Made by a program: the position numbers and the translations under genes
Virus record (IMG/VR): IMGVR_UViG_3300008952_002488
Span: 96,001-160,000 of that record
Length of the DNA stretch: 64,000 nt
Reading direction: 5' to 3' (one strand)
Origin: a virus
In this document: one piece after another, positions 1 through 64,000 of the stretch
Position numbering within the stretch: the stretch's first letter is position 1
Layout of the letters: the number at the start of each line of letters is the position of its first letter
The notes under the pieces: model-generated
What the model was told of the DNA's origin: nothing
Database searches by the model: none
The model's input: only the letters and a program-made list of their open reading frames with translations

Positions 1-759
1 AAAGTCAAACGCAAAGGTAAGCGACCCTATGGAATCCGTCCACGTTTATCAAAAAAAGAAACTATAAAACAAAAGATTAGAAGAAAGAAGGCTGCCATAA
101 AGGCAGGTACTTATGATCCTAATAGTGAAGAGAGATTTACATTTCACGACAGCGACTTACGTTATAAACATATAGCCCCAGTGCAAAAAGAAAACACGAC
201 GGCTGCTGTGTTTTTTATTATGGACGTGTCAGGATCTATGACAAAGGCAAAAAAATATCTTGCTCGAAGCTTTTTCTTTCTCCTTTATCAATTTCTAAAT
301 CATCGTTATTCGGCGATAGATGTTATTTTTGTGTCCCATACTGCGGAAGCCAACGAAGTAAACGAGGAACAATTTTTTACACAGGTTCCTAATGGCGGAA
401 CACTTGTCTCTACTGGATTAAAAAAGGTTGAAGAGATTATTGAGAAACGATATCATCCTAATAACTGGAACTTGTATACTTTTTATTGTGGGGATGGAGA
501 CAATTGGCCAATCGACAATAAAGAATCTCTAGCCAACTTTCGAAAGTTAAAAGATATAAACCAAATGATGTGTTACACCGAGATTGGAGAAATGAGAGGA
601 GTAAGTGATGCTTACTTATTTTCAGGTAAAGCAGAAAAGAAATTATGGGACTGGCTAAAGCTGATAGAAGATAAAGACTTTAAGCGAATAAGGATTGTGA
701 ACCATAAGGACATATGGGCTTCCTTTAAAAAATTGTTCGGGGGAAATAATAATGTCTGA
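1..759 (+). CDS. yeaH: YeaH/YhbH (DUF444) vWA-domain protein, 5' truncated by the window edge
   Basis: Frame is open from base 1 (KVKRKGKRPYGIRPRLSKK...FHDSDLRY); contains the family motifs FIMDVSGSM, GGTLVSTG, YHPNNWNLY and DGDNW; lies next to spoVR and prkA. Confidence 0.9.
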   Translation, partial: KVKRKGKRPYGIRPRLSKKETIKQKIRRKKAAIKAGTYDPNSEERFTFHDSDLRYKHIAPVQKENTTAAVFFIMDVSGSMTKAKKYLARSFFFLLYQFLNHRYSAIDVIFVSHTAEANEVNEEQFFTQVPNGGTLVSTGLKKVEEIIEKRYHPNNWNLYTFYCGDGDNWPIDNKESLANFRKLKDINQMMCYTEIGEMRGVSDAYLFSGKAEKKLWDWLKLIEDKDFKRIRIVNHKDIWASFKKLFGGNNNV

Positions 760-2068
760 TTGGTCTATGGAAGAGCTTCATGAATGGGATACAAAGATTT
801 GTGCGCTTGGCCAAGCAATGGATCTTGACTGGTATCCTATTGAGTATGAAATATGTGACTATAAAGAAATGATTGGACATATGGCATACACAGGGCTACC
901 CACACATTATCGCCATTGGTCATATGGAAAAGCATTTGATAGAATCCAGACAGAATACAATTTGGGAATGTCTGGTCTGCCTTATGAGATGATTATTAAT
1001 TCCAACCCGAGCATCTCATATCTCATGACCGAAAATCCGATGGCCACCCACATACTTACAATGGCACATTGTGTCGGTCACAGTGACTTTTTTAAGAACA
1101 ACCGTATGTTTGCTGAGACCGGGGCGGATACCGCCTTAGACCGTTTTAAAGCTGCCGGTAAACGTATCAAAAAATACATGGAAGACCCGAACATTGGTAT
1201 AGACAAAGTAGAGAAAATTATTGATGCCTGTCACGCCATCCAATTTCAAGTTCCGAGAACGCCGGGAGTTAAACGAAGAGATCCCAAAAAACTGAAAAAC
1301 TATTATCAACAACTGATGCTTAATGATAAGACCGGCTATTGGGACAATTTTGATTTAGAAAAAATACCGCTAGAGCCTGATCAAAATGTTCTTAGGTTTA
1401 TTGCTGATCACAATCGATTTCTTGAGAATTGGGAAATAGACATAATCAACATTATTGAGCAGCAATCACGTTATTTTGTTCCACAAGCTTGTACTAAGAT
1501 TATGAATGAGGGTTGGGCTTGTTTTATACATGAAAAAATAGTTAATGCTCTTAGGCTTCCCGATGAATATCACATTTCTTTTATTCGACTACATAACCAA
1601 GTAGTAAGGGCACATCTGGGAAGAATAAACCCCTACCACCTAGGCTTTAAGATGTTTAAATATATTGAGAAACACAAAGGATTTGAAGAATGTATGCGTA
1701 TAAGAGAAACTTGTAACGATGAGACATTTTTAAAAACACATCTTAACTATGATTTATGTAAGGAACTGAATTTGTTTAGTTATGCATTTAATAAGAGCGA
1801 AGGGATCAATAGAATAACTGAAGTTTCTGCGGAAGATACTTGGAGAACTATTCGGGACGACCTAATTAGGAATGTAGGTCTCAATTCTATACCTGTTATA
1901 GTTGTGGAAGAATTGCTACAAGATGGCACACTAATTTTAAAACATGTGCATGATGGAAGGGATCTAGAATTGACAGAAGCAAATAAAGTGTTTGAGCACA
2001 TTAACAATTTGTGGGAAGGTGGGGTAAGATTCACTACAATAATAGAAGACGATCTTTGGGAGTTTTGA
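752..2068 (+). CDS. spoVR: SpoVR/YcgB family protein
   Basis: Motifs GLPTHYRHWSYGK, YEMIINSNP, MAHCVGHSDFFKNN, TKIMNEGWA and NPYHLG. Confidence 0.93.
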   Translation: MSDWSMEELHEWDTKICALGQAMDLDWYPIEYEICDYKEMIGHMAYTGLPTHYRHWSYGKAFDRIQTEYNLGMSGLPYEMIINSNPSISYLMTENPMATHILTMAHCVGHSDFFKNNRMFAETGADTALDRFKAAGKRIKKYMEDPNIGIDKVEKIIDACHAIQFQVPRTPGVKRRDPKKLKNYYQQLMLNDKTGYWDNFDLEKIPLEPDQNVLRFIADHNRFLENWEIDIINIIEQQSRYFVPQACTKIMNEGWACFIHEKIVNALRLPDEYHISFIRLHNQVVRAHLGRINPYHLGFKMFKYIEKHKGFEECMRIRETCNDETFLKTHLNYDLCKELNLFSYAFNKSEGINRITEVSAEDTWRTIRDDLIRNVGLNSIPVIVVEELLQDGTLILKHVHDGRDLELTEANKVFEHINNLWEGGVRFTTIIEDDLWEF

Positions 2069-2071
2069 TAG

Positions 2072-4015
2072 ATGACAAGAAATAACAAATCTGATAAGTT
2101 TCTGAAACTTGTTGGCAAACACCGTGAAAAAAAGAAAAAGAATAAGTTTCGTGGAACATTGTCCGATTATCTTAAAATAATAGAAGAAGACATTGGGGTT
2201 TCTAAACTCGCCCACCGAAGACTATTTGATGCCATCATAAACCATGGCATTACAAAGATGTCAAAATCTTCGGATCGTTGTAATAAACTTTTCAACGGCG
2301 AGAAGATAAGAACATATGATTATTTCCAAAGCAAGTTTTTTGGAATGGAGAGATCTCTAGCAAAGATTATGAGGTTCCTCCGTTCAGCAGCACTGAAGGG
2401 AGAAGAAAGTCGCCAGGTTCTTTTACTGCTGGGCCCAGTTGGTGCTGGCAAGTCTGCACTGATGGAACACATTAAAGGAGCCCTGGAAGAATGTGATCCA
2501 ATGTATCACATTGATGGGTGTCCTGTCCACGAGGAACCCCTCCACCTCATTCCTCGCTCTCTTCGGGAGGAGTTTCAAAAAATATATGGGATTCGCATTG
2601 AGGGGGACTTGTGTCCTGTTTGTAGGTTTAGATTAAAGGAAGAATTTGGCAGCGATTATACATCAATGCCCATTACGCAGTCATCTTTTTCTGTTCGTGG
2701 TAGACGTGGTGTAGGAGTTGTTCCACCAATGGACGCAAATAGTCAGGATGTGACAATTTTGGTCGGCAGCGAAGATATATCCAAATTAGATTTATACCCC
2801 GAAGATGACCCCAGGGTCCTTTCTTTAAACGGGGCGTTTAATGTTGGAAATAGAGGTATCGTAGAGTTCGTTGAAGTCTTTAAAAACGAAATTGAATTCT
2901 TACACACCATGATTACTGCCACTCAAGAGAAAGCTGTTCCTTCGCCAGGAAAAGGTCCCATGATATATTTTGATGGGGTTATCTTGGCGCACTGTAATGA
3001 GGCGGAATGGAACAAGTTTAAGTCAGAAAATACAAATGAAGCTATCTTGGATAGAATAGTTAGAGTAAATGTGCCGTACTGTTTGGAAGTAACTGAAGAA
3101 ATAAAGATTTATGAAAAAATGTTGGGACTATCTGACTTCGATGGTCACATTGCACCGCATACACTTGAGATTGCTTCGATGTTTGCTGTGTTAAGTCGAT
3201 TGCGTCCGTCCAATAAAGTAGATGCTCTTACTAAGATGAAATTATATGATGGTAAAGATGTGATCGAAAAGGGGCATGTAAAGAAAATAGACATTAATGA
3301 CTTGAGAGATGAGGCACGAGATGAAGGGATGACCGGGATCTCTACAAGATTCATCATGAAAGCAATTGATTCGGCATTGTCAGATAGTGAGAAAAATATG
3401 GTAACCCCCATATCCATCCGAGAAACGCTTATAAAGCAAGTCAAAGACCAAATAGTGGTAGAAGACGATAGAAATCGGTACCTTGATTTCCTTGGAAAGA
3501 CCCTTCACGATGAATATTTGAATATCTTAGAGAAAGAAATCACAAAAGCATTCGTTTCTGCCTATGATGAACAGGCAGAAGCCTTATTTAACAACTATCT
3601 GGACCATGCAGAAGCATATGTGAACATGTCCACTGTTAAAGATGCCATCACAAACGAAGAAATAACACCAGATGACAAATTTATGGAGTCAATTGAGGAA
3701 CAAATTGGAATTACTGGTACTTCTAAAGAGAATTTCCGAGTTGATATCACTGCATACATGTTTTCTAAGCTTCGGAGAGGCGAAAAAGTCGATTGGCAGT
3801 CGTATGCGCCACTCAAAGAGGCAATTGAGAGTAAATTGACCTCTTCAGTCAAGCAAATTTCACGAATTGTGACCAAATCCAAGTCTAGAGACAAAAAACA
3901 GCAAGGAAAGTACAATGAAATGGTAAAAACCTTGATTGATGAGTATGGATACGACGAAAACTCAGCAGAAGAGGTCATAAAGTTCGCCGCAAACAACTTA
4001 TGGCGAGATAGTTAG
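2072..4015 (+). CDS. prkA: PrkA/YeaG AAA+ ATPase (annotated serine protein kinase)
   Basis: Walker A GPVGAGKS, Walker B region GNRGIVEFVEVFK, NEAILDRI, GMTGISTRF; 647 aa. Confidence 0.95.
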   Translation: MTRNNKSDKFLKLVGKHREKKKKNKFRGTLSDYLKIIEEDIGVSKLAHRRLFDAIINHGITKMSKSSDRCNKLFNGEKIRTYDYFQSKFFGMERSLAKIMRFLRSAALKGEESRQVLLLLGPVGAGKSALMEHIKGALEECDPMYHIDGCPVHEEPLHLIPRSLREEFQKIYGIRIEGDLCPVCRFRLKEEFGSDYTSMPITQSSFSVRGRRGVGVVPPMDANSQDVTILVGSEDISKLDLYPEDDPRVLSLNGAFNVGNRGIVEFVEVFKNEIEFLHTMITATQEKAVPSPGKGPMIYFDGVILAHCNEAEWNKFKSENTNEAILDRIVRVNVPYCLEVTEEIKIYEKMLGLSDFDGHIAPHTLEIASMFAVLSRLRPSNKVDALTKMKLYDGKDVIEKGHVKKIDINDLRDEARDEGMTGISTRFIMKAIDSALSDSEKNMVTPISIRETLIKQVKDQIVVEDDRNRYLDFLGKTLHDEYLNILEKEITKAFVSAYDEQAEALFNNYLDHAEAYVNMSTVKDAITNEEITPDDKFMESIEEQIGITGTSKENFRVDITAYMFSKLRRGEKVDWQSYAPLKEAIESKLTSSVKQISRIVTKSKSRDKKQQGKYNEMVKTLIDEYGYDENSAEEVIKFAANNLWRDS

Positions 4016-4095
4016 AAAAAAACCCAGTATTTTCAGTACTTTAGCTAAAATAGCCGAAAAAGTCATATTTTTGCCCACTTTTGTCCCTAAAAAAG

Positions 4096-4124
4096 TTGAC
4101 AGACCCCTAATCCATGATACTATA
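4096..4124 (+). promoter_or_regulatory. sigma70-type (early) promoter with extended -10
   Basis: TTGACA 4096-4101, 16-nt spacer, TGA-TACTAT 4115-4123; followed by AAGGGAGAG SD and ATG 4145. Confidence 0.75.
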
Positions 4125-4144
4125 CATATGTAAGGGAGAGAGAT

Positions 4145-5053
4145 ATGGGTCGTACCAACCAATGTCAGGCTTGTGGGGATTGGGGTCACAATCGCCGTGG
4201 CTGCCCAGCAATCAAAGCAGCCCACGCCAGAGTTGAGAGCCTTGGGGAGAAGTACGGCATCGTGCTTTCGGAAGATGAGCGTGCTTACGCTTCCACTTCT
4301 TGGATCACCAAGATCAACGAGGCAGCCAGTGCTGCCGGCAACGCCGAGGACGAAGTTAACTACCGTGAGCGGTGGTATTGGGAAGAGCTTGAAGTGCGCA
4401 AGATTGCCCAGGCTCGCAAGAACAAGCGTGGCCGCACCTGCGGCTTCTGCGGCGAGGGCGGACATAACGCTCGTACCTGCGAACACAAGAAGCAGCACCG
4501 CAAGGACTGCAATGCCATGCAAAGTCTGGCTCACCGAGTTGTCGCTGCCTGCCTGAGCAAAGCAGGTCTCGTTCCCGGCGCTCTGATGCGGCTTCGGGAT
4601 TGGAGCATGGACAAGGATGATTACGAACAAAAGATGTGCATGGTTATGGGCATCAACTGGGAGCGGGTTGCCGACCCTGGTTATGACCACGACCATGGTT
4701 CGCCTCGCCGCTTAGACAGTTGGTTCAAAGGTCCAATCATCAAGGTTCGTAAGCCTGACGGTCAAGAGGGTTACCTTCGGATTCCTCAAAACATCAAGCA
4801 GCAAAGCCACTACAACTACTTTGAGAAGGAACCGGCTCAGTTCGGTTTGGTGAGCGGTGTGGTCGGTGGTCCTGTCAACAAGGACAGCGGCTGGAAGGGT
4901 GACAACGTGACCCTACTCAGCCCCGCTGCCCACGGGGTTTACCACTGGGGTGTCAACAAAGACGACGGCTCGGGCGAGCGAATTGTTGATGCTGACCTTG
5001 AGCCAGAAATCAACAACCTCATCAACCAAGTTTCAAACTGGTCAGAACATTAG
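4145..5053 (+). CDS. Protein with two CCHC zinc knuckles (probable nucleic-acid-binding early protein)
   Basis: CQACGDWGHNRRGC and CGFCGEGGHNARTC both fit C-X2-C-X4-H-X4-C; has its own promoter and SD; visibly GC-richer than its flanks. Confidence 0.8.
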   Translation: MGRTNQCQACGDWGHNRRGCPAIKAAHARVESLGEKYGIVLSEDERAYASTSWITKINEAASAAGNAEDEVNYRERWYWEELEVRKIAQARKNKRGRTCGFCGEGGHNARTCEHKKQHRKDCNAMQSLAHRVVAACLSKAGLVPGALMRLRDWSMDKDDYEQKMCMVMGINWERVADPGYDHDHGSPRRLDSWFKGPIIKVRKPDGQEGYLRIPQNIKQQSHYNYFEKEPAQFGLVSGVVGGPVNKDSGWKGDNVTLLSPAAHGVYHWGVNKDDGSGERIVDADLEPEINNLINQVSNWSEH

Positions 5054-5094
5054 AAAAGGGAATAAAAGCAAAAAGCTAGTTATATATTAATAGA

Positions 5095-5463
5095 ATGAAA
5101 AGCAGTAAAAAAGATAGCGATTTGTTTCAAAAGCTAAAAGAAGCTTTTGATTCACTTGCCCCAATGAAGCAAGATCCTTACCCCAAAGAGGCACTGGCTT
5201 TGGGGACATATGTTCGTGCAATAAGACACGACAAGTTAGGAGTCATTACTGATGCTTTTTATGGGGATCTTGATAAGGACGGGCAAAAGATAATTGTGTA
5301 TACAATATTATTGTTTCCTGGCACTAATCATTTTGGTTCCGCTGCTCATGAGAAATACTATGTAAGTAATGAGTATGAATATGATACAATTGCGTATCTT
5401 ATGCTACCGCCAACAGACCTTGCAAGCTTGACTGCTAAACTTGGGGGAGGGTTATTTTTATGA
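5095..5463 (+). CDS. hypothetical protein (possible SH3/KOW-like fold)
   Basis: ORF track; overlaps next gene via ATGA; upstream CTAGTTAT motif. Confidence 0.6.
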   Translation: MKSSKKDSDLFQKLKEAFDSLAPMKQDPYPKEALALGTYVRAIRHDKLGVITDAFYGDLDKDGQKIIVYTILLFPGTNHFGSAAHEKYYVSNEYEYDTIAYLMLPPTDLASLTAKLGGGLFL

Positions 5464-6227
5464 GAATAAAACCAGCAGTATTACTGTTTGACATGGACGG
5501 AACATTGACAGATGCCAGGCAACCAATCTCAGAAGATGTTGTCAAAGCACTAAGAAATGTCTCCACAGGTGTTAAAAAACACCTTGTTACGGGCTCAGAC
5601 CTAGCCAAGATCGAAGAACAAATTCCACCAAATATTCTTTTGGATATCTTTAGCCGAATATACGCCTGTAACGGGACAAGAGTGTGGAATTGTGATCTCG
5701 ATATGGATGACGAGAATCTGCCTATAGAACCAGAACTAATCCACAAGGTTACTCTAACAGATCATTATTCTGAGGCTGATATTAATCACATTATTAATGT
5801 CCTTCTCAAAACCGCTTACAAGACTCATACCAAAATTAAAACAGGAACATTTGTAGAATGGCGAGACAGTCAAATTAACTTTTCTGTGGTTGGGAGAAAC
5901 TGCACAACCGCCCAGCGAGAAGATTATGTGAAATGGGACAAGAAAAGTGGAGAAAGAGAAAAAATTATAGAACACCTCAGAAAAGAGTTTAAAGGCTGGG
6001 GACTTTCTTTTCGCCTAGGCGGGCAAATTTCCATTGATATCACAAGAGACGGCTGGGACAAAAGTTATGCATTTAAAAATATGACAGAAACGCCAGACCA
6101 GTGTGTATTTTTTGGAGATAGAATTTGCAAAGATGGTAATGATTTTGACATTGCTATGAAGTGCCACAAATACCATCATGTGGAAGGACCTGCTGATTTA
6201 ATTATCCAGCTACAGGAATATGTATGA
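5460..6227 (+). CDS. Eukaryote-type (PMM2/Sec53, HAD-IIB) phosphomannomutase
   Basis: LFDMDGTLT, GTFVEWRDSQINFSVVGR, GGQISIDI, GWDK and FFGD...GND match the PMM family motifs. Confidence 0.88.
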   Translation: MRIKPAVLLFDMDGTLTDARQPISEDVVKALRNVSTGVKKHLVTGSDLAKIEEQIPPNILLDIFSRIYACNGTRVWNCDLDMDDENLPIEPELIHKVTLTDHYSEADINHIINVLLKTAYKTHTKIKTGTFVEWRDSQINFSVVGRNCTTAQREDYVKWDKKSGEREKIIEHLRKEFKGWGLSFRLGGQISIDITRDGWDKSYAFKNMTETPDQCVFFGDRICKDGNDFDIAMKCHKYHHVEGPADLIIQLQEYV

Positions 6228-6443
6228 ATGATTACGGCATTTACGCTACTGGTTGGTATTCTATTAGCCCTATTTTTGCCGCTTGGAATACCGATGTTTA
6301 TCGCTTGGCTGCGATCAAGGCACGGAGAGAAGCAGCGAGAGTTGCTGAAGAAGGTAAAAAACAAAAGCAAATTAACTCTGCAAAATTTGCAGAAGGAACA
6401 ATTTCGATATATGCGTAGCAAGCGTTCACGAAAGGAAAAATAA
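6228..6443 (+). CDS. small membrane protein
   Basis: N-terminal hydrophobic helix followed by a basic tail; abuts both neighbours. Confidence 0.6.
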   Translation: MITAFTLLVGILLALFLPLGIPMFIAWLRSRHGEKQRELLKKVKNKSKLTLQNLQKEQFRYMRSKRSRKEK

Positions 6444-6623
6444 ATGAACTGCTTTCAACTCGAAGTCCGTGGCGTAACCTTTACCATTTGGGCTCCTACC
6501 CTGCGTGAAGCAGTGGAGACCTTTATGATTGATATGGACTTTTTTGAGGTCCCCAAGGAGTTGGTTGCTTGCGAACCAATTGCTACTTTTCCTATGCCTG
6601 AAAGTTGCCCAGGTGGCTTTTGA
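6444..6623 (+). CDS. hypothetical 59-aa protein (below the ORF-track cutoff)
   Basis: ATG 6444 immediately follows TAA; AAGGA upstream; MNCFQLEVRGVTFTIWAPTLREAVE...GGF; fills the gap exactly up to the next ATG. Confidence 0.6.
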   Translation: MNCFQLEVRGVTFTIWAPTLREAVETFMIDMDFFEVPKELVACEPIATFPMPESCPGGF

Positions 6624-7106
6624 ATGCCTTGGTTATTAATAGCTTTATTGGTTGGTTATGGCTATCCGTCTTACTTTAAAGAGGATCAGCGAGCAAACGC
6701 CGCTATTATAATAGACCAAGTAAACAAACTAGATTTAGACCCTCATTATTTTATTGCGATTGCTTGGGTTGAGTCACGAGTAAAAGCTAACAGAGTTTCA
6801 CACACGGGTGATTACGGAATATTTCAGATTAATTATAATTTTTGGGGTAAGAGGTGGGGATATACTTCAAAGAAAAAATTCTTGGTTGATATGTCAAGCC
6901 CTGGTCATGGTGTTGTCGCTGCTGCTGTAGTGTTAAAGGAAATGAAAAAATACAAAGCCTGTAAAGGGTTAAACTTGGCTGCCTGCTATAATGGCGGACC
7001 AGGCTGGCAGAAATCTAAAAATATAAAAAAGATTTTAGAATACGCAGAGAGGGTAAATTGTATTGCTCGTGCGTATAGAAAAAAATTCCCTAACTGGAAG
7101 CAATAA
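6624..7106 (+). CDS. Lytic transglycosylase (SLT domain) with N-terminal signal/anchor
   Basis: Catalytic AIAWVES, GIFQIN and AACYNGGPG motifs. Confidence 0.85.
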   Translation: MPWLLIALLVGYGYPSYFKEDQRANAAIIIDQVNKLDLDPHYFIAIAWVESRVKANRVSHTGDYGIFQINYNFWGKRWGYTSKKKFLVDMSSPGHGVVAAAVVLKEMKKYKACKGLNLAACYNGGPGWQKSKNIKKILEYAERVNCIARAYRKKFPNWKQ

Positions 7107-7111
7107 AAAAC

Positions 7112-7140
7112 TTGACCATCCCCTAATCCGTGCTATTATA
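7112..7140 (+). promoter_or_regulatory. sigma70-type early promoter upstream of a non-coding region
   Basis: TTGACC 7112-7117, 16-nt spacer, TGC-TATTAT; shares CCCCTAATCC with the 4096 promoter. Confidence 0.7.
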
Positions 7141-7141
7141 C

Positions 7142-7281
7142 TGTTGGAGGGAGAGACAGTCATAAACTCAGTGCCGAGCCACGACATTCGCCCTAGGGAT
7201 CTGTAGCGGCGGCACTGACAGATGGAGACGGTTATCATGCTCTCCCTCGGCTCTGAGTTTATGACTGTTTCCTTCTCAACA
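7142..7281 (+). ncRNA. Unknown structured RNA A: long terminal helix closing a multibranch domain
   Basis: 7156-7171 pairs perfectly with 7253-7268 (16 bp); GCCGAG/CTCGGC adds 6 bp; TGTTG/CAACA closes the ends; inner helices ATCTGT/ACAGAT and GGAGA/TCTCC; no + strand ORF in the track. Confidence 0.65.
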
Positions 7282-7294
7282 AGGGAAAGAAATC

Positions 7295-7392
7295 TGAACT
7301 GATCATTTGGATAAGACTTCCCTGACCTGTCTCATCAGCGGGTAAATAAAAGACATAAGATGATGGATTGATTATCCTGATTCGGTTCACCA
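7295..7392 (+). ncRNA. Unknown structured RNA B: bulged long hairpin ending in ACCA
   Basis: TGAACTGATCA/TGATTCGGTTCA and GGATAA/TTATCC helices; inner TGTCT/AGACA with possible CATC/GATG pseudoknot. Confidence 0.45.
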
Positions 7393-7447
7393 CCGGAGCC
7401 TAATTGGAAGGTTGAAAATGGCGGTTCGATTCCGTCCTCCGGTTTCA
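7392..7447 (+). ncRNA. tRNA-like mini-RNA lacking an anticodon arm
   Basis: Acceptor ACCGGAG/CTCCGGT, D-like hairpin CCT-AATTGGA-AGG, T-arm GGCGG-TTCGATT-CCGTC, 3' T-TCA; followed by a T7 run. Confidence 0.6.
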
Positions 7448-7455
7448 TTTTTTTC

Positions 7456-7484
7456 TTGACTTCCTTTGTTTCCATGATAATATA
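7456..7484 (+). promoter_or_regulatory. sigma70-type early promoter
   Basis: TTGACT, 16-nt spacer, TGA-TAATAT; leader TAAGGGGGAGAGATATG is nearly identical to that of the 4145 gene. Confidence 0.75.
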
Positions 7485-7504
7485 CTAATGTAAGGGGGAG
7501 AGAT

Positions 7505-7978
7505 ATGAAGTTAGAAAACGCTCTCAAGAAAGTTCGCAATCGTGCTAAAATTGTAGACCGTGAGGTTTTCATTGAGCAGAATGACTATCACAACAATGGT
7601 CAGGTCAAAGTCTACATTCAGTTTGAAGGCTCCAACCAGCTTCTGTCATTTTGGACCAACAGGGACGGCAGCATTAGTGCTCCCCATGTGAAGCGTGCTG
7701 GTGAAGAGTCAGACCCTCACACGGACTACTTTCCAGGCTGCTTTTATGACAACATTACGCAAGCACTCAACACGCTCGCTCCGCTGCCGCCCAAATACTC
7801 GGTCGGTTCGCTAGTGCGCTTCAAAGATAACAAGCGCAACAATCGTTGGAAGTTGGCAGGCAAGGTTGCCTTGGTGATCCAAGCCGAAGCCGGCGGGAAC
7901 TACAAGGTTCAGTACGATGGTAGCGAAGACCGCTACAACCCCTTCTACTCCCAGCGTGACCTTGAGTTAGTTTCATAA
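7505..7978 (+). CDS. hypothetical early protein with C-terminal SH3/KOW-like segment
   Basis: Strong SD and own promoter; KYSVGSLVRF...GKVALV...YKVQY...DLELV pattern. Confidence 0.7.
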   Translation: MKLENALKKVRNRAKIVDREVFIEQNDYHNNGQVKVYIQFEGSNQLLSFWTNRDGSISAPHVKRAGEESDPHTDYFPGCFYDNITQALNTLAPLPPKYSVGSLVRFKDNKRNNRWKLAGKVALVIQAEAGGNYKVQYDGSEDRYNPFYSQRDLELVS

Positions 7979-7983
7979 AAAAC

Positions 7984-8012
7984 TTGACACCTGCCAAGGT
8001 CGTGATAATATA
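7984..8012 (+). promoter_or_regulatory. sigma70-type early promoter
   Basis: TTGACA, 16-nt spacer, TGA-TAATAT; AGGAGG SD before ATG 8030. Confidence 0.75.
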
Positions 8013-8029
8013 AGATACAAGGAGGAAAC

Positions 8030-8224
8030 ATGGCAAACTCTCTTAAAAAGTTCCGTGTTAAGTTCATGAAGGGGCATCTCGTTAACGGTTGTCTCCGGGT
8101 TGACCAGCAGGACCAAACAGTCCACAAGCGCACTGTTCATGCCCGCAACGACCTCGAAGCTATGCGCCAGGTTCGGAGTCAAGTTCCAGCTACTCACTCG
8201 ATGTGGGCACAGGAGGTTAGATAA
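8030..8224 (+). CDS. hypothetical small early protein
   Basis: AGGAGG SD, directly under the promoter. Confidence 0.7.
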   Translation: MANSLKKFRVKFMKGHLVNGCLRVDQQDQTVHKRTVHARNDLEAMRQVRSQVPATHSMWAQEVR

Positions 8225-8225
8225 G

Positions 8226-8540
8226 ATGGCTATTGCAAATCCCGAAGTTGAGTTTCACCTTCAAGACTTTGTTGGCGAGTGTGCAGAAATGCTCAACGAG
8301 CACTATAAAGTGAGACTTCCCAATTTGAGTGCTCCCGAGGTCAAAGTGTCCGAGGGCGGCAAGTTTTACAAGGTCTATAAAGATGAAGGTGAATACCACA
8401 AGAGTGTTTGGTTCTTCGTCAGTAAAGAGGACGGCTTGATTTGGAAGGCTGCCTCTTGGAAGGCTCCTGCTCGGAACTTCCCTCGTGGAAATATCCTTGA
8501 AGACAAAGCCAAAGACGTGATTGGGATCTACGGACTGTGA
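8226..8540 (+). CDS. conserved phage hypothetical protein (KAASWKAPA motif)
   Basis: Start re-called to ATG 8226; motif SVWFFVSKEDGLIWKAASWKAPARNFPRGNI resembles small proteins of aquatic phages. Confidence 0.7.
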   Translation: MAIANPEVEFHLQDFVGECAEMLNEHYKVRLPNLSAPEVKVSEGGKFYKVYKDEGEYHKSVWFFVSKEDGLIWKAASWKAPARNFPRGNILEDKAKDVIGIYGL

Positions 8541-8668
8541 GTTCGTTACTGCATACTCTTTTTGGGCTTTCCTTTGTTGGCGGGTCTATGTATTTGCTTT
8601 ATACAGCAATTCTAAGAGAAAGAGAAAGGCAGATGAATATGAAAAAGAAGAATACCCGGCGAAGATAA
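8537..8668 (+). CDS. small 43-aa membrane protein
   Basis: GTGA overlap with the previous stop; MSSLLHTLFGLSFVGGSMYLLYTAILRERERQMNMKKKNTRRR (TM helix plus basic tail). Confidence 0.55.
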   Translation: MSSLLHTLFGLSFVGGSMYLLYTAILRERERQMNMKKKNTRRR

Positions 8669-8832
8669 GCGTTACGGGTAAACCGGAGCCGATCTGGCAG
8701 GCAGCTAGAAAACGCCAGCGTCCCTACCTCCAGTAACCACATACCTTGGAAGAGTTGCGTGTGGAAAACGGTTTGTAGGGTTAGATACAAAACTAACAGG
8801 AATCCCGTAATCGTTCGGGTGAAAACTCTTCA
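8669..8832 (+). ncRNA. Unknown multibranch RNA with two predicted pseudoknots, directly upstream of tRNA-Gly
   Basis: TTACGGG/CCCGTAA, TAAACCG/CGGTTTG, CTGGC/GCCAG, CCACAT/GTGTGG and GTTAG/CTAAC helices; crossing pairs CCCTAC/GTAGGG and GAAGAGTT/AACTCTTC. Confidence 0.55.
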
Positions 8833-8838
8833 AAACTT

Positions 8839-8914
8839 GCGGATGTAACTCAGATGGTAGAGTGTTTGGTTGCCAATCAAAATGTCGTGGGTTCGAATCC
8901 CATCATCCGCTCCA
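8839..8914 (+). tRNA. tRNA-Gly(GCC)
   Basis: Full cloverleaf, GCGGATG/CATCCGC acceptor, loop TT-GCC-AA, U73, encoded CCA. Confidence 0.95.
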
Positions 8915-8917
8915 AAT

Positions 8918-8994
<77 letters not shown>

Positions 8995-9004
8995 AGGGGT
9001 TAAG

Positions 9005-9643
9005 ATGTTACGAGTCTTAGGAAAATTACCGAGAGAATTAGGAGTCGCTGTCAGCGGCGGACCAGACTCCATGGCAATTCTAGACTTTCTCAGCAACAAC
9101 CATGAGGTAACCGCAGTCTATTTTGACCACGGCACAGACTTCGGACGAAAATGTAAAAGATTTGTAAAGAACTTTTGCGATAATAGAGATATTCCTCTTG
9201 TTGTAGGTATTAATTATAATGGGTGTCCTCCGAAAAAATCGCTTGAAGAGCATTGGCGTGATGAACGCTATAAGTTCTTTCACAGTTTCGACATGGCTAT
9301 TGTTTCGGGTCACAACTTAGACGATGTGATTGAGTGGTTTTTATTCTCTTCTTTGCACGGACAGGGTAAACTTATGCCCTACAAGAATCAAAACGTTTAT
9401 AGACCGTTTATCTCCACCTCTAAACGCTCGCTAGAAGATTGGTGCGAACGTAAGGATGTGCCGTTTATGATTGACCCAGGGAATACCGATAGAAAGTTTA
9501 TGAGAAGCATTATCAGAAACGATATTATGCCTCATGCTCGCAAGGTAAATAAAGGGCTCGAAAAAACATTTAAAAAACTTGTAGAAAAGGAATATAATAA
9601 CTGTGGGGGATTAGCTCAATTGGTCAGAGCACTCGACTCATAA
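9005..9643 (+). CDS. tilS: tRNA(Ile)-lysidine synthetase TilS, catalytic domain only
   Basis: PP-loop VAVSGGPDS, EEHWRDERY, GHNLDDVIE, RPF, DPGN...RSIIR; start re-called to ATG 9005 after tRNA-Arg; 3' end overlaps tRNA(CAT). Confidence 0.9.
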   Translation: MLRVLGKLPRELGVAVSGGPDSMAILDFLSNNHEVTAVYFDHGTDFGRKCKRFVKNFCDNRDIPLVVGINYNGCPPKKSLEEHWRDERYKFFHSFDMAIVSGHNLDDVIEWFLFSSLHGQGKLMPYKNQNVYRPFISTSKRSLEDWCERKDVPFMIDPGNTDRKFMRSIIRNDIMPHARKVNKGLEKTFKKLVEKEYNNCGGLAQLVRALDS

Positions 9644-9681
9644 TCGATAGGTTCTGGGTTCAAGTCCCAGGTCCCCTACCA
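9605..9681 (+). tRNA. tRNA(CAT), most likely tRNA-Ile2 (lysidine)
   Basis: Cloverleaf; anticodon arm TCGA-CT-CAT-AA-TCGA resembles Ile2; lacks the fMet GGG/CCC anticodon stem; adjacent to tilS. Confidence 0.85.
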
Positions 9682-9682
9682 T

Positions 9683-9758
9683 GCCCGAATAGCTCAGATG
9701 GGAGAGCAGTTGATTTGTAATCATCAGGTCGTAGGTTCGAATCCTACTTTGGGCACCA
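9683..9758 (+). tRNA. tRNA-Thr(TGT)
   Basis: Cloverleaf, loop TT-TGT-AA, encoded CCA. Confidence 0.93.
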
Positions 9759-9761
9759 TAA

Positions 9762-9836
9762 GCGGCTATCGTATAATGGTTATTACCTCAGCCTTCCAAG
9801 CTGATGATCTCGGTTCGATCCCGAGTAGCCGCTCCA
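9762..9836 (+). tRNA. tRNA-Gly(TCC)
   Basis: Cloverleaf, TCAGC-CT-TCC-AA-GCTGA, U73, encoded CCA. Confidence 0.95.
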
Positions 9837-9860
9837 CACTATTTTATAAAGGAGAGAAAA

Positions 9861-9989
9861 ATGCCTAATCCAATCGCTTACACTAAAGAAATGCAGGAGG
9901 CTATGATCTCTACCTTGGAGGCTTTTGCAGTCAAGGTAAAAGAAATGGAAAAAAGAATAAAAGCCTTGGAGGAAAAAAAAGATGAATAA
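9861..9989 (+). CDS. small coiled-coil protein
   Basis: AAGGAG SD; start re-called to ATG 9861 because the track start lies inside the tRNA. Confidence 0.55.
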   Translation: MPNPIAYTKEMQEAMISTLEAFAVKVKEMEKRIKALEEKKDE

Positions 9990-10179
9990 ATTACTTAAAG
10001 CAGCGTTGAGTCATTACGAAGCCCAACGTGATGAGGCTTTGGCGGTTCTAGAAGTTTACTTAAATAATTCTGTCGGAATTGGTGAACATTCAGGATTAAT
10101 CGATGAAATCAAAAACTGGACAGAAAAGTTAACTGAGGCAGAGGAAAATATGGCGACAATTAAGCGTCACTTTCCATAG
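9982..10179 (+). CDS. conserved small phage protein (VGIGEH motif)
   Basis: GGAGG SD; helical hairpin with NSVGIGEHSGLIDEI. Confidence 0.65.
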   Translation: MNKLLKAALSHYEAQRDEALAVLEVYLNNSVGIGEHSGLIDEIKNWTEKLTEAEENMATIKRHFP

Positions 10180-10279
10180 CCCAACACTATTTAATACAGT
10201 TACCTCTCCTAATTGGTTTTGTACTTTGCAAGTTACAAATTGTTGTAATTAAGGACCAAGTTTATAGGAGGAAATATTT

Positions 10280-12520
10280 ATGGCTTTCGGTTTAGCAGGT
10301 GATAGTGGTTCTTTTCAGGCCAACATGGCAATGGTCGGTGGAATTGTCACAGGTTCTTCAGGGGAGTTTTTAGCACTTCCAGTTTCAGGAACAGTTCTTG
10401 GTGGATTAAGTAATTTAACCACGAACGAGTGGAGTCGCTTCTATCTTAGTGATAGTTTTGGTAACGCCTCTGGTTCTATTATTCAAGCTCTTAACTACTT
10501 GAGCGGAGCATTGAAGGATACCAATGGTGATGTTACTGGACCAAGTTCAGCGACTGACAACGCTGTTGTTCGTTTTGATGGTACAACTGGTAAACTTATT
10601 CAAAGTAATACTTTGGTGAGTTTTACTGACGCTGGTGAGTTCACTGGTGGTGAGGGTGAAAGTTATACATTCTCAGCTAATGGGCAAATTTCCGGCACTA
10701 ACAAAGTTATTGCTGGAACCGACGTTTCAGGCGCTGGCAATGTAGCTGGTGCATCTCTGACGTCGGAAGAGGCAACGATTTCTGTTGCCGGTGTTATTTC
10801 CGGTGCTGGCGCTGTCCAAGGACAAAAGCTCACCATTGCAAACAGCGATGTTGTTACAACCGCTGGTGCGGTTGCGGCAGTAACCACTGTTTCGGGTGCT
10901 TCGTCGCTGGCTGGTGCAAAACTAACCATCAACGGAACGGATGTTGTAACCCAGGCTGGTGCTCTTGTAGCTCCAACCACTGTTTCTGGTGCTGGTGCTG
11001 TCAGTGGACAGAACCTAGTGACAGAGGAAGCTACCATAACAGCCGCAGGTGTTATTTCTGGTGCTGGTGCTGTCTCAGGACAAGCACTTACTGTTGCCAA
11101 CCTCTTTAAGGTACAAAGCGACGGTGATGTGTCAGGTTCTGGTGCTGCACACTTTGTAAAAGCTGTTACTGGTTTATCTTTCGCTGCTTCGTCATCTTTG
11201 GTGGCCAAGACTACGGTCTCGGGTGCTGGCAATGTAGCTGGTGCATCTTTAACGACAGAAGAGGCAACAATCTCTGTTGCCGGTGTTGTTTCTGGTGCGG
11301 GTGCCGTACAGGGTGCGAGCCTAACAACCGAAGAAGCGACAATTTCTGTTGCCGGTGTTATGTCAGGCGCAGGTGCTGTACAAGGACAAAAGCTCACCAT
11401 TGCAAACAGCGATGTTGTTACAACCGCTGGTGCGGTTGCGGCAGTAACCACAGTTTCAGGTGCTGGCAATGTAGCTGGTGCATCTCTGACGACAGAAGAA
11501 GCAACAATTTCTGTTGCCGGTGTTATGTCAGGCGCAGGTGCTGTACAAGGTCAGTCACTCAAGGTTGCTAATATATTTAATGTTAATAAAAATGGTGTTG
11601 TTTCATCTTCAGGCGGTGGTACTTTCTTAGGAGATCTTTTCGCCAATGATATGAATGTCTCCGGTACTTTGACTGCTGAAACCTTTCAGCCAACTGCGCT
11701 CTCGGGTAATATTAAAATAAACCTTTTTACATCCAAGATTCTCAGTAATAATGCTATTGAAACCTCGGCATCTCTGTTAGCCAAGACCACAGTTTCAGGT
11801 GCTGGCAATGTAGCTGGTGCATCTCTGACGACAGAAGAAGCAACAATTTCTGTTGCCGGGGCAATCTCTGGCGCTGGGATAATTTCGGGAATGGCACTGG
11901 AGTTGGGCAACTCAATCATTGTTACCGATGAAAAGGCTATAACTAATGTGACAAGCATCTCTGGTGCTTCATCGCTTGCTGGTGCTAAGTTGACCATAAA
12001 TGGCGCTGATATAATATCACAAGCTGGTGCGGTTTCGGCAGTAACCACTGTTTCGGGTGCTGGACCGGGTGCATTTGGAGCTTTAACAACTGAAGAGGCA
12101 ACGATCTCTCTTGCCGGTGTTGTTTCTGGTGCTGGCGCTCTCCAAGGTCAAAGCCTCTCCGTCGCTGGCGGACAGGGCTCGATCAGTAGCGCAGGTGCCC
12201 TGGTTGCTGCGGGTGGAGCGCAGGTGGGCTCGCTCGAATCGCAAGGCGCAGTTAAAGTCTATGGTGAAGGCTCGCTTTCGGGCGGAGTCGGCGCTGGTGT
12301 TCATTGCTCGAACACGGGTAGTGCAAACGGCAGTAACCATAAGGCTGCTCTTTACATCTCAAGTAGTGATATCAGCACGGCGGCGAATGCTGCACTCATT
12401 CCAAGGATGGTTTTGCAAGGAACCAACGATGCAGGAGCTTTAAAGGATTTCATGATCTCAGTCTCTGGTGGAATGCTACAGGTTGTCGAGTTGACTCACG
12501 GAACAGCGTTACCAGTCTAA
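10280..12520 (+). CDS. Ser/Gly/Ala-repeat virion fibre-like protein
   Basis: GDVTGPSSATDNAVVRFDGTTGK fibre-type motif; about 15 (V/I/M)SGA repeats and 7 EEATI repeats; AGGAGG SD and TANTTA motif upstream. Confidence 0.75.
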   Translation: MAFGLAGDSGSFQANMAMVGGIVTGSSGEFLALPVSGTVLGGLSNLTTNEWSRFYLSDSFGNASGSIIQALNYLSGALKDTNGDVTGPSSATDNAVVRFDGTTGKLIQSNTLVSFTDAGEFTGGEGESYTFSANGQISGTNKVIAGTDVSGAGNVAGASLTSEEATISVAGVISGAGAVQGQKLTIANSDVVTTAGAVAAVTTVSGASSLAGAKLTINGTDVVTQAGALVAPTTVSGAGAVSGQNLVTEEATITAAGVISGAGAVSGQALTVANLFKVQSDGDVSGSGAAHFVKAVTGLSFAASSSLVAKTTVSGAGNVAGASLTTEEATISVAGVVSGAGAVQGASLTTEEATISVAGVMSGAGAVQGQKLTIANSDVVTTAGAVAAVTTVSGAGNVAGASLTTEEATISVAGVMSGAGAVQGQSLKVANIFNVNKNGVVSSSGGGTFLGDLFANDMNVSGTLTAETFQPTALSGNIKINLFTSKILSNNAIETSASLLAKTTVSGAGNVAGASLTTEEATISVAGAISGAGIISGMALELGNSIIVTDEKAITNVTSISGASSLAGAKLTINGADIISQAGAVSAVTTVSGAGPGAFGALTTEEATISLAGVVSGAGALQGQSLSVAGGQGSISSAGALVAAGGAQVGSLESQGAVKVYGEGSLSGGVGAGVHCSNTGSANGSNHKAALYISSSDISTAANAALIPRMVLQGTNDAGALKDFMISVSGGMLQVVELTHGTALPV
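10817..11859 (+). repeat. Exact intragenic direct repeats
   Basis: 10817-10887 = 11381-11451 (71 nt); 11447-11520 = 11786-11859 (74 nt). Confidence 0.85.
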
Positions 12521-12543
12521 AGTTTTAAAACAATCTGTTTTAT

Positions 12544-12573
12544 AAAGAAGGGACTTCGGTCCCTTCTTTTTTT
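12544..12573 (+). terminator. Rho-independent terminator
   Basis: AAAGAAGGGAC-TTCG-GTCCCTTCTTT followed by a T run. Confidence 0.9.
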
Positions 12574-12628
12574 ATTTACTATTTATTTAAAGGCTCCACG
12601 AAAGGAGAACACTAGAGGGGTTATTTAA

Positions 12629-13723
12629 TTGGCTTTCGGACTGGTAGGCGCAAGCGGTTCTTTTATAGCAAATGCAGAAATGCTCGGTGGAATTGTCACT
12701 GGCTCGGGACAAGAGTTTTTAGCACTTCCAGTTTCAGGAACAGTTCTTGGCGGACTAAGCGGATTAACCACCAATGAATGGAGTCGCTTCTATCTTAGTG
12801 ATAGTTTTGGTAATGCGTCTGGTTCCGTTATCCAAGCTCTTAACTATCTGAGCGCAGCACTTGGCGGCGCTGGATCCGGGGACGTAACCGGGCCCGGCTC
12901 GGCTACTGATAATGCCATTGCTAGATTTGACGGATCCACCGGAAAAATTATACAGAACACAACAGGACTAGTAGCTTCTGATGCTGGTGTTTTGTCGAGT
13001 TCTGTGGGGGCTACTCTCGGAAATCTTATATTAAATGATGATGCTAGATCTCTAACACTTTCGGGCACAATATCTTCTTCTGCCGGCGCTACCTTTTTAG
13101 GGCACCTTTTTACTAACAATCTAAATGTTTCTGGTACCTTGACTGCGGCAAGCTTTACGCCGTCAGCAGTTTCGGGCGCAGTAAAAATAAATGTATTTAC
13201 GCATAAGATCCTTAGTAACAACAGTATTGAGACTTCAGCATCGCTCGTTGCTAAGACTACGGTTTCTGGTGCAGGTGCTGCATCGTTCGCATCTTTAACA
13301 ACAGAAGAAGCATCGATCTCTGTTGCTGGCGTTATGTCAGGTGCTGGTGGTATTTCAGGTCAAAGTCTAGTAATTGATAATCTTACTAAGATTAATTCTG
13401 GCGGTGTTCTTTCAAGCTCTGTTGGATCAACGCTTGGAAATCTGATTCTTAATGATGACTCTGTATCTTTAAAATTATCTGGATCGATGACCGGAAGCGG
13501 TTTGGCTACTTTCTCTAATATTTCCCTAGCACAAGGGGGGGGATATAAGCCGGCACTAATAGTATCGAGTAGTGCTATTTCTACAGCGGCTGATTCAGCA
13601 GCTATACCCAGAATAGTTTTACAAGGAACAGATAACTTAGGTAGCCTAGCAGATTTTATGATTTCAGTTAGCGGTGGTATCCTTAGAGTCGAACAATTAG
13701 AAGTGGGAAGTTGGCCGGTATAA
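12629..13723 (+). CDS. Shorter paralogue of the 10280 fibre-like protein (TTG start)
   Basis: Near-identical N-terminal ~75 aa and similar C-terminus (IPRIVLQGTD...DFMISVSGG). Confidence 0.8.
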   Translation: MAFGLVGASGSFIANAEMLGGIVTGSGQEFLALPVSGTVLGGLSGLTTNEWSRFYLSDSFGNASGSVIQALNYLSAALGGAGSGDVTGPGSATDNAIARFDGSTGKIIQNTTGLVASDAGVLSSSVGATLGNLILNDDARSLTLSGTISSSAGATFLGHLFTNNLNVSGTLTAASFTPSAVSGAVKINVFTHKILSNNSIETSASLVAKTTVSGAGAASFASLTTEEASISVAGVMSGAGGISGQSLVIDNLTKINSGGVLSSSVGSTLGNLILNDDSVSLKLSGSMTGSGLATFSNISLAQGGGYKPALIVSSSAISTAADSAAIPRIVLQGTDNLGSLADFMISVSGGILRVEQLEVGSWPV

Positions 13724-13751
13724 AATATTCACTTATACACAGGCTTACATT

Positions 13752-14357
13752 ATGTCCCGCAAATTCAAAAAACTTAGCCTCCAATATTCCTTTCTACTTC
13801 TTGAAAAAGAGGAAGTGGATGACATATGTTTACAAATGGATAAACAAATAAATGAAGCAATAAAAGAAAAATATCCTGATGAATATGAATCATTGTTCTC
13901 TAGCAAGACTTCACCAATAGAAGAAACAAAGACAATAGAAGAAATAGAAGAAATAGAAGAAATAGAAGAAATAGAAGAAATAGAAGAAATAGAAGAAATA
14001 GACACAAAGAAAAAGAACAATGATATTAGAAAATTATATAGAAAAATAGCAGAAAAAACACACCCAGACAAAACTGGAGATAATAGTAAAGCAGAAATGT
14101 TTTCCGAAGCATCCTTGGCATATCAAGAAAATAATTTAGCAACTTTGTTGAATCTTGCTGGGCTGCTTAACATTGACTTGTTTGAATTATCTCCAAGTTC
14201 ATTTTTATTGTTGCAAAACAACATCACTTCTTTGTCAGAGGAAATAAATGCAAAAAAGAATTCTGCATCTTGGGCTTTTTATAATGCTAAATCTCAACAA
14301 GACAAAGATTCAGTTATCAACCTAATAATAAATCAGTTAAAGGGGAGTATAAAATGA
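13752..14357 (+). CDS. J-domain (DnaJ-like) protein
   Basis: DIRKLYRKIAEKTHPDK...MFSEASLAY contains the HPD motif and helix II/III pattern. Confidence 0.8.
   Translation: MSRKFKKLSLQYSFLLLEKEEVDDICLQMDKQINEAIKEKYPDEYESLFSSKTSPIEETKTIEEIEEIEEIEEIEEIEEIEEIDTKKKNNDIRKLYRKIAEKTHPDKTGDNSKAEMFSEASLAYQENNLATLLNLAGLLNIDLFELSPSSFLLLQNNITSLSEEINAKKNSASWAFYNAKSQQDKDSVINLIINQLKGSIK
13935..14002 (+). repeat. 9-nt tandem repeat (ATAGAAGAA)x7 plus a partial copy, encoding (IEE)7
   Basis: Perfect in-frame tandem array inside the J-domain gene. Confidence 0.95.
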
Positions 14358-14387
14358 AATCAAAAAAAATAGATTTTAAAGTGTTAT

Positions 14388-15656
14388 CTATGGATCACCC
14401 TGACCAATACAAAGATCTTCAAAGATCTGGCGGATCTGCATAAAAACAGTCTCTGAATTCACCACAGGAGTATAAAGGCGACTCTGTTCTCCTCTTACCA
14501 TCCCCAAAAATGAATTATGGTGTTCGGGGAGAGCGAAAACAAATATCTCAAACCCATTATTAACAGCATAATCATTAACCTCAGTTACATTCCTTCCTGT
14601 AATAGTTTGAGCTATTTCATCAGTCATTAAGATTATTACTTTTTGGTTCCCCGTGGTCCACGAAAAAGGATACAAACCCTCCATCGACCACAAGGTCACA
14701 TCTATTGATGGCTCAATACCACCATCATCCATTAATTGGATAGCCTGCAAATATTGCAGGAATTCATCAGCGGGAACAAAATCATTTACCATTTCAGAGT
14801 GTCGGGTGGTCAGCGGGGTTCCGCCACCTGAATTTTGTCTGCCTATCACTGCTAAACCAAACCGAAAGTTGCTCGTTATCGGATCATCTAAAAGCGGAGT
14901 AATTCCTTCTATCATGGACTCTATCTCATCATCAAAAGAGCCGGAAATATCAATAACAAAAACAAGATCTACACCACGAGTATCAAAACCTTCGTCTACT
15001 TCGCCGTCGCAGTCGTTATCAAGGTTGTCGCAGATTTCTTCAACGGGAAGAACTTGCCCATCGCAAGGTCCATCAAACCCACCATCCTGACAATAACGAA
15101 CACCCGCACGACACTCGCCAATAGCCATTGAACCTTCGGGACCATCATAACAGACAATTGCCGTAGTATTAGCTACTCCTTCATCAACCGTTCCATCACA
15201 ATTATTATCCAAGCCGTCGCAGGTTTCTTCCGAAGGTCCAACATGCCCATCGCAATAAAGACTTCCATTATCACATTTCATCACACCTGGGGTGCAAATA
15301 CCAACACCATAATCAGCACCCTCTACAAATCCACATAGTTGATGTTGTTCTGGAAACGTTTCATCTATTAATAAATTACAGTCGTTATCTAATCCATCAC
15401 AAACTTCTTCTTCTGGTCCTGCTGCTCCGATGCACTCGGTCCACCCATCAAACGTACAGGTTCTAGCACCGTACCTGCAAATACCAGCTTTTTCAGGAGG
15501 ATCTTTGGGATTAAGGGATGTTAGGATCTGTCCGTTGTGATCACACACTTCAACAGTGCCGGGTGAACATTCCAAGGCAACCAACTGGTCATCATCTAGA
15601 CAAGCCTGGCAGGCGGTTAAAACCAAGGGAACAAAAAATAAACCCCAACGTTTCAT
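14388..15656 (-). CDS. Lipoprotein with MopE-like Cys/Asp repeats and C-terminal vWA domain
   Basis: Lipobox-like LTAC; three ExCD(G/N)LDN(D/N)C repeats; vWA MIDAS DISGS and ILMTD. Confidence 0.8.
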   Translation of the reverse strand: MKRWGLFFVPLVLTACQACLDDDQLVALECSPGTVEVCDHNGQILTSLNPKDPPEKAGICRYGARTCTFDGWTECIGAAGPEEEVCDGLDNDCNLLIDETFPEQHQLCGFVEGADYGVGICTPGVMKCDNGSLYCDGHVGPSEETCDGLDNNCDGTVDEGVANTTAIVCYDGPEGSMAIGECRAGVRYCQDGGFDGPCDGQVLPVEEICDNLDNDCDGEVDEGFDTRGVDLVFVIDISGSFDDEIESMIEGITPLLDDPITSNFRFGLAVIGRQNSGGGTPLTTRHSEMVNDFVPADEFLQYLQAIQLMDDGGIEPSIDVTLWSMEGLYPFSWTTGNQKVIILMTDEIAQTITGRNVTEVNDYAVNNGFEIFVFALPEHHNSFLGMVRGEQSRLYTPVVNSETVFMQIRQIFEDLCIGQGDP

Positions 15657-16129
15657 TCCATTGTAGCCTCAATACAAGCCTCATAAGTACTATAAAGAAC
15701 CATGGTTAAGGCGGTGCTATTAAAAACTCGAAATCGTGCTTTTTTAAGCGGGAGGTGTTCTTTATCATAGACATGGGTCATAATCAACGGCGGACTATTT
15801 TTAGATTGTGTTGGGATTTTAAAAGCAAACAAAAGAGAATCGCCCGGTGCATTCTGTAAAATGCCGGCAATGTAACCATCTTTTATAACATCAGGGATAC
15901 CAATTTGTATGGCTGAATTAGAGCCTGGTTCGGTGGTTATTTTATCACTAACGTGGACAACCCATTTACAATTGTCATTTTGTCCCGGTGTATAATAAGT
16001 TGATTTCTTTGGAATTATGGTTTGATATAGGTTGTTTGCTTTAATCTGAAAATGGAGGGCTACAGCACACGAAAGTGCCAATATTCCCAACAGCGTAACT
16101 CTTAATTTAGTTTTCGGAACACGAAACAT
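15653..16129 (-). CDS. hypothetical exported/membrane-anchored protein
   Basis: N-terminal hydrophobic segment; 4-nt overlap with the downstream gene. Confidence 0.6.
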   Translation of the reverse strand: MFRVPKTKLRVTLLGILALSCAVALHFQIKANNLYQTIIPKKSTYYTPGQNDNCKWVVHVSDKITTEPGSNSAIQIGIPDVIKDGYIAGILQNAPGDSLLFAFKIPTQSKNSPPLIMTHVYDKEHLPLKKARFRVFNSTALTMVLYSTYEACIEATME

Positions 16130-16140
16130 AAAACCGCTCC

Positions 16141-16404
16141 TTATTGGAGTGGTTCTAGATCCAGTACCTCTCCTTTGGGAGACAAAATGATGAATGGCAT
16201 CTTTTTTATCTCTTTAGTAACTATGTTTTTGGTTTTGCTTTTTGTTTTCTTTTCTATCCAAACTAGAATCTGAGGTTTTTCTTTTACCTCTTTAACTTGT
16301 CCAATATAGGACCACTTGCCCTCTATCTTTTTCCAAATATCTGGAAACTCTGTAGTTTGTGACGAAAGTATCAGTAATCCTGATAATATGGTGCTGCTTA
16401 ACAT
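16141..16404 (-). CDS. hypothetical secreted protein
   Basis: Start re-called to ATG 16404 (MLSSTILSGLLILSS signal), downstream of a minus-strand ACTATTTAT motif. Confidence 0.55.
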   Translation of the reverse strand: MLSSTILSGLLILSSQTTEFPDIWKKIEGKWSYIGQVKEVKEKPQILVWIEKKTKSKTKNIVTKEIKKMPFIILSPKGEVLDLEPLQ

Positions 16405-16451
16405 GTTATTGATATTCCTTACAGCAAATCTAGTGTGTTGATTTACTACGG

Positions 16452-16479
16452 ATAAATAGTCCCCTTTCAATCTAGTTAC
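16452..16479. promoter_or_regulatory. Back-to-back TANTTA late-type promoter motifs
   Basis: ACTATTTAT on - (16452-16460) and CTAGTTAC on + (16472-16479) between divergent genes. Confidence 0.5.
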
Positions 16480-16485
16480 TTTACT

Positions 16486-17376
16486 ATGATAAAAAAATCA
16501 CCAATTTACGTCAAGTTTCTTATATTATCGTTACTTTTACTTACAAGTTGTGTCAGCGGTTGCGTAACAGTTAACAATAAACCCCAAGTTTCAGAAGAAA
16601 TATTACCACGACATGCCTTTGTTCAGATAAAGCACTCTGTTGAGGTTGAGGGGTGCGGGATTGATGCCGAAACAAAAGAGGAAAAATGTCAAAAAGCTGT
16701 TATGCAGTATGTTTCCTCTGGAGCGTATGTATTTCATAGCGAAGTTTCTCAAGGTACTTCATATGTGTTAACTGCCGGACATTCATGTGAAACTAAATTC
16801 CCAAAAACACAAATCATCGAAGGGTTTAGAATTGAAAATAAAGGATCTACATTCAAAGCAGTTGATCTAAATGGTTTTCATCATGATGCGGAAGTGATTA
16901 TGATAAACCGGCGCTTTGACTTGTGTTTGTTGCGTGCTTCGAATGTTCTTTTAAATCCTCCTACTTTAAGGATCGCAGACAAAGAACCAAAAAGGGGAGA
17001 AACAGTCACGAATATGGCTGCTCCCCACGGATTATTTTGGCCAGGAACAGTACTGGTCTTTAAGGGACAATTTTCAGGTTATCATGATAAAGGATATTCA
17101 GTTTATACCCTCCCTACAAAACCAGGCTCAAGTGGTTCACCCATTATCAACAAAGACAATGAATTGGTGGGAGTTATTTTTGCGGGCTATTCAATGATGG
17201 AGAATGTTGGACTTTCCTCTCCTTTAGTTGCTATTAAAATATTTCTCAAAAAAGCAATAGCAAAAGGCGAAATGGAACTTTGGGAAAAGAGCAATACCCC
17301 AAGAATAAATACTCAAATAGATCGCCTATGGATTCAAAAAATGGAAGCAAAGCTTGAGAAAGTTTTTGGGAACTGA
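16486..17376 (+). CDS. Trypsin-like serine protease (S1), probable lipoprotein
   Basis: Catalytic triad motifs VLTAGH, FDLCLL and PGSSGSP; LLLTSC lipobox-like signal. Confidence 0.85.
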   Translation: MIKKSPIYVKFLILSLLLLTSCVSGCVTVNNKPQVSEEILPRHAFVQIKHSVEVEGCGIDAETKEEKCQKAVMQYVSSGAYVFHSEVSQGTSYVLTAGHSCETKFPKTQIIEGFRIENKGSTFKAVDLNGFHHDAEVIMINRRFDLCLLRASNVLLNPPTLRIADKEPKRGETVTNMAAPHGLFWPGTVLVFKGQFSGYHDKGYSVYTLPTKPGSSGSPIINKDNELVGVIFAGYSMMENVGLSSPLVAIKIFLKKAIAKGEMELWEKSNTPRINTQIDRLWIQKMEAKLEKVFGN

Positions 17377-17410
17377 AGTATTTATATGGAAAACTTCGTG
17401 AGGTGTCCAA

Positions 17411-17974
17411 ATGGCATTTAGTAACAACACTAAAACTCCACAGGGTACAAATTTAAAACCTTTCTCTAAAGGAACTTCTCGGGTTGCTTTGCAACCATTT
17501 GCAACACGATATCCTGCCAGTTTTGGCAGGCACTACAATGAGATTAATAATAATTTTCACAACGGAACTCCTATGCTTATATCCGGCTCAGGCAGCACAG
17601 CAGCACCAGAGGCTTCGGCTTGTGTGCATGTCGCTGATTTAAGTGCTCTTGATGAAGTTTATTTATGGGCGTCAAACGCTGGAGAAACAGCAGCCCAAAT
17701 TACTGTATCTTTTGTATCTGGGGGGTACATGGTTGACGGTAACACGCCTGCTGATGCAGATCTTGAGTACGCTTTAAATGCTCCTTGGCGAGTTGTCACA
17801 ACAGTTAGCTCAAAGTCGGGAATGGAGCTTGTCTATCCAGGGATCCCTCACACAAACAATGATGCAATTTTTGCAGTATCGTCAAATTCGCAAATATATT
17901 TATCTGGATTTGTAATGAGAAAACACAGAGTAAGTAAGACGGATATAAATCAAGGATATGACGGTACAGACTAA
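17411..17974 (+). CDS. putative virion structural protein (DE(V/L)YLWA family)
   Basis: TANTTA motif upstream; paralogous to the next ORF (LDEVYLWASN...YPGIP...SGFVMRK). Confidence 0.55.
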   Translation: MAFSNNTKTPQGTNLKPFSKGTSRVALQPFATRYPASFGRHYNEINNNFHNGTPMLISGSGSTAAPEASACVHVADLSALDEVYLWASNAGETAAQITVSFVSGGYMVDGNTPADADLEYALNAPWRVVTTVSSKSGMELVYPGIPHTNNDAIFAVSSNSQIYLSGFVMRKHRVSKTDINQGYDGTD

Positions 17975-18519
17975 TGCCTGGATTTAACGGACGTACTCAA
18001 AAAGTTCTCGGAAATACTTTATCACCAGCAGGGAATGTTGGCAGTATTAGGGTTAGTTTGTCGCACGCTGGTTGTGGACAAGACCCTAGCGGACATGACT
18101 TTGCTTTAACAGTTACAAATTCCTCCTCTTTTTGGCCTTGTGTAGTATCCTCCGGATCTGGAACACCTCAGATTATGAGTATTCATTCTGGTTCTTTATC
18201 TGATATGGACGAGTTGTATTTATGGGCAGTAAACAATGGTAGCTCTAGTGCGGAAATATCAATATGGTTTGATGATGATAGAACATTTGCTGCTGGATTT
18301 ACCAAAAATCGTAATACGATTATTACAACACTATACCCCTCAAGCAGCGCCGTCATGATTTGGCCTGGAATTCCTGTTACATCTTTTGATGAACAAACTC
18401 CTACTGTTTTATATGCAAGTGGATCTGTACATAGCCGAATAAGTTTGCACGGGTATGTAATTCGAAGAAAGAGGATCAATCCCAATGATCGTCTTGCTGG
18501 GTTTGATGCGAGCGAATAA
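17974..18519 (+). CDS. putative virion structural protein, paralogue of 17411
   Basis: MDELYLWAVN...WPGIP...HGYVIRRK. Confidence 0.55.
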   Translation: MPGFNGRTQKVLGNTLSPAGNVGSIRVSLSHAGCGQDPSGHDFALTVTNSSSFWPCVVSSGSGTPQIMSIHSGSLSDMDELYLWAVNNGSSSAEISIWFDDDRTFAAGFTKNRNTIITTLYPSSSAVMIWPGIPVTSFDEQTPTVLYASGSVHSRISLHGYVIRRKRINPNDRLAGFDASE

Positions 18520-18521
18520 AC

Positions 18522-18869
18522 ATGGGAATTATTAACAGAAGACAAACAGGACCATTGACCGATGTGAGAACCATCTCACCTAATGTAAGTGGAAACTTTT
18601 TAACCGCTACAGGAGTAGATGACCAAATAGCCTCTATCACCCCCGCTACGGCGGGCGAGATTTTGGGCGGCGGGTCCGTTGGTTCTCTTAGTTTGCAATC
18701 TCCAAATGGAGATTATTATTCAATTGGTGTAACAAACGGGGGTATTATGACAGCAATTTCTCAAAGCTTTGCTTCGAATACTGTGGTTCTAAAAGCAGGA
18801 GATGGTACATGTTACTCGATGACGGTTTCCAATGAGGGAACTATAACCATGACTAGCAGTAGTTGTTAA
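18522..18869 (+). CDS. small fibre-associated protein
   Basis: Two LxS/A-x-N/D-G-x-x-Y-S-x-x-V-T/S-N-x-G repeats, as seen in phage fibre proteins. Confidence 0.5.
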   Translation: MGIINRRQTGPLTDVRTISPNVSGNFLTATGVDDQIASITPATAGEILGGGSVGSLSLQSPNGDYYSIGVTNGGIMTAISQSFASNTVVLKAGDGTCYSMTVSNEGTITMTSSSC

Positions 18870-18912
18870 CACTGATCCTAACTACTTATAATAACCAGCC
18901 TGGGAGATAAAA

Positions 18913-19161
18913 ATGAAATCTATTCTAAACGAGGTCACTAAAAAATTCCTTTTAAAGGAGGCATACACTTTTGATGCTTTTGCTTCCATACAGGCTTTAA
19001 GCGACATAGTGTCAAATATCAGGGTAACAAACAAAAGAGATACCAATCGTTTAAAACTTGCAAAAGAACATATTCGTGGTATAAAAAGACAAATGAAATC
19101 TTTAAATGAAAGAGTCGAGGCTCTCGAAGAAGAGTTAAATCTTTTAAAAGAGGAAAAATAA
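18913..19161 (+). CDS. small coiled-coil protein, possible head-internal protein
   Basis: GGGAG SD; ACTACTTAT upstream; several (I/L)xE motifs. Confidence 0.6.
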   Translation: MKSILNEVTKKFLLKEAYTFDAFASIQALSDIVSNIRVTNKRDTNRLKLAKEHIRGIKRQMKSLNERVEALEEELNLLKEEK

Positions 19162-21135
19162 ATGGGTGGCATTGCCGGACACATGTCCCACCTATATGAT
19201 AATCCTAATTTAACCTTCAGTAAAATGAAGGAAATAATGGCTGCTGTTGCTGAGGCTGACCTCGAAGTGGAAGAGAAAGTTGACGGGCAAAATCTTTTTC
19301 TTTCTTATTCTATACCCGAAGGCAAAGCAAAGGGCGCACGAAACAAAGGAAATCTTAGAGGGAACGGATTAGATGCCGTTCAATTGGCAACAAAGTTTGC
19401 AGGGCGGGGCAACCTTGAGAAAACATTTGTAGAAGGATTTGCTGCTTTTGAAAGAGCGGTGGAAACCTTGAGCGACGAAGAGAAATTAGCTATCTTCGGA
19501 CCAAACGCTGATATTTGGTATAACGCTGAAATTATGGACCCTGAGTCTAGAAATGTAATCAATTACGATTCTAAGACACTCAAAATACATGATAGAGGTC
19601 ATTTTAAATTTGACAAAGAGTCCGGAGAGAAAACAGACGAAGATGTGTCTGCAAATCTTGCAGCATTGGATAGTCGCCTAAGACAAATGCAAGATTCCTT
19701 ATCAGAAGATAGATTTTCTTTTGTTAGAAGTGCCATCATAAAACTAGAAAAATTAGAAGATGAAGAAGCACTCAAGAAAGCATATGCATCTCTGGGAAAT
19801 GCTATGTCTGAAGCTGATGTGTCTGATTCTGATCGGGTTGGTCAATATGTTTTTAACCGACTACGGCAAGGTATAGAGGTAAATTTTTCTGACGAGTTAA
19901 AAACAGAAGCAATAAAGTACCTTTTAAAGCTACCTGATAATATTGGTCTTAGAGAATTAAAAAAACGAATGAACCCAGAAGAGGTATCAGATTTAACAAA
20001 TATTGTTAGAAATAAGCCCATCCTATTAAAACAAGCAATTCAGCCATTAGAATTAATTGTTCACGATTTTGCAGTCGAGGTTCTCAAGGGATTAGAAAGT
20101 ATGTTCATTGTTGATACTGATGCGGAAGTGCAACGGCAACGAACCGAACTTGCAAATGCCGTCAAGGAGATAGCAGAAGCAGGACCAGAAGATCCACAAA
20201 GCATGGAAGTGATGCAAGTTCACTTAAATAAGATAAAAGATATGAGCAATTTAACAACTCCTGCCGAGGGGATTGTCTTTGATTATGACGGGCACATGTA
20301 TAAATTAACTGGTAATTTTGCCCCCTTAAATCAAATTCTTGGGTTGTTTAAATATGGCGGTAAACAAAAGAAAGTAACCGTAGAAGCTCTAGCTACCACT
20401 GGGCAGGTATTGACAAAAAAAGAAGGAAAACGAATAGCCCTAATCCCAGGGGGTTTTAAACCTCCTCATGCCGGACATTTTTTGCTTGCCAAATACTTTG
20501 CAAACAAAAATGATGTTGACGAAGTAATAGTAATTGTTTCTACCAAATCAAGACCTCCTGTAACTGTTGATATGTCCGTTAAACTATGGGATCTTTATAC
20601 CAAAGATTTTCCAAAAATTAAAGTTCAAGCAGGAACGACCCCATCGCCAGTTGGAGATGTGTATGAACTAGTAGCAGATAACTCTGTGTTTAAAGAGGGA
20701 GATGTTGCTCTTTTGGGGAAAAGCGAAAAAGACGTTGATGATACAAGATTTGATAGAGCCCAATCATATGCTGAAAGACATAACCCTGGTGTAAGTGTCG
20801 AGCCTGTAATAACTCCCCTTTTTGCAGGAGGAGTAAGCGGAACACAAATGAGAAATTTGCTATTACAAGGTGAAGAAGGAAAAAACGAATTTAAAGCAAA
20901 CCTCCCTCGTCATTTAAATGCTGAAGAGAAAGAGGCAGCATACAATATACTGACAAGCCCAAATGAAGCCATAAATAATATCATAGACTCGACTATAGAG
21001 GAAATGTCAGCTATGTCTGCTGGGTCGGCTGAAATAGGTCCTGGGGCTTGGAGCGGTCGTCCCAATCGCTATAACCCTTATAGGAAAACTAAAAAACCCA
21101 AGGTTAAAAGAGCTAAACGCCAAAGGCGGAGATAA
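19162..21135 (+). CDS. Fusion of an RNA-ligase-like covalent nucleotidyltransferase and a HIGH-family (cytidylyl/NMN adenylyl) transferase
   Basis: Motif I EEKVDG, III NAEI, IV EGIVF, V YKLTG; C-terminal PGGFKPPHAGH and VSGTQMR. Confidence 0.75.
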   Translation: MGGIAGHMSHLYDNPNLTFSKMKEIMAAVAEADLEVEEKVDGQNLFLSYSIPEGKAKGARNKGNLRGNGLDAVQLATKFAGRGNLEKTFVEGFAAFERAVETLSDEEKLAIFGPNADIWYNAEIMDPESRNVINYDSKTLKIHDRGHFKFDKESGEKTDEDVSANLAALDSRLRQMQDSLSEDRFSFVRSAIIKLEKLEDEEALKKAYASLGNAMSEADVSDSDRVGQYVFNRLRQGIEVNFSDELKTEAIKYLLKLPDNIGLRELKKRMNPEEVSDLTNIVRNKPILLKQAIQPLELIVHDFAVEVLKGLESMFIVDTDAEVQRQRTELANAVKEIAEAGPEDPQSMEVMQVHLNKIKDMSNLTTPAEGIVFDYDGHMYKLTGNFAPLNQILGLFKYGGKQKKVTVEALATTGQVLTKKEGKRIALIPGGFKPPHAGHFLLAKYFANKNDVDEVIVIVSTKSRPPVTVDMSVKLWDLYTKDFPKIKVQAGTTPSPVGDVYELVADNSVFKEGDVALLGKSEKDVDDTRFDRAQSYAERHNPGVSVEPVITPLFAGGVSGTQMRNLLLQGEEGKNEFKANLPRHLNAEEKEAAYNILTSPNEAINNIIDSTIEEMSAMSAGSAEIGPGAWSGRPNRYNPYRKTKKPKVKRAKRQRRR

Positions 21136-21145
21136 TTATAGAACC

Positions 21146-21967
21146 ATGAAAAAAATCAACAGAAATAAATTAATTGCCGAGCAGCTTATTCGTGAACATG
21201 TCAGGAAGCGGATATACAAGGCGGCATCCTCTAAAAAACTTCAGGAACAGAAACTAAGATCTGCAATAAGAAGGATTTTAGAAGCGGAAACAGGAACTAC
21301 AGAAGCCAGCGAACATACTGGAATTAATGTTTTGGCTGATTTACTCAAAAAAATAATACCAACCATTCAAGATGATTATAGTATGTTGACTACTTCTCCA
21401 GAACAAAGAGAGTCATTTAGGAATCATATAATTCATGCCATTAAAAACGCACTTAACCCCATCGAAGCGGCAGAAGTGAAAGAAGAATCAATAGTATATG
21501 AAATTGATCCAGACTTACTCTCTGAAAAGTTATCGATTGACTTGGATCCAGAGGATGATGCCTCCGAAAGTGTCGAAGGTGAATTTATCGATATCGAGGG
21601 CGGCGAGGAAGAAGAATTTGGTGCAGGACTCGATGATCAAAATGAAACAGGTAGAAATTTTGCCGCTGAGACTTTTAAATCCGTAGAAAAACAAATTGTT
21701 GACGCATATGATATGTTGGCTGACGAAAAAGATAAGAAACTATTTTATGATTATCTTTTAACCAATATGATGCTTTACTTTGATAAATTCGAGGATGAGT
21801 TAACAGCCTCGCTACCAGATGTGACAACCCCAGAATACGAAGAAGAAAAAGCTGAAGATGAGGCAGAAGAAACAGCACCAGAAGAAGAAGTAGAAGGCGA
21901 AGAAGAAGCAGAAGAAGCCGGCGCTGAAGGAGAAGCGGCCGCTGGTGAAGAAGAATTAGCAATTTAA
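21146..21967 (+). CDS. acidic hypothetical protein, possible head-internal/scaffold protein
   Basis: N-terminal LIAEQLIRE...LQE...ILEAE; very acidic C-terminus. Confidence 0.6.
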   Translation: MKKINRNKLIAEQLIREHVRKRIYKAASSKKLQEQKLRSAIRRILEAETGTTEASEHTGINVLADLLKKIIPTIQDDYSMLTTSPEQRESFRNHIIHAIKNALNPIEAAEVKEESIVYEIDPDLLSEKLSIDLDPEDDASESVEGEFIDIEGGEEEEFGAGLDDQNETGRNFAAETFKSVEKQIVDAYDMLADEKDKKLFYDYLLTNMMLYFDKFEDELTASLPDVTTPEYEEEKAEDEAEETAPEEEVEGEEEAEEAGAEGEAAAGEEELAI

Positions 21968-22058
21968 TTTTAATTTAACACTTTTAAATTTACTACTATA
22001 CTGCTCTTGTCAGCTTAAAGCTCTGAAAGCTATTGCTAGCAAATTGCCATTAAATAAC

Positions 22059-22087
22059 TTGACAACTATTGCGTATTATTGTATAGT
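22059..22087 (+). promoter_or_regulatory. sigma70 promoter for tmRNA
   Basis: TTGACA, 17-nt spacer, TATAGT. Confidence 0.8.
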
Positions 22088-22097
22088 CTGATTATAA

Positions 22098-22423
22098 GGG
22101 GGTAACCGGTATCGATTGATGGGAAAATAGAAAAGGTGCAAGGGTGAGGGAAGCGTGGCTCACTAAAAACGCTTAAAACTTTAATCGCCAATGACGATTT
22201 CGAAATGGAGATGGCAGCTTAAAAACCTGACCTCCCATGAGGCGACGGCAGCCAATAAACAGAAAGCCGTATTTGGGTGTCCTAAGTGCTTTTGATTGTT
22301 TTAGCCGCAATAAAACGATCTAGTCAAGCGGGCTGTCTGACGAAAAAAACAGACCCAACCTTGTGAATGACCCCTTCTATAGAACTAGGCAAGACGGGAG
22401 TTCGATTCTCCCTACCTCCACCA
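22098..22423 (+). ncRNA. ssrA: tmRNA; tag reading frame 22187-22222 encodes ANDDFEMEMAA
   Basis: GGGGGTA/TACCTCC acceptor with G3-U, T-arm GGGAG-TTCGATT-CTCCC, ACCA end, pk1-like region, resume codon GCC. Confidence 0.95.
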
Positions 22424-22446
22424 GCCGCCTTCGGGCGGCTTTTTTC
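22424..22446 (+). terminator. Rho-independent terminator after tmRNA
   Basis: GCCGCC-TTCG-GGCGGC-TTTTTT. Confidence 0.9.
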
Positions 22447-22494
22447 TTTCTCTCTCAGCTATTTACTTTAGAAGTGTTCCTGAAAGGAAAAAAT

Positions 22495-23802
22495 ATGACA
22501 AAGACATTGATTTTAGACACAAACGTTTATCTCACAGAGGTAAGCTCGTTATTTGCATTCGGAAAAAGTGATATTGCAATCCCAACAATTATATTGGATG
22601 AAATAGATAAACACAAACAAAGGCAAGATACGGCGGGATTTAATGCTAGAATGATGAACCGTGTTTTAGATAATCTGCGGAGAAAAGGTAGTTTATTTGA
22701 GGGAGTTTCTCTAGGAAGAGGGAAAGGGAAATTATATGCGGCACAATATGATCCCCGCTATATGCCGGCAGGAATGTCCACCCAAGATTCAGACAATAAA
22801 ATAATTGCCATAGCGATTCGTCTCAAAATGGAAGGCAAAGAAATAGCAATCGTCTCCCGTGATCTGAATATGAGAGTAAAATGTGATGCTTTTGGTTTAG
22901 AATGTCATGATTATCAACCACAAAAGGTGATTAAATCTGTAGAGAAGCTATTTGACGGATGTGAAGAGGTTCTAGTTGAAGGAGAGGTTATTGACGATTT
23001 TTACGAAGATAAAGAGATTCTTTTAGAAGAACAAAATATCAAACTGTTTCCAAATCAATATTTGATTTTAAGATCAGAAAAAGATACCAAAAAATCAGCC
23101 CTGTGTCGCTTTTTAAATTATGAAAAACCCTTGAGAAAAGTATATTCTTACCAAGATATATGGGGACTTTCAGCTAACAATAAAGAGCAGCAGTTTGCTA
23201 TGGATCTCTTATTTGATCCGTCGGTTTCTATAGTTTCGCTGACAGGACAAGCAGGAACTGGCAAAACACTCATAGCTGCTGCTTGTGGTCTAGAACAAGT
23301 CTTGAACAGTACAAGATCTTCGGGAGGTTACGACAAGTTAATAATTACTAGACCTGTACAGCCAATGGGTAGAGATATCGGTTTTTTACCAGGGACCCTG
23401 GAAGAGAAAATGATGCCATGGGTTGCCCCCATCAGGGATAATCTTGAGCATTTATTTGGGGACAGAACTGCGCTTGATCTGCACATGGATCAAGGAACCG
23501 TCGAAATTGAAGCAATGACCTATATTCGAGGTCGTTCCATCTCCAACGCTTTCATGATCGTTGACGAGGCTCAGAATTTAACACCGCATGAATTAAAGAC
23601 TATAATAACCAGGGTCGGACATGGAACTAAATTAGTGCTTACAGGCGATATTCAGCAGATAGACAATTCTTACGTTGACGCAGTATCCAATGGATTGACA
23701 TATGCAGTTGAGAAATTTAAACAATATGACATTTCTGGTCACATAACCCTTATTAAGGGAGAGAGATCTAAATTGGCAACATTGGCATCGGAGATTTTAT
23801 GA
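22495..23802 (+). CDS. phoH: PIN-PhoH (PhoH2) RNase/ATPase
   Basis: PIN ILDTNV...DEID...SDNKI...SRDLNMR; PhoH GQAGTGKT, IGFLPG, YIRGRS, DEAQN, GDIQQID; start re-called to ATG 22495. Confidence 0.92.
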   Translation: MTKTLILDTNVYLTEVSSLFAFGKSDIAIPTIILDEIDKHKQRQDTAGFNARMMNRVLDNLRRKGSLFEGVSLGRGKGKLYAAQYDPRYMPAGMSTQDSDNKIIAIAIRLKMEGKEIAIVSRDLNMRVKCDAFGLECHDYQPQKVIKSVEKLFDGCEEVLVEGEVIDDFYEDKEILLEEQNIKLFPNQYLILRSEKDTKKSALCRFLNYEKPLRKVYSYQDIWGLSANNKEQQFAMDLLFDPSVSIVSLTGQAGTGKTLIAAACGLEQVLNSTRSSGGYDKLIITRPVQPMGRDIGFLPGTLEEKMMPWVAPIRDNLEHLFGDRTALDLHMDQGTVEIEAMTYIRGRSISNAFMIVDEAQNLTPHELKTIITRVGHGTKLVLTGDIQQIDNSYVDAVSNGLTYAVEKFKQYDISGHITLIKGERSKLATLASEIL

Positions 23803-24464
23803 GAGAATACATTTTCGAAAAAACCTCCAATATGACTCATCACTTTAAATTCGGCGGGATCGATGTACACATCGATGAGCCTCTTCCTGATGATATATCC
23901 ATAGAAAGGGTATTAAAAACAGTAGAACAAAAATTACCTTCAGTTTATTATCAAGATCTCAGGGCTGTGCGTGTGGGTTCTTACAAAGAATTTGACCGCC
24001 GCCAGGTAAATGCCTTATATAAAGACCAGACCTTGTTTATTTCTAACGAACAAGATAATATGAAAGATTTGTTGGATGATATAATACACGAGATTGCCCA
24101 CCACCTTGAGACAAAGGCTGCTGAGGAAATATATGGGGATCGTTTAGTAATTCGTGAATTTATTAAAAAGAGAGAACAAATGAAATTCGAACTGAGATCC
24201 GAAGGGTACTGGACTCAGGAGTATGATTTTAGAGAACTTAAATTTAAAGAATCTTTTGATGATTTTTTATACAAAAGAGTTGGAAAAAGGATGCTCCACA
24301 TGGTTACGACTGGTTTATTTATTCGTCCGTATGCTGCCGTATCACTAAGAGAATATTTTGCGACTGGATTTGAGGCATACTACTTAGGTAAACGAGATGA
24401 ACTATTCCAGATCAGTCCCGAATTGTATAATAAAATATCTGAACTAGATAAAATAACAAGATAG
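23799..24464 (+). CDS. zincin-like metallopeptidase (HExxH)
   Basis: IIHEIAHH plus downstream REYFATGF third-ligand motif. Confidence 0.6.
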   Translation: MREYIFEKTSNMTHHFKFGGIDVHIDEPLPDDISIERVLKTVEQKLPSVYYQDLRAVRVGSYKEFDRRQVNALYKDQTLFISNEQDNMKDLLDDIIHEIAHHLETKAAEEIYGDRLVIREFIKKREQMKFELRSEGYWTQEYDFRELKFKESFDDFLYKRVGKRMLHMVTTGLFIRPYAAVSLREYFATGFEAYYLGKRDELFQISPELYNKISELDKITR

Positions 24465-24477
24465 AAAGCAGGTTACA

Positions 24478-25317
24478 TTGGCTGGCAAACATATTTCCTA
24501 CTCGGAGTGGAAGAACTGGCATATTTGCCCTCACTACCACAAACTCACCTACATTGATAAAGTAACTCAGTTCCAGGGCAACATTTTTACAGCCTTTGGT
24601 AAAGCCATTCACACTGTTTGTGAATTTACTTTGACTTCCCCCGAAAAGTACAGGGAAGCGGGCGCTATTGAGGAGTTAGTTAAAGAGCAATTCATCGCCG
24701 AACTCAACGCCCTGCCCGATGATGCCCAATTAGAAGCCAAAAGGGATTTCGCCCTCAAAGAGTGGCTGCTAAATGGCGTTCAAATCATCCCTGACCTTTA
24801 TCGCTGCCTTGCCGACAAGTTCGGTAAACTGGGTGAGGACTGGGAAGTGCTGGCAGCCGAAGAGCAACTCTACGAGCCCATCACAGAATTCACGGAAGCA
24901 GAAAAAAAGTTTAAAGGCTTTATTGACCTCGTAGTCTATTCCAAGAAGGATGAGAAAATCCACTTGATTGACTGGAAGACCTGCTCCTGGGGTTGGCGAC
25001 GTGAAAAGAAGAGCGACAAAATCCTCGCCTACCAACTCGTATTCTACAAGCATTTCTATGCCCAGAAGTACGAAGTTGACCCGAAAGACGTTGACTGCCA
25101 CTTCGTTCTATTAAAGCGAACAGCCAAGGCTGGGAAGAAAGCGGAGTTCGTGCGGGTGACGGCAGCTAAAAAAAGAACAACTGATGCACTTAACGCCTTG
25201 ACGAAAGCGTTGCATAATATTAACAAAGAGAATTATATCAAAAACCGTGCTGCTTGTACGAACTGTAAAGACCGCTTTGGAACTTGCGAGTTTTACCAGA
25301 CGGAATATTGTTCTTAG
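24478..25317 (+). CDS. PD-(D/E)XK nuclease, Cas4/AddB-like with Fe-S cysteines
   Basis: ISYS..CP, FGKAIH, EEQL, GFIDL, IDWKT, QLVFY; C-terminal CTNC...C...C. Confidence 0.85.
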   Translation: MAGKHISYSEWKNWHICPHYHKLTYIDKVTQFQGNIFTAFGKAIHTVCEFTLTSPEKYREAGAIEELVKEQFIAELNALPDDAQLEAKRDFALKEWLLNGVQIIPDLYRCLADKFGKLGEDWEVLAAEEQLYEPITEFTEAEKKFKGFIDLVVYSKKDEKIHLIDWKTCSWGWRREKKSDKILAYQLVFYKHFYAQKYEVDPKDVDCHFVLLKRTAKAGKKAEFVRVTAAKKRTTDALNALTKALHNINKENYIKNRAACTNCKDRFGTCEFYQTEYCS

Positions 25318-25329
25318 GAGGAAATTTCT

Positions 25330-26598
25330 TTGACAGAAAAAAAGAAGATAAAAGTTTTAACAATTAGTGATCACCCACTATTACCCTCGGGTGTTGGAAC
25401 TCAAACAAAATATGTTATTCAAGCCCTTTTAAATACCGGAAAATTTCAGATAATATCTTTAGGTGGGGCGATAAAGCATCCTGATTATAATGTAACTAGA
25501 ACAGAGGAGTGGCTCGATGATTGGCTCATTTACCCAGTCGATGGATATGGAAACCAAGAAATTGTAAGAAGCATGATAGCTCAATATAAGCCAGATATTC
25601 TTTATTTTATGACAGACCCAAGATTTTATGAATGGCTTTGGCAGTTTGAGGACGAAATAAGATTAGCAGTACCAATGGTTTATTATCATGTTTGGGATAA
25701 TGGTCCAAGCCCTAGGTTTAATGCTCCATTTTATAGATCAAATGATTATATTGCAACCATTTCAAAAGTTACAAGCAACATAGTAAAAGAAGTTGCACCA
25801 GATGTTCCAGAGGAATATATCCCACATGCTGTAAATTCAGTGGTATTTCGGAAACACACATTGCCAGAAGAAATGGCAATGTTGAGGCAAATAAGAAAAG
25901 ACAATAATTTGGAAAATAAGTTTGTCTGCTTTTGGAACAACAGAAACGCTAGAAGAAAAATGAGTGGTTCTTTAGTTTGGTGGTGGAAGTCCTTCTGTGA
26001 TGAGGTGGGACACGATAAAGCAACACTGATATTACATACCGACCCAAGCGACCCACATGGACAACCTTTAGAGTTTTTAGCCCACGAACTTGGACTAATG
26101 AAAGGTCAGATACATTTCTCGAAAGAAAAAGTGCAACCTCAACAACTGGCAATTTTCTATAATCTTGTAGATTGCACGATAAATATTTCGGATGCAGAAG
26201 GTTTTGGGCTGTCCACGTTGGAATCTTTGTCTTGTGGAACCCCTGTTGTTGCGACAATGACTGGAGGACTCCAAGAGCAGGTGACCGACGGAGAGAACTT
26301 CTTTGGGGTTGGAATTGAACCTACTTCCCGAGCCGTTATTGGTTCACAGCAAGTCCCATATATCTATGAAGATAGAATAAACGAGGAAGTTTTCGTTGAT
26401 GCTCTTAAAAAGATATATTATGCGACAGAAGAAGAGAGGCAAGAGATGGGGCGAATGGGCATGGAACACGTTAAAAAGAACTATAATTTTGAGACTTTTA
26501 ATAAACAGTGGATCGATTTCATGTTAAGAGTTCATGAAGAGAGCGGATCTTGGGAAACAAGAAAGAATCACGAAGCCTGGGAGTTTATTGAATTATGA
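25330..26598 (+). CDS. GT-B glycosyltransferase (GT4-like)
   Basis: SDHPLLPSGV, NRNARRK, AEGFGLSTLESLSCGTP. Confidence 0.9.
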   Translation: MTEKKKIKVLTISDHPLLPSGVGTQTKYVIQALLNTGKFQIISLGGAIKHPDYNVTRTEEWLDDWLIYPVDGYGNQEIVRSMIAQYKPDILYFMTDPRFYEWLWQFEDEIRLAVPMVYYHVWDNGPSPRFNAPFYRSNDYIATISKVTSNIVKEVAPDVPEEYIPHAVNSVVFRKHTLPEEMAMLRQIRKDNNLENKFVCFWNNRNARRKMSGSLVWWWKSFCDEVGHDKATLILHTDPSDPHGQPLEFLAHELGLMKGQIHFSKEKVQPQQLAIFYNLVDCTINISDAEGFGLSTLESLSCGTPVVATMTGGLQEQVTDGENFFGVGIEPTSRAVIGSQQVPYIYEDRINEEVFVDALKKIYYATEEERQEMGRMGMEHVKKNYNFETFNKQWIDFMLRVHEESGSWETRKNHEAWEFIEL

Positions 26599-27872
26599 TA
26601 AAAGTCTTAATAAAAGGACCAATTTTTAGTAGAAGCGGTTATGGCGAGCATACAAGATATATGTTTAGGGCACTAAATAGTCGTCCGGATCTTTTTGATA
26701 TTTTTGTACATCCGACTAATTGGGGGCAGTCAAGCTGGAATCTTGATTCCTCTGAGGAAACCAAAAATTTCGAAACTTGTGTAAACAAGTTGCAGCAGTT
26801 CCAAGGCAAATTTGATTTGTCGCTTCAGGTATTAATCCCAAATGAGTGGGAGAATTTAGCAGAAAAGAATATTGGAGTCACGGCTGCTATTGAAACAACT
26901 TATGCTTCGGCTCAGTGGATTCACAGCAGTAATTTCATGGATAAGATTTTTGTTACCTCTGAGCACGCCAAAAATACCTTAAAAAACCCGTCTCACACAG
27001 TTAAGACTGAAGATGGAAAAGAGCATATTATAAAACTTACAAAACCAGTTTCTGTGATTTCTTATCCATTTAGAGATATTAAAGCAGATAAATCCAGCCA
27101 CAAGAAAATAAAGCTGGATACAAAGTTTAATTTTTTAACCTGTGCTCAGATTGGACCTCGTAAAAACCTTATGAATACTATTCGTTGGTTTGTTGAGGAA
27201 TTTAAAAATGAAGAAGATGTCGGATTGGTTGTAAAAGCCCACCACATGAATAACAGCGTTTTAGACCGCAATAAAGTGAAGATGTTGCTTAGTCAAGCAG
27301 TTCACGGAGTTCCACACAGAAAATGTAGAGTTTTTCTTCTTCACGGAAATATGACTGAGGAAGAGATGAATTCTCTATATAAGCATCCAAATATTCATGC
27401 GTATGCAACAATAACCCACGGGGAAGGATTCGGTCTTCCTATTTTTGAGGCTGCTTGTAGTGGTTTGCCCGTCATAGCTCCCGCCTGGTCTGGACAAGTT
27501 GACTTCCTTTACGACAACATTAAAAATAAAAAATCAGGTAGACTAAAAAGGACACCAATGTTTACAAAAGTAAAGTATAAATTAGATAAGGTCCCACAAG
27601 AAGCTGTCTGGGAAAATGTTGTAGAAGCAGATTCACAGTGGTGCTATTCAGATGAGGCGGCTTATAAAAAAGCCCTAAGAGGAACCATAGAAGCCTACAA
27701 GAGCAGAAAGATTGTAGCAGGAAAGCTTCAAAAATCCTTAGAGAAGAGACTTGATCAAACGAAAATGTTCGAAAAAGTTGTAGAAGAAGTATTAGATGTA
27801 TACCCTGAAGATGTTGCTGAGTTAGAAGATTTTCTAGATGGTCTAGCATCTGAAATACAAGTGCATGAGTAA
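26595..27872 (+). CDS. GT-B glycosyltransferase (GT4-like)
   Basis: SRSGYG, GPRKN, HGEGFGLPIFEAACSGLP. Confidence 0.9.
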   Translation: MIKVLIKGPIFSRSGYGEHTRYMFRALNSRPDLFDIFVHPTNWGQSSWNLDSSEETKNFETCVNKLQQFQGKFDLSLQVLIPNEWENLAEKNIGVTAAIETTYASAQWIHSSNFMDKIFVTSEHAKNTLKNPSHTVKTEDGKEHIIKLTKPVSVISYPFRDIKADKSSHKKIKLDTKFNFLTCAQIGPRKNLMNTIRWFVEEFKNEEDVGLVVKAHHMNNSVLDRNKVKMLLSQAVHGVPHRKCRVFLLHGNMTEEEMNSLYKHPNIHAYATITHGEGFGLPIFEAACSGLPVIAPAWSGQVDFLYDNIKNKKSGRLKRTPMFTKVKYKLDKVPQEAVWENVVEADSQWCYSDEAAYKKALRGTIEAYKSRKIVAGKLQKSLEKRLDQTKMFEKVVEEVLDVYPEDVAELEDFLDGLASEIQVHE

Positions 27873-28710
27873 GATATTATTCATTGCCGATATATTTGCA
27901 GAAGAGTGGCTCGGCGGTGGAGAACTTAATAACCAAGAACTCATTGGGATATTGAGAGAAAAAGGACATGAGGTTCTGACTGTTAAAAGCGAAAATGTCA
28001 ATTTAGAATTTTTACAACATTGGCAGAATGACGCAAAATTTATCGTCTCCAATTTCATAAAACTGCCGGAAGAAGTAAAGCAACACCTTCAGGAGAAGCA
28101 TGATTATGTGATTTATGAACATGATCACAAATATTTGACAACTAGAGATCCATCTGTTTTCGAAAATTATCTAGCGCCGGATGAAAATATTGTAAATCTT
28201 GATTTCTATAAAAATGCAAGAGCCGTTTTTTGTCAAAGTAGTTTACATGCTGAGGTTGTAGAAAAAAACATAAAAACAGGAAATGTACATTCGCTTGGGG
28301 GAAACCTCTGGAGCCTCGAAATTTTAGATATGTTATCATCTTTATTCCACAAGGAGAAAAAGGAAAGATATTCGATATGGGACTCGCACAATCCTATAAA
28401 AAATACTTCGCTAGCTAAAGCTTATTGTCACAGAAATAAATTAGAATATGATCTTGTTGGAGAACTACCTTATAGGGAATTTTTAAATCGATTGACAGAT
28501 AATAAATACTTCATATTTTTACCTGAAACACTGGAGACCTTGTGCCGTGTCGTTGTTGAGTGCAGAATGGCCGGCATGACTGTTTTAACAAGTAAGAAGC
28601 TTGGTGCCACAAGTGAAGAGTGGTTCAAATTAAAAGGAGAAGAGCTTATAAGCTTGATGAAGCAGAAAAGAGAAACAATACCAGATTTGGTTTTGGAGAA
28701 ATTATTATGA
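27865..28710 (+). CDS. GT-B glycosyltransferase-like protein
   Basis: GGGE N-terminal loop; ETLCRVVVECRMAG (E-x7-E) motif. Confidence 0.75.
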   Translation: MSKILFIADIFAEEWLGGGELNNQELIGILREKGHEVLTVKSENVNLEFLQHWQNDAKFIVSNFIKLPEEVKQHLQEKHDYVIYEHDHKYLTTRDPSVFENYLAPDENIVNLDFYKNARAVFCQSSLHAEVVEKNIKTGNVHSLGGNLWSLEILDMLSSLFHKEKKERYSIWDSHNPIKNTSLAKAYCHRNKLEYDLVGELPYREFLNRLTDNKYFIFLPETLETLCRVVVECRMAGMTVLTSKKLGATSEEWFKLKGEELISLMKQKRETIPDLVLEKLL

Positions 28711-29441
28711 ATCCAAAAGTTACAATTATAATACCTTGTTATAATTCGGAAAAGTATATCGAAAAGTGTTTGAGGTCTGCCTTATCTCAAACTTATGATA
28801 ATTTTGAGGTTATTTTTGTAGATAATGACAGCGGTGATGACAGCTTGGAAATCGCCGAAAAAATACAAGAAGAGTTCCCAGAACTCCTAATTGATACTGC
28901 CCCAAATTTATACCCATTTTCCTGGGAAGAACCAGTTGAGGCAGCTTTGTCTCTGGCTACTGGTGAATATTTTACAATTCTAGGATCAGACGACTATATT
29001 TCGGAAGATTATGTATCAAATTTCATGAAAAAGATTTTAGAATCCGAAGAAACCATTTTGGTTTTACAAAGCGGAATTAAAGGCATAGACGATAAGTCAA
29101 ATTTGATCGACCAAGATGTTTCTCACATTTATTCAAGTATAGAGGAATTTAAAGAACTCCTGCTGCAAAGATGTCCAGTAACAACTCCGTCCGTAGTTTA
29201 TAAAACAGAGCTTCACGGAAAAGGAATTGTAAGATGGCTGGCTAGCGAATATCTTGGGGCTGCCGATTATGATCTTTATTTTAATTTGGCTGATAATGAC
29301 GTTTATATCCATCCTGTCGGGGAGTGGCTTGGGTATTATTATCGCTGGCACCAAGACCAGGCAACATGGGGGATGCAAAAACAACCTCTAAATTACGACT
29401 TTATGCTCCAGAATCAATGGAGAGAAAAGTGGGGAATGTGA
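28707..29441 (+). CDS. GT2 family glycosyltransferase
   Basis: IIIPCYN, VDNDSGDDS, LGSDD, DYDL; start re-called to ATG 28707. Confidence 0.9.
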   Translation: MNPKVTIIIPCYNSEKYIEKCLRSALSQTYDNFEVIFVDNDSGDDSLEIAEKIQEEFPELLIDTAPNLYPFSWEEPVEAALSLATGEYFTILGSDDYISEDYVSNFMKKILESEETILVLQSGIKGIDDKSNLIDQDVSHIYSSIEEFKELLLQRCPVTTPSVVYKTELHGKGIVRWLASEYLGAADYDLYFNLADNDVYIHPVGEWLGYYYRWHQDQATWGMQKQPLNYDFMLQNQWREKWGM

Positions 29442-31237
29442 AAGTAAGAGTTGTTGACTATATTGCTAACAAAATTGATGAACTTGGTGTAAGGGATGTT
29501 TTTACTCTTACCGGCGGCGGTGCAATGTTCCTCAATGATTGTATTGCAAAACACCCAAATCTAAGAGCTATTTGTAATCACCACGAACAGGCTTGCGCCA
29601 TGGGTGCGGTAGGCTATGGAAAATACACTAACAATTTTGGTGTATCAATAGTGACCACTGGTTGTGGCAGCACTAACGCTCTGACTGGATTATTGGAAGC
29701 GTGGCAAGATAATGTCAAATGCTTGTTTATATCGGGACAAGTAAATAAATCACAAACTACTCATAATATAAACGTACCACTAAGACAACTAGGTGTCCAA
29801 GAGGCTAATATCGTTGATGTAGTAAGACCGATATGTAAATATGCAATTATGATAACAGACCCAAACAGGGTAAAGTTTGAGGTAGAAAAAGCAATTCATA
29901 TCGCCAGTGAAGGACGCCCCGGACCAGTTTGGCTAGATATCCCATTGGATGTACAGGGGGCTTTTATTGACGTTGATGATTGTCTTTCTTATCCCATTAG
30001 GAGAAATAACCACATAAAGAAAAAAATAACCCCAAGCGAGTGCGAATCCTTATCTGAGATGTTTGATAAAGCCGAACGCCCAGTGGTTTTAGTTGGGAAC
30101 GGTGTTCGCCTAGCTGATGCCACGGAACAACTCAAAACATTTGTTGAAAAATATAATATACCCACGGTAGCTACTTTTCTTGGCGTTGATCTACTAGAGA
30201 GTGATCACCCCTTGATGATCGGGAGGGTTGGAATCAAAGGGAATCGTGCAGCAAATTTCGCAATGCAAAACTCGGATCTTTTGATAACTATCGGTACTCG
30301 CTTAGGTGTTCCTGTGACTGGGTATAATTATGAGACCTTCGCTAGAGAGGCAAAGATCGTAGTTGTAGATATTGACAGAGAAGAACACCGGAAAAACACA
30401 ATCAAAATAGATAAACTGATTGGCTCCGATGCTAAGAACTTTTTAGAAATTATAAAGTTTAATAAAAAGGTTACCAAAGAATGGTCAGACACATGTTTGA
30501 GGTGGAAGAAAAACTGGAGAGTATGTAATCCGGAATGGAGCAAAGACAAAGAAGGAATAGATCTATATTATTTTATGGATCATCTCTCAAGGCAGAATAA
30601 AGATGACTCGGTTGTTGTATCTGATGCAGGATCCGCATACTATGTTCCTTCTCAATTTCTGGATATTAAAAAAGAACAAAGATATGTAACGTCTGGAGCA
30701 CAAGCAGACATGGGGTTTACGATCCCCGCCGCCATTGGGGTTAGTGTTGCAAGGGGAGATAAAGAGGTTATAGGAATTACAGGCGATGGATCTTTCCAAA
30801 CAAACATCCAAGAACTTCAGACAATAAAACATTATAACCTACCGATAAAACTTTTCGTGTGGAACAATCACGGATATTTGTCTATCAGAACAACACAGAG
30901 AAAGTTTTTTGATGGCAGATTTATAGGTGTTGACGGCGATTCTGGAGTGTCACTTCCAAACATAGAAAAAATTACCGACGCCTACGGGCTGAAGTATTTT
31001 AAGATTGAAACTGTTGAGGGGTTGGAAGATGGCATACAAAAGGTTCTGAATTATGATGGTCCAGTTGTGTGTGAGGTGATGTGTCAAAAATGGCAAGAAG
31101 TTGTTCCAACGCTTATATCGACAAAGACAAAAGACGGAAGAATCGTGTCTAGACCATTCGAAGATATGTATCCGCTCTTAACTAGAGAAGAATTTTACGA
31201 TAACATGATTATCGAGCCTATAAACTATGAGGAATAA
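29438..31237 (+). CDS. ThDP-dependent acetolactate-synthase-like enzyme (YerE-like sugar-branching enzyme)
   Basis: GGGAMFLND, HHEQAC, GRPGPVWLDIP, GDGSFQ...NN ThDP motif; located in the sugar island; GTG start 29438. Confidence 0.85.
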   Translation: MKVRVVDYIANKIDELGVRDVFTLTGGGAMFLNDCIAKHPNLRAICNHHEQACAMGAVGYGKYTNNFGVSIVTTGCGSTNALTGLLEAWQDNVKCLFISGQVNKSQTTHNINVPLRQLGVQEANIVDVVRPICKYAIMITDPNRVKFEVEKAIHIASEGRPGPVWLDIPLDVQGAFIDVDDCLSYPIRRNNHIKKKITPSECESLSEMFDKAERPVVLVGNGVRLADATEQLKTFVEKYNIPTVATFLGVDLLESDHPLMIGRVGIKGNRAANFAMQNSDLLITIGTRLGVPVTGYNYETFAREAKIVVVDIDREEHRKNTIKIDKLIGSDAKNFLEIIKFNKKVTKEWSDTCLRWKKNWRVCNPEWSKDKEGIDLYYFMDHLSRQNKDDSVVVSDAGSAYYVPSQFLDIKKEQRYVTSGAQADMGFTIPAAIGVSVARGDKEVIGITGDGSFQTNIQELQTIKHYNLPIKLFVWNNHGYLSIRTTQRKFFDGRFIGVDGDSGVSLPNIEKITDAYGLKYFKIETVEGLEDGIQKVLNYDGPVVCEVMCQKWQEVVPTLISTKTKDGRIVSRPFEDMYPLLTREEFYDNMIIEPINYEE

Positions 31238-31240
31238 AAA

Positions 31241-32179
31241 ATGGCAACCGACCCAAAAAAGACAACTATTTTAACACTAAGGAGGCACAAGAGACAAGAA
31301 AAGAAATCTGTATTTGTGACCGCCTATGATTATCCACAGGCACTACTCGCTGACAAGGCGGGAGTTGATGGGATACTTGTTGGCGATTCTTTAGGGATGA
31401 CCACCTTGGGTCATAAAACAACTATACCAGTTACAATGGACGCTATGATTCTGCACGCCGAAGCAGTTGCCCGTGGAGCCAAGAGTGCTTTTCTGGTGGG
31501 AGACATGCCTTACATGTCTTATCAAGCTTCAAACAGCGAAGCAGTACATAATGCTGGTCGGTTTATTCGGGCTGGCATGGATTCTGTCAAAGTCGAGGGA
31601 GCGATGGTGGATCGTATCAAAGCAATTGCTGATGCCGGAATTCTCGTTCAGAGTCACTTAGGTCTCACCCCTCACACAAGAGCAAAGTTAGGTGGCTATA
31701 GAGTTCAGGGAAAAACTGCGGAGAGCACAGAAATTATTCTTAATCAAGCACTCGAACTACAAGAGGCCGGATGTGCCTTCCTTCTGTTAGAGGCGATGCC
31801 AAGAGAATCAGCACAAGCAGTAGCGAAAGAGTTGAGCATCCCGGTGTATGGTATTGGCGCTGGGGATTTGGTGGATGGTCAGCTTGTTATTATGCACGAC
31901 TTGGTTGGGTTATTTTGGGAGTTTAAGTCCAAGTTTGTTAAGAGATACTGCGAGGCTGGAGCCATTATTCAAACGGCTTTGGAACAATATGCCGAAGAAG
32001 TTCGCAATGGAGTGTTTCCCTCAGAAGAAAACTTCTATGAAATTAAAGATGAGGAGCTTGAGAAACTTCTTTCTAATGCAAAATGGAAGTATGAAACCGA
32101 TCAAGGATTTCCAACTAACCATAGTCCAACTCCAAACACAGTAACCCCTAAAGAAGATATTTTCAATAATAAAAAATGA
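31241..32179 (+). CDS. panB: ketopantoate hydroxymethyltransferase-like protein
   Basis: TAYD, ILVGDSLG, GDMPYMSY, VKVEG, HLGLTP, GIGAG..DGQ. Confidence 0.92.
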   Translation: MATDPKKTTILTLRRHKRQEKKSVFVTAYDYPQALLADKAGVDGILVGDSLGMTTLGHKTTIPVTMDAMILHAEAVARGAKSAFLVGDMPYMSYQASNSEAVHNAGRFIRAGMDSVKVEGAMVDRIKAIADAGILVQSHLGLTPHTRAKLGGYRVQGKTAESTEIILNQALELQEAGCAFLLLEAMPRESAQAVAKELSIPVYGIGAGDLVDGQLVIMHDLVGLFWEFKSKFVKRYCEAGAIIQTALEQYAEEVRNGVFPSEENFYEIKDEELEKLLSNAKWKYETDQGFPTNHSPTPNTVTPKEDIFNNKK

Positions 32180-33006
32180 AGGTCCTAATAACTGGGCGAA
32201 ACGGTTTTTTAGCAAAAGAGTTATACGAGAAATTTGACGATCTTGATATAACTTGTGCCGGAAGAAAAGAAGTAAACTTAACGGACAGTCAGTCTGTAAG
32301 AATATTCTTGCAACAAAACAGGTTTGATGCCGTCGTACACACTGCCATAATCGGAGGCAGAAGAAACGAAACAGATACTCTCCAAACCTTTGTTGACAAC
32401 ATTTCGATGTTTAATAATTTGGTAGCAAACAGGCATTCTTTTGGAAAACTAATCAACTTCTGTTCTGGGGCAGCTTTCGGAAAAAATGCTGATATATACA
32501 AATACCAAGAAAACAGAATTTACTCATTTACACCCTCTGATTATTATGGGATGTCGAAAAACATAATCGCCCGTGAGTGCGATAAATTGTTTGATGTTTA
32601 TAATCTTAGGTTGTTCGGGTGCTTTGGGTTTCATGAAGCAAAAACTAGGTTTATAAAATCTTCCATTTTAAGGGCTTTAAAAGGAGAGCCAATATTAATT
32701 CATAAAAATAAGATGATGGATTTTGTTTCATCAGATGACGTGGCAACTGTTGTTCGTCACTATTTGGAAAATGATCCAGGGAAAGATTATGAAAATATCA
32801 ACATATGCTACAAAGAAAAACATACATTAAGGAATATAGCAGCAGAGATTGTAACTTTAACAAATTCTAGTTCTGATATAATATTAGAAGAAGATGGGTT
32901 TGCAAACACCTATACTGGGTGTAGTGATAAATTGGAAACTCTTGGTCTTGACCTACAGGGTCTTGTTGTAGGGTTGAGAAATTTGACGGAAAGATTAAGT
33001 GAATAA
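32176..33006 (+). CDS. NAD-dependent epimerase/reductase (extended SDR)
   Basis: ITGRNGFL, YGMSK. Confidence 0.85.
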   Translation: MKVLITGRNGFLAKELYEKFDDLDITCAGRKEVNLTDSQSVRIFLQQNRFDAVVHTAIIGGRRNETDTLQTFVDNISMFNNLVANRHSFGKLINFCSGAAFGKNADIYKYQENRIYSFTPSDYYGMSKNIIARECDKLFDVYNLRLFGCFGFHEAKTRFIKSSILRALKGEPILIHKNKMMDFVSSDDVATVVRHYLENDPGKDYENINICYKEKHTLRNIAAEIVTLTNSSSDIILEEDGFANTYTGCSDKLETLGLDLQGLVVGLRNLTERLSE

Positions 33007-34342
33007 GCTAGAAGAGATACTTTCACTTGTAAGAGAGTACGCAGAAGAAAATCTCCTCAAAAAATCATGGGAGGAGGGTGATTGGATTAATTATTCTGGT
33101 CCTAATTTTTCTTCGGATGAGTATGCGGCCGCCGTAGAAACACTACTGGACGGATGGCTTGTTATAGGAAAAAGATCTAGGGAATTTGAGAATAGATTTC
33201 CATCGCACCTGGGCAAGAGGTACGGAATTCTGACAAATTCTGGCAGTTCTGCTAATCTTGTAATGGTACATGCCTTTACAAGCAAGCAAAAGTTTATGAA
33301 GAAATATCACCTCCCAAAGGGGAGTAAAATCATCACGCCTGTAGTTTGTTTCCCTACTACGATTAATCCTATTATTCAGGCAGGATTCGAGCCAGTATTT
33401 GTTGATGTTGACTTACCATCTCTTAATCTAAATTTAGACGAAGTAGAAAGATTATTAGAAACAGACAAAGACATAAAAGGACTAATGTTCGCTCACGTTT
33501 TAGGAAACCCACCAGATATGGACAGGGTTATGAGTTTGGTTGAGAAATATGATCTAATATTTCTAGAAGATTCGTGCGATGCCTTGGGGTCTTTTTATGA
33601 CGGAAAACCTTTGGGGTCTTTTGGCCATGCCTCTTCGTGTTCGTTTTATCCAGCGCACCATATGACAATGGGGGAAGGAGGTTTTGTAGCAACAGATGAC
33701 CCAAGAATCCGAAGGGTTCTGGCAAGCTTTAGAGATTGGGGTCGTGCTTGTTACTGCAACGAGAAAAAGCCAGGAGATGTTACAGACGGCACAGCCTGTG
33801 GAAACAGATTTAGAGAGTGGTTAAGAGATGGCAATCAGAGTTTTGTTTATGATCATCGATATGTGTTTGATGAGGTAGGCTTTAATCTAAAACCATTAGA
33901 GCTTCAGTCAGCAATAGGACTTGAACAAATAGAAAAACTTCCATCAATGGATTCTGCTCGGCGCAAGAACTTTCTTCGCCTCAAGGAAATATTTTCAAAA
34001 TATAACGAATATTTTATGCTTCCAACTGCAACTCCAAAATCAGATCCCTGTTGGTTTGGGTTTATGACGACAGTAAAACAAAACAACAAGTTCACAAAAC
34101 AGGATTTGGTTGAGTATCTGGAAGAACACAAGATCCAGACAAGATCATATTTCACAGGTAACTGCTTATACCACCCAGCATATAAGGAATATGCTTCTAA
34201 ATATGAAAACCTTATAGAAAGATTTCCAAACGCTCACGTTGCTACCGTTGATACTTTTTTTATGGGAACCTTCATTGGGATAACCGACCAAAAGTTGGAT
34301 TATATTGAAAAAGTTGTTGACAACTTCTTCGAGAGGGTGTAA
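32999..34342 (+). CDS. rfbH: RfbH/DdhC/AscC-type NDP-4-keto-6-deoxyglucose 3-dehydrase (PMP, 2Fe-2S)
   Basis: NSGSSANL; SFYPAHHMTMGEGG with His in place of Lys; RDWGRACYC...C; YDHRY. Confidence 0.88.
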   Translation: MNKLEEILSLVREYAEENLLKKSWEEGDWINYSGPNFSSDEYAAAVETLLDGWLVIGKRSREFENRFPSHLGKRYGILTNSGSSANLVMVHAFTSKQKFMKKYHLPKGSKIITPVVCFPTTINPIIQAGFEPVFVDVDLPSLNLNLDEVERLLETDKDIKGLMFAHVLGNPPDMDRVMSLVEKYDLIFLEDSCDALGSFYDGKPLGSFGHASSCSFYPAHHMTMGEGGFVATDDPRIRRVLASFRDWGRACYCNEKKPGDVTDGTACGNRFREWLRDGNQSFVYDHRYVFDEVGFNLKPLELQSAIGLEQIEKLPSMDSARRKNFLRLKEIFSKYNEYFMLPTATPKSDPCWFGFMTTVKQNNKFTKQDLVEYLEEHKIQTRSYFTGNCLYHPAYKEYASKYENLIERFPNAHVATVDTFFMGTFIGITDQKLDYIEKVVDNFFERV

Positions 34343-34343
34343 T

Positions 34344-35294
34344 ATGAAAATAGTATATATTACTGGTTGTCTTGGTTTTATTCCATCGTATTTTACGAAA
34401 AAGTGCCTAGAAAGAGGATGGATGGTTTATGGTGTAGATAAAGTTACTTACGCCGCAAATACAAAAATTCTAAAAGAGTTCCAGACTTATGAAAACTTTA
34501 GGTTTAAACAGGAAGATATTAAAGATCTGGATGTTTTATACGATTGCGATTATGTTGTCAACTTTGCAGCAGAATCACATGTTGGTAACAGTATTATAAA
34601 CAGCGATGAATTTATAAACACTAACATCGTGGGTACAAAAAACCTTTTAGACTTAGTTAGGTTTAAACCAATAAACTGTGGAGAGAGACCAATCTTTTTA
34701 CATGTAAGTACTGACGAGGTTTACGGAGATATAGAAGAAGGGTCTCACAAAGAGACAGACTTGTTACACCCAAGCAATCCATATTCGGCAGCCAAAGCAG
34801 CAGCAGATATGCTGGTCTTTGCCTGGGCAAGAACTTATGGTATTAAATATTTGATAGCCAGACCAACAAACAATTACGGTATGAGACAATATCCAGAAAA
34901 GCTTATACCTCTCAGTGTGAAGAATCTGTTGCGTGACAGGAAGATTTGGCTCCACAACAACGGAACACCTGTAAGGAACTGGCTTCACGCAGATGACACG
35001 GCTGAAGCAATCATGACTCTTATTGATTCTGGGGTAACAAATGATATTTTCAACATTGCCGGCGATTTTGAGCAAACAAACGCAGAAACTGTCCGAAAGA
35101 TTATCAAGTCATTCTATGGAACAGATGACGACTGGGAAAAGTATGTTGATTATTCATATGAGAGAGAAGGTCAGGATATGAGATATTGTTTAGATGACAA
35201 CAAAATAAGATCTCTTGGTTGGACACCTAAGAAGATATTTGATGAAGAAATAGACGAAATAGTTTCTTTTTATAAGAAAAATTTTATATGGTAA
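34344..35294 (+). CDS. rmlB: dTDP-glucose 4,6-dehydratase
   Basis: DKVTYAAN, FAAESHV, STDEVYG, PYSAAK, QYPEKLIP; start re-called to ATG 34344. Confidence 0.88.
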   Translation: MKIVYITGCLGFIPSYFTKKCLERGWMVYGVDKVTYAANTKILKEFQTYENFRFKQEDIKDLDVLYDCDYVVNFAAESHVGNSIINSDEFINTNIVGTKNLLDLVRFKPINCGERPIFLHVSTDEVYGDIEEGSHKETDLLHPSNPYSAAKAAADMLVFAWARTYGIKYLIARPTNNYGMRQYPEKLIPLSVKNLLRDRKIWLHNNGTPVRNWLHADDTAEAIMTLIDSGVTNDIFNIAGDFEQTNAETVRKIIKSFYGTDDDWEKYVDYSYEREGQDMRYCLDDNKIRSLGWTPKKIFDEEIDEIVSFYKKNFIW

Positions 35295-35298
35295 GAAA

Positions 35299-36237
35299 AT
35301 GAGATTAGATTACAAAGATATTATTAATAAACACAAAGGAAAGCCGTGTGTGGTTGCTCTCCATGGACCCAGTTTATCACCACACATAGATGAAATTCAA
35401 AACCTCCAAAAACAGGATAAAATAATAAGAATTTCTGTAAATGAGTGGTTTGATTTCTTTAAAGAAAAGCCAGATTATTGGGTAATTTCCAATGCCGAGC
35501 TTAATATTAGGGACTCAGTATTAAACGAGAACATTTGGAAAATGAGAGGATACCCACCAGATGTTTTTAATACTCAGGGGGTACCTCTATTATATAACAG
35601 AACAGCCGATTTGACAGATCCAGATTTTGTAGATAAGAACTTAAAGTGTGATTATCTTCCGTTCGATAATAGACACTTTAAAGGACATAAGTGTCTGGAC
35701 ATTTTGAAAAACTTTAAAAAATATCACGATGAAAACAGGAATCTAGATTTTAGAATGTACGGGAATAATGCCCAAATGTGGCAACTCCCAGATACAAGAA
35801 GTGTAAACCCACACTGTGCTCAGGTACATGGGGTCGTTGCGGGCGGCTGGTCACGCTTTGGAAAGTGTTGTCATTTGATGCAGGAAACAACTATACAAGA
35901 AAAATTACAAGAGATAACTGGACACCCCCAACATATGGGCGTTGGACAGACGGTAGGATTGTTTTGTGTTATGTTTGCTGTTATGATGGGGTGTAATCCA
36001 ATATATGTTACCGGACTTGATTTAGACTATACGCTTGGGTATGCTGAAGGTGCCGACAAGCCCTATTATGTTCCTAACCCAGGTAACGTTGGACACTGGC
36101 GTCACGTCTTCCAAGAATTTCTAACAGATGATATGAGGATTTTGCGTGAGAGTGCAGATTTAAATGGTATAGAAATTATTAACCTTAATAAAAACGCATG
36201 GTATGATGTGTTTAAGAAAGGAGACTTAGGTCTATGA
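35299..36237 (+). CDS. Maf/CstII-like nonulosonate glycosyltransferase
   Basis: KPCVVALHGPSL and MMGCNPIYVTGLD motifs; directly upstream of neuB and neuA. Confidence 0.65.
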   Translation: MRLDYKDIINKHKGKPCVVALHGPSLSPHIDEIQNLQKQDKIIRISVNEWFDFFKEKPDYWVISNAELNIRDSVLNENIWKMRGYPPDVFNTQGVPLLYNRTADLTDPDFVDKNLKCDYLPFDNRHFKGHKCLDILKNFKKYHDENRNLDFRMYGNNAQMWQLPDTRSVNPHCAQVHGVVAGGWSRFGKCCHLMQETTIQEKLQEITGHPQHMGVGQTVGLFCVMFAVMMGCNPIYVTGLDLDYTLGYAEGADKPYYVPNPGNVGHWRHVFQEFLTDDMRILRESADLNGIEIINLNKNAWYDVFKKGDLGL

Positions 36238-37070
36238 GTGTTTTTGTGATTGCTGAGGTTGGAATTAACCACAACGGGAGTCTTGATATTGCGAAGCAGC
36301 TAATTGATGCCGCCGTCGAGGCTGGCTGTGATGCTGTTAAGTTTCAAAAGAGAACGGTGGATGTTGTATACACCAAGGAGGAGTTAGACAAGCCGAGGGA
36401 GAGTCCGTGGGGAACTACAAACCGTCAACAAAAATATGGACTGGAGTTTACCAAGGAAGATTACCAAGAGATCGATCAATATTGTAAAAATGCGGGCATC
36501 GAGTGGCTTGCATCTGCATGGGATGTAGAAAGTCAGAAGTTTCTACGTCAGTTTGATTGCAAATATAATAAAGTGGCGTCAGCAATGTTGACACATAGAG
36601 AATTGTTAAAAACGATTGCTTCGGAGAAGAAACATACGTTCATTTCGACTGGAATGAGCACCCTGGAACAGATTGATAAGGCTGTACAGATCTTTGAGGA
36701 CGCTGATTGTTCGTATGAACTCATGCACTGCAATAGTACCTACCCAATGCCGGTCGAAGATGCAAATTTAAAGGTTATGCACACTCTTCAGGAACGCTAT
36801 AATTGTAACGTTGGATATAGTGGTCATGAGAGTGGTGTTATCGTTAGTTGTGCGGCAGTTGCTATGGGTGCCTCATCTCTTGAGCGCCACATCACACTTG
36901 ATAGAGCAATGTATGGATCGGATCAGTCAGCTTCTCTGGAAATTGGAGGACTGAATAAATTGATGGAGTATGTCAGAGATATTACAAAATCTATGGGCTC
37001 ACCGGAAAAAAGAGTGATGAGGACAGAGGTGGACATTGCCGAAAAACTCAGAAAGTTTGACACCCTGTGA
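36234..37070 (+). CDS. neuB: N-acetylneuraminate/nonulosonate synthase (short form, no C-terminal AFP/SAF domain)
   Basis: IAEVGINHNG, DAVKFQ, ISTGMS, HCNSTYP, GYSGH, ERHITLDR. Confidence 0.92.
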   Translation: MSVFVIAEVGINHNGSLDIAKQLIDAAVEAGCDAVKFQKRTVDVVYTKEELDKPRESPWGTTNRQQKYGLEFTKEDYQEIDQYCKNAGIEWLASAWDVESQKFLRQFDCKYNKVASAMLTHRELLKTIASEKKHTFISTGMSTLEQIDKAVQIFEDADCSYELMHCNSTYPMPVEDANLKVMHTLQERYNCNVGYSGHESGVIVSCAAVAMGASSLERHITLDRAMYGSDQSASLEIGGLNKLMEYVRDITKSMGSPEKRVMRTEVDIAEKLRKFDTL

Positions 37071-37792
37071 GACAAATTTCTGCCCTCATTCCTGCAAGAG
37101 GTGGAAGCAAGGGAATACACAAAAAGAATATAAAGCTATTACATGGGCATCCTCTAATAGCCTATTCTATAATCGCTTGTAAAATGTCGGATATGATTGG
37201 TAGAATTATAGTATCTACCGATGATGAAGAAATAGCCGAGGTGGCGCTGAAATACGGAGCAGAAGTGCCATTTATGCGACCCGCTGAATTGGCAACCGAC
37301 AAGTCGAGGGACATGGAAGTCATTAAACACTATTTTGATGTAACTGGCGATGCAGATGTTGCATACATTAGACCAACAACGCCCTTGAGAGATCCAAAAT
37401 TTATTGATGAGAATATTAGAGAATATTTTCATACAAAAATATTGTGCTCAACGGGGGTTCGGTCCATGCATGAATTGCCAGAATCGCCGCACAAGATGTT
37501 CCAAATAGACAAAAATGGTTATTGCCGTGGTTTTTTTGATGATTTCGATGGGATAAAAAACTACACAAACTTACCGAGACAAATATTTCCGAAAGCATAT
37601 CAACCAAATGGGTATTTGGATATTGTTAAAAGAGCCACTCTTGATGTTGGCGATACGTTCGGAGATAACATTTTGCCCATTGTGACGGAGTTTGTCATAG
37701 AGGTTGATACACCATTTCAATTCGAACTTCTTGAGAGTCAACTTAATTCAAAGGGTCATGTTTTATTGGGTGAATTAAAAAATGAGCATTGA
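37067..37792 (+). CDS. neuA: CMP-nonulosonate synthetase (acylneuraminate cytidylyltransferase)
   Basis: IPARGGSKGIHKKN, VSTDDEEI, RPTTPLR, YQPNG. Confidence 0.92.
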   Translation: MRQISALIPARGGSKGIHKKNIKLLHGHPLIAYSIIACKMSDMIGRIIVSTDDEEIAEVALKYGAEVPFMRPAELATDKSRDMEVIKHYFDVTGDADVAYIRPTTPLRDPKFIDENIREYFHTKILCSTGVRSMHELPESPHKMFQIDKNGYCRGFFDDFDGIKNYTNLPRQIFPKAYQPNGYLDIVKRATLDVGDTFGDNILPIVTEFVIEVDTPFQFELLESQLNSKGHVLLGELKNEH

Positions 37793-39041
37793 GACAAAAC
37801 ATAGAAAAATTAATGCTGGATATAAGCTAGAAGAAACAGAACTCAATGACCGCCGCCACGAGTTAGAAACAAAAGCCAACGGACACCAAGTCCCTGTCGT
37901 TTGGGATAGTGCTATCGACTATAACGTTTTCGACAAGCAGGGTAATAAATGGATTGATATGACTGCCGGCATCTTTGCGGCAAACGCAGGACACTCCAAC
38001 CCAAAGATTAAAGAAGCTATTCAGAACCAACTGGATAAAAACCTTATTTTCGCTTATCAATATATAACGGAGATAAGACAGCAGTTTGTCGAAAAGCTTT
38101 TGGATAGCTCCCCAGATCATTTTGATAAAACCATCCTGATGAATACAGGCTCAGAAGCCACGGACGTAGCCTATAAACTGATCAAGTTATGGGCAAAGAA
38201 AAACAACAAGAAATATATTGTTACTTTCAATGGAAGTTACCACGGGCGGGTTCTTGGGTCTGCTTTAGTGTGCGGATCAAAGGGGGCAGCAGATTGGTCT
38301 TCGGTAGTTGATGACGATGTTATATTTATAGATTTCCCGACAGACCAGGGTGCCGAGTTTGATCCCACAATATTGGGAGATCCCGCTAATATTGCTGCAT
38401 TTATGATTGAAACATACCAAGGGTGGGCAGCGTGGATGTACCCTCCTCAATATATCCAGGCGCTCTATAAATTTGCCAGAGATAACGGAGCCCTTATTTG
38501 TTTTGATGAAGTTCAGGCAGGGTTTTACCGCATGGGTAAAATGTACGGCTATATGACTTATGGAGAAAACATCAAGCCTGATCTGATATGTTTAGGGAAG
38601 GGTATTTCATCCTCTTTGCCGATGGCTGCTGTCCTTGGTACAGAGGAGATTATTGATGTTGATTTAAACGCAAACTTGAGCGGAACTCATGCTGGTAATG
38701 CGCTAGGGTCTGCTGCTTGCTTGGCAAACCTTGATATATTAACCGACGAAGAGTTTCAAAGGGAATTAAAAGAAAGAGTTAACGCATTTGAGAGAAGAAG
38801 TCAAGACCTGTTAAAATATCAATGCGTGGAGGCTATCAACGCCAGGGGCATCGTCGCAGGTATTGTATTTGACACAACAGAAAGAACAAACAAAATAGTG
38901 TTTGACTGTATTGAGCATGGAGTGCTTCCTGTTTGCACATTTAGAGAATCAATTAAGCTTGGTCCACCACTAACGATACCAGTAGATGCTATTCATGAAG
39001 CTTTTGATGTTATAGAAGAGTGCATCCAAAGGAACCAGTAA
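37782..39041 (+). CDS. class-III PLP aminotransferase
   Basis: NTGSEA, SYHGR, FDEVQAG, PDLICLGKG, GTHAGN. Confidence 0.88.
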   Translation: MSIETKHRKINAGYKLEETELNDRRHELETKANGHQVPVVWDSAIDYNVFDKQGNKWIDMTAGIFAANAGHSNPKIKEAIQNQLDKNLIFAYQYITEIRQQFVEKLLDSSPDHFDKTILMNTGSEATDVAYKLIKLWAKKNNKKYIVTFNGSYHGRVLGSALVCGSKGAADWSSVVDDDVIFIDFPTDQGAEFDPTILGDPANIAAFMIETYQGWAAWMYPPQYIQALYKFARDNGALICFDEVQAGFYRMGKMYGYMTYGENIKPDLICLGKGISSSLPMAAVLGTEEIIDVDLNANLSGTHAGNALGSAACLANLDILTDEEFQRELKERVNAFERRSQDLLKYQCVEAINARGIVAGIVFDTTERTNKIVFDCIEHGVLPVCTFRESIKLGPPLTIPVDAIHEAFDVIEECIQRNQ

Positions 39042-39832
39042 TGCACCCGAATCTTTTGGCTTATGACGACCATGAGGTTTTTGATTCTAAAGAGAACATC
39101 TCTGTTTATCGAGCCTCAAAATTGAAGGGAGTTCGGAAGAATATCTCTTTCATAAAAAACAACTTTGACAAAAAGTTAAGAGTGCTTGAGATAGGGTCCG
39201 GAAACTCAAAATTCTTATACGCCCTAGAAATAGAAAACATGCTAGATGAAGGGTATGGATTTGAGGTGAGTAAAAGCAGAAATAGGTTCGCCGATGAGTG
39301 GAAACGGGATTTGGGGATTGAAAATGTTCATAACATCAAAGAGGACATTTTAAAAACAAGGTTTGACAGATTACCAACTTTTGATCTCGTTTATTGTGTA
39401 GATCTAGCCTTTCAGTTTTTGGAACCAATTGAATCAGAGGGCGATTTAAAAATTCTAAAGTCGATTTATGGTCGCTTAAAAAACGGTGGCAAAGTAGTAT
39501 TAGAGCTTGACTGTCACGAAAGACTTGTTAATAAAATGGAAGACGGAAAAATAAAAACATGGCAAGAATTTAAAGAACCAGATCCTTGGCAATATCTTCT
39601 TTGGGACTGTAACCTAAAGAATAATCACCTAACCTTGAATAAAACATTCATAAAGAGAAACCTCTCAGAGACATCAAAAAGTAATGTGGTATTAAAAAAT
39701 TATCAACGCTCTGATATACTTCATTTACTGTTCTTAGCTGGATTTGATAATATCCAAATATTTGAAAGCTGGAATAAGGATGACGACTTATTAGAAGATG
39801 AATTTATTGTGATTGGTGAAAAGAATGCTTAA
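39041..39832 (+). CDS. class I SAM-dependent methyltransferase
   Basis: VLEIGSGNS, FDLVY, LKNGGKVVL; start re-called to ATG 39041. Confidence 0.8.
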   Translation: MHPNLLAYDDHEVFDSKENISVYRASKLKGVRKNISFIKNNFDKKLRVLEIGSGNSKFLYALEIENMLDEGYGFEVSKSRNRFADEWKRDLGIENVHNIKEDILKTRFDRLPTFDLVYCVDLAFQFLEPIESEGDLKILKSIYGRLKNGGKVVLELDCHERLVNKMEDGKIKTWQEFKEPDPWQYLLWDCNLKNNHLTLNKTFIKRNLSETSKSNVVLKNYQRSDILHLLFLAGFDNIQIFESWNKDDDLLEDEFIVIGEKNA

Positions 39833-40256
39833 TATACGACACACTGGTATTGTTGTTAGTGACGCAGAGAAGTCAATAGATTTCTACACTAACCTTTTGG
39901 GATTTAGAATCAAGAAGGATATGATGGAGTCGGGAGATTATATTGATAATTTTTCTGCCCTCAAGAACGTCAGGGTTCGCACAATAAAAATGACGCTAGA
40001 GAATGATGATATGGTAGAACTTCTCTGGTACGAAACACACCCAGAAGAGCCTGATATGAGCCGACCAATAACCAGAATCGGATGTTCTCATTTTGCGATG
40101 ACAGTAAAAAACTTAGATGAAACTTATGAAAGATTAGTGGAGGCAGGAGTTTATTTTAACAGCCCACCCCAGTTATCTCCTGATGGGTTTGCTAAAGTTA
40201 CATTTTGTAAAGATCCTGATGGCAGTCTAATAGAACTAGTAGAGGAACTGCGTTGA
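39825..40256 (+). CDS. VOC/glyoxalase family protein
   Basis: RHTGIVV...FY..LLGF, VELL, HFAMTV, DPDGSLIEL. Confidence 0.85.
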   Translation: MLNIRHTGIVVSDAEKSIDFYTNLLGFRIKKDMMESGDYIDNFSALKNVRVRTIKMTLENDDMVELLWYETHPEEPDMSRPITRIGCSHFAMTVKNLDETYERLVEAGVYFNSPPQLSPDGFAKVTFCKDPDGSLIELVEELR

Positions 40257-41002
40257 GTTATTTGGATAGCGTATTCTCCTTATCTGGTAAGGTGGCTGTT
40301 GTTACTGGTGCCAACGGAGGTATTGGGCAAGCAATAACCTTATCTCTTGCGGAAGCAGGAGCCAGCAAGGTTTACGCACTAGATTTGGAAAGCAATGCCG
40401 AATGGCCAAATAGTAACATTGAGAACTTTTCCATAGACCTGCGAGACGAAAATCAGATTAATAATTTTGCCGAACAAGTTAGTCTGAAGCACCCTCGTGG
40501 GGCAGACATTTTGGTCAATTGTGCCGGAGTTACGTTTACTAATGATTTTTTTAACTACTCTAACGAAGATTGGGACATGACATATAAGGTTAATTTACTA
40601 GCCCCATATTTACTCTCAAGGAGTTTGGCTAAAAATATGCTCGGGGGCTCTATTATAAATATAACGAGCCTAAATGCCGAACTAGCCTTTCCCAATAATC
40701 CAGCTTATGTTACCACAAAACATGGCTTAAAGGGTTTAACAAAAACTTTAGCCCTTGAGTTGGGGAGAAAAAATATTAGAGTAAACAACGTTGGTCCTGG
40801 CTATATCAAAACAGAAATGACAAAGAAGAGTTGGTCAAATGATACAATCCACGAAGAGAGGAAAAAGAAAACTTTTCTTAATCGCTGGGGGACACCAACA
40901 GATATTGCAGGGACTGTATTATTCCTAGCATCTGACGCCTCTTCTTATATTACAGGACAAGACATTTATGTTGACGGCGGCTGGACCGCAAAGGGGTTAT
41001 AA
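40253..41002 (+). CDS. short-chain dehydrogenase/reductase
   Basis: TGANGGIG, NCAG, YVTTK, VDGGW. Confidence 0.9.
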   Translation: MSYLDSVFSLSGKVAVVTGANGGIGQAITLSLAEAGASKVYALDLESNAEWPNSNIENFSIDLRDENQINNFAEQVSLKHPRGADILVNCAGVTFTNDFFNYSNEDWDMTYKVNLLAPYLLSRSLAKNMLGGSIINITSLNAELAFPNNPAYVTTKHGLKGLTKTLALELGRKNIRVNNVGPGYIKTEMTKKSWSNDTIHEERKKKTFLNRWGTPTDIAGTVLFLASDASSYITGQDIYVDGGWTAKGL

Positions 41003-41003
41003 A

Positions 41004-41357
41004 ATGACATTAGAGATGACACATGTTGATAAAGGCTGGGGCTGGGAAAGATGGATCGTCAACAAAGAGGAGTATTGCGGAAAACTTCTATTCTTCAATA
41101 AAGACAAGCGATGTTCTTGGCACTATCACAAACTAAAGGACGAAGTATTCTATCTTCAGTCCGGTAAGATGTTGATCAAATATGGTGATGATGACAGCTT
41201 GGAGGATGCGAACGAGCTTATCCTTAATGCAGGTGACAATTTTCATGTATATAGAGGGCTTAGACATCAGATGATCGCCTTAGAAGACTCAGAACTTTTT
41301 GAGTTTTCAACACAGCATTTTGACAGCGACAGTTATAGGGTGGTGAAAGGTGACTAA
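41004..41357 (+). CDS. cupin (sugar-phosphate isomerase-like)
   Basis: KGWGWE, SWHYHKLKDEVF, RHQM; start re-called to ATG 41004. Confidence 0.8.
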   Translation: MTLEMTHVDKGWGWERWIVNKEEYCGKLLFFNKDKRCSWHYHKLKDEVFYLQSGKMLIKYGDDDSLEDANELILNAGDNFHVYRGLRHQMIALEDSELFEFSTQHFDSDSYRVVKGD

Positions 41358-42273
41358 AAAGATAAAAGTAAATTTGTTTGATAGCCTCGCACCACCCCAC
41401 TACGATGAATATTGGGGCTGTCAAAATTTCTCTAGTGAATTTGAACCAACAAAGATTGAGTGGCTTAAACAAGGAACAGGGCTCGGACACCCAGAATTTG
41501 ATGGAGTAACTGTATTTACAGACAAAGATTTATTGTCCCCCTGGGTTGATAATGTAAAAAGTAAATACAGGGTTGCCTGGATTGTGGAATGCAGAGGTGT
41601 TCACTCGTTTGCATATGACCACATAAAATTTGTGGAACACAAGTTTGATCATGTTTTTACCTTTGACAGGGAGCTTTTAGAAAGCAGCCCGAAATATGTT
41701 AGGAATTTGATTGCAACTTCTCGTGTTTCTGACGAGGATGCGGGACTACACAAGAAGAACAAGATGTTATCACTTATTGCCTCAAAACAGACAATGACCC
41801 GTGGCCACCGCCTTCGACACAAAATAGCAAATGCTATAAAGGATAAATACGATGTTGACCTGTGGGGAGGAGCATATAAGCCTTTTGGAAAAGGCAACAT
41901 AGGACTGACCGCCGGAGCTATTCGAGAAGGAAAGACCGAGCCCCTAAAAGATTATCGCTTTAGTATCACAGTGATGAATTCAAAAGAGGAAAACTATTTT
42001 ACAGAAACACTCGTTGATGTTTTTCGCCACGGCACTATTCCTATATTCTGGGGCTGCCCAAATGTGGGAGAGTTTTTTAACGAGAAGGGAATTCTACAAT
42101 TTGACACAGGGCAACAGTTGGTAGAAATACTCGATAACCTATCAGAAGATTTATATAACAGTAAACTAAAATACGTCAAGGAAAATTTTGAAATTGCAAA
42201 AAAATATGTGTCTATGGACGATACGTTTGCGGAGAATTTAATAAAAACTATACCGGAGCTTTTAGATGACTAG
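41350..42273 (+). CDS. GT10 (fucosyltransferase-like) glycosyltransferase
   Basis: YRFSITVMNS..ENYFTE...GTIPIFWG matches the GT10 motif. Confidence 0.75.
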   Translation: MTKKIKVNLFDSLAPPHYDEYWGCQNFSSEFEPTKIEWLKQGTGLGHPEFDGVTVFTDKDLLSPWVDNVKSKYRVAWIVECRGVHSFAYDHIKFVEHKFDHVFTFDRELLESSPKYVRNLIATSRVSDEDAGLHKKNKMLSLIASKQTMTRGHRLRHKIANAIKDKYDVDLWGGAYKPFGKGNIGLTAGAIREGKTEPLKDYRFSITVMNSKEENYFTETLVDVFRHGTIPIFWGCPNVGEFFNEKGILQFDTGQQLVEILDNLSEDLYNSKLKYVKENFEIAKKYVSMDDTFAENLIKTIPELLDD

Positions 42274-42664
42274 AAAATATTTGCCTACCTTATCCGAATT
42301 GATCGATAGGCTATCCATTGCCCAATTAAAAGAAGTGTTCATAACCGATCATAAAGAAGAATACGCAAAAGAAATTTCCGATATCTGTCACGACATCCAG
42401 CTAATTTTAGATAAAGCTGATGTTATTGATGCGGATACTATTCGTGCTATCGTTGTTCTTGCTCAAATGAATTTACATATTTGGCACAATGAATCAAATT
42501 ATAGGAAGGGAATCAAGGACGGTAACAATCTCGAACTAACACATGGGCTAAACGGAATCAGAAACACGGCGAAAAATAAAATTCAAGAACTTGCAGGCGG
42601 AAGAAAAGATTATAAGATCGATTGTTTAGCGGCTGAGTTTAAAGATTGGGACATCAGTTGGTAA
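42266..42664 (+). CDS. helical hypothetical protein of sugar clusters (ELIDRLSI motif)
   Basis: TLSELIDRLSI..LK, NLHIWHNE, NGIRNTAKNKI. Confidence 0.55.
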   Translation: MTRKYLPTLSELIDRLSIAQLKEVFITDHKEEYAKEISDICHDIQLILDKADVIDADTIRAIVVLAQMNLHIWHNESNYRKGIKDGNNLELTHGLNGIRNTAKNKIQELAGGRKDYKIDCLAAEFKDWDISW

Positions 42665-43149
42665 ACAACACATTCCCAGAAGTTGGAGTTTTTGATTCTG
42701 ACATGTTCCGAGACTATCGGGGCGATATTTGGACAACTTATAAAAAGAAAACATCCGCAATAAAACTAGATTTTATTCATGATAAATTTTCATCTTCTAG
42801 GAAGAGTGTGATTCGTGGAATCCACGGAGATTATAAAACTTGGAAGATGGTTAGTTGTATACACGGAGAGATTTATTTTGTTGTGGTTGATAACCGCCCC
42901 GACTCAGAAACATACCTCCAGTGGGATTGGATGATACTTGACGACAAAGAAAGAAAACAAGTTTTACTTCCGCCCGGCTTCGGAAATGGGTTTTGTGTGA
43001 TGAGCGATACAGCCGTTTTCAGTTATAAGCTCGCATACGATGGAGAGTATTCTGACGTTGATCAACAATTTACCTTAAAATGGAACGATCCTCGTGTTAA
43101 CATAGACTGGCCAACCAGTAATCCAATATTACAAGCGAGAGACAAATGA
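42646..43149 (+). CDS. rmlC: dTDP-4-dehydrorhamnose 3,5-epimerase-like protein
   Basis: DYRG, VIRGIH, PPGFGNGF, WNDP; exact start uncertain. Confidence 0.85.
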   Translation: MGHQLVNNTFPEVGVFDSDMFRDYRGDIWTTYKKKTSAIKLDFIHDKFSSSRKSVIRGIHGDYKTWKMVSCIHGEIYFVVVDNRPDSETYLQWDWMILDDKERKQVLLPPGFGNGFCVMSDTAVFSYKLAYDGEYSDVDQQFTLKWNDPRVNIDWPTSNPILQARDK

Positions 43150-43772
43150 ACATTCCAAATCATCTTAAAAAAGTTAGAAAGGTTTCTTTGAGTCCTCAAG
43201 AACTTATTGATTTTGAGTCTAAAGTTAGAGATACTTATGAGGCGGGAAAAGTCAAGGGACCAATCCACCTCGCCAAGAATAACGAAGAACAACTGATAGA
43301 AATATTTCAGTACATAAGTCCAGATGATTGGGTTTTTGTCCCCTGGAGAAATCACTACCACGCTCTTTTACATGGAGTTGATCCAGAAAAGCTGTTTAAT
43401 TCTATTGTAGAAGGTAGAAGCATGGGGACAAACAACATAAAGCCAAACTTTTATGCCTCTTCTATTGTGGGTGGCATTATACCTCTAGCTTTAGGTACCG
43501 CTCTTGCGCTAAAAACAAAGGGGTCCAATAAAAGGGTTTGGTGTTTTGTAGGCGATATGACGATGGAAACTGGTGTGTTTCACGAGGCATACAAGTACGC
43601 AAAAAATTTCAATCTCCCCCTTCAGTGGGTGGTCGAAGATAACAATATGAGTGTTCATACACCAACCGAGATGGCATGGGGCAAAAAACAAGAAGCACCT
43701 GATGGTGTCATTTATTACAAGTATGAAATGGAGTACCCCCATCACGGGACAGGAAAGTGGGTCAATTTTTAA
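43146..43772 (+). CDS. short PDH-E1-alpha-like ThDP enzyme subunit
   Basis: GPIHL, WRNHYH, SSIVGG, GD...EDNN; only 208 aa. Confidence 0.8.
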   Translation: MNIPNHLKKVRKVSLSPQELIDFESKVRDTYEAGKVKGPIHLAKNNEEQLIEIFQYISPDDWVFVPWRNHYHALLHGVDPEKLFNSIVEGRSMGTNNIKPNFYASSIVGGIIPLALGTALALKTKGSNKRVWCFVGDMTMETGVFHEAYKYAKNFNLPLQWVVEDNNMSVHTPTEMAWGKKQEAPDGVIYYKYEMEYPHHGTGKWVNF

Positions 43773-44309
43773 ATGAGTTATAAGAGTGAACTTATTAGGT
43801 CGATGGAGTGGTTATCTCGGAAAGAAGATACAATCTTTTTAGGACAAGCCTGCAAGGTTAGCGGACACGCAATCTCCAGCACTTTAGAAAAAGTCCCAGA
43901 CGAAAAAAGAATTGAATTACCAGTTTTTGAAGAAACACAGATGGGTATTTCAACCGGAATGGCCCTGGAGGGTTATGTACCCATAACAATGTATCCTCGC
44001 TTCGATTTCTTTATTCTTGCCTGTAATCAATTGGTTAACCATTTAGATAAAATGAGGGACATGTCAAAGGGTGATATGACACCTCGTGTTATTATTCGGG
44101 TTGCTATAGGGTCAAAGAATCCAATTGATGCAGGTCCACAGCACACCCAGAACCACACTGAAGCCCTTCGTAAAATGTTAACAGAGGTAGAGGTCGTAGA
44201 ACTTTATGAGGCAGAGGATATATTCGCAGAATTTAAGAACGCTTACGAGCGATTAGATTCAAAATCAACACTTCTTGTAGAATATGGAGAATTCTATGGG
44301 ACAAAGTAA
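43773..44309 (+). CDS. short PDH-E1-beta-like subunit (pyrimidine-binding domain only)
   Basis: ELPVFE, GMALEG, NQLVN, GPQH; only 178 aa. Confidence 0.8.
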   Translation: MSYKSELIRSMEWLSRKEDTIFLGQACKVSGHAISSTLEKVPDEKRIELPVFEETQMGISTGMALEGYVPITMYPRFDFFILACNQLVNHLDKMRDMSKGDMTPRVIIRVAIGSKNPIDAGPQHTQNHTEALRKMLTEVEVVELYEAEDIFAEFKNAYERLDSKSTLLVEYGEFYGTK

Positions 44310-45471
44310 ATTCACATGGCCTCTAATAAACGACAATATTACAGAATCAGATAAATACGCACTTATTGACTGGTTAAAAGAACCAAACGTTCGCTTCACT
44401 CAGTCAAAATATGTGCGAAAGTTTGAGGAAGAGTGGTCAAAATGGCTTGGCGTAAAATATACTGTATTTGTCAACTCCGGAGCGTCCGCCAATTATATTA
44501 TGGCATCTATCCTCAAAGAAATGAAAGGTAGAGGGGAAGTTATTGTTCCGCCCATAGGTTGGGTGTCTGATATTGCCCCTATTGTAAATCTTGGCATGAC
44601 GCCAGTCTTTGTTGATGTTGACATGAGCAGTATGGCTATTACTGCTGAGAATATTAAAAATGCTATAACCGACAGGACGATTGGCATTACTTTGGTTCAC
44701 GCTCTGGGGTTTGATGGACTTACAGATGAGCTTGTAAAAATAGCAAAAGAACACGATTTAATTCTTATTGAGGATTGTTGTGAGTCACATGGCGCAACCC
44801 ATAATGGAAGACTTGTTGGTTCTCATGGGTTGATGTCAAACTTTTCATTTTATTTTGGGCACCACATCACTACCGTAGAGGGAGGAGTTGTTTGCACTAA
44901 CGATGAGAAAGTTTATGAGCTTGCAAAAATGTTTAGATCTCATGGTATGATTAGAGAAGCTGACACTAAATTACAAGAATATTATGAAAAAAAGTATCCC
45001 GATTTAAATCCGCTGTTTACATTTGCTGTCCCTGGTTATAATTTAAGAAATACTGAGTTTAATGCTGTATTGGGGTTGCAACAAATAAAGCGTTTAGATC
45101 AGGCGTGTAAAATAAGGTCTTTCAATCTTGGTATATGGTTGGAGTTTTTGGATAGTAAAAAGTATTATACCGATTTCAAGTTTGATGGAAACAGTAATTT
45201 CGCACTACCGCTCATCTTGTTAGACAAGGACAAAAATAGAATGAAAAATGTGGAAAAAACCCTTCGCACTATGGGTGTCGAATATAGGATAGGAACAGCA
45301 GGCGGGGGAAACCAAGCCCGTCAACCATATCTGGAGGGATATAGACATAGAGTTGTTGGCGACCTTAAAAATGCAGATCATATTCATGATTTCGGTCTTT
45401 ATGTGGGTAACCATACAGATCTAACGGAAACACAAATTAGAGAACTATGTGAGGCTTTGAATGTTTGTTGA
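44284..45471 (+). CDS. colD: ColD-like GDP-4-keto-6-deoxymannose 3-dehydratase (DegT family)
   Basis: VNSGASAN, EDCCESHGA, SFYFGHHITTVEGG (His in place of Lys), RSHG, PGYNLR. Confidence 0.75.
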   Translation: MENSMGQSKFTWPLINDNITESDKYALIDWLKEPNVRFTQSKYVRKFEEEWSKWLGVKYTVFVNSGASANYIMASILKEMKGRGEVIVPPIGWVSDIAPIVNLGMTPVFVDVDMSSMAITAENIKNAITDRTIGITLVHALGFDGLTDELVKIAKEHDLILIEDCCESHGATHNGRLVGSHGLMSNFSFYFGHHITTVEGGVVCTNDEKVYELAKMFRSHGMIREADTKLQEYYEKKYPDLNPLFTFAVPGYNLRNTEFNAVLGLQQIKRLDQACKIRSFNLGIWLEFLDSKKYYTDFKFDGNSNFALPLILLDKDKNRMKNVEKTLRTMGVEYRIGTAGGGNQARQPYLEGYRHRVVGDLKNADHIHDFGLYVGNHTDLTETQIRELCEALNVC

Positions 45472-46438
45472 TTATAGAGATAAAAAAGTTTTAGTTACCG
45501 GCGGCACAGGTATGATTGGTCGCCAACTCGTGGATCTTTTAGTTGAGCGTGGTGCAGAAGTATCAGTGGTATCCTTGGACCCTCCAGCAGGACTGCCTCA
45601 GTCAGTAAAATTTGTCCACGGCAATCTTACAGAGTTTGCTGTGTGTAAGAGTTTATGTGAGGGTATGGATTACGTTTTCAATCTAGTTGGCGTAAAGGGG
45701 TCCCCAAAGATGTGCAAGGAGCAGCCAGCCGATTTTATGGTTCCAATGTTACAATTCAATACCAATATGATGGAAGCTGCAAGGTTGGCAGGTGTTGACT
45801 GGTATCTTTATACAAGTAGTGTGGGAGTTTATCACCCAGCAGAAGTTTTTAAAGAAGACGATGTTTGGTCCACTTTCCCGTCTGAGAATGACAGATTTGC
45901 AGGATGGGCAAAAAGGATAGGAGAGCTTCAGGCTGAAGCTTATAAAATTCAATATGGTTGGGACCGTGTTTCCATCGTGCGCCCAGCAAACGTATACGGA
46001 CCATATGACAATTTCGACCCAGAAAACGCCATGGTTATCCCATCTCTAATCAGGAAAGCATATGAAAACGATAAGCTGGAAGTTTGGGGTGACGGGTCCC
46101 CGATAAGGGATTTTATTCACTCCAGAGATGTAGCACTTGGGATGTTGCACATGGTAGAAAATGAGGTAAACGTCCCAGTCAATCTTGGCTCTGGAGAAGG
46201 GGTAACCATTAAAGAAATTGTTGATATCGTGGTAGAGAAATGTCCGAAGGATATTGAAGTTGTTTGGGACACCACGAAACCGACGGGGGACAAGAGAAGG
46301 ATTCTTGATTCCACTCGTGCGAAAGAGGTCGGATTCGAGACAACCATTAGCCTGTCTGACGGAATTGAAGAAACTATTGAATGGTTTGAGAAAAATAGGA
46401 GTGTAATCGATGACAGACACAACGCTTTCAGGAAGTAG
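45461..46438 (+). CDS. GDP-fucose-synthase-like epimerase/reductase
   Basis: TGGTGMIG, PANVYGPYDNF, VIPSLIRK, WGDGSPIRDF; active-site Tyr replaced (FAGWAK). Confidence 0.8.
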   Translation: MFVDYRDKKVLVTGGTGMIGRQLVDLLVERGAEVSVVSLDPPAGLPQSVKFVHGNLTEFAVCKSLCEGMDYVFNLVGVKGSPKMCKEQPADFMVPMLQFNTNMMEAARLAGVDWYLYTSSVGVYHPAEVFKEDDVWSTFPSENDRFAGWAKRIGELQAEAYKIQYGWDRVSIVRPANVYGPYDNFDPENAMVIPSLIRKAYENDKLEVWGDGSPIRDFIHSRDVALGMLHMVENEVNVPVNLGSGEGVTIKEIVDIVVEKCPKDIEVVWDTTKPTGDKRRILDSTRAKEVGFETTISLSDGIEETIEWFEKNRSVIDDRHNAFRK

Positions 46439-47150
46439 AGTTTTAGTAACGGGAGCAGGAAGCGGACTTGGTAAATATATTGCATCACAGATAGAATGTG
46501 TGGCAATGACACGAGAAAACTGCCAAGAGATTTTATCCAAGTACAAAACAAAGCCGTTCGATCTCATTATTCATTGTGCCTTTAATTCGACCAAAGATAC
46601 GAATGATTATTATGGATTGCTTGAGGATAATGTTTTTCTAACGAGAAGTGTATCATTGTTACCTCATCATAAATTTGTATTTTTATCCTCTATTGATGTA
46701 TATCGTGATGAAAGCAGCTTATATAAAACAACAAAATTAATGGCAGAGTCTATTGTTAAAAGGTTAACAACTAGAACTCTTATCCTTCGTTGCGGAGCTA
46801 TTCTTGGAGAAACGATGAGAAAAAACAATTTTCGAAAGATCATCGAGGACGAAAACCCAGAAGTCTCTTTATCAGGAAAATCCACTTTCAATTATATTCT
46901 ACAAGAAGATATTCTCAGTTTTATAAAGATGTCCTATATGAGCAAATATAATGGAATTGTTGACTTTGTGTCGTCGGGAAATGTTGATTTTAAGCAGGTA
47001 GCTGATCTTTTAAAGAAAGAGGTCAAGTTTGGAAAATACACCTACAAAACACCAAACCTACCTAACCAAGAGTTGGTAGAGGTTTTTCCAACGGCTGCCT
47101 TGTCGTCAGAAGATAATATTCGAAGATATTTGAGGAATAGAAATGAGTAA
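46410..47150 (+). CDS. NAD-dependent epimerase/dehydratase family protein
   Basis: TGAGSGLG, SSIDVY, YKTTK. Confidence 0.75.
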   Translation: MTDTTLSGSRVLVTGAGSGLGKYIASQIECVAMTRENCQEILSKYKTKPFDLIIHCAFNSTKDTNDYYGLLEDNVFLTRSVSLLPHHKFVFLSSIDVYRDESSLYKTTKLMAESIVKRLTTRTLILRCGAILGETMRKNNFRKIIEDENPEVSLSGKSTFNYILQEDILSFIKMSYMSKYNGIVDFVSSGNVDFKQVADLLKKEVKFGKYTYKTPNLPNQELVEVFPTAALSSEDNIRRYLRNRNE

Positions 47151-48090
47151 GAAAATACTTTTGTGCGGAGCCACTGGATTTATTGGCAGGAATCTCTTGG
47201 AACACTTTTATGGCAATCCCTTTTACAGTATTCGTGCAATTTACCACAAGAAGGAAGCACTTACTGAATATGATGTAGAGTGGTGCTATGCTGACTTGAA
47301 TAATCCACATGATGTAGAGAGGGTAATGCAAGATGTCGATATTATCCTTCAGTTTGCTGCAACCACCTCCGGAGCCAAAGATATTACAACCAAGCCCTAT
47401 ATTCATGTGACAGATAATGCTGTTATGAACTCGTTGCTGTTAAGATCTGCATACGAAAATGGAGTAGAACATTTTGTTTTCCCAAGTTGTACAGTAATGT
47501 ACCAACCAAGTGATATAGCTTTAACTGAAGAGGACTTTGATGGCAGCGATGAGATTCACTCAAAATATTTTGGCGTGGGAAACACCAAGGTTTATATCGA
47601 AAAAATGTGTGAATTTTATTCACGACTTGGAAGAACTAAGCATACGGTTTTAAGGCACTCAAATATTTATGGACCCTATGATAAATATGATTTAGAGAGA
47701 AGCCATGTCTTTGGTGCTACAGTTACAAAAGTTATGACAGCAGAAAATAAAGTGGTAATGTGGGGAACAGGAGAAGAGAAGAGAGATCTTCTTCATGTTG
47801 AGGATTTATGTAAATTCGTAGAGGCTGCCACACAAAAACAAAAAACAAGTTATGAGCTATACAACGTTGGGTTAGGGGAGGCTGTCGCCGTCCGTGATCT
47901 TGTTCAGAAAATTATTGATGCCTCTGGAAAAGATTTGGTAATTGAAAATGACTTATCTAAACCAACTATCAAAACAAGCTTGTTTTTAAACTGGAGTAAA
48001 GCGGTGCGAGAACTGGGGTGGAAACCAGAAATAAGCTTAGAAGAGGGAATTGAAAAAACTCTGAACTGGTATAAGGAAAATATAAAATGA
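47143..48090 (+). CDS. second GDP-fucose-synthase-like epimerase/reductase
   Basis: GATGFIG, SNIYGPYD, SHV, WGTGEEKRD. Confidence 0.8.
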   Translation: MSKKILLCGATGFIGRNLLEHFYGNPFYSIRAIYHKKEALTEYDVEWCYADLNNPHDVERVMQDVDIILQFAATTSGAKDITTKPYIHVTDNAVMNSLLLRSAYENGVEHFVFPSCTVMYQPSDIALTEEDFDGSDEIHSKYFGVGNTKVYIEKMCEFYSRLGRTKHTVLRHSNIYGPYDKYDLERSHVFGATVTKVMTAENKVVMWGTGEEKRDLLHVEDLCKFVEAATQKQKTSYELYNVGLGEAVAVRDLVQKIIDASGKDLVIENDLSKPTIKTSLFLNWSKAVRELGWKPEISLEEGIEKTLNWYKENIK

Positions 48091-49097
48091 CCAAACGTGC
48101 CCTGGTAACTGGTATAACAGGAATGGTTGGCTCGCATTTGGCGGACTTTCTTTTAGAAAATACAGACTGGGACATTTATGGCTTTTGCCGCTGGAACGAC
48201 AACTTTGAGAATTTAGAACATCTATTTGGGAGAATAAATTCCAAAGATAGGGTCCAACTTATATACGGCGACCTTAACGATCTTCCCTCTTTGTTGACGA
48301 CTGTCGAAAACAGTGACCCGGATTATGTTTTTCATCTTGCGGCACAAAGCTATCCGAGGACAAGTTTCGACGCCCCTCTTGAAACATTTGAGACAAACAT
48401 TCTTGGAACTGCAAAACTTTTGGAAGCCATAAGGGTTCTGAAGAAAAAACCAGTTATCCATGTTTGTGCTTCGTCGGAAGTTTTTGGGAGAGTACCAAAA
48501 GAATTTTTACCAATACACGAAGAAGTCAAATTTCACCCAGCGTCCCCGTATGCTATTTCCAAGGTTGGTACAGATCTTGTTGGTAGATTCTATGCGGAGG
48601 CTTACGGATTAACTGTTATGACAACTAGAATGTTTACTCACACAGGACCACGCCGTGGAGATGTTTTCGCAGAGTCAACCTTTGCTAAACAGATTGCGAT
48701 GATTGAAGCAGGAATGTTGCCACCTGTTCTAAAAGTAGGAAACCTTGATTCTCTAAGAACTTGGTCTGATGTTAGAGATGCAGTAAGGGCTTACTATATG
48801 CTTGTTACAAAAAATCCAATAGCGGGGGAATATTACAACATTGGAGGGACTTTTAGCTGCACCGTAAAGGAGATGCTTGATTACCTCTTATCTCAGTCAA
48901 CAGTGAAAAATATTAAGGTTGAGGTTGACCCTGATAGATTGAGACCAATCGACGCAGACCTACAGGTTCCCGATGCAACCAAATTTAAATCCCACACAGG
49001 CTGGTGCCCTGAAATCTCATTTGAAAAAACTATGAATGATTTGCTTAATTATTGGCGAGAAAGAGTGCAAAATGGTAGGGAGTTTTTGGCGAGGTAA
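48087..49097 (+). CDS. gmd: GDP-mannose 4,6-dehydratase family protein
   Basis: ALVTGITG, HLAAQS, ASSEVFG, PASPYAISK, GNLDSLR, LRPID. Confidence 0.8.
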   Translation: MTKRALVTGITGMVGSHLADFLLENTDWDIYGFCRWNDNFENLEHLFGRINSKDRVQLIYGDLNDLPSLLTTVENSDPDYVFHLAAQSYPRTSFDAPLETFETNILGTAKLLEAIRVLKKKPVIHVCASSEVFGRVPKEFLPIHEEVKFHPASPYAISKVGTDLVGRFYAEAYGLTVMTTRMFTHTGPRRGDVFAESTFAKQIAMIEAGMLPPVLKVGNLDSLRTWSDVRDAVRAYYMLVTKNPIAGEYYNIGGTFSCTVKEMLDYLLSQSTVKNIKVEVDPDRLRPIDADLQVPDATKFKSHTGWCPEISFEKTMNDLLNYWRERVQNGREFLAR

Positions 49098-49843
49098 TGT
49101 CTAAGAAGGTTTTGATAATAGGCGAAAGCTGCAAAGATATATTTAACTATGGTAACTGCGACAGGTTATGCCCCGACGCACCTGTTCCTGTTTTCAACGG
49201 AATCAACACAGTAGAGACTAACGGTATGGCGATGAATGTTGCTCAAAATATCACATCTCTAGGGGTAGCGGTTGATATTCTCACGAACGATGGTTGGGAA
49301 AAATCTAAAAAAAGTCGTTATATTGATGACAAAACCAACCAAATGCTCCTCCGCATAGATGAAAATGACGAAGTTTCCCAACCTTTTGACGCATTTTTGC
49401 TAAAAGAAGAGGCGATAAGAGAATATGACGCAGTAATCATATCTGACTACTGTAAGGGGTTTTTGACGGAAAAATCAATGAAACAAATATCTCTTCTCAA
49501 CCAGAATGTGTTTCTGGATACTAAGAGATTGTTGGGACCCTGGTGTGATAATATAGAATTTATAAAGATAAACTACTATGAGCATAATCGGACAAAACAC
49601 TTACTTAACCAAAACATATATGACAAGTTGATTATTACGCTCGGCTCTGAAGGATGTAAATATCGTGACGAAGTATTTCCTGTTCCAAAGGTGGAAATCA
49701 AAGACTCTTCAGGTGGTGGTGATACATTTATAGCAGGACTTGTGGCAAAATATTTGGAAACAAACGATATTAAGGAAGCTATCAAGTTCGCCAATGAGTG
49801 TGCTACAAAAGTTGTCCAAAAGAGGGGTGTAAGTATCGTATGA
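49097..49843 (+). CDS. hldA: HldE kinase domain (PfkB/ribokinase family)
   Basis: RLCPDAPVPV, ISDYCKG, DSSGGGDTF. Confidence 0.8.
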   Translation: MSKKVLIIGESCKDIFNYGNCDRLCPDAPVPVFNGINTVETNGMAMNVAQNITSLGVAVDILTNDGWEKSKKSRYIDDKTNQMLLRIDENDEVSQPFDAFLLKEEAIREYDAVIISDYCKGFLTEKSMKQISLLNQNVFLDTKRLLGPWCDNIEFIKINYYEHNRTKHLLNQNIYDKLIITLGSEGCKYRDEVFPVPKVEIKDSSGGGDTFIAGLVAKYLETNDIKEAIKFANECATKVVQKRGVSIV

Positions 49844-50235
49844 CTACAGTTTGGACAAATGGGTGCTTTGATGTTTTACATAGAGGGCACATTGAGATGT
49901 TTAAATATGCAAAATCTCTTGGAGATACGCTGATTGTTGGAATTGATACTGATGAAAAAGTCAAAGCTGTAAAGGGTAATGACCGACCTTTTAACAGCTT
50001 GGGGGATAGAATGTTTTTAGTATCTTCCATAAGGTATGTTGACGAAGTATATGATTTTGGGTCTAGAAAAGAATTAGAGAACTTAATAAAATTAACAAAA
50101 CCTGATATTCTAGTTGTAGGATCTGACTGGAGAGGCAAAGAGGTTGTCGGCAGTCAGTATGCAGGCAGGGTTGATTTCTTTGACAGGATCGGCAATTATT
50201 CTACCACAAAAATACTGGAGAAACAGAAATTTTAG
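49840..50235 (+). CDS. hldC: HldE adenylyltransferase domain
   Basis: TNGCFDVLHRGH, KGNDRP, GSDW, YSTT; start re-called to ATG 49840. Confidence 0.85.
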   Translation: MTTVWTNGCFDVLHRGHIEMFKYAKSLGDTLIVGIDTDEKVKAVKGNDRPFNSLGDRMFLVSSIRYVDEVYDFGSRKELENLIKLTKPDILVVGSDWRGKEVVGSQYAGRVDFFDRIGNYSTTKILEKQKF

Positions 50236-50534
50236 TTTACGTTGACATAGATGATACAATATGTACTTATGAGGGGGAAAGACATTATCCCTCTGCGATA
50301 CCGATCATGAAGAACATCGAAAAGATAAACCAAATGTACGATAGTGGTGATACTATTGTGTACTGGACGGCTCGTGGCGGGACAACGGGAATAGATTGGA
50401 CAGCCCTCACGCACGAGCAACTTAATGTGTGGGGAGCCAAATACCACGAAATAAAAATGTGGAAGCCTCCCTATGATATTTTTATATGTGACAAGGCTGT
50501 AAATACAGCAGATTTCTTTAAAGAAGGAGAATAA
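50229..50534 (+). CDS. small HAD phosphatase (DxD-T motif), apparent ATT start
   Basis: In-frame upstream of the track ATG lies ILVYVDIDDTIC; also WTARG, KP and ICDKA motifs; GGAG sits 8 nt before ATT 50229. Confidence 0.7.
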   Translation: MLVYVDIDDTICTYEGERHYPSAIPIMKNIEKINQMYDSGDTIVYWTARGGTTGIDWTALTHEQLNVWGAKYHEIKMWKPPYDIFICDKAVNTADFFKEGE

Positions 50535-50535
50535 A

Positions 50536-50742
50536 ATGAAACTTTCGAAACAAGCAGTTGGAGCACTTCTAATGACATTACAAAAATGTCTGGCGGAAGA
50601 AACCGACATAACTGAACTTTTGGCAAATTGGGACTTGTCCCTGAAGGGTGATGAATTATATGTAGACAATCCGCCACCTGTATATACCCCCCATACAGAC
50701 ACTGAAGCTGGAACTGAAAAAAGAGTTTTCGAGACAGAATAG
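50536..50742 (+). CDS. hypothetical protein
   Basis: AAGGAG SD; tightly packed with neighbours. Confidence 0.6.
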   Translation: MKLSKQAVGALLMTLQKCLAEETDITELLANWDLSLKGDELYVDNPPPVYTPHTDTEAGTEKRVFETE

Positions 50743-50999
50743 TGCCTACCTATTGTTATAAGTGTCAAAGCTGTGATGCGATTTTAGAATTTCGTCATTC
50801 CTACAAAGAGCTAAAAACAGATTGCACAGAGTGTAAAAAGCCAACGCTAATTAAAATACTGAACACTCCTGTGAAAATATTGTCTAAAAAAACCAACAAC
50901 CAGACAAAGACAGGTGCAGTTGTCCATACAACAATAGAAGAAATAAAAAACGAAATCAAACAAGAAAAAGAAAAGCTGAAGAAAAGAGAGAACAAATGA
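50742..50999 (+). CDS. FmdB-family zinc-ribbon protein
   Basis: MPTYCYKCQSC...CTEC...LIKIL. Confidence 0.75.
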   Translation: MPTYCYKCQSCDAILEFRHSYKELKTDCTECKKPTLIKILNTPVKILSKKTNNQTKTGAVVHTTIEEIKNEIKQEKEKLKKRENK

Positions 51000-51313
51000 T
51001 GGTCTGGATTTTAGCACTCTTGTTTGTTGCGTCTTTTGCGTGTTTTCTATTAATGGTTTGGTACGCCTCGCAACTTCTACAAAGGTTCAGATATATTAGC
51101 GAAAATAGTTCTAGTTTACTAGAGATCATTAAAAATTATAAAGATCATTTGCAAAAGGTTTACGACCTACCGATGTTTTACGGCGATGACACCCTGCGAG
51201 GATTACTACAACATACAAAAGATTTAGCTCAAGACTTAGACGATCTTAGCGAAATATTTTATTTGGGTGAAGAAAATAGAGGAGAAAAAATACATGAAGA
51301 AACCGAAGGGTAA
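50996..51313 (+). CDS. membrane-anchored hypothetical protein
   Basis: N-terminal TM helix; MFYGDDTL motif. Confidence 0.6.
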   Translation: MMVWILALLFVASFACFLLMVWYASQLLQRFRYISENSSSLLEIIKNYKDHLQKVYDLPMFYGDDTLRGLLQHTKDLAQDLDDLSEIFYLGEENRGEKIHEETEG

Positions 51314-51974
51314 ACATTATTTCACTTCGGAAACAGAACAGGCAATAGTCAATTATTGCGCTACCGAGTGCCATACTATACGGACGGATTTGTATGTAAA
51401 ACATATCCAGCCGGCGTTTAACGAAATGGTTGATAAAATTGTTTACACCTATAAATTTACTTCCTTGAGTAATATAGACAGCTTAAAGGATGATTGTAAA
51501 ATTTGGCTCACAACAATTCTCGGCAAATTTAATCCGAACAAGGGCACCAAAGCCTTTTCATATTTTTCTGTTGTAACAAAAAACTGGTTTACACACAAGG
51601 CAAAAAAACAAAACATAAAAAACAAAAGAGAAATAAATTATGATGAAATGTATCGAGAGGTTGAGGCGATTGGAACCTCTGATAGCGATTTTTTGGACGA
51701 CCAAGAAGAGAAGCAATTTTGGTCGTTGCTTTTGACCGAGGTTGAAAACTGGCAAAACCTTAAATTAAAAGAGAATGAAAAAAAGGTTTTAGATGCTGTT
51801 TTGTTACTAATGGAAAACATTGAGCAAATAGAAATCTTTAATAAAAAAGCAATATACTTATATCTCCGAGAAATTACGGGACTCAATACCAAGCAAATTG
51901 TAAGCTGCTTGAATAAAATGAGGTCAAGATATAAGATATTTAGAGAAAAATGGGATAGCGGAGAAATTATGTGA
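51294..51974 (+). CDS. phage late sigma factor (gp55-like, sigma70 region 2)
   Basis: HYF..., KFNPNKGTKAFSYFSVVTKNWF region-2 motif; start re-called to ATG 51294. Confidence 0.7.
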   Translation: MKKPKGKHYFTSETEQAIVNYCATECHTIRTDLYVKHIQPAFNEMVDKIVYTYKFTSLSNIDSLKDDCKIWLTTILGKFNPNKGTKAFSYFSVVTKNWFTHKAKKQNIKNKREINYDEMYREVEAIGTSDSDFLDDQEEKQFWSLLLTEVENWQNLKLKENEKKVLDAVLLLMENIEQIEIFNKKAIYLYLREITGLNTKQIVSCLNKMRSRYKIFREKWDSGEIM

Positions 51975-52008
51975 GAACCTATTTATTTATACTTAACGAG
52001 GACAAAGT

Positions 52009-52305
52009 ATGAAAAAGGATCTCAACTCTCTTATCGAGCAAGCCCTAGATAATATAAATAACGACCGACAGACAACAGAAATTCTTCTGAGTCAACTTCG
52101 GGAATACATGGCTGTTCCGGGTAACCAAGATCGTTATTCGGATTCCGGGCCTATTGCTGCAAAATTTGTCGAAACACTACAAAGAAGTAATGAACAACTG
52201 GTCAAGTTAGCCACCTTGGTTCACAAAAAAGAAGCACTTAAATCAAATGATGGGTTATCCGATTCAGATAAAGCGGAATTGTTTGACTTAATAAAAGATA
52301 AATAA
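52009..52305 (+). CDS. helical hypothetical protein
   Basis: GAGG SD; CCTATTTAT upstream. Confidence 0.6.
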   Translation: MKKDLNSLIEQALDNINNDRQTTEILLSQLREYMAVPGNQDRYSDSGPIAAKFVETLQRSNEQLVKLATLVHKKEALKSNDGLSDSDKAELFDLIKDK

Positions 52306-52315
52306 GGCATACAAA

Positions 52316-53881
52316 ATGACAAGAAAAATCAACGGAAAAAAGAAACCAGCAGATTTTAGCGTATCTAGACCTTCATATAAAAAAAGAAAGCCATCTTTCC
52401 AACCGGGCATGTCAACCCGTGAAGATCAAATATCACAACAGATCCGAAAACAATTTTCTTCCACAGCAGATAAAGAACAAGCGTTTTATTACGCAGAGGT
52501 GCTTAGGATTGATTCGCAAGCCAATGCAAATTCGAGATCTAAAAAATCATGGGATTGGTTTAAGTGGTATGAAAAAAACCCGGTCAGGGTAAGAGCAAGA
52601 ATAAAAGATTCAGAATTGGCGGCCGCTCATCCGTTCCCGAGACCAAAAGACGAGAACGACCAACATCTTATTAATCTTCATCCCGAATTTGTAGGATTTT
52701 TAGATGATATCGGAGGCACCGAGCCAAAGGTTGGCGACATAATAAAGGTCAGCTTTAAGAATCCTGATATTAAGTCCAAAATTATCGGCAATGGTATAAT
52801 TGTTGCGCTTGGAGAGTCTGTAACAAAAGTTGTTGAGGGAACCGAAGGAGCCATCGCAGCAAGAGAAGCTGCTGTTCGTTCTCATTTTAGTAAAGCGGGT
52901 GTTACGGACAGGCTTTCCGCATGTGAAAGCCTAAAGAAAAGTGTTGAGACTACAGTAAAGCCATCTTTTGGCGGACTGATCAAAGGATTACTTGATGATT
53001 TAACACAGGGATCTAATAATCCTAGACAATTAAACAACCCGACAGATGACCAGGGAATCGACCCTGTTACAAGACAACCAGCAGGAGACACCAGTGCTCC
53101 TTCTAGACCGACAGCGAAAGATAGAGATCCCGCTCCACCGGGCCCAAATTTGGTAGGACATCCCCCCTTCGCCGCCGCCCCTCGTGGATCTAATTCAACA
53201 CCGTCTTCGTGTGTTGAGTGCGACGTAATTTATACGAACAGAGATTTTACTGGCGGTGACGGCGAAGCCGGAGCATCTGGAAAAAAACAACCAAAACAAA
53301 AAAAATCCTCCGAACCAGATAGTACTGCTAAAATGGCACAACCTCAGTCCATTCCAAAGACAGGACACAGACTCACAGATCAATTGATCAAACAGTTACA
53401 CCCAGATATCAGAAAACAAACGGCAGATTTTATTAGAGATGCTCGCAGTCGTGGCTATAATATTAAGATTACTGCTACATATAGGACATTTCCCGAACAA
53501 GACCAAATGCGTAGGCGAGGTGTTTCTAAAGCCAGGGGCGGTCAAAGTTATCACAATTACGGAATAGCGTTCGATGTGGTAGAAAACCCTCAGCGTGGAA
53601 TTCCATTCGGGTTTGATGAGCGGTACCCCAAGAAACGATGGCATGATATTGGTAGAATGGGCAAGGAACATGGCTTTGAGTGGGGGGGTGAATTTCGAGG
53701 TTTCTTTGACGGACCCCACTTTCAGATTGGAGTCACAAGGACTAGGGACATGTACCGACGAGTTATGGCAGGCAAGACTGTTGAAGATCCGAAACAAGCC
53801 AAAGTGGGTCCTTTTGATCCGTCTAGACCCAGCGGACCCAGAAATTATATTTATCCAGACTTAGATGGAATAAGAAGATAA
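52316..53881 (+). CDS. baseplate hub gp5-like protein with C-terminal M15 (L-Ala-D-Glu-type) peptidase
   Basis: N-terminal OB-like VRVRARI...PKVGDIIKV; TYRT..EQ, SYHNYGIAFD, WGG, DGPHFQ. Confidence 0.75.
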   Translation: MTRKINGKKKPADFSVSRPSYKKRKPSFQPGMSTREDQISQQIRKQFSSTADKEQAFYYAEVLRIDSQANANSRSKKSWDWFKWYEKNPVRVRARIKDSELAAAHPFPRPKDENDQHLINLHPEFVGFLDDIGGTEPKVGDIIKVSFKNPDIKSKIIGNGIIVALGESVTKVVEGTEGAIAAREAAVRSHFSKAGVTDRLSACESLKKSVETTVKPSFGGLIKGLLDDLTQGSNNPRQLNNPTDDQGIDPVTRQPAGDTSAPSRPTAKDRDPAPPGPNLVGHPPFAAAPRGSNSTPSSCVECDVIYTNRDFTGGDGEAGASGKKQPKQKKSSEPDSTAKMAQPQSIPKTGHRLTDQLIKQLHPDIRKQTADFIRDARSRGYNIKITATYRTFPEQDQMRRRGVSKARGGQSYHNYGIAFDVVENPQRGIPFGFDERYPKKRWHDIGRMGKEHGFEWGGEFRGFFDGPHFQIGVTRTRDMYRRVMAGKTVEDPKQAKVGPFDPSRPSGPRNYIYPDLDGIRR

Positions 53882-53893
53882 GAGGAAAGCACC

Positions 53894-54877
53894 ATGGTTC
53901 TTAAAAAAGACGTTGAAAGAGTAGGGATGAAGAAAGCAGACAAAAAACGTCTTGCAGAAATATCTCATAAAGAAAAAAAGTGGCTGAACGACGGAATTTT
54001 TAATGACTATATGGCAGAAGCCCATCCAAAATACAATAAAACAATCCCAGAAAGGGTAATCCAAGGGAAGAACAATCAATTCATAATTATAGGACGTGAT
54101 CGACCCCGAGGACCAGCAAGCGGTTACGGTGGCGCAGGTCATTCCCACGCTGCCTGTATTGATATTATCGCCGGCATGGGAGGACCTTTAGCAAGAGAAG
54201 AAGACCCAGAAACAGGGGTCATGGTTACAACCGACAAAGATCCGTTTTTGGATTCTGCCAGAATTTATATTTCTCAACGAGCCGACATTGACAAGTATTT
54301 TAAACTTCCAGAAGGAGTGGTAGGTAATGAGCCGGCAAAATCTGCCGTTGCTGTTAAAGCCGACGGAGTTAGAATTATTGCTCGTGACGGAATAAAACTT
54401 GTTACAGGAACAGACACCTACGACTCTAGGGGTGTTCGAATTGGAATACAATCTGGGATTGACTTAATCGCTGGAAACAGTGATGAAGACCTTCAGCCCT
54501 TGGTCAAGGGTAATAATCTGTGCCATGCTTTGGCTGATTTATCAAAACTTGTTAACGAAGTTAGTGACAATGTTGGATTTATATCAAGAACCATGATAGC
54601 CTTTTGTTCGGCCCTGGCTGCACACTTCCATATTTCGTCCCCTACGGGAGGACCAACTGCCCCTGATTTTATAATTTGTGCGCCAGCCTGCGCCTCCGCC
54701 GCCGGAGCCTTTGGTTTCGCTGCCGGAAAAGCTCTAATGACAAGTAAAAATACGGTAGGATGGAATTTTACTTATGTAGACCCAGACGATGGAATCCCTG
54801 GCATACAGAAAGTTAAAAAAGGAGCAAGAGGATTTGGTGCAAAATACATCCTCAGTGTGCATAATAACACCAACTAA
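53894..54877 (+). CDS. baseplate spike (gp5-C/gpV-like)
   Basis: Beta-strand repeats, QPLVKG and HFH...GGPT tip motif; position before gp25 and gp6. Confidence 0.65.
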   Translation: MVLKKDVERVGMKKADKKRLAEISHKEKKWLNDGIFNDYMAEAHPKYNKTIPERVIQGKNNQFIIIGRDRPRGPASGYGGAGHSHAACIDIIAGMGGPLAREEDPETGVMVTTDKDPFLDSARIYISQRADIDKYFKLPEGVVGNEPAKSAVAVKADGVRIIARDGIKLVTGTDTYDSRGVRIGIQSGIDLIAGNSDEDLQPLVKGNNLCHALADLSKLVNEVSDNVGFISRTMIAFCSALAAHFHISSPTGGPTAPDFIICAPACASAAGAFGFAAGKALMTSKNTVGWNFTYVDPDDGIPGIQKVKKGARGFGAKYILSVHNNTN

Positions 54878-54888
54878 GTATTTATCTT

Positions 54889-57800
54889 ATGGCTGAAAAC
54901 AAGCAAGACAAAAGAGACATTGTAAATCCTAACCCAGAACGATACACTTCTGCGGTCCCCCAAGCCAGAAGGGGCCCCCGACCGTATAGAAAAAAAACGC
55001 TCTTTGGCTACGAAGCGGGGACAATTCGTGATGCTGTGCTTGAATGGAGAGGTGTGCCCCAAAACTGGGGTAAAACAACTGAAGGAGAACGGCGTGGTTT
55101 AGATTACGACTATAGCAGTAAAAGAAATAAGTGGTTCATTGGCTGGCTTCACGAAACGTTTAAAAAAGGAAAAGATTTTCCTCCGATGGGAAACAGGGTC
55201 ATCGAAAGGCTTTGGAACGAAAACAATGGACTTAACGCTGATAATTCATTTATTACAATTAACGATCTGTTGGCCTATGCCGCTCTATATCCACAAAACG
55301 CCAAAGTTGTAATGACAGCATCCGGAACTCCCAACGGAAAAGATAACCCAAGAATAGGTGGATATATTATTGCACTTGTTCCTTTGAGTTCTATAGAAAA
55401 AGCACAAACATTAAAAAAAGTAGTAAAAGATGTCAAGAGAGAGTCCCCAGAAAACAAAACAGCATTAGAAACTGTTACAACAGATGACGCTCAAAAGCCA
55501 TCGAATCAAACACCGGAAGCAAACGACAGAGGATCGCTGTCAACCCCACTTCCCGTAGGCAAATATGTTGTTAAGAAGGGTGATTGGCTATCAAGGATAG
55601 CAACCCGCCATGACACTACCGTTGCTAAAATTTTGGAAATACCACAAAATTCATACATAATTGGAGCCCCAACAGACGATCAAGGGCGAAAAAGATCAGA
55701 AAATGGTCATTGGATATATCCTGGCGATATAGTAACATTGCCAAGCTCGGTGGCTGTTTCTAGGATGCCCTCGGTAACGCCAACCGTTAGCAAGGTAAGA
55801 AAAAAAGAGTATGATATTGCGTCAGAGATTCCGCCGGGACCTAATTCGGGTGGAGGCGCAACTTTATTAGAGGCACCAACACCATCAGTTAGATCAGCCG
55901 ACCGTGGAGTTGACCTAAATTCTCCCTGGGGTAATTGTCCGCAGATAAAGCCTCCAGCCACCGCTCTAGAGGCTTTAATGACCACAAACAACATGGTTTG
56001 GCAACTACCCAGTCAGTTAAAGAAAATACCGAGAAAAGTATATTATAATTCTTCAGATAAGTCATGGTATTGCGTGGCAACCACAATGGCAAGGAATCCC
56101 CAAGCATTTGACATAGCCAATCAAGAAGATGACGATGCGGGTGTAATAACTGGTGGCAATGCTTATGAGTGGATGAAAATTTCAACAGAGGAGATACTAA
56201 AAGCAGCAGACAAATATTCTGAGGACAATTATAATCAAATAATAAGAGAACACAATACTGACGACTCTTCGGTTGAAATATTTTTCGCCAGCCACTACGG
56301 ACACCCAGGTAGACCACAGCCGATACCCGCTGGTACTGATGTTTGGTTGATTTCTACAAGGATAGACGATTGGATCCTTCGGCGATTCGACGACGACGGC
56401 TCAATAGGAAAAGAGGAAGATGAGCCAGACCCCCTTGTTGTGTCCAAAGCGATTATGAATTTAGAAGTGCCCGCACGACGTGCGCCTTTTACTATATCAA
56501 AGCTTAAAACAAATTTAAGAAACATTTCTAAGATGTTAGAAGCAACATACGCCGAGTTGGCAAACGATGGCATTACTCCTTCGATGATGGAGGGTGTTAA
56601 TCTATTAGAAGAAGCAGAACATATTAATACCTTCTACAATAAGATAGAGACATGGACACAGAATAGAAATATAACCATTAGCGACAGTGATCGGATAGAG
56701 TTTCTTTTAACTGAAGAGTTTACCCTACAGTTGATTTATTATAATGGCGCAGTACATAAAGTCTCGCACGAAATGTATGACGACGGAAGTATCGATATTT
56801 TACCAGACCCAGAGTTTGAAGGTGTGTGGTCGGTAACATTTGCCCTTGTCTTCTTCGGGGAAAAAATCACTCAAATCAGGAGAATGAGAAAAAGCGAGAG
56901 ACCCCCGGCAACCGAGTTTGTTACACGATTTATTTACCCAAGTCCGATTATAAGACCTACTGAAATTGCTGCCAAAAAAGAAAAAAACTTAGAAGAAAAT
57001 AAATACCCCTCTGAACCAACTGGTGCTGCCCTGGGGTCAAATAGTTTTGGCAGATCTGCTCCACCAGAAAATGAAAACCCCTCGTTCAAGACAGAGTCTG
57101 AAGTTCAAAAAGAATTTGATAAAAGGCTTGCACGAGGAAAGCAATTTATGGGCGGCTACATTGGGGTCTTAAATAATGCTGGCTGTGAGTCGCCTTTGGC
57201 AAAGTATTTAAATGACGCATTTCTTTTGTTTCAACTTATGGGTGGTAAATGCTCCTTTAAAGAGTTGGTGGCGACAGTTTTAAGGTTGATTAAAGAAGAT
57301 ATTATGATAAGCAAACAACAAGAACAGTTGTTGCTTCTCGGCGCAGGGTATACTGATAACCCAGATCTTCTTTGGAAACAAATAGAATCTCAAATAAACC
57401 AAGAGATAATGTGCCTCTTTGGTTTATTGGGTGATATTTTGGAAAACGAAGTTTTAGACCCTGGCGGCGTACCTCCTGAAGTGACAAAACTTGTGAAAGC
57501 CGGACTAACACCTCCTCGTGGCATAAATTTTACATCAATTTCAATACCAGATCTTGCTAAAATATGGCGAGAGATGATCAAGATGCTGGTTTTGGAATTT
57601 ATAAAACAGCTAATATTATCAGCATTTAAAGAGCTTTTACTCGCTTCTGCTGGCTGCGGCGGACAGACAGTAGTTGATTCTTCAAAAGGTCCTAAAAAAA
57701 GAAGTGGAGCTTCTGCTGCGAACTTCGCCCCTTCTCGATATAATGCGATAAACATTAATGAACTCGTTGACTATAAGGGGATTGATTTAGAGGAAATGGC

Positions 57801-60800
57801 TGCCGAATTAAATTTATACAACACCCTATACAGAGAAGATAATCTAAAAATAAGCCCTGCGACAGAAGAGCAATTACGACAATTGAATGACGACGCTTCC
57901 GAGGTTCTAGTAGATATAGATTTGACAGCACTACTTCAGGGTACAGCCCCGTCGGAAACTATCAATTTGTTGTATCGAACGTTCAATATGGGACCCATTG
58001 ATTTAAATTCTATTGATACTTCTTTAAGAAGGCAAATAGAAAACAACCAAATAAAAGCTAAGTTCGCCAAGGCGATTGTAGGGGAATTTCAGGAGTCCGC
58101 AAGAGCGGGAGATACAAGATATGGAAGTCTTAATTTAGACAGAAGGAACATAAGGAAGTACTTTAAAAGACTGGGGCAGCTTCTCGGCGCAGAAGTTGTT
58201 CTTGGACTTGAAGAACAACTAGATCCAAAATTGGACCTTTGTGAAAGGGGAGATATTCTAGGGTATGGACTAGGAGCCGCTGTAGATATTGATTCTTTGA
58301 GTGAGGGCGAAGACGACGATGCTGTTGTTGCTGGCGGGTTATCAAAAAAACAAATATTAAAACAAATAAGGGGACAGATTGATAGCGATACGAGAAGAAT
58401 TACCTCTTTGTGCGACCTGAACGCCAGCGATTTTGATTTTATAGCAGATGTGCAAAATTTTTGGGACCTAATTCCGTTTCCTGCGTTTTTCCTTAAATTA
58501 TTGGGTATGATTCGAGGTTTGATGCAAAATGTTCTTCGTATGCAAGCAGAGGGAGCAGTAAAATACGGCATTCGGATTAAGTCGCAGGCTGAAGACGACG
58601 AGGCAGAATTAGATGCAAATAATCAAATCAACCCAGTCCGTCCAGAAGATACGGAAGTAGGAAGATATTTTTATCGTTTCTGGGGTGGCGGCAGTAACGA
58701 TGACCCCGGACTACAATTAGCCAGCACGGTAAGAATGGTCGAGCGAAGCGATAGAGAGAATCAAGTAAGATCACCTAGATGGGTAGTGGGAACCCAAGAT
58801 GCTAAATACAACGTCGCTCGTGGAGAAGTAGAGCTTGTATATATTCCAGGCGACCCCAGTTTATCTGGTTCTCCTAGAGGAACATGTAAGGTGGTTTTTA
58901 ATCGCACAGTCGGCGTCCGAGGTCCCATGACCGAAGGGCAAGAACGCTTGTTGCGGCAGGGAGGTATGTCGCAGCGGCGAATAAATCAGCTTAAATTCCC
59001 ACCTTTATATGAGCCAGAGCGAGTTTTGGCAGAGTTTCACCTAGCTGAGGATAATCTCCCAGAATCTCAGTTGGCAAACTATTCAATTAAAAACCATCTT
59101 TCGAGAGTTGACCCATCTCATTTTGACACAGCCCAGCGCACCAGGCTCAACAGATATATTAAAGCACTTCTTTATATGGGCTACGCCCCAGAACGGGGAG
59201 AACAAGAAATGCCGATTGGTGGTAGAGGCGGAGCACTCGGCGGAGCCAGACAAATTGCTCAAAGATATAACCTTGGAGAAGGGCGAAACCCATCAGACAA
59301 GGCTTGGGTGGATGTCCATGCGCTCGCTTATCCGACTGTAAATAATTATTATAACATACCTGATACTGTTGTCAAGGTTACATACGGATCACAAAGACGA
59401 GACCTTCAAAGAAGACTAACGGACACTTTGATCCGAGCTTCTGTGCCTGTTTTTGGCCCCAACTCAGACCCTTGCAATTTACCAACAGAAGAATTTAAAG
59501 CCAGAACAGTCCTCAACATGTTTCAGGTAAGACTTATATCGTTCATAATGAACGGGTTGCCGTGGTTTAATAACGGTTATAGTTTGATGACGCCGGATAC
59601 GATTAATATGTTAGGATCTTATTTAAGTAATAAGATCTTAAACGACCTGTATGAAAAAGACAGTCAAGGGTCAATCTCTATGCAAAAAATATGGGAAGGG
59701 GTTGAGATAATATCTAAAACATGCACCCTATATGGGAACGAAACAGATGATGCCGGAAACCCATTGCCGCTCAAAGAAGATACAGAAGATGACAAAGTTG
59801 AGTTTAGATTTGATAATTTGTCTGAACAAGACACCGGAACAGACTTGCCTGGGATGTTTCATTATATCATTAGGCAGATGTTAAAAAGAATGCTTCTGAA
59901 TGTTTCTGCTGGATCAGCCATAACAGAAACATTAGATGGAGATGACCTAGAATTTCAAGGATATGTAACAACCAAGAGAAATTATTTTAAAATCGTCGAG
60001 GATAATGCGGGGGAAGAACTTGGGGGACCTCTTTCTGGCTTTGGAGATAGATATAAGCTTTTGGCAAGATATCTGAAAAAAGGGTATACAAGAGAGAACC
60101 AGGGCGACCACATTTCTCTTGGTGGTTGGCTCACTTTGGGTGGAGGGAACCGTGAACAACTTGGGTTTAATAGACTAGAAGATGTCAGAAACATGTCTGA
60201 CGAAGATTTTATAAACGAAAGGTATTTAGCTTATATGCCGATACCGCTACTTGTCGGTCTCCAGTACATCTATATTGATAAGGTTGTAAACATTACCCAA
60301 AACACCCCCAATCTAGCGTTCCAAGAAAGGACAAAAGTTCGAATGGCTGACATTCAAGCAATGCAATCCCTAGATCCAGAATATTTTCCTCCTGCGTTGT
60401 CTTCCGAATACACTGACTATGATTTAAAGAAGGAACTTAAAAGATCAGACAGTGTTCTAGCCGGTTCGAGGAATATCGAGGCAGACCAAAACGATGCTAT
60501 AATGAAACCCTGGAAAGAAAGTGAGCGCCGGCAAAACCAAGAACAACAGCGCCAACAAGCTGAACGAGAACAGCAAGATATACGAGACCGGCAAAGAGTT
60601 GCTCGCCAAGAGGGAGAGCAACAAGAGCAACAAGAGCAAGAGCAACAAGAGCAACAAAACCAACCAGAACAGAGAGAACAACAAGAGCAACAACAAGAGC
60701 AGCAACAACAGCAAAGAGAAGACGAACAACAACAAGAACAACAAGGCGGCCGCCAGCAGCCCCCGCCCCCACCGCCTCCACCACCGCCACGGTTGCCGCC

Positions 60801-61716
60801 GCCACAAGAAGATCCCGCACCGCCTCCACCGCCTCCCCGACGTTTGCCGCCCCCCTCTGACGTCGAGCCAGAAGCTCGTGAAATGCCGCCGCCTGGACCA
60901 TCACCTTATCCTGTTACTATTGGCGGAAGAACATATAGAAGCTTAGACGAACTCCAAGCCAGGCACAGATACCTAACTCAAGTTAGAGATAAAACTCTAA
61001 CACTAAAGAATTTGAAGCTTAATCTTCAGCGAAGGCTTGAGAGTATGGGCTCTTATTTAAATCAAGCCGAGGAAGCAAAAGGCGGCGCACCTTATGATCG
61101 ATTTAGGATAAGCAACAGAGAGGCTATGCGTGGAAAGTTGCAACAAATTATTCGCATTATTAACCAAAACACCTCTTTAAATATTTCTAATTATGGAGGC
61201 GCAGGAGGTAATAGTGAATATAATCCCGAAACGGATTTGAAAGTTAGAGGAGCAGACAGTATTACTAGCGCAGACTTTAGAGTTGGGGAAGCATACCACC
61301 AAGGTAGGCTTATTAATCGAACACAAGCTGTCGAAGGAAACAGAAAACTATGGGCATTCGTCTCCTTGATGGAGCAAGGATTTATGGCGCAATCAGGCGG
61401 CATGAGAGATACCGGCGACCTTATATATTATCAGAATCTCATTGCCGCTATTGAAAAATTCTGGGGAACCTTCGAGAGAACACCGCCAACCCGCCGCCTG
61501 TCAAGCAATTCGGAATATGCTATAAGATCAAGGCAGAGAGTTGCTGAATCTGACAGCAACATCATAGGTATATTAGCAAATATATCGCTAAAAACAAGAC
61601 AATTAGATCAATTAAATATAATGGTAGAGGAATACGGCACTTGGGATGTGAACAAGCGGCAGCGAATTGAGTCACTTATAGAACAGTTACGACTAGCTAT
61701 AGAGGGAAGAACATAA
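54889..61716 (+). CDS. giant LysM-containing virion/baseplate-associated protein
   Basis: YVVKKGDWLSRIA...IYPGDIVTLP LysM; 2275 aa; lies between the spike and gp25. Confidence 0.7.
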   Translation: MAENKQDKRDIVNPNPERYTSAVPQARRGPRPYRKKTLFGYEAGTIRDAVLEWRGVPQNWGKTTEGERRGLDYDYSSKRNKWFIGWLHETFKKGKDFPPMGNRVIERLWNENNGLNADNSFITINDLLAYAALYPQNAKVVMTASGTPNGKDNPRIGGYIIALVPLSSIEKAQTLKKVVKDVKRESPENKTALETVTTDDAQKPSNQTPEANDRGSLSTPLPVGKYVVKKGDWLSRIATRHDTTVAKILEIPQNSYIIGAPTDDQGRKRSENGHWIYPGDIVTLPSSVAVSRMPSVTPTVSKVRKKEYDIASEIPPGPNSGGGATLLEAPTPSVRSADRGVDLNSPWGNCPQIKPPATALEALMTTNNMVWQLPSQLKKIPRKVYYNSSDKSWYCVATTMARNPQAFDIANQEDDDAGVITGGNAYEWMKISTEEILKAADKYSEDNYNQIIREHNTDDSSVEIFFASHYGHPGRPQPIPAGTDVWLISTRIDDWILRRFDDDGSIGKEEDEPDPLVVSKAIMNLEVPARRAPFTISKLKTNLRNISKMLEATYAELANDGITPSMMEGVNLLEEAEHINTFYNKIETWTQNRNITISDSDRIEFLLTEEFTLQLIYYNGAVHKVSHEMYDDGSIDILPDPEFEGVWSVTFALVFFGEKITQIRRMRKSERPPATEFVTRFIYPSPIIRPTEIAAKKEKNLEENKYPSEPTGAALGSNSFGRSAPPENENPSFKTESEVQKEFDKRLARGKQFMGGYIGVLNNAGCESPLAKYLNDAFLLFQLMGGKCSFKELVATVLRLIKEDIMISKQQEQLLLLGAGYTDNPDLLWKQIESQINQEIMCLFGLLGDILENEVLDPGGVPPEVTKLVKAGLTPPRGINFTSISIPDLAKIWREMIKMLVLEFIKQLILSAFKELLLASAGCGGQTVVDSSKGPKKRSGASAANFAPSRYNAININELVDYKGIDLEEMAAELNLYNTLYREDNLKISPATEEQLRQLNDDASEVLVDIDLTALLQGTAPSETINLLYRTFNMGPIDLNSIDTSLRRQIENNQIKAKFAKAIVGEFQESARAGDTRYGSLNLDRRNIRKYFKRLGQLLGAEVVLGLEEQLDPKLDLCERGDILGYGLGAAVDIDSLSEGEDDDAVVAGGLSKKQILKQIRGQIDSDTRRITSLCDLNASDFDFIADVQNFWDLIPFPAFFLKLLGMIRGLMQNVLRMQAEGAVKYGIRIKSQAEDDEAELDANNQINPVRPEDTEVGRYFYRFWGGGSNDDPGLQLASTVRMVERSDRENQVRSPRWVVGTQDAKYNVARGEVELVYIPGDPSLSGSPRGTCKVVFNRTVGVRGPMTEGQERLLRQGGMSQRRINQLKFPPLYEPERVLAEFHLAEDNLPESQLANYSIKNHLSRVDPSHFDTAQRTRLNRYIKALLYMGYAPERGEQEMPIGGRGGALGGARQIAQRYNLGEGRNPSDKAWVDVHALAYPTVNNYYNIPDTVVKVTYGSQRRDLQRRLTDTLIRASVPVFGPNSDPCNLPTEEFKARTVLNMFQVRLISFIMNGLPWFNNGYSLMTPDTINMLGSYLSNKILNDLYEKDSQGSISMQKIWEGVEIISKTCTLYGNETDDAGNPLPLKEDTEDDKVEFRFDNLSEQDTGTDLPGMFHYIIRQMLKRMLLNVSAGSAITETLDGDDLEFQGYVTTKRNYFKIVEDNAGEELGGPLSGFGDRYKLLARYLKKGYTRENQGDHISLGGWLTLGGGNREQLGFNRLEDVRNMSDEDFINERYLAYMPIPLLVGLQYIYIDKVVNITQNTPNLAFQERTKVRMADIQAMQSLDPEYFPPALSSEYTDYDLKKELKRSDSVLAGSRNIEADQNDAIMKPWKESERRQNQEQQRQQAEREQQDIRDRQRVARQEGEQQEQQEQEQQEQQNQPEQREQQEQQQEQQQQQREDEQQQEQQGGRQQPPPPPPPPPPRLPPPQEDPAPPPPPPRRLPPPSDVEPEAREMPPPGPSPYPVTIGGRTYRSLDELQARHRYLTQVRDKTLTLKNLKLNLQRRLESMGSYLNQAEEAKGGAPYDRFRISNREAMRGKLQQIIRIINQNTSLNISNYGGAGGNSEYNPETDLKVRGADSITSADFRVGEAYHQGRLINRTQAVEGNRKLWAFVSLMEQGFMAQSGGMRDTGDLIYYQNLIAAIEKFWGTFERTPPTRRLSSNSEYAIRSRQRVAESDSNIIGILANISLKTRQLDQLNIMVEEYGTWDVNKRQRIESLIEQLRLAIEGRT
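60529..60912 (+). repeat. Low-complexity Gln/Glu tract followed by poly-Pro tracts
   Basis: CAA/GAG-rich and CCG/CCA-rich codon runs; boundaries approximate. Confidence 0.85.
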
Positions 61717-61717
61717 A

Positions 61718-62122
61718 ATGGCAAACAAAATGTATGGAATATCGGTTGCACTTCCGCTTGAGTATGATTCAGTAGATGGGCCTTACCGCCTAAACAAGAC
61801 GCTGAAAGATGTTGTTAAACAAAATCTAAAAAATCTTATTCTAACTTCTCCCGGCGAAAGAATAATGATACCAGATTTTGGTGCAGGGATCAGAGAACTG
61901 TTTTTTGAGCCTTATAATTCTAACACATTTTCTGAAGCCAGGGCAAGAATCATGTCACAAATAGCAAGATATATGCCTTTCGTTAATGTGGTTAATTTCA
62001 ATGTTATAACTTCGAACGACGATCCAGATTTAACCGCAAATGGTGTTCGTATGATACTGCAATACAACATTGGCTCTATTGATGAGAATGATACCTTGAT
62101 AATAACTCAGGCGAATGACTAA
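61718..62122 (+). CDS. baseplate wedge gp25-like protein
   Basis: VKQNLKNLILTSPGERIMIPDFGAGI.ELFFEP. Confidence 0.92.
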   Translation: MANKMYGISVALPLEYDSVDGPYRLNKTLKDVVKQNLKNLILTSPGERIMIPDFGAGIRELFFEPYNSNTFSEARARIMSQIARYMPFVNVVNFNVITSNDDPDLTANGVRMILQYNIGSIDENDTLIITQAND

Positions 62123-62148
62123 TTATTGAAGCAATCTGAGGAATAAAA

Positions 62149-63942
62149 ATGTCCAAACGACCAATCTCATATACGAGCCGAGATTTTGAGAGCATCAAAA
62201 ACTCGTTAGTAAACTACGCAAAACGTTATTATGCCAACACATATCAAGATTTTAATGAGGCATCTTTTGGTGCCATGATGCTTGATCTTGTCTCCTACGT
62301 CGGCGACCAACTTTCGTTCTATACGGACTATCAGGCAAACGAAAGCTTTCTTGACACTGCGATGGAAATTGAAAATGTTAACAGATTAGCAAAACAACTA
62401 GGATACCGCCAGACAGGAACTCCTTCTTCCACAGGTCCTTGTAATTTTTATGTTATAGTCCCAGCGTCAACCACTGTTGGCGGACCTGACACTGACTACA
62501 TTCCGATATTAAAGAGAGGAACTATTATTTCAGGAGATGGCGGCGGAGTTTTTACTTTACTTCAGGACGTAGATTTTACTGCGGCTAATAATGAAATCAC
62601 AGTAGCAAGAGTAGATTCAGATACTGGTGTGCCTACCTTTTTTGCAATAAAGGGGCAAGGGATTGTTGCCTCGGGGCAAATTCTTCTAGAAGATATAGAG
62701 GTGGAAAATTATCAAAGATTTCTTCGACTAAGAATGAAAGCTTCAAATCTCACAGAAGTCATCTCAATAGTAGATACTCAAGGAAATGAATATTATCAAG
62801 TAGATTATCTAACACAAGATGTTGTCATGGTAAAAGAACCAAACAGAGGAACAAATAGAGATTTAGTTCCTTTTATAATGAAAACAAGACCAGTTCCCAG
62901 AAGGTTTGTTACCGAATTTGATGCTGACGGAAATACTTTTATCCAATTTGGGTACGGGTCTTCCGATAATTTAACTGGTGATTTAGTGGCAGATCCTGCC
63001 GATGTTGTTTTGGATGTCACAGGGAGAGAATATATCTCCGACACAACTTTTGATCCAACAAACTTAATTAAGTCAGATAAATTTGGAGTTGTGCCTGAAA
63101 ACACAACACTAACTATAAAATACAGAGCAAACAGCACAGACAACGTTAGTGCCCCTGTTGGAACCGTTAATAGTGTTGTTTTGCCTTTGTTTACTTTTGC
63201 AAACAGGAACGACCTAACCAGAGAAAAAGTTACTGATGTTGAGGCTTCTTTGGAAGTTGAGAATGTTTTGCCACTTCTTGGGGACACTTCGGACCCAACA
63301 GCCGAAGAGATAAAGACTCGTGCTTATGCAACTTTTGCTTCCCAAAATAGGGCAGTAACAAGAACAGACTACATTGCTTTATCTTATCGTATGCCGTCAG
63401 GATTTGGCAAAGTTAAACGAGCAAACATAACACAAGACCCCAGGTCAACAAAAAGAAACTTAAACATGTATGTTCTTTCGGAAAATACGAATGGGGACTT
63501 TACCCAGGCTACACCTCAGTTAAAAAATAACCTTAAAGTGTGGCTAGATAGATATCGCATGATAAATGATACGGTTGATATTTTAGATGGAAAGATAATA
63601 AATTTTGGGGTTAGTTTTGAGATTATTGTAGATCTGAACTCCAATAAATTTGAAGTGTTAAATGCCTGCACACGAAGGTTGATAGATAAGTTATTTAACG
63701 TTAAAAAGCAGATGGGCGAACCAGTATTTTTGACAGACATATACAAGCACCTAAATGATGTTGGAGGGGTTGTCGATACGGTCTCGGTAAAACTGACAAA
63801 CAAAGTTGGCGGAGGGTATAGCGACTTTAGGTATGACATGGAAAAAAACCTTTCAGATGACGGCAGATTTCTGATAATACCTCAGAATGCGGTAGCAGAC
63901 GTTCTTAATCCAGAAAATGATATTACGGGAGTTGTTAGATAA
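62149..63942 (+). CDS. baseplate wedge gp6-like protein
   Basis: YTSRDFESIK..L, DFNEAS.G, ESFLDTA, IQFG, QNRAVT..DY. Confidence 0.92.
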   Translation: MSKRPISYTSRDFESIKNSLVNYAKRYYANTYQDFNEASFGAMMLDLVSYVGDQLSFYTDYQANESFLDTAMEIENVNRLAKQLGYRQTGTPSSTGPCNFYVIVPASTTVGGPDTDYIPILKRGTIISGDGGGVFTLLQDVDFTAANNEITVARVDSDTGVPTFFAIKGQGIVASGQILLEDIEVENYQRFLRLRMKASNLTEVISIVDTQGNEYYQVDYLTQDVVMVKEPNRGTNRDLVPFIMKTRPVPRRFVTEFDADGNTFIQFGYGSSDNLTGDLVADPADVVLDVTGREYISDTTFDPTNLIKSDKFGVVPENTTLTIKYRANSTDNVSAPVGTVNSVVLPLFTFANRNDLTREKVTDVEASLEVENVLPLLGDTSDPTAEEIKTRAYATFASQNRAVTRTDYIALSYRMPSGFGKVKRANITQDPRSTKRNLNMYVLSENTNGDFTQATPQLKNNLKVWLDRYRMINDTVDILDGKIINFGVSFEIIVDLNSNKFEVLNACTRRLIDKLFNVKKQMGEPVFLTDIYKHLNDVGGVVDTVSVKLTNKVGGGYSDFRYDMEKNLSDDGRFLIIPQNAVADVLNPENDITGVVR

Positions 63943-64000
63943 TGGGAATTAAAAGATATTACGCCACCAAAGATAACACTATTACCAATGCTTTTGAGGA
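63942..64000 (+). CDS. start of the next structural gene, truncated by the window edge
   Basis: ATG overlaps the gp6 stop; MGIKRYYATKDNTITNAFE. Confidence 0.6.
   Translation, partial: MGIKRYYATKDNTITNAFE

Follow-up and report, generated by a model that had tools for sequence, protein, structure and literature searches.

T4-type myoviruses count among the ocean's most abundant viruses, and the hyperplastic regions of their genomes are thought to hold genes for host adaptation. To our knowledge, only protein ORFans have been described so far as the cassette cargo of these regions. In T4-type phages, such ORFans are flanked by PeSL (promoter-early stem-loop) units, each made up of an AT-rich stretch, a strong early promoter, a Shine-Dalgarno sequence (SD), and a stem-loop, which mediate shuffling (Arbiol et al. 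2010, PMC2839356; Comeau et al. 2014, PMC4122927). T4 also produces RNAC and RNAD, small stable RNAs from its tRNA region whose biological roles are still unknown (PMC3014915, PMC9697503). We present here RNA A, a stalk with a multibranched core, ~135 to 140 nt long, on the plus strand at positions 7142 to 7281 of a 64-kb stretch of viral DNA (the window, to which positions refer). It is supported by the z-score of its fold, 11 homologues that fold alike, and a covariance model. We consider it very probable that RNA A is a real structured RNA of the plus strand, with a conserved structure, modular mobility, no coding function, and a place outside the catalogued RNA families. Comparison of genomic contexts indicates that uncultured marine T4-type myoviruses carry it in a hyperplastic region as cargo of a PeSL-like early-promoter cassette, which they gain, lose, and shuffle.

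The window comes from an IMG/VR virus record of 171,926 bases, about 60% complete, that encodes a T4-type Gp23 capsid protein, a baseplate wedge protein, PhoH, five tRNAs, and a tmRNA. Judged by its Gp23 gene, the source is a marine T4-type myovirus. The neighbors of RNA A are the lytic transglycosylase gene SLT (6624 to 7106) and a 157-aa gene (7505 to 7978). A mini-tRNA at 7392 to 7447 lies ~110 nt downstream of RNA A, outside its stem, and the five-tRNA cluster lies 1.6 kb downstream. The tmRNA gene (22098 to 22423; tag ANDDFEMEMAA; 79.5 bits) is of the one-piece type. The GTG listed as the start of the PhoH-like open reading frame (22363) lies within the 3′ end of this gene, and the frame therefore probably starts further downstream. 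Related marine T4-type phages such as Melnitz have tmRNA genes of the two-piece type (PMC9004378).

A sigma-70-type promoter with an extended −10 element (TTGACC, 16 nt, TG-n-TATTAT) was found on the plus strand at 7112 to 7139, with a scan score of 10/12 and the TG before the −10 hexamer. The promoters at 4096, 7112, 7456, and 7984 have a common design, TTGAC-N-TG-n-TAnnAT followed by the leader GTAAGGGAGAGAGATATG, and those at 4096, 7456, and 7984 precede genes at 4145, 7505, and 8030, respectively. The first ~17 nt of RNA A (5′ leader segment, 7142 to 7158) are the phage's standard mRNA leader (GTTGGAGGGAGAGACAG) with its Shine-Dalgarno sequence, as aligned with the other leader units; no start codon follows, and in the predicted fold the segment is paired into the outer stalk. 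The transcript thus opens as the phage's other early mRNAs do and continues as a hairpin. In all contexts, each RNA A homologue is preceded by a conserved −10 region. The first-pass annotation had placed the start of RNA A at the predicted transcription start site. The element does have its own promoter, at 7112 to 7139, but since the −10 hexamer ends at 7139, the start is probably near 7145 to 7147 and not at 7142, so that the outermost 3 to 5 pairs (7142 to 7146 with 7277 to 7281) may be outside the RNA. Nothing but an A-run and the SLT stop codon precedes the −35 element at 7112, and no terminator-like site was reported just upstream of the promoter. A minus-strand promoter-like match at 7135 to 7163 (ATGACT, 17 nt, TATAAT) overlaps the −10 element of RNA A and would read antisense into SLT; the near-palindromic TATTATA probably gives rise to it.

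RNA A had been judged too long and branched for a terminator, and this holds: the element is branched and 140 nt long, and the window continues with CAACAAGGG, which has no U-run. The T-run of a next promoter abuts RNA A only in contigs L173 and L175. No convincing terminator follows RNA A in the window, and transcription should therefore continue into the adjoining RNA B and the mini-tRNA. Because the linker after RNA A, AAGGGAAAGA, finds its pairing partner CTTTCCCT within RNA B, the latter probably begins near 7283.

The predicted minimum free energy of the plus strand of RNA A is −66.3 kcal/mol, compared with −41.5 ± 4.1 kcal/mol for 200 dinucleotide shuffles, none of which folded as well; the comparison with shuffled sequence that had been suggested as a check thus returned z = −6.0. 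The minus strand of 7142 to 7281 folds similarly (−65.8 kcal/mol, z = −7.3), and the strand therefore needed other evidence. The arms of RNA A are the strongest inverted repeat of the 64-kb window among those spanning up to 250 nt (26 nt, 92% complementary).

The fold has a stalk of two helices. The inner helix, P1, joins 7155 to 7178 with 7246 to 7269 in both the fold and the alignment and consists of 17 bp, a U·U mismatch at 7172/7252, and 6 bp. Within it is the helix described in the first-pass annotation, ACAGTCATAAACTCAG-T-GCCGAG (7156 to 7178) with CTCGGC-T-CTGAGTTTATGACTGT (7246 to 7268), which on recounting has 22 pairs and one T·T mismatch. A 2-nt bulge (7153 to 7154) separates P1 from the outer helix, or stalk extension, in which 7142 to 7152 pair with 7270 to 7281 through 11 pairs, some of them G-U, as in the G-U-bearing extension to both ends that had been described. 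The 3′ strand of this outer helix is a CU-rich tail (7270 to 7281), the partner of the purine-rich leader, whose sequence varies by genomic context and is pyrimidine-rich throughout. The outer stalk may be fortuitous, since a purine-rich leader pairs with any pyrimidine run; in L173, the leader is predicted to pair with the T-run of the next promoter.

The interior begins with a 20-nt junction strand, CCACGACATTCGCCCTAGGG (7179 to 7198), which is invariant in all variants except L166 and may form two tiny hairpins (CGA/TCG and CC/GG). It includes CCCTAGGG at 7191 to 7198. The P3 hairpin (7199 to 7223) follows, with ATCTGT pairing with ACAGAT, a CGG/CYG extension, and an apical loop, and then the P4 hairpin (7224 to 7245), with an invariant GGAGA/TCTCC stem and a loop region with an SD-like GGAG and an ATG at 7237. 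These interior parts, too, agree with the earlier description. The accompanying suggestion that the self-complementary octamer allows dimerization fares less well. In L166, the most divergent variant, CCCTAGGG becomes the non-palindromic CCCCCCAGGGG and the 4-bp local hairpin is strengthened; the palindrome is not kept, and dimerization through it is not supported.

Eleven distinct homologues of RNA A, about 87 to 96% identical, were obtained from ocean metagenomes, and all fold individually to the same architecture. ENA contigs L145 and L166 to L171 were found through the neighboring SLT protein cluster, and 13 JGI metagenome contigs (L173 to L185) were found with a gapped pattern derived from the invariant core. 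The 11 distinct variants were aligned (alignment A1; mean column identity, 90%; consensus structure, 47 pairs). Standard pairs occupy 98.8% of the 504 pair cells of A1, compared with 38 to 50% when the partners are slid by 1 to 3 columns. Both sides have changed at two pairs, 22-122 in P1 and 63-81 in P3 (the latter in L166), each from U-A to C-G, and ~10 pairs alternate G-C or A-U with G-U, including 60-84, 69-77, and 70-76 in P3. The P1 mismatch column varies freely and is a U-A pair in L166. Column shuffles reached the observed covariation or pairing in 12 to 15 of 500 trials and the number of double-change pairs in 56 of 500. The covariation is thus supportive, not conclusive, and only modestly above that of the shuffles, as expected from the small divergence among the homologues. 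Contig L178 (1 to 120) ends in RNA A and has upstream of it an apparent reverse complement of RNA A's own 3′ arm; this fold-back is probably an assembly artifact caused by the long hairpin, and the two odd mismatches of L178 were given no weight.

The assignment to the plus strand is clearer than the covariation. Pairing is found in 98.8% of the A1 cells on the plus strand and 88.3% on the minus strand, with 57 G-U cells versus 4 A-C cells, and covariance model R1 scores 166 bits on the plus strand and 57 bits on the minus strand. The G-U pairs fit the plus strand only, and the conserved promoter agrees. The first-pass annotation had named homologues without the pairing, or a DNA-level inverted-repeat scar, as the findings that would speak against an RNA; instead, the pairing is kept, two pairs are compensatory, and the G-U changes fit the plus strand. 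The non-palindromic interior (junction strand, P3, and P4) is conserved as well as the arms. At the nucleotide level, RNA A is 87 to 96% identical between contigs whose flanking protein genes are 70 to 90% identical. Such high identity suggests that the module is under purifying selection, has spread recently, or both, and could partly reflect recent horizontal spread and not selection alone.

RNA A is found in varied company. Contigs L159 to L164 have an SLT gene identical to that of the window and an identical cassette, and L145, whose SLT is 88% identical, has the whole cassette at 94% identity. L166 to L171 have RNA A alone (85%), directly before the SD and ATG of a 51-aa gene. In L146 to L148, a short substitute replaces RNA A, and the mini-tRNA is accompanied by the 3′ part of RNA B. 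L150 and L153 to L158, with SLT about 91% identical or more, have no cassette and a single promoter-leader unit between SLT and the 157-aa gene p7505. The promoter with RNA A occupies at least three gene slots (after p6228, after p6444, and after SLT), and some of the JGI contigs have it in front of other genes. What lies downstream is, depending on context, RNA B with the mini-tRNA, the next promoter, or the SD and ATG of the 51-aa gene. The mini-tRNA is present without RNA A in L146 to L148 and absent beside RNA A in L166 and L173 to L176. From these varied combinations, RNA A is a self-contained module, independent of RNA B, the mini-tRNA, and the 51-aa gene. Each genome has one copy. Where it is present in one genome and absent from another, the indel boundaries lie at repeated promoter-leader units and outside the inverted repeat.

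The downstream gene led to 15 IMG/VR relatives. Their p6444-p7505 slot is either empty or filled by various small genes, and SLT and RNA A are missing from it in every case; SLT sits elsewhere in them, with genes after it. RNA A was not found in these 15 relatives or in 4 found through SLT, nor by sequence search in ten whole IMG/VR relative records, nor by the covariance model in four of those ten, including a complete 190-kb genome. The slot from 6444 to 7505 (59-aa gene to 157-aa gene) is itself a hot spot. Each cargo in L005 to L014 has its own promoter-leader unit, and the cargo in relatives may be nothing, a NifU-like small protein (GGGCQGCGAS motif; L006 and L007), small membrane proteins (L010 and L013), or others.

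RNA B and the mini-tRNA (7283 to 7447) form their own module: in L146 (2219 to 2380), L147, and L148, the mini-tRNA and two-thirds of RNA B, on its 3′ side, are 96% identical and have the same promoter, while ~45 nt of other sequence takes the place of RNA A together with the 5′ portion of RNA B. The 51-aa gene encodes an acidic protein (start MPVQEHIENILGAV) and often stands just after RNA A or the RNA cassette (L145:4008-4163, L166:2165-2320, L174, L177, L182, L184, and L185), with 97 to 99% nucleotide identity and 98 to 100% protein identity between phages whose neighboring genes differ by 20 to 45%. An obligate linkage of this gene to RNA A was considered and rejected, as the gene is absent from the window's genome and present (78 to 82% identity) at other sites in two relatives without RNA A.

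Database searches placed RNA A outside known families. The Rfam 15 collection (4227 models, including phi29-type pRNA, 6S RNA, ribozymes, and riboswitches) gave no match over 7142 to 7281 at the gathering score or at E ≤ 10; the cmscan search at E ≤ 10 covered 6900 to 10200 of the window. A sequence search of the INPHARED phage collection with 6600 to 8100 gave no match, and no cultured relative was found through a protein of the region. The exact helix 15-mer occurs in 115 IMG/VR stretches by chance only, with no further similarity, and three more specific patterns and a mini-tRNA pattern had no matches in IMG/VR. One match in a GTDB scan, in an Acidimicrobiales MAG, falls in a G+C-rich coding region and is rejected by the covariance model, and we regard it as a chance match.

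Searches for partners of RNA A in the phage record were likewise negative. The core has no complementarity of at least 11 nt to the phage genome (9 ten-mers, with 19 expected), and its complementarity to the phage tRNAs and tmRNA is at the chance level. The start of the junction strand, CCACGACATT (7179 to 7188), is complementary over 10 nt to 8881 to 8890, in the variable loop and T-stem of tRNA-Gly(GCC), but the energy of −17.3 kcal/mol is within the null (1% tail, −21 kcal/mol), and this candidate was set aside. No gene for RNase III or a double-stranded RNA-binding domain protein was found in the phage record. A switch in which the CU-rich tail acts as an anti-SD for the downstream SD was also considered; freeing the tail shifts the predicted accessibility from 0.49 to 0.27 in L166 and leaves the others unchanged.

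The reading that we favor combines a mobile structured RNA with processing by RNase III and action in trans, and we put this statement as a whole at roughly 45%. Transcription would start ~7 nt past the extended −10 element with an ordinary phage mRNA leader, and a 22-bp near-perfect helix would follow where a start codon would otherwise stand. With the purine-rich leader paired to the CU-rich tail, both ends of the ~135-nt RNA would be clamped in a ~33-bp stalk, closing a compact junction formed by the 20-nt invariant strand and two conserved hairpins. Host RNase III would cut the stalk, as it does rRNA-flanking stalks and T7 early-mRNA sites, and free a stable ~100-nt core from the downstream RNA (here RNA B and the mini-tRNA and elsewhere the 51-aa gene or the next cassette). 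The core could then act in trans through the invariant junction strand and the loops, binding a host or phage factor. RNase III requires roughly two helical turns (at least 20 to 22 bp) of near-continuous double-stranded RNA, and RNA A has 22 bp with one mismatch plus ~11 outer pairs, kept in 11 of 11 variants. An RNase III substrate is therefore plausible, and the predicted helix length fits. The pairing of host RNase III processing with action in trans, taken on its own, is offered tentatively.

The main rival, on balance doubtful, is that RNA A is a cis-acting 5′ leader, with a 5′-terminal helix that protects against 5′-end-dependent decay, a put-like antitermination element, or the operator of a regulatory protein. 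Whatever the context, RNA A comes first in the transcript from its promoter; in L166 and L181 the 51-aa gene, with its SD and ATG, follows RNA A directly and without an intervening promoter, so that in L166 RNA A is a plain 5′ untranslated region; and with no convincing terminator after it in the window, read-on into RNA B and the mini-tRNA is expected. The put RNAs of HK022 consist of two hairpins, to which P3 and P4, adjacent and without a linker, can be likened. The downstream sequence, however, differs by context (RNA B, another promoter, or three different genes), which leaves no constant regulated target; a mere stabilizer would need neither an invariant 20-nt junction strand nor conserved loops; and freeing the CU-rich tail alters SD accessibility only slightly, in L166, and not in the others. 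A riboswitch or other ligand-sensing leader is a far less credible form of leader. The multihelix junction with invariant joining strands immediately follows a promoter and in L166 is itself followed at once by a gene, but RNA A matches no riboswitch family, no expression platform is common to the contexts, and a closing stalk of ~33 bp at −66 kcal/mol cannot plausibly switch. An effect at the DNA level (an inverted-repeat scar, a recombination hot spot, or a cruciform or single-stranded DNA hairpin of cassette shuffling) is very unlikely. The element sits in a hyperplastic region of recombining cassettes, PeSL stem-loops are crossover sites (PMC2839356), and the minus strand folds almost equally well (−65.8 kcal/mol). 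Against this, the indel edges lie in promoter-leader repeats outside the inverted repeat, the interior is conserved as much as the arms, G-U pairs are preserved on the plus strand only (57 G-U versus 4 A-C cells; 98.8% versus 88.3%), and the single copy per genome shows that RNA A is not a repeated recombination motif.

Two further readings concern what the transcript would encode or bind, and we give each of them almost no weight. One is a micropeptide gene or type I toxin-like mRNA, in which a GGAG-N9-ATG in P4 opens a frame of 19 to 22 codons with its ribosome site locked in the fold. The SD-like GGAGA does stand 9 nt before the ATG at 7237 and is paired with the codons just after that ATG, and the long-range 5′-3′ pairing resembles that of hok-type mRNAs. 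L145, L177, and L180, however, differ from the window by a 1-nt indel in the tail that gives different C-terminal halves (…SFSTRERNLN and …SLQQGKEI), in other contexts the frame leads into unrelated sequence, the peptide itself is not hydrophobic, and the promoter scan found no antisense RNA promoter in a fitting position. With its P4 ATG frame broken by the indel, RNA A is not coding. The other, the Y-RNA-like scaffold of the first-pass annotation, would be a YrlA-type RNA whose terminal stem binds an Ro/Rsr protein and tethers an exonuclease. What suggests such a scaffold is a structured module closed by a long stem of paired ends, together with a tRNA-like element 110 nt downstream; the searches lend it no support: neither RF00019 nor RF02553 matched RNA A at E ≤ 10, with weak YrlA matches only on true tRNA genes, and TROVE (PF05731), the Ro domain, had no match in the 171,926-base, about 60% complete record, with positive controls. 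The interior of RNA A consists of P3, P4, and the junction strand, with no T-loop or tRNA-like module; the tRNA-like element is separate and independently mobile. A dsRNA decoy, the third role offered in the first-pass annotation, has evidence neither in its favor nor against it. Rather unlikely, though ahead of these, is an RNA-only accessory gene that serves as a decoy or sponge, with the junction strand and loops capturing a host factor such as an RNA-targeting defense nuclease or an RNA-binding regulator. If it were so, RNA A, the CCA-ended RNA B, and the anticodon-less mini-tRNA would be a mobile RNA decoy toolkit, exchanged by marine T4-type phages through promoter-cassette recombination as other phages swap anti-defense protein genes.

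RNA A is a clean case of a conserved, branched RNA as cassette cargo, more conserved than the neighboring protein genes. Its presence is polymorphic among near-identical phages, and it is freely combinable with two other RNA modules. Phage accessory RNAs thereby become a testable class, and an alignment and a covariance model now exist for RNA A, a family missing from Rfam.

Among described systems, Y RNA and YrlA resemble RNA A in having paired ends, a long terminal stem around structured RNA, and a transcript that also includes a tRNA-like element; unlike in those RNAs, the tRNA-like element here is outside the stem and independently mobile, and neither an Rfam match nor an Ro gene was found. 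The T7/T3 early-mRNA sites (R1.1) and the 16S and 23S rRNA stems share with RNA A a quasi-continuous helix of at least two turns that flanks a functional RNA, between units of a polycistronic early transcript, whereas the T7 sites are simple 50- to 60-nt hairpins with an internal loop and no conserved branched core.

RNAC and RNAD of T4 (species 1 and 2) are, like RNA A, 120 to 140 nt long and located near tRNA genes in a T4-type phage, and RNA A is predicted to be cotranscribed with a tRNA-like element; the kinship is in kind only. Model R1 at E ≤ 1 found no match in the T4 tRNA region (X03016; L186). Species 1 RNA is a tRNA-like four-way junction with a GGTTCGAATCC T-arm, a motif that RNA A does not have, and RNA A, unlike RNAC and RNAD, has its own promoter and is accessory and mobile. 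In species 1 RNA (L186:139-275, corresponding to X03016 4741 to 4877), the ends are paired, one arm is long and bulged, and a second hairpin and a T-arm with GGGTTCGAATCCCGG complete the fold; as a tRNA-like RNA with an oversized arm, species 1 RNA is closer to the idea of the window's mini-tRNA than to RNA A. It was reportedly cut by RNase III in vitro. For RNAC and RNAD, a 50-year-old puzzle, RNA A provides a comparative partner among small stable RNAs near phage tRNA genes.

The PeSL units offer the closest parallel to the genomic setting. As with PeSLs, a repeated unit of AT-rich sequence, a strong sigma-70-like promoter, and an SD leader stands before each small gene of the hyperplastic region, and the insertions, deletions, and relocations of cargo in this T4-type virus are bounded by these promoter-leader units. 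PeSL cargo is a protein-coding ORFan, whereas the cargo here is a structured RNA of 135 to 140 nt with a conserved interior, and the short G/C-tract terminator that lies upstream in PeSLs contrasts with a large hairpin that lies downstream of the promoter, in the transcript.

Follow-up and report, generated by a model that had tools for sequence, protein, structure and literature searches.

A conserved pseudoknotted RNA between a mini-ORF and the first tRNA of a gene cluster in uncultured T4-like marine phages

Results

The locus and its relatives

The DNA analyzed here, a stretch of 64,000 nucleotides that we call the window, comes from an IMG/VR virus record of 171.9 kb and carries a tRNA cluster whose order is tRNA-Gly(GCC), tRNA-Arg(UCU), a PP-loop (TilS-like) gene at 9005, and three further tRNAs, with gaps of 1–3 nt between neighboring tRNAs. 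The first of these, tRNA-Gly(GCC), lies on the plus strand at 8839–8914 according to both ARAGORN and Rfam, and RNase P presumably cuts at its 5′ end. The element that is the subject of this report occupies the space between this tRNA and a TAA stop codon read in the same strand at 8666–8668. An earlier, sequence-only reading of the window had proposed a structured RNA between a stop codon ending at 8668 and a tRNA-Gly beginning at 8839, and both borders were confirmed. The PP-loop gene is short (PF01171, 3.7e-29; window 9005–9681), and its open frame extends to 9643, into a tRNA(CAU) at 9605–9681; the two are probably a phage TilS and tRNA-Ile2 pair. The nearest TilS relatives are 39–40% identical and occur in Pseudomonas jumbo phages and uncultured phages.

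On the upstream side the usual neighbor is a DUF7717 protein (PF24835, 1.1e-11; 8226–8537 in the window), the stop codon of whose gene abuts, in some relatives, the ribosome-binding site of the mini-ORF described below. Farther away, adjacent SpoVR-like and PrkA-kinase genes at 752–4012 (E 6e-116 and 2e-143) make a pair of host-like stress or sporulation genes in a T4-like marine phage. The phage also has a tmRNA at 22098–22423 (Rfam, 79.5 bits) with the tag ANDDFEMEMAA, and the frame of a PIN-PhoH gene (22363–23799) starts within its 3′ part.

A search of IMG/VR with the TilS-like protein returned 30 loci, 19 of which carry a copy of approximately 8650–8832 at 82–90% identity, always directly 5′ of the first tRNA of the cluster. 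Scanning metagenome contigs with a two-anchor pattern gave at least 120 matches, and nhmmer on marine viral and metagenome contigs gave at least 84 distinct full-length homologues, which were aligned (alignment A2); all counts out of 84 refer to these homologues, among the matches listed. The element is thus widespread in marine metagenomes. Three loose scans of viral contigs with patterns of 14–16 bases added one new homologue (L038) among the matches listed, the other new matches listed being nearly all due to chance, and 34 pattern matches in bacterial genomes were all assigned to chance by nhmmer. There was no blastn match to 8227–8838 in a collection of cultured phages, and in more distant TilS-bearing phages (L022–L029) the covariance model detected no element and nothing analogous was seen upstream of tilS.

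The element-bearing phages have the Gp23 capsid family, for which reason we call them T4-like. Complete relatives have genomes of 175–190 kb with the element once per genome, an apparent second copy in one relative being a 15-bit match that lacks hairpin P3 and is regarded as noise. Among the 84 homologues 8660–8831 is kept at about 80–90% identity and the DNA just upstream of the module cannot be aligned, which indicates that the element is under purifying selection.

A mini-ORF at the 5′ border

The TAA at the 5′ border ends a small plus-strand open reading frame at 8639–8668, encoding MKKKNTRRR, which is preceded by a Shine-Dalgarno-like purine run read in the sequence at 8624–8629, 9–10 nt 5′ of the ATG. 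All 84 homologues have such an in-frame ATG ORF of 5–12 codons, mostly 9, ending in a C-terminal [K/R][R/H]R followed by an invariant UAA, and a GGA, GAG or AGG core is found 5–14 nt 5′ of the ATG in 82 of the 84. In the window the mini-ORF is also the tail of a 43-codon frame, 8537–8668, of which only the last nine codons are conserved. The encoded peptides range from MNKRR, a form of only five residues found in 15 of 82 peptides, to METSKIGKTRRR, the commonest nine-residue form being MKKKYTKRR; the N-terminal part is variable and the C-terminus follows the pattern T/S/N-[K/R]-[R/H]-R.

Codon usage within this conserved end differs between its two halves. At codon -4, Thr is written as ACT (18), ACC (20) and ACA (22), the Lys or Arg of codon -3 uses six codons, and Tyr and Asn at codon -5 each occur with both of their codons. 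These synonymous and conservative changes at positions -3 to -5 point to selection at the amino-acid level and hence indicate that the mini-ORF is translated. Codon -2 is CGA in 79 of 82 and CAC in 3, and codon -1 is only AGA or CGA, about half of the homologues ending CGA-CGA; this restriction suggests an added constraint at the level of RNA or decoding. The distance from the UAA to the first hairpin is likewise fixed, with a 6-nt linker at 8669–8674 and all 84 sequences free of indels in A2 columns 27–48. Given known ribosome footprints, a ribosome terminating at this UAA would reach the first hairpin with its front edge.

Fold and covariation

When the element was folded from its single sequence, the minimum free energy (-43.8 kcal/mol) did not stand out from that of shuffles (z = -0.27), and the helices of the sequence-only reading, judged on this alone, do no better than chance; the fold draws its support from the 84 homologues only. 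RNAalifold together with counts of pairs gave one consistent fold, an RNA of about 165 nt with four hairpins, P1 to P4, and one pseudoknot, in which 94% of the cells of A2 are paired. Its covariation score is 0.116, compared with 0.061 for shuffles and at most 0.048 for slid partners, and covariation exceeds both controls for P1, P3, P4 and the pseudoknot. On a rough tree the covarying pairs switch state many times with almost no half-changed intermediates.

All parts lie on the plus strand. P1 (8675–8685, pairs 8675–77/8683–85) is a 3-bp hairpin with a 5-nt loop, NUAAA, supported by covariation: 8675:8685 is GC in 70, AU in 11 and CG in 3, always paired, with up to nine switches on the tree and no intermediates. 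The first base of its loop varies among G, U and C. P2 (8694–8718, pairs 8694–98/8714–18) is a 5-bp hairpin with a conserved loop of 14–15 nt, paired in 100% and nearly invariant, its sole changes being two U-G. There is a possible extra contact, 8688:8702, with AA in 78 sequences and GC in the other 6. The P2 loop was considered as a mimic of tRNA-Ile2 with its CAU anticodon and rejected, CAU being replaced by CAC, CAA, CAG and other variants.

The hairpin P3 (8722–8780, strands 8722–42/8759–80) is long and irregular, with a base at 8722–27/8775–80, a top at 8737–42/8759–64, and covarying pairs in its middle. The base, CCCUAC/GUAGGG, is 97% paired; its inner pairs show mismatches, and compensatory changes are absent. 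The top is paired in 100%. In the middle, the one part of the fold with competing registers (two of them), 8734:8768 is UA in 74 and CG in 10, 8736:8767 is AA in 47 and CG in 36, and 8730:8772 shows all four Watson-Crick types as well as U-U. The loop of P3 supplies the 5′ strand of the pseudoknot, 8749–8756, which is joined to a 3′ strand at 8824–8831, with 100% of cells paired. One pair of the pseudoknot is exchanged from A-U to G-C in a clade of five sequences, and at four other positions there are 11 one-sided changes, every one giving G-U. A single-stranded joiner, J3/4 (8781–8801), conserved in its first half and variable in its second, leads to P4 (8802–8820, pairs 8802–07/8816–20), which is variable in sequence and length, with a longer stem in one clade. 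All five P4 pairs covary, for example 8802:8820 (GC 58, AU 26) and 8807:8816 (AU 52, GC 13, CG 9). Many of the unpaired bases of the element are invariant.

About half of the helices proposed in the sequence-only reading are retained in this model. Those that became P2, the top of P3 and the pseudoknot (8749–56/8824–31) were found paired throughout, the last with the compensatory exchange and the G-U changes just described. The pairing of CCCUAC with GUAGGG also stands, as the nested base of P3 and not as the crossing helix it had been taken for: it crossed only with a proposed helix 8679–85/8769–75, which is 77% paired, has one pair kept in only 3 of 84, and was dropped. A long-range closing helix, 8672–78/8804–10, is paired in only 52% of cells and a hairpin at 8780–84/8793–97 in 64%, and neither was kept; bases of these discarded helices belong to covarying local hairpins, at 8675:8685 and 8802–07/8816–20. 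With a single crossing helix supported, the proposal of a double-pseudoknot ribozyme was an over-reading, even as the location of the RNA was right. That reading had also missed both the conserved, translated mini-ORF that forms the 5′ border and the regular start, among homologues, of a tRNA or tRNA-like gene of varying identity 5–7 nt after the pseudoknot.

The tRNA junction and transcription context

An A/U-rich spacer, 8832–8838 on the plus strand, separates the pseudoknot from the first tRNA as its 5′ leader. ARAGORN calls a tRNA after the pseudoknot in 79 of the 84 homologues, with a spacer of 5 nt in 2, 6 nt in 62 and 7 nt in 15, and the last base of the spacer (-1) is T/U in nearly all. 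This spacing is kept whatever the identity of the tRNA, which is Arg-UCU in 36, Val-UAC in 31, Lys-UUU in 9 and Gly in 3, and, being close to the 1–3-nt gaps inside the cluster, it places the element as if it belonged to the cluster. When genes uncalled by ARAGORN are included, 82 of the 84 have a tRNA or tRNA-like gene starting 5–7 nt after the pseudoknot; in L405, L329 and L343 the tRNA-shaped genes have an odd T arm or extra bases, and there the leading tRNA is possibly atypical or in decay. The related homologues L382 (719–1051) and L371 (53–386) have lost the tRNAs, and the ribosome-binding site and start of tilS come about 8 nt after the element, which argues that the tRNA junction is not indispensable.

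In 74 of 78 homologues the 300 nt upstream contain no sigma-70-type promoter. Nor was a terminator-like site found on the plus strand at 8540–8994 in the window, where P4 is followed by GAAA and not by a U run. The module, with no promoter or terminator of its own, is thus transcribed within an early unit. Near-consensus promoters of sigma-70 type (TTGAC-N16-TAnTAT with an upstream TG) at 7112–7139, 7456–7483 and 7984–8011 mark early transcription units; the last of these is the nearest upstream of the element, with no terminator between, and feeds its unit. Lying on the strand of the tRNAs, abutting their cluster and lacking a promoter of its own, as do T4 RNAs of the RNAC and RNAD kind, the module is positioned like the first member of a stable-RNA cluster.

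Known families and coding tests

The claim that this RNA belongs to no known family was borne out by Rfam 15, whose coverage includes self-cleaving ribozymes, riboswitches, tmRNA, SRP, 6S, RNase P, raiA, GOLLD and ROOL. On the window only tRNAs and the tmRNA at 22098 pass; a permissive scan of 8400–9100 with E up to 10 gave nothing meaningful on 8669–8832, and neither did scans of the element in 14 homologues with E up to 5. The element is therefore an RNA family uncatalogued in Rfam, and the earlier suggestion of a new structured RNA joined to a tRNA cluster holds, the element being conserved, covarying and unmatched in Rfam.

The element was also compared with individual classes. An HDV-like or other double-pseudoknot class requires two nested crossing helices and one (8749–56/8824–31) is supported. 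Neither ARAGORN nor the Rfam tRNA model calls a tRNA or tRNA-like gene in 8669–8832. A possible pairing of ACCGGAG with CUCCAGU is confined to the window, 8685 covarying with 8675 and 8688 being A in 78 of 84, and a 9-mer that the element has in common with a mini-tRNA at 7392–7447 is likewise particular to the window and clashes with covarying pairs. A tmRNA or message-like domain is opposed by the lack of any RF00023 match on the element and by the mini-ORF having its own Shine-Dalgarno sequence and ATG. For a leader-peptide transcription attenuator the short, translated leader ORF with potentially regulatory codons is present in 84 of 84, in the form of the fixed terminal Arg codons, and the intrinsic terminator is absent from the plus strand at 8540–8994. 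A lambda-type nut boxB, with a GNRA-like pentaloop beginning in G and ending in A, does not fit a P1 loop that starts with G, U or C on a stem of only 3 bp, and by the boxA consensus that we assumed, the only candidate for nut boxA is a CUCUU stretch that is paired in the pseudoknot, 140 nt after P1.

A protein-coding reading was rejected. The three forward frames across the element are free of stops in 8, 0 and 8 of the 84 homologues, and in the reverse direction no more than 49 of 84 lack stops, with no minus-strand ORF spanning the element in the window. Several homologues have 1-nt insertions or deletions, and the variability of alignment columns lacks a codon periodicity fitting an open frame. 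The sequence-only reading had named protein-level conservation of an overlapping ORF at 8521–8736, together with helices that do not covary, as the outcome that would speak against an RNA; the helices covary, and the frame of that ORF is interrupted within the element by one or more stops in 76 of 84 homologues, its upstream part being unalignable.

Matches of the pseudoknot strands (8749–8756 and 8822–8833) to E. coli 16S rRNA were noted, 10 bases in sense at positions 4–13 and 11 bases in antisense at positions 4–14. Shuffled sequences match 16S somewhere at such length in 22% (sense) and 3.4% (antisense) of trials and the site was picked after the fact, and the matches are therefore probably due to chance. 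In the joiner, 8782–8789 equals the octamer of the 16S 790 loop.

Discussion

The present study identifies a real, conserved, structured RNA in a clade of uncultured T4-like marine phages. Positions 8639–8838 form one conserved module composed of a translated mini-ORF with a good initiation site, 6 nt, a pseudoknotted RNA of about 165 nt, and a tRNA 5–7 nt farther on. The explanation that we favor, as a serious possibility held short of conviction, is that the element becomes a stable small RNA, or serves the early mRNA upstream of it as a protective 3′ cap, its own 3′ end being made by RNase P and tucked in by the pseudoknot. The RNA would be matured like a member of the tRNA cluster, with the RNase P cut at the first tRNA generating the 3′ end and leaving a tail of 5–7 nt, and the pseudoknot would hold the 3′ region in a compact fold that resists 3′-to-5′ exonucleases. 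A ribosome terminating at the UAA would cover the 5′ border and reach P1 with its front edge, and in doing so may prevent mispairing between the RNA and the variable sequence upstream and leave a shorter untranslated stretch.

Consistent with the production of such a stable RNA or cap are the conservation of the element, its covariation and non-coding character, its spacing from the tRNA, the lack of signals of its own, its single copy per genome, and the precedent of T4. This explanation leaves unaccounted for the fixed last two codons of the mini-ORF (CGA, then AGA or CGA) and the fixed 6-nt gap, and the two homologues without a tRNA between element and tilS, L382 and L371, also tell against it. 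The invariant unpaired bases exceed what a mere block to exonucleases would need, which suggests that they serve a particular partner or chemistry.

Early T4 transcription is sensitive to Rho when it is untranslated, and an alternative that we regard as unlikely, but place first among the alternatives, is that the element is a cis-acting antitermination or anti-Rho leader. The nascent RNA, perhaps with help from the ribosome on the mini-ORF, would let RNA polymerase traverse the long untranslated tRNA block as far as tilS without terminating. There is one element per genome, heading a non-coding tRNA-tilS-tRNA operon in an early unit without an internal promoter, it is kept even where tilS follows directly, and its invariant unpaired bases may be suited to binding a protein or the polymerase. 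Against this, no boxA was recognized, CUCUU being paired in the pseudoknot, the variable first base of the P1 loop means that no GNRA-like loop of boxB type is conserved, and a fixed distance of 5–7 nt to the tRNA would be needless for such a role. Known antitermination RNAs (HK022 put, the boxA and boxB of lambda nut, the boxB-boxA-boxC of rRNA leaders) resemble the element in being structured RNAs early in a unit, before a long stretch to be read through. They differ from it in that the element lacks boxA and a conserved boxB-type loop, has four hairpins and a pseudoknot, and abuts a tRNA.

The alternative that ranks next, which we consider distinctly improbable, is that the mini-ORF is a minigene that senses translation or sequesters tRNA. 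The CGA-(A/C)GA-UAA end would pause ribosomes or shed peptidyl-tRNA-Arg, and the RNA 6 nt beyond would tune or answer the pause, either coupling the tRNA operon to the supply of Arg-tRNA or depleting the tRNA of the host. The length of 5–12 codons, the good Shine-Dalgarno sequence and the Lys-rich early codons agree with this, as do the limitation of the last two codons to CGA and AGA where codon -3 uses six codons, the invariant 6-nt gap from stop to hairpin, and the frequency of tRNA-Arg(UCU) as first tRNA (36 of 79, the commonest). A spacing of 6 nt from stop to hairpin also resembles that of structures that act on a decoding ribosome. There is, however, no terminator and, in RNAalifold and the pair counts, no evident mutually exclusive fold to serve as a read-out, about half of the homologues end in CGA-CGA, which the phage tRNA-Arg(UCU) does not read, sequestration would hit the phage's own tRNA too, and a search of the phages for a peptidyl-tRNA hydrolase or a protein with an RF-1 domain found that they encode neither. 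Minigenes of 3–8 codons ending AGA-AGA-UAA have been shown to accumulate peptidyl-tRNA-Arg4 and to inhibit translation (PMC2490762). The mini-ORFs share with such toxic minigenes, among them lambda bar and artificial AGA-AGA-UAA constructs, a very short ORF, a good ribosome-binding site, and Arg codons before UAA (PMC2490762), and differ in being longer (mostly 9 codons), in their selection at the amino-acid level, in ending half of the time in CGA-CGA, and in their fixed distance to a conserved RNA, drop-off being hypothetical here.

A bolder reading, to which we assign a low probability, is that of a ribosome-coupled device, as opposed to a passive stable RNA, in which the mini-ORF parks a terminating ribosome or frees an Arg-rich micropeptide at the edge of the RNA and so acts on the translation apparatus. 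Its possible actions include trapping of tRNA-Arg or of ribosomes, formation of a peptide-RNA particle, and mimicry of the 5′ end of 16S rRNA, the last suggested by the match of the pseudoknot strands to E. coli 16S positions 4–13. If true, this would add a novel type of element, for phage takeover or for regulation, at the head of a tRNA-TilS operon.

Taken separately, the particle is doubtful in a high degree: here the tiny arginine-rich peptide is predicted, by analogy, to bind the adjacent RNA as a minimal ribonucleoprotein. The arginine-rich RNA-binding motifs of Tat-TAR and N-boxB resemble the mini-ORF peptide and provide a lead, synonymous codon changes leave the amino acids of the C-terminus, T/S/N-[K/R]-[R/H]-R, conserved, and the peptide would be released 6 nt from a conserved hairpin. 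Less compatible with such binding are the 15 of 82 peptides with only five residues, the variability of the N-terminal part, and the lack of a conserved GNRA-like pentaloop in P1.

Least probable among the explanations that accept an RNA, and in our view very unlikely, is a putative self-cleaving ribozyme, whose cut would release the tRNA precursor or generate the 5′ end of the RNA itself. Phage HDV-like ribozymes adjoin tRNAs, a parallel of position, and the compact pseudoknotted fold with its many invariant unpaired bases is of the expected kind; yet no ribozyme family in Rfam matched the window (E up to 10) or the 14 homologues, neither a candidate site of cleavage nor a known catalytic core was recognized, and RNase P already supplies a cut at the tRNA. 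Finally, that the element is no RNA, and is instead a protein-coding stretch or a set of chance helices in a spacer, agrees with a frame after the UAA that stays open for 60 codons in the window and with a single-sequence fold no better than shuffles, and it is refuted almost to certainty by the strong and repeated covariation and by the coding tests, that frame being open in only 8 of the 84 homologues, with 1-nt indels and no fitting codon periodicity.

Returning to the stable RNA or protective cap, the closest precedent is in T4 itself, where RNAC and RNAD, two small RNAs without a known role, are transcribed from the tRNA region (PMC3014915). The likeness lies in small non-tRNA RNAs co-transcribed within a tRNA region of T4 type, the phage that carries the element being T4-like. 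The search of the phage collection with 8227–8838 found no sequence relation to RNAC or RNAD, and the element differs further in heading its cluster, carrying a translated mini-ORF, and ending in a pseudoknot. In the eukaryotic RNAs MALAT1 and MEN-beta, RNase P cuts at the tRNA-like mascRNA and the 3′ end is protected by a triple helix. By analogy, the tRNA downstream of the element is a tRNA-shaped unit at which RNase P would make a folded-back 3′ end; those RNAs rely on a U-rich/A-rich triple helix, whereas the element has real tRNAs and a loop-to-tail pseudoknot, with the processing itself being predicted. GOLLD and ROOL are likewise structured RNAs of unknown role that often lie beside phage tRNAs, and they are several times larger than the element, which has no match to them or to any other family in Rfam.

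The extra small RNAs of phage tRNA clusters have had unknown roles since T4 RNAC and RNAD, and the element provides a clean and well-bounded case among them, with an unusual build in three parts, the mini-ORF, the pseudoknotted RNA and the tRNA junction. The family merits an entry in Rfam, as its 200 bases would otherwise be annotated as a spurious ORF or as empty spacer. It bears on whether phages use tRNAs as RNase P punctuation for stable RNAs, on whether a loop-to-tail pseudoknot protects the 3′ ends so made, and on why a ribosome would be delivered to the edge of a non-coding RNA.

Follow-up and report, generated by a model that had tools for sequence, protein, structure and literature searches.

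The tilS–tRNA overlap and its sequence support

The window analysed here is a 64,000-nt stretch of a 172-kb viral record that is about 60% complete and best represented in marine metagenomes. It contains a short gene for a predicted tRNA(Ile)-lysidine synthetase (mini-tilS) that lies within a tRNA cluster and runs without a stop into the tRNA gene behind it. The features discussed below are the following (window coordinates):

8839–8994, + strand: tRNA-Gly(GCC) and tRNA-Arg(UCU), upstream of tilS
8995–8999, + strand: Shine-Dalgarno-like AGGGG of tilS, directly after the CCA of tRNA-Arg
9005–9643, + strand: mini-tilS, single-domain tRNA(Ile)-lysidine synthetase by Pfam, TIGR02432 and PDB matches
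9569–9575, + strand: candidate -35 element, TTTAAA (spacer 18) or TTAAAA (spacer 17), in the Phe189-Lys190 codons, with 4/6 matches; on weaker evidence than the -10 box
9593–9598, + strand: sigma70-type -10 box TATAAT, dual-coded as Tyr197-Asn198, with tRNA G1 at position +7
9605–9681, + strand: CAU tRNA, probably tRNA-Ile2, from ARAGORN, Rfam and stem comparison
9641–9643, + strand: tilS stop TAA, equal to U36-A37-A38 in the anticodon loop of the tRNA
9683–9836, + strand: tRNA-Thr(UGU) and tRNA-Gly(UCC), 1 and 3 nt behind their neighbours and presumably co-transcribed with the CAU tRNA
22098–22423, + strand: phage tmRNA (ARAGORN, Rfam), with a tag that ends in Ala-Ala

The mini-tilS frame opens at the ATG at 9005 and holds 212 open codons, and it shares 39 nt with the CAU tRNA (tRNA nt 1–39). 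Exactly as the initial annotation had read from the letters, no in-frame stop precedes the tRNA, the final 12 sense codons are tRNA nt 1–36, the last of these codons carries C34 (9639) at its second position, and the stop falls in the anticodon loop. In the frame used here, this UAA is the first stop within the tRNA; the next frame stops at tRNA nt 8–10. We considered whether C34 has any particular significance where it lies, in the final codon, and rejected this, as its placement is forced by the tRNA sequence, and is rare.

Such a junction could in principle stem from misassembly or from a stop codon lost in this one genome, given that a stop at this place is found in most close relatives and that a single base change at 9604 would create a stop directly before the tRNA. 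We consider this extremely improbable, and as an assembly error it is already refuted: a contig from run X1, which may be the source sample, covers 8958–9633 at depth 22 with 0 differences, and one from run X8, from another study (depth 2.3), covers 9447–9599, also with 0 differences; the indel near 9595–9600 against which the initial annotation had cautioned is not seen in the X1 contig. The identical tilS–tRNA junction moreover occurs in another assembly (L025), even though the rest of that tilS is only 70–85% identical at the DNA level, and the exact TilS protein of the window is present in an ENA contig (P0149). In RNA runs, at most 0.14 of the words were present, as contigs.

Several observations concern the surroundings of the cluster. 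A nine-codon mini-ORF rich in Lys and Arg (8639–8668), whose ATG is kept in most relatives and whose stop is kept in all, runs into a highly conserved structured RNA (8639–8835 region) that ends 3–4 nt before the first tRNA. This RNA was found in 18 relatives, with 4 pairs showing two-sided changes, and its positions 8748–8757 can pair with 8824–8833; an Rfam search of 8540–8845 found no family. The region 8639–8835 may act as a leader-peptide switch, or as a novel noncoding RNA, in control of the transcript that carries tilS. Farther upstream (181–4015) lies a three-gene block that ends in a PrkA kinase (Pfam), and the two genes preceding prkA look like YeaH and SpoVR by eye.

A single-domain TilS and its probable substrate

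The gene product is predicted to be the catalytic domain of TilS, which would form lysidine at C34. It matches Pfam ATP_bind_3 at 4.5e-29 and reaches 106.7 bits against TIGR02432 (cut-off 93.6), which covers the N-terminal PP-loop catalytic domain, and the SGGPDS motif is invariant. The best PDB matches (1wy5, 3a2k and 1ni5) are to solved enzymes of 317–464 aa and are confined to their N-terminal domain, with 1wy5 and 3a2k aligning up to residue 194. Most homologues are about 200 aa long. The TilS core likewise ends at about residue 198–200, the C-terminal domains of type I and type II enzymes (CTD1, CTD2) are absent, and residues 201–212 are tRNA-derived. An AlphaFold model had pLDDT below 50 from residue 135 and is uninformative on the tail.

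At the other end of the gene, a GTG start at 8960 inside tRNA-Arg was rejected, because homologues begin at 9005 behind a conserved Shine-Dalgarno sequence, mostly AGGAG or AGGAA in relatives. Gene callers do extend mini-TilS N-terminally into the upstream tRNA (8960–9004 in the window; P0005, P0062 and P0064), and such extended starts are probably annotation artefacts. In most relatives the Shine-Dalgarno sequence begins at, or 1–2 bases past, the CCA of the upstream tRNA (Arg, Val or Lys). In a distant clade (L007–L016) with no tRNA nearby, a -35/-10 pair ends about 6 nt ahead of the tilS ATG, and by promoter position the tilS mRNA of that clade would be leaderless. AUA is avoided in tilS, with 0 of 10 Ile codons in the window gene and 40 of 514 in the clade (7.8%, versus 28.6% genome-wide); the message would thus be translatable without a lysidine-bearing tRNA. 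The complete lack of AUA is shared by 17 of 135 genes, and we rejected it as a tilS-specific trait.

The identity of the CAU tRNA is best judged from its stems. Initiator tRNAs are marked by C1:A72, three G-C pairs in the anticodon stem and A11-U24; the window tRNA instead reads G1-U72, C29-G30-A31 and C11-G24. Its anticodon stem pairs C29-G41 and G30-C40 are those of E. coli tRNA-Ile2, and differ from the elongator Met tRNA, which has C27-G43, U29-A41 and C30-G40 (PMC2500205). The CAU tRNA adjoins mini-tilS in many loci, on either side. These features make it the probable tRNA-Ile2 and the probable TilS substrate, and lysidine has been demonstrated on a phage CAU tRNA (PMC13191261). On both the gene and its probable substrate the initial annotation is borne out. 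E. coli TilS reads C4-G69 and C5-G68, determinants that vary between species (PMC12514573), whereas the window tRNA carries G4-C69 and G5-C68; the Met anti-determinants U4-A69 and A5-U68 are likewise absent, and C4 and C5 do occur in the CAU tRNA of some relatives (L028, L122). These two pairs would presumably go unread by a TilS that lacks the acceptor-binding domain. The L025 tRNA (L025:923–999) shows an acceptor-stem mismatch, A5 opposite C68, and the same tail recurs in P0123. Precursor bases G-2 and U-1 (9603–9604) can pair with C74 and A73, lengthening the acceptor stem, and TGT ahead of tRNA +1 recurs in many relatives; this pairing may affect RNase P.

Read-in across relatives is no commoner than chance

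To place the overlap in context, we compared 40 distinct tilS ends sharing more than 60% identity (window included), 25 of them adjacent to a CAU tRNA and 15 not. The initial annotation had asked whether the overlap is conserved in related phages, and had counted relatives with a stop just before the tRNA against its own reading. Such relatives turn out to be common: at 13 of the 25 junctions tilS stops before the tRNA (six flush with tRNA +1, seven 9–11 nt ahead of it), and at the other 12 it reads in, by 2 nt (1 locus), 10 nt (6), 15 nt (1), 23 nt (1) or 39 nt (3), with one locus (L141), whose tRNA is cut by the contig end, assigned from translation. The anticodon loop and C34 are reached at only 3 of the 25, and two of those share one recombined allele, since the window and L025 agree over the last 120 nt (59/60 per block) and only at 70–85% in the rest. 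Protein tails tell the same story, with 57 of 81 tRNA-adjacent types (about 70%) stopping first and 5 of the 81 reaching the anticodon loop, two of these five being the window's own sequence. Because the loci are related and recombine, all such counts overstate independence.

Read-in alleles do recur. On a tree of codons 1–185, 8 changes are needed, at least 6 of them forced by supported branches, and read-in occurs in all three frames, the stop being whatever the tRNA offers in the frame concerned. Its frequency follows the distance between the -10 box described below and tRNA +1. With spacers of 5–8 nt, 8/8 loci read in (85–92% expected by chance); with spacers of 12–20 nt, 4/17 do so (neutral expectation 61–72%). 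A spacer of 6 nt, as in the window, would lack a stop by chance in about 85% of cases, and the read-in here does not exceed that expectation. Over all loci, read-in is no commoner than chance and the overlap design is not conserved; if anything, selection mildly favours a stop before the tRNA.

At other viral loci, 8 of 97 ORF–tRNA junctions read in, versus 12 of 25 at the tilS–tRNA junction. Viral ORFs that end 1–83 nt inside a downstream tRNA were seen in L163, L176, L178, L191, L194 and L243, and in L115 (about 3700–4650) a 297-aa gene unrelated to tilS, methyltransferase-like by eye, reads 15 nt into its own CAU tRNA and stops in the D arm.

A conserved -10 box in the tilS tail

A sigma70-type -10 box is present in all 25 tRNA-adjacent loci (TATAAT in 20, TATACT in 4, TACAAT in 1), and a comparable box in only 1 of the 15 loci where the tRNA does not follow tilS. 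The variation keeps T1, A2 and T6, as in a promoter -10 hexamer. In the window, TATAAT with its 4/6 -35 candidate is among the top sigma70 scores of 3900–10400. Just four of the 53 two-fold codons that are conserved (K164, F189, Y197 and N198) reach a fixation of 95% or more, the Phe189 codon within the -35 candidate being TTT in 24/24 adjacent full-length loci; genome-wide, Tyr-Asn is encoded as TATAAT in 40 of 89 cases.

One could hold that there is no cis-element at all, and that Tyr-Asn reflects protein constraint and shared ancestry in an AT-rich genome, with the overlap a product of compaction drift. The loci are indeed related, codons 186–198 are conserved as a block, and across five independent tree pairs box and adjacency agree by 4.8 to 0 with p 0.06, there being too few pairs to reach 0.05. 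Box loss from non-adjacent tilS may also merely follow rearrangement breakpoints. Two observations nonetheless make this reading very unlikely. TilS proteins that are not followed by the tRNA drop the Asn freely, and where a CAU tRNA follows non-tilS DNA, a TAnnnT hexamer still lies 5–10 nt upstream in 13 of 14 loci, some of them related, against 2.9 expected from shuffles. This retention after non-tilS DNA is a stronger test than the independent tree pairs. As a negative control, the same 5–10 nt upstream of the first tRNA of the cluster showed a -10 box in 0 of 13 loci.

The position of the box would suit a promoter with a very short leader. Box and tRNA are separated by 5, 6, 8, 12 or 16–20 nt across relatives and by 6 nt in the window. 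E. coli RNA polymerase starts 6, 7, 8 or 9 nt after the -10 in 8, 55, 29 and 7% of cases (PMC5730371). G9605, the tRNA G1, is at position 7, the modal start for the E. coli enzyme. A point against the promoter reading is that 5-nt spacers put tRNA +1 at position 6, where the E. coli enzyme initiates in only about 8% of cases. A search for the host with the tRNA sequence returned one 507-nt Emticicia MAG contig, which is not usable.

It is also conceivable, if unlikely, that the box is real without being a start site, acting as a -10-like sigma pause or capture element or as an AU-rich RNA processing signal, with all tRNA coming from the long transcript and TilS made co-transcriptionally before processing. 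Sequences resembling a -10 in transcribed DNA cause sigma-dependent pausing (PMC9191641), and the variable distance to the tRNA (5–20 nt) and the weak -35 fit such a role; the window -35, a 4/6 match without a TG extended -10, is not an enriched -35 class in the genome and is unlike that of the clear promoters of the phage (TTGACA-16/17). Against this, the variation is of the promoter -10 type, the box is never less than 5 nt from the tRNA, and six distant phages (L126, L128, L132, L044, L050, L055) add a hexamer, TGTAAA, at exactly 16 nt upstream of a TAnnnT that sits 7–11 nt ahead of their CAU tRNA. The phage tmRNA offers a further parallel, for its own consensus promoter (TTGACA-17-TATAGT, within 22059–22097) ends 10 nt upstream of the gene, so that the tmRNA would also have a very short leader.

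Fate of cut tilS messages

A cut by RNase P at tRNA +1 would leave a read-through message without a stop codon. This part of the initial annotation holds, and the phage does encode the tmRNA that it had named. The message cut at tRNA +1 encodes TilS residues 1–200, the usual length in the family. Its product could be tagged for decay by tmRNA, an Ala-Ala-type tag end being recognised by ClpX and ClpA (PMC3985003), or released untagged by ArfA- or ArfB-type rescue (PMC8012679). No phage ArfB/release factor or SmpB was found in G000; as that genome is about 60% complete, the absence is no evidence either way. We examined the tmRNA as a specific partner of read-in and rejected the idea for want of a link: 18 of 20 related viral records carry it, and tilS does not read in at any of them (the two metagenome read-in loci fall outside this count).

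The initial annotation went on to propose that each transcript yields either tilS mRNA or tRNA plus a tagged non-stop product, a coupling of enzyme and substrate. Taken as a selected design, this would be akin to the control of arfA. Read-in at about half of the adjacent loci, recurring across the tree, would suit this proposal, as would the commonest stop-first allele, whose stop ends exactly at the cut site (gap 0), the kind of tag that the tmRNA encodes and the finding of no terminator at the tilS–tRNA junction. Selected coupling is unsupported because the frame closes ahead of the tRNA at 13 of the 25 loci and in about 70% of tails; in addition, read-in shows no excess over chance, its length varies from 2 to 39 nt, the tmRNA occurs in records without read-in, and the unrelated L115 gene also reads into a CAU tRNA. 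A separate promoter for the tRNA, to which the conserved box points, would moreover break the either/or logic. What survives of the proposal is thus the TilS domain, its probable substrate and the non-stop logic, and we regard the coupling itself as quite unlikely. With the Shine-Dalgarno sequence right behind the upstream CCA, processing would probably inactivate the tilS message from its 5' end, and would do so in overlapping and non-overlapping alleles alike.

A probable tRNA promoter inside tilS

Judging from sequence comparison, the tRNA block probably has its own sigma70-type promoter in the tail of tilS, with the overlap a tolerated side effect. Transcription of the CAU tRNA and its downstream neighbours would begin at a promoter whose -10 is the Tyr-Asn pair that ends the TilS core, while tilS would depend on a start farther upstream and follow tRNA-Gly and tRNA-Arg in the transcript. 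Between the -10 box and tRNA +1 there would then be a free spacer of 5–20 nt. A long spacer would usually hold the tilS stop; one cut by deletion to 5–8 nt, as in the window, would leave hardly any room for it. As the short leader fits no stop, tilS would borrow one from the tRNA, its frame ending at whichever stop the tRNA offers and the extra 12 residues forming a tolerated tail.

As no terminator was found at the junction, some long transcripts will include the tRNA. Such a transcript would yield full-length TilS where translation is completed ahead of the RNase P cut; otherwise tmRNA would clear the non-stop message, or an alternative rescue factor would free its product without a tag and at native length. 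Cutting may therefore trim TilS output slightly, without rationing the tRNA, and with its own promoter the tRNA block need not draw its supply at the cost of tilS mRNA.

A more specific version, which we regard as possible but doubtful, is that transcription starts exactly at G1, giving a leaderless, triphosphate-bearing tRNA-Ile2 that is independent of RNase P in a bacterial cell; rescue or tagging of any read-through tilS messages that are cut would be a by-product. The phage would then not need host RNase P to produce its AUA-reading tRNA, and this would be a natural leaderless tRNA in a bacterial system, which we otherwise found described for Nanoarchaeum only. With the tRNA promoter inside tilS, an apparent feedback switch would become a layout constraint, and it would be explained why the TilS tail has Tyr-Asn or Tyr-Thr only when the tRNA follows. 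The natural allele series, with stops before the tRNA, flush with it or 2–39 nt inside it, is a ready set for studying competition among ribosome, RNase P and tmRNA on a tRNA-fused message.

Comparison with known systems

The literature searched, mostly outside subscription journals, yielded no paper on a tilS–tRNA overlap, an embedded promoter of this kind or a leaderless phage tRNA. Phage-encoded TilS is on record in Pseudomonas phages PA5oct and MIJ3 (PMC6892783), whose enzymes are likewise single-domain and about 200 aa long and represent the nearest cultured relative (39.5% identical over 196 residues). PA5oct has no tRNA annotated within 2.5 kb, whereas the window tilS is flanked by tRNA genes within their cluster and shares sequence with the CAU tRNA. 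Bacterial TilS of type I (E. coli, G. kaustophilus) and type II (A. aeolicus) shares the PP-loop domain with mini-TilS (PMC12514573), but those enzymes have C-terminal tRNA-binding domains, both of which mini-TilS lacks, and the G4-C69 and G5-C68 of the window tRNA contrast with the pairs that the E. coli enzyme reads.

The closest precedent for a cut message is that of arfA and brfA, in which cleavage before the stop gives a tmRNA-tagged product whose truncated length is functional (PMC8012679), as would hold for tilS too. There, however, a built-in hairpin serves as the truncation signal and the gene encodes a rescue factor, whereas tilS read-in is a minority state of variable length with no evident feedback logic, and no conserved truncation signal precedes the stop, which at 13 of 25 loci comes before the cut site. 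In Nanoarchaeum equitans, which makes leaderless tRNAs, the promoter is also placed for a start at tRNA +1 (PMC10100707), but that system is archaeal and genome-wide, with a fixed distance and no RNase P; here a single phage tRNA block is concerned and the start site is a prediction. The fixed promoter distance at every tRNA gene is not found here, the spacer being 5–20 nt and the first tRNA of the cluster having no box.

Protein genes in tRNA clusters are known to borrow a stop from a tRNA, and tRNA punctuation is familiar from mitochondria; in both, the ORF likewise ends at or inside the downstream tRNA. Unlike other stop-borrowing genes, tilS encodes the probable modifying enzyme of the tRNA it runs into, and seems to carry that tRNA's promoter.

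Follow-up and report, generated by a model that had tools for sequence, protein, structure and literature searches.

Analysis of the window (the whole stretch of 64,000 nucleotides studied here, which is part of a 171,926-bp contig of a large, uncultured marine myovirus, with an estimated completeness of only ~60%) revealed a five-gene sugar cassette at positions 29438-35294, in which all genes lie on the plus strand and neighbours overlap or are spaced by 1-3 nt (Table 1). The cassette sits within an island of ~25 kb that encodes soluble sugar enzymes. An earlier note on this DNA had described a tight run of ThDP enzyme, panB, SDR, RfbH and RmlB genes without panC, panD or panE in the window; all five genes are present where it had placed them, and the lack of panC, panD and panE (ApbA family) extends to the entire 171,926-bp contig. 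No sugar-1-phosphate nucleotidyltransferase (PF00483) was found anywhere on the contig, and a search for an E3-type reductase revealed no Fer2 or NAD_binding_1 domain on this ~60% complete sequence. Pfam scans of ORFs of at least 100 aa at 19-64 kb of the window identified no ilvN, ilvC or ilvD, and a DNA search against GenBank phages returned zero matches to the region.

Table 1. Genes of the sugar cassette and of the surrounding island, in window coordinates.
Feature	Position	Strand	Basis of assignment
Two GT4 glycosyltransferases, unknown 281-aa protein, GT2	25330..29441	+	Pfam, synteny
YerE-like ThDP-dependent carboligase, 599 aa	29438..31237	+	TPP_enzyme_N, M, C domains
PanB-family 2-oxo acid hydroxymethyltransferase, 312 aa	31241..32179	+	PF02548 full length
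Short SDR, 276 aa	32176..33006	+	PF01370 Epimerase, RmlD-like
E1/RfbH-type PMP + [2Fe-2S] NDP-4-keto-6-deoxyhexose 3-dehydrase	32999..34342	+	NF011936
RmlB-like NDP-hexose 4,6-dehydratase, 316 aa	34344..35294	+	TIGR01181
Remaining sugar island	35299..50235	+	Pfam, NCBIfam

The ThDP-dependent enzyme is encoded in a frame that is open from 29324, in which YerE-like homology begins only at residue 39, a GTG at 29438 that overlaps the stop codon of the upstream GT2 gene (GTGA). Because the homology begins there and the GTG overlaps the GT2 stop, we place the start at 29438, in agreement with the position given earlier. The protein contains all three TPP domains, and alignment A2 shows no variation in its GDG...NN motif or its catalytic Glu. 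The top match among solved structures is JanthE (8rph, identified in PMC12188165; 436 bits), as compared to at most 248 bits for AHAS, and the protein falls under every NCBIfam acetolactate-synthase cut-off (374.8 vs 538 for TIGR00118). Judged from its sequence it is a YerE-like carboligase, as had been proposed before, and not an acetolactate synthase, with ketone-acceptor activity predicted; the reference for this class assignment was JanthE, in place of YerE or ErwE themselves. The ThDP partners found in other gene orders (see below) likewise have 8rph as their top match, and the second-best match for the type B and type C enzymes is 5ahk, which we take to be YerE from Pseudomonas protegens.

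The PanB-family protein, whose gene begins 3 nt past that of the ThDP enzyme, covers positions 1-259 of the 259 in PF02548 (326 bits) and exceeds both NCBIfam cut-offs (TIGR00222, score: 286.7, cut-off: 207.55; NF001452, score: 318.6, cut-off: 272). The catalytic and metal-binding residues of the E. coli enzyme (D45, S46, D84, K112, E114, H136 and E181) are identical in it, and all of them are invariant across both PanB clades that are linked to ThDP genes. Because the cut-offs are passed and every catalytic residue is kept, the protein may carry out canonical ketopantoate synthesis. In the comparison with housekeeping PanBs that the earlier note had suggested, the phage protein falls in a distinct viral clade, and housekeeping-type PanBs (at most 48% identity) have no ThDP neighbour; in the control P0127, panB lies next to folD and a gene for MTHFR. 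Both ThDP-linked clades differ from most other PanBs at two positions with a known role in specificity, with Leu at E. coli I212 and Ile at V214, each in 42/43 sequences; in the phage protein these residues are Leu215 and Ile217, and Ser138 stands beside the catalytic His. We considered these three clade-specific residues as a guide to the 2-oxo acid that is used, but the differences are modest and do not settle the substrate. PHROGs contains no family matching the phage PanB, and a tblastn search of phage records reported only matches of at most 47% identity. The best of these, "Microcystis phage MaAM05", was dropped as a comparator: its panB lies beside panC and sufBCD and looks bacterial. 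The genome-collection scan was carried out with two clade-specific peptide patterns only, by which close cellular relatives may be missed, and its matches of at least 65% identity are on MAG/SAG contigs that may be viral or cellular.

The short SDR has no relative of solved structure at 1e-5. Among the partners of viral YerE-like genes it is the one that recurs most constantly, with a homologue downstream of ThDP or ThDP-PanB in 45/61 PanB loci and in 20/24 PanB-less loci, and we propose that it is a branch-carbonyl reductase similar to YerF and ErwF. The 3-dehydrase passes NF011936 (457.7 vs the cut-off of 423) and scores 340 bits with Yersinia E1 (3bcx), as opposed to 186 with ColD. In the alignment to 3bcx, the His-His motif of the active site is retained and four Cys fall in the cluster region; we take these Cys to be the ligands of the [2Fe-2S] cluster. 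An E1- or ColD-type 3-dehydratase is located at most 3.5 kb away in 51 of the 61 PanB-type loci. The 4,6-dehydratase, whose start is the ATG at 34344 immediately past the RfbH stop, has as its best model the dTDP-glucose 4,6-dehydratase TIGR01181 (301 bits, cut-off: 365), whereas the CDP-glucose dehydratase model reports only 77 bits. Among the enzymes required to supply the acceptor sugar, the contig encodes the 4,6-dehydratase and E1 but neither the nucleotidyltransferase nor the E3-type reductase, for which host enzymes may serve.

Analysis of synteny revealed that the glycosyltransferase block upstream of the cassette is kept in many related islands; its enzymes are likely users of the cassette sugars. 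The remaining island downstream contains an MptE-like protein, a nonulosonate module (short NeuB, NeuA) accompanied by tailoring enzymes, a GT10-like transferase, RmlC and an HldE-like kinase/adenylyltransferase, as well as a second ThDP module with mini E1 alpha/beta, a ColD-like dehydratase, two Fcl-like SDRs and a Gmd-like dehydratase. Its unassigned tailoring enzymes comprise a class III aminotransferase, a methyltransferase, a VOC protein and a cupin. According to a crude hydropathy scan, none of the 32 tested proteins from 22.4-50.2 kb has more than one isolated hydrophobic window.

The conservation of the panB/ThDP adjacency, on which the earlier note had made its reading depend in part, is borne out by the comparison of loci: in 87 of 91 of them, PanB of this clade directly adjoins a YerE-like ThDP gene on the same strand, the two being separated by -101 to +101 nt, although the 91 loci are not independent counts because many of them come from related phages. 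Two of the four non-adjacent loci end at a contig edge, while L086 and L089 have room for a ThDP gene and yet lack it; a clade II PanB (P0123) has no ThDP neighbour either. The pairing is seen in three gene orders, with ThDP subfamilies that are 33-38% identical to one another and with two PanB clades, and the order PanB-then-ThDP is as common in relatives as ThDP-then-PanB. The arrangement, which is found again in ~90 other contigs, is not due to chance. Outside the phage clade, the pair occurs in phage-like contigs (L107, L109, L194) and in three cellular-looking or unclassed clusters, two of which look cellular (L108: Wzx, GT2, RmlB, RmlA-like, RfbH-like, ThDP, PanB, SDR, GT10; L113: PanB, ThDP, GT9; L196: ThDP, PanB, DegT). 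Many loci contain the pair without NeuB or NeuA. These analyses show what the genes encode, which catalytic residues they keep and that PanB is paired with a YerE-like enzyme in a conserved manner.

PanB-less viral islands contain a ThDP enzyme that is 38-49% identical to that of the window, and the gene next to it encodes an HpcH/HpaI aldolase (L157, L158), a NeuB-family synthase (L164, L187) or directly the SDR. By analogy, the PanB-less slot matches the published scheme for erwiniose and caryophyllose, in which an aldolase is followed by a YerE-like enzyme and then a reductase (ErwI/ErwE/ErwF, MMAR_2331/2332 and MygI/MyGE/MygF; PMC9306805). In these systems a nearby 2-oxo-acid-forming enzyme provides the donor of the YerE-like enzyme, and ErwE takes 4-hydroxy-2-oxobutanoate and rejects pyruvate (PMC9306805). 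PanB from E. coli doubles as a class II aldolase yielding 4-hydroxy-2-oxo acids (PMC7610986).

Because it lies beside a YerE-type enzyme in a sugar island, panB most likely serves the side chain of a branched deoxysugar and not the synthesis of a vitamin. We consider it fairly probable that the five genes constitute a cassette for a C4-acyl-branched 3,6-dideoxyhexose, with PanB making the donor of the branch; that PanB makes the donor had been suggested before, and the suggestion is supported by the conserved adjacency, the YerE-like partner, the replacement of PanB in its slot and the published scheme. From the sequences and their context we infer the succession of reactions, with its substrates and product, as follows. 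The RmlB-like dehydratase and the E1-type 3-dehydrase would convert host NDP-glucose (probably dTDP-glucose) to NDP-4-keto-3,6-dideoxyhexose, with the reductase needed by the E1 enzyme coming from the host or elsewhere. PanB would use a free 2-oxo acid and 5,10-methylene-tetrahydrofolate or formaldehyde to produce a 4-hydroxy-2-oxo acid, by default ketopantoate from 2-oxoisovalerate, although it may instead be a lower homologue made from pyruvate or 2-oxobutyrate. The YerE-like enzyme would then decarboxylate the PanB product and transfer the acyl anion onto the C4 ketone of the sugar, which would generate a tertiary alcohol; the short SDR would reduce the side-chain carbonyl, like YerF and ErwF, and the flanking soluble glycosyltransferases would consume the finished sugar. 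The nucleotide carrier is likely dTDP; the earlier suggestion of a dTDP-linked sugar finds indirect backing in the L108 cassette, which comprises a true RmlB and an RmlA-like transferase. The bulky quaternary C3 of ketopantoate, for which there is no precedent among the tested YerE-like enzymes, would argue against this particular donor. The absence of an E3-type reductase and a nucleotidyltransferase from the contig and the lack of a ThDP gene beside the PanBs of L086, L089 and P0123 speak against the proposed cassette pathway in general.

A different order of events is conceivable, in which the YerE-like enzyme adds the C2 unit of pyruvate and PanB acts after the ligation, hydroxymethylating the sugar-bound acetyl group or the carbon by the 4-keto group. 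The order ThDP-PanB-SDR in the window fits such a sequence of reactions, and chelation of the metal by an alpha-hydroxy ketone, in the manner of a 2-oxo acid, would be possible in principle. The same alternative needed experimental testing for ErwI/ErwE too, and it was experimentally rejected for erwiniose (PMC9306805). In the PanBs studied here, the carboxylate-binding residues S46 and K112 (E. coli numbering) are invariant together with the catalytic residues in both ThDP-linked clades, and this points to a free 2-oxo acid as the substrate; moreover, the reverse gene order is equally common in relatives. We regard the action of PanB after ligation as unlikely. It also seems quite unlikely that PanB is a folate-independent class II aldolase that uses an aldehyde larger than formaldehyde to make a longer, polyhydroxylated donor, as thought for caryophyllose and gastriose. 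E. coli KPHMT and its variants do take acetaldehyde, lactaldehyde and C4/C5 aldoses (PMC7610986), true aldolases fill the same slot in sister islands, and the ThDP-linked clades differ at the two specificity positions; however, the changes at I212 and V214 go to larger residues, with no hint of a wider pocket, and an aldehyde-generating gene is absent beside the pair.

The several unassigned tailoring enzymes of the island would be compatible with PanB and the ThDP enzyme making a free small acid or acyloin for the O- or N-acyl decoration of another island sugar (e.g. a nonulosonate), but we find this very improbable, as the pair occurs without NeuB/NeuA in many loci, travels with E1-/ColD-type 3-dehydratases and the short SDR, and has neither an acyl-activating enzyme nor an acyltransferase beside it. 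That PanB simply serves as an auxiliary metabolic gene (AMG) for host pantothenate/CoA, with the ThDP enzyme as an acetolactate synthase on the valine/pantoate route, appears extremely unlikely, even though PanB scores over the equivalog cut-offs and a marine virome study takes a viral "pantoate transferase" for such a gene (PMC8940887). Against this reading, the ThDP enzyme belongs to the YerE-like type and stays below all AHAS cut-offs, the searches for ilvN, ilvC and ilvD (19-64 kb) and for panC, panD and panE (whole contig) were negative, and panB is always found amid sugar genes, which are its neighbours in ~90 loci, with aldolases replacing it in sister islands.

If PanB indeed makes the donor of a sugar branch, one may speculate further, although we hold this wider picture to be doubtful, that an abundant marine myovirus lineage makes an undescribed C4-branched 3,6-dideoxyhexose, whose PanB-derived side chain perhaps carries the gem-dimethyl carbon of ketopantoate, in order to glycosylate its own virion proteins in the cytoplasm, independently of membranes, and that the island swaps PanB, HpcH aldolase and NeuB-like enzymes in a manner reminiscent of the exchange of sugar genes in O-antigen loci. 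In that case, counts of "viral panB" in ocean viromes would reflect glycan diversification and not vitamin B5 synthesis. In an oxygen minimum zone virome, "pantoate transferase" was the most abundant vitamin AMG, from which a viral boost of CoA was inferred (PMC8940887); this gene is likened to ours by annotation and not by sequence. The abundant marine viral panB clade analysed here is a member of a sugar cassette in every informative context examined, and the common marine viral panB would have to be re-read. With PanB, a folate-type hydroxymethyltransferase would join the scheme for acyl-branched sugars as the third kind of enzyme that forms a donor, which predicts so far undescribed sugars with hydroxymethylated side chains, and a natural pair of PanB and a YerE-like enzyme could be of use in biocatalysis for tertiary alcohols bearing functionalised side chains. 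Large marine phages carry modular, fast-swapping sugar islands composed of soluble enzymes only, which raises the question of the target of glycosylation.

Our literature searches on the PanB + YerE-like combination returned nothing beyond a general review in which both enzymes are named, and no paper that they returned describes a YerE-like cluster in a phage. The phage PanB shares the fold family, a full-length match and the catalytic and metal-binding residues with housekeeping PanB/KPHMT (E. coli 1m3u, M. tuberculosis 1oy0), but it is at most 48-50% identical to candidate housekeeping PanBs (representatives search, genome scan), belongs to a separate clade, exhibits Leu/Ile at I212/V214 and a Ser adjoining the catalytic His, and possesses a C-terminal extension of ~40 residues; its neighbourhood contains the adjacent ThDP gene instead of the panC, panD and panE expected for a role in pantothenate synthesis. 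The nearest solved relative of the phage ThDP enzyme, JanthE from Janthinobacterium sp. HH01 (8rph, 8rpi, 8rpj), is a ketone-accepting YerE-like carboligase with a wide range of 2-oxo acid donors, in which the ThDP motif is CDG as opposed to GDG in the phage enzyme. With the yersiniose A pathway of Yersinia pseudotuberculosis (E1/E3, YerE, YerF) the phage cassette shares an E1-type 3-dehydrase, a YerE-like enzyme (its likeness to YerE being judged via JanthE) and a putative reductase, whereas YerE uses pyruvate directly and has no donor-making partner. The clusters for erwiniose, caryophyllose and gastriose (Pectobacterium atrosepticum ErwI/ErwJ-ErwE-ErwF, Mycobacterium marinum MMAR_2331/2332 and MygI/MyGE/MygF), for which Steitz et al. 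2022 proposed a "unifying scheme" (PMC9306805), differ from the phage island in the donor-forming enzyme (a BphI-/HpcH-type pyruvate aldolase vs a PanB-family hydroxymethyltransferase) and in the carrier (CDP vs probably dTDP, given the RmlB-like dehydratase); the island, unlike them, resides in a phage and has no genes for an E3 reductase, a nucleotidyltransferase, export or polymerisation. Nonetheless, common to both are a gene for an enzyme forming a gamma-hydroxy-2-oxo acid (in the phage PanB, in its proposed role), a YerE-like carboligase, an NAD(P)H reductase (in the phage the candidate short SDR) and genes for the 4-keto-3,6-dideoxyhexose acceptor (in the phage the 4,6-dehydratase and E1).

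All five genes named in the earlier note (those for a YerE-like ThDP enzyme, PanB, a short SDR, an E1/RfbH-type 3-dehydrase and an RmlB-like 4,6-dehydratase) are present and tightly packed where it placed them, and the lack of panC, panD and panE that it reported for the window extends to the whole 171,926-bp source contig. The ThDP enzyme, the only full one of the acetolactate-synthase type on this contig, is judged to be YerE-like because its closest solved relative is JanthE (8rph, 436 bits), a characterised YerE-like carboligase that accepts ketones (PMC12188165), with any acetolactate synthase reaching at most 248 bits, because it scores under every NCBIfam acetolactate-synthase cut-off, and because both its GDG...NN motif and its catalytic Glu are intact. 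The E1-like protein matches Yersinia E1 (3bcx) with a score of 340 bits versus 186 bits for ColD, with the His-His motif intact and four Cys residues within the cluster region. The 4,6-dehydratase obtains 77 bits with the CDP-glucose model. Together, the E1-like dehydrase and the 4,6-dehydratase would yield an NDP-4-keto-3,6-dideoxyhexose, the usual acceptor of YerE. Neither an E3-like reductase domain nor a gene of the NTP_transferase family was found on the contig.

Features of the window (unprefixed coordinates) and of other contigs compared with it (L numbers)
Feature	Location	Strand	Remarks
tmRNA gene	22098-22423		tag ANDDFEMEMAA
PIN-PhoH ORF, longest predicted start	22363-23802		start overlapped by tmRNA gene
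279-aa protein	24478-25317		conserved neighbor on the left side of the island; hits exonuclease families of phages (phrog_69, E 6.5e-20)
ThDP enzyme	starts GTG 29438	+	overlaps stop codon of upstream GT2 gene; all three TPP domains
PanB	31241-32179	+	whole Pfam model matched; above both NCBIfam PanB cut-offs
C-terminal extension of PanB	32042-32179		residues 268-312
SDR, 276 aa	32176-33006	+	directly after PanB
RfbH/E1 dehydrase	after SDR	+	457.7 (equivalog cut-off 423)
4,6-dehydratase	starts ATG 34344	+	best model dTDP-glucose 4,6-dehydratase, 301 bits (below cut-off 365)
Second branching module	43146-49097	+	mini E1-alpha (208 aa), E1-beta (178 aa), ColD-like 3-dehydratase, two Fcl-like SDRs, Gmd-like dehydratase, RmlC
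HpcH/HpaI aldolase	L157:5766-6593; L158:5768-6592		touches ThDP gene, no PanB
NeuB-family synthase	L164:1991-3490 (fused to SAF and cupin domains); L187:5773-6858		touches ThDP gene, no PanB
Uncharacterised protein, 252-288 aa	L156; L177; L185		touches ThDP gene, no PanB
B12-binding radical SAM gene with intein	L106:3306-5645		intein has HNH domain; phage-like contig
ThDP gene split by HNH endonuclease ORF	L194:1740-4325		contig of P0187; N-domain piece and M/C-domain piece
panB, panC, sufBCDS, iscU, guaD	L001 (MW495066.1), 251-274 kb		end of record

The source contig, of which the window covers bases 96001-160000 and whose completeness CheckV estimates at 60%, is, judging from its gene content, that of a large tailed phage, because the window encodes a gp25 baseplate protein and a baseplate wedge protein, with distant kin in Flavobacterium and Microcystis myoviruses, as well as a protein of 2275 aa, five tRNAs, one tmRNA and PhoH. 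The PIN domain match in the PIN-PhoH ORF starts only at residue 49, hence the true start of this gene is probably located downstream of the tmRNA. Profile searches (Pfam/NCBIfam) revealed that between ~25.3 and 50.2 kb all genes are on the + strand and each encodes a sugar enzyme or a glycosyltransferase. The 279-aa protein is left outside this region as an exonuclease-family match, so the sugar island proper begins with the GT4 gene at 25330. The island also contains a second branching module, independent of the YerE-like run, which resembles the C2-branching system of the alpha-keto acid dehydrogenase type (PMC12247030). A crude hydropathy scan of 32 proteins encoded between 22.4 and 50.2 kb reported none with more than one isolated hydrophobic window, and no flippase (Wzx), polymerase (Wzy) or priming transferase was seen in the island (25330-50235). 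Probable routes are assembly of the glycan on a soluble target, with glycosylation of virion proteins as a possible case, or its transfer to the host machinery.

A scan of IMG/VR identified 114 viral contigs with a PanB ~70% or more identical to that of the window, and the protein search returned more than 120 protein clusters with an identity of at least 74%, many originating from Tara or other marine data. The adjacency of PanB and the ThDP gene, on which the claim of the earlier note leaned, proved to be conserved: the ORF-level analysis of synteny in 91 loci with PanB of the window type (clade I) revealed a same-strand ThDP gene directly abutting PanB in 87 of them (gaps from -101 to +101 nt), and two of the four exceptions are truncated by contig ends. 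The ThDP gene precedes PanB in 47 loci in which its product is 52-78% identical to that of the window and in 17 loci in which the identity is about 33-37%; it follows PanB in a further 23 loci (33-38% identity). JanthE is still the top PDB match for the low-identity partners. The accompanying sugar genes vary with the arrangement, some including RfbH and RmlB and others a ColD-like protein, a B12-radical SAM enzyme and an FAD oxidase. The island thus varies around a fixed core, the PanB-ThDP pair. PanBs 72-76% identical to that of the window were also found on contigs attributed to very different marine bacteria, namely a Prochlorococcus SAG (AG-670-O13, L083), a Marinimicrobia SAG (AG-404-J18, L086) and a Pelagibacter MAG (L084); these contigs may be phage DNA from infected cells, which would hint at hosts, or may be mis-binned.

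Outside this lineage, the search of 1.84 billion representative proteins identified the next relatives of PanB at 60%, 56% and 54% identity, with the remainder at about 50% or less. In the tree, the viral clade forms one group (SH-aLRT 94-95), adjoined by P0121, P0124 and P0187 (P numbers denote PanB relatives from the protein search). A second clade (clade II, SH-aLRT 96) comprises a second viral lineage, 45-48% identical to the window PanB and likewise adjoining ThDP genes, together with P0122, P0140, P0195 and others. Among the seven relatives whose genomic context was examined (these six and P0123), only P0123 has no ThDP neighbor. P0121, P0124 and P0187 are encoded on phage-like contigs with the ThDP gene adjacent or near; in the contig of P0187 (L194), as in L106, a mobile element interrupts a sugar gene (see the table). 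P0122 lies in a cellular-looking gene cluster (L108: Wzx, GT2, RmlB, RmlA-like, RfbH-like, ThDP, PanB, SDR, GT10 and further genes), as does P0140 (L113: PanB, ThDP, GT9), while P0195 is found on a short contig unclassed as viral or cellular (L196: ThDP, PanB, DegT). The L108 cassette combines a true RmlB (415.9 versus the cut-off of 365.1) with an RmlA-like transferase, which by analogy supports the dTDP carrier proposed in the earlier note. PanBs from ordinary genomes (identity of 48% or less) were without a ThDP neighbor; a control, P0127, adjoins folD and an MTHFR gene. The end of the record of "Microcystis phage MaAM05", which carries panB together with panC, looks like a bacterial chromosome rather than phage DNA.

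Searches of viral contigs with the ThDP-enzyme alignment added 79 loci, of which 41 contain PanB and 38 do not, although three of the latter stop just past the ThDP gene and their PanB may have been cut off. ThDP enzymes 38-49% identical to that of the window occur in loci without PanB. In these, the ThDP gene is touched by a gene for an HpcH/HpaI aldolase, a NeuB-family synthase or an uncharacterised protein (see the table), or directly by that for the SDR, which is the plain YerE-YerF layout. The label "PanB neighbor" requires at least seven changes on the ThDP tree; thus, partners have been swapped repeatedly.

In a marine virome study "pantoate transferase" was the most abundant vitamin AMG and was interpreted as boosting CoA (PMC8940887); for the clade examined here, the contexts found argue against such an interpretation. 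Ketopantoate would be the default product of PanB, because the catalytic residues are all conserved. Leu and Ile replace E. coli I212 and V214, respectively, each in 42 of 43 sequences from both ThDP-linked clades, while the remaining PanBs mostly have Val at both positions; mutations of I212 and V214 alter the substrate scope of PanB (PMC7610986), and these residues hint at a shifted specificity. In viral clade I the C terminus is extended by about 40 conserved residues that include a WKYE motif and are absent from clade II and other PanBs. The proposal of the earlier note, that PanB supplies the donor for the YerE-like enzyme, gains support from the conserved adjacency, from the replacement of PanB in its slot and from a published aldolase precedent. 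We regard functional coupling of PanB and the ThDP enzyme as highly probable, and the specific mechanism, in which PanB forms the donor within a branched-sugar cassette of the YerE type, as somewhat favored.

In our literature searches on this pairing, a general review was the one paper to mention both PanB (KPHMT) and YerE, and none described phage-encoded YerE-like clusters. What is new here is PanB as a putative donor-forming enzyme in a known kind of pathway, and that the cassette is carried by abundant marine phages. E. coli PanB also acts as a class II aldolase giving 4-hydroxy-2-oxo acids (PMC7610986). In the published scheme (PMC9306805), a neighboring aldolase makes a gamma-hydroxy-2-oxo acid, the YerE-like enzyme ligates it to CDP-4-keto-3,6-dideoxyglucose and a reductase finishes the branch, and ErwE, the YerE-like enzyme of that system, accepts 4-hydroxy-2-oxobutanoate and does not accept pyruvate. 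By this precedent PanB would act before the ThDP enzyme, and the exchange of PanB, HpcH aldolase and NeuB-like synthase beside the viral YerE-like gene agrees with that scheme.
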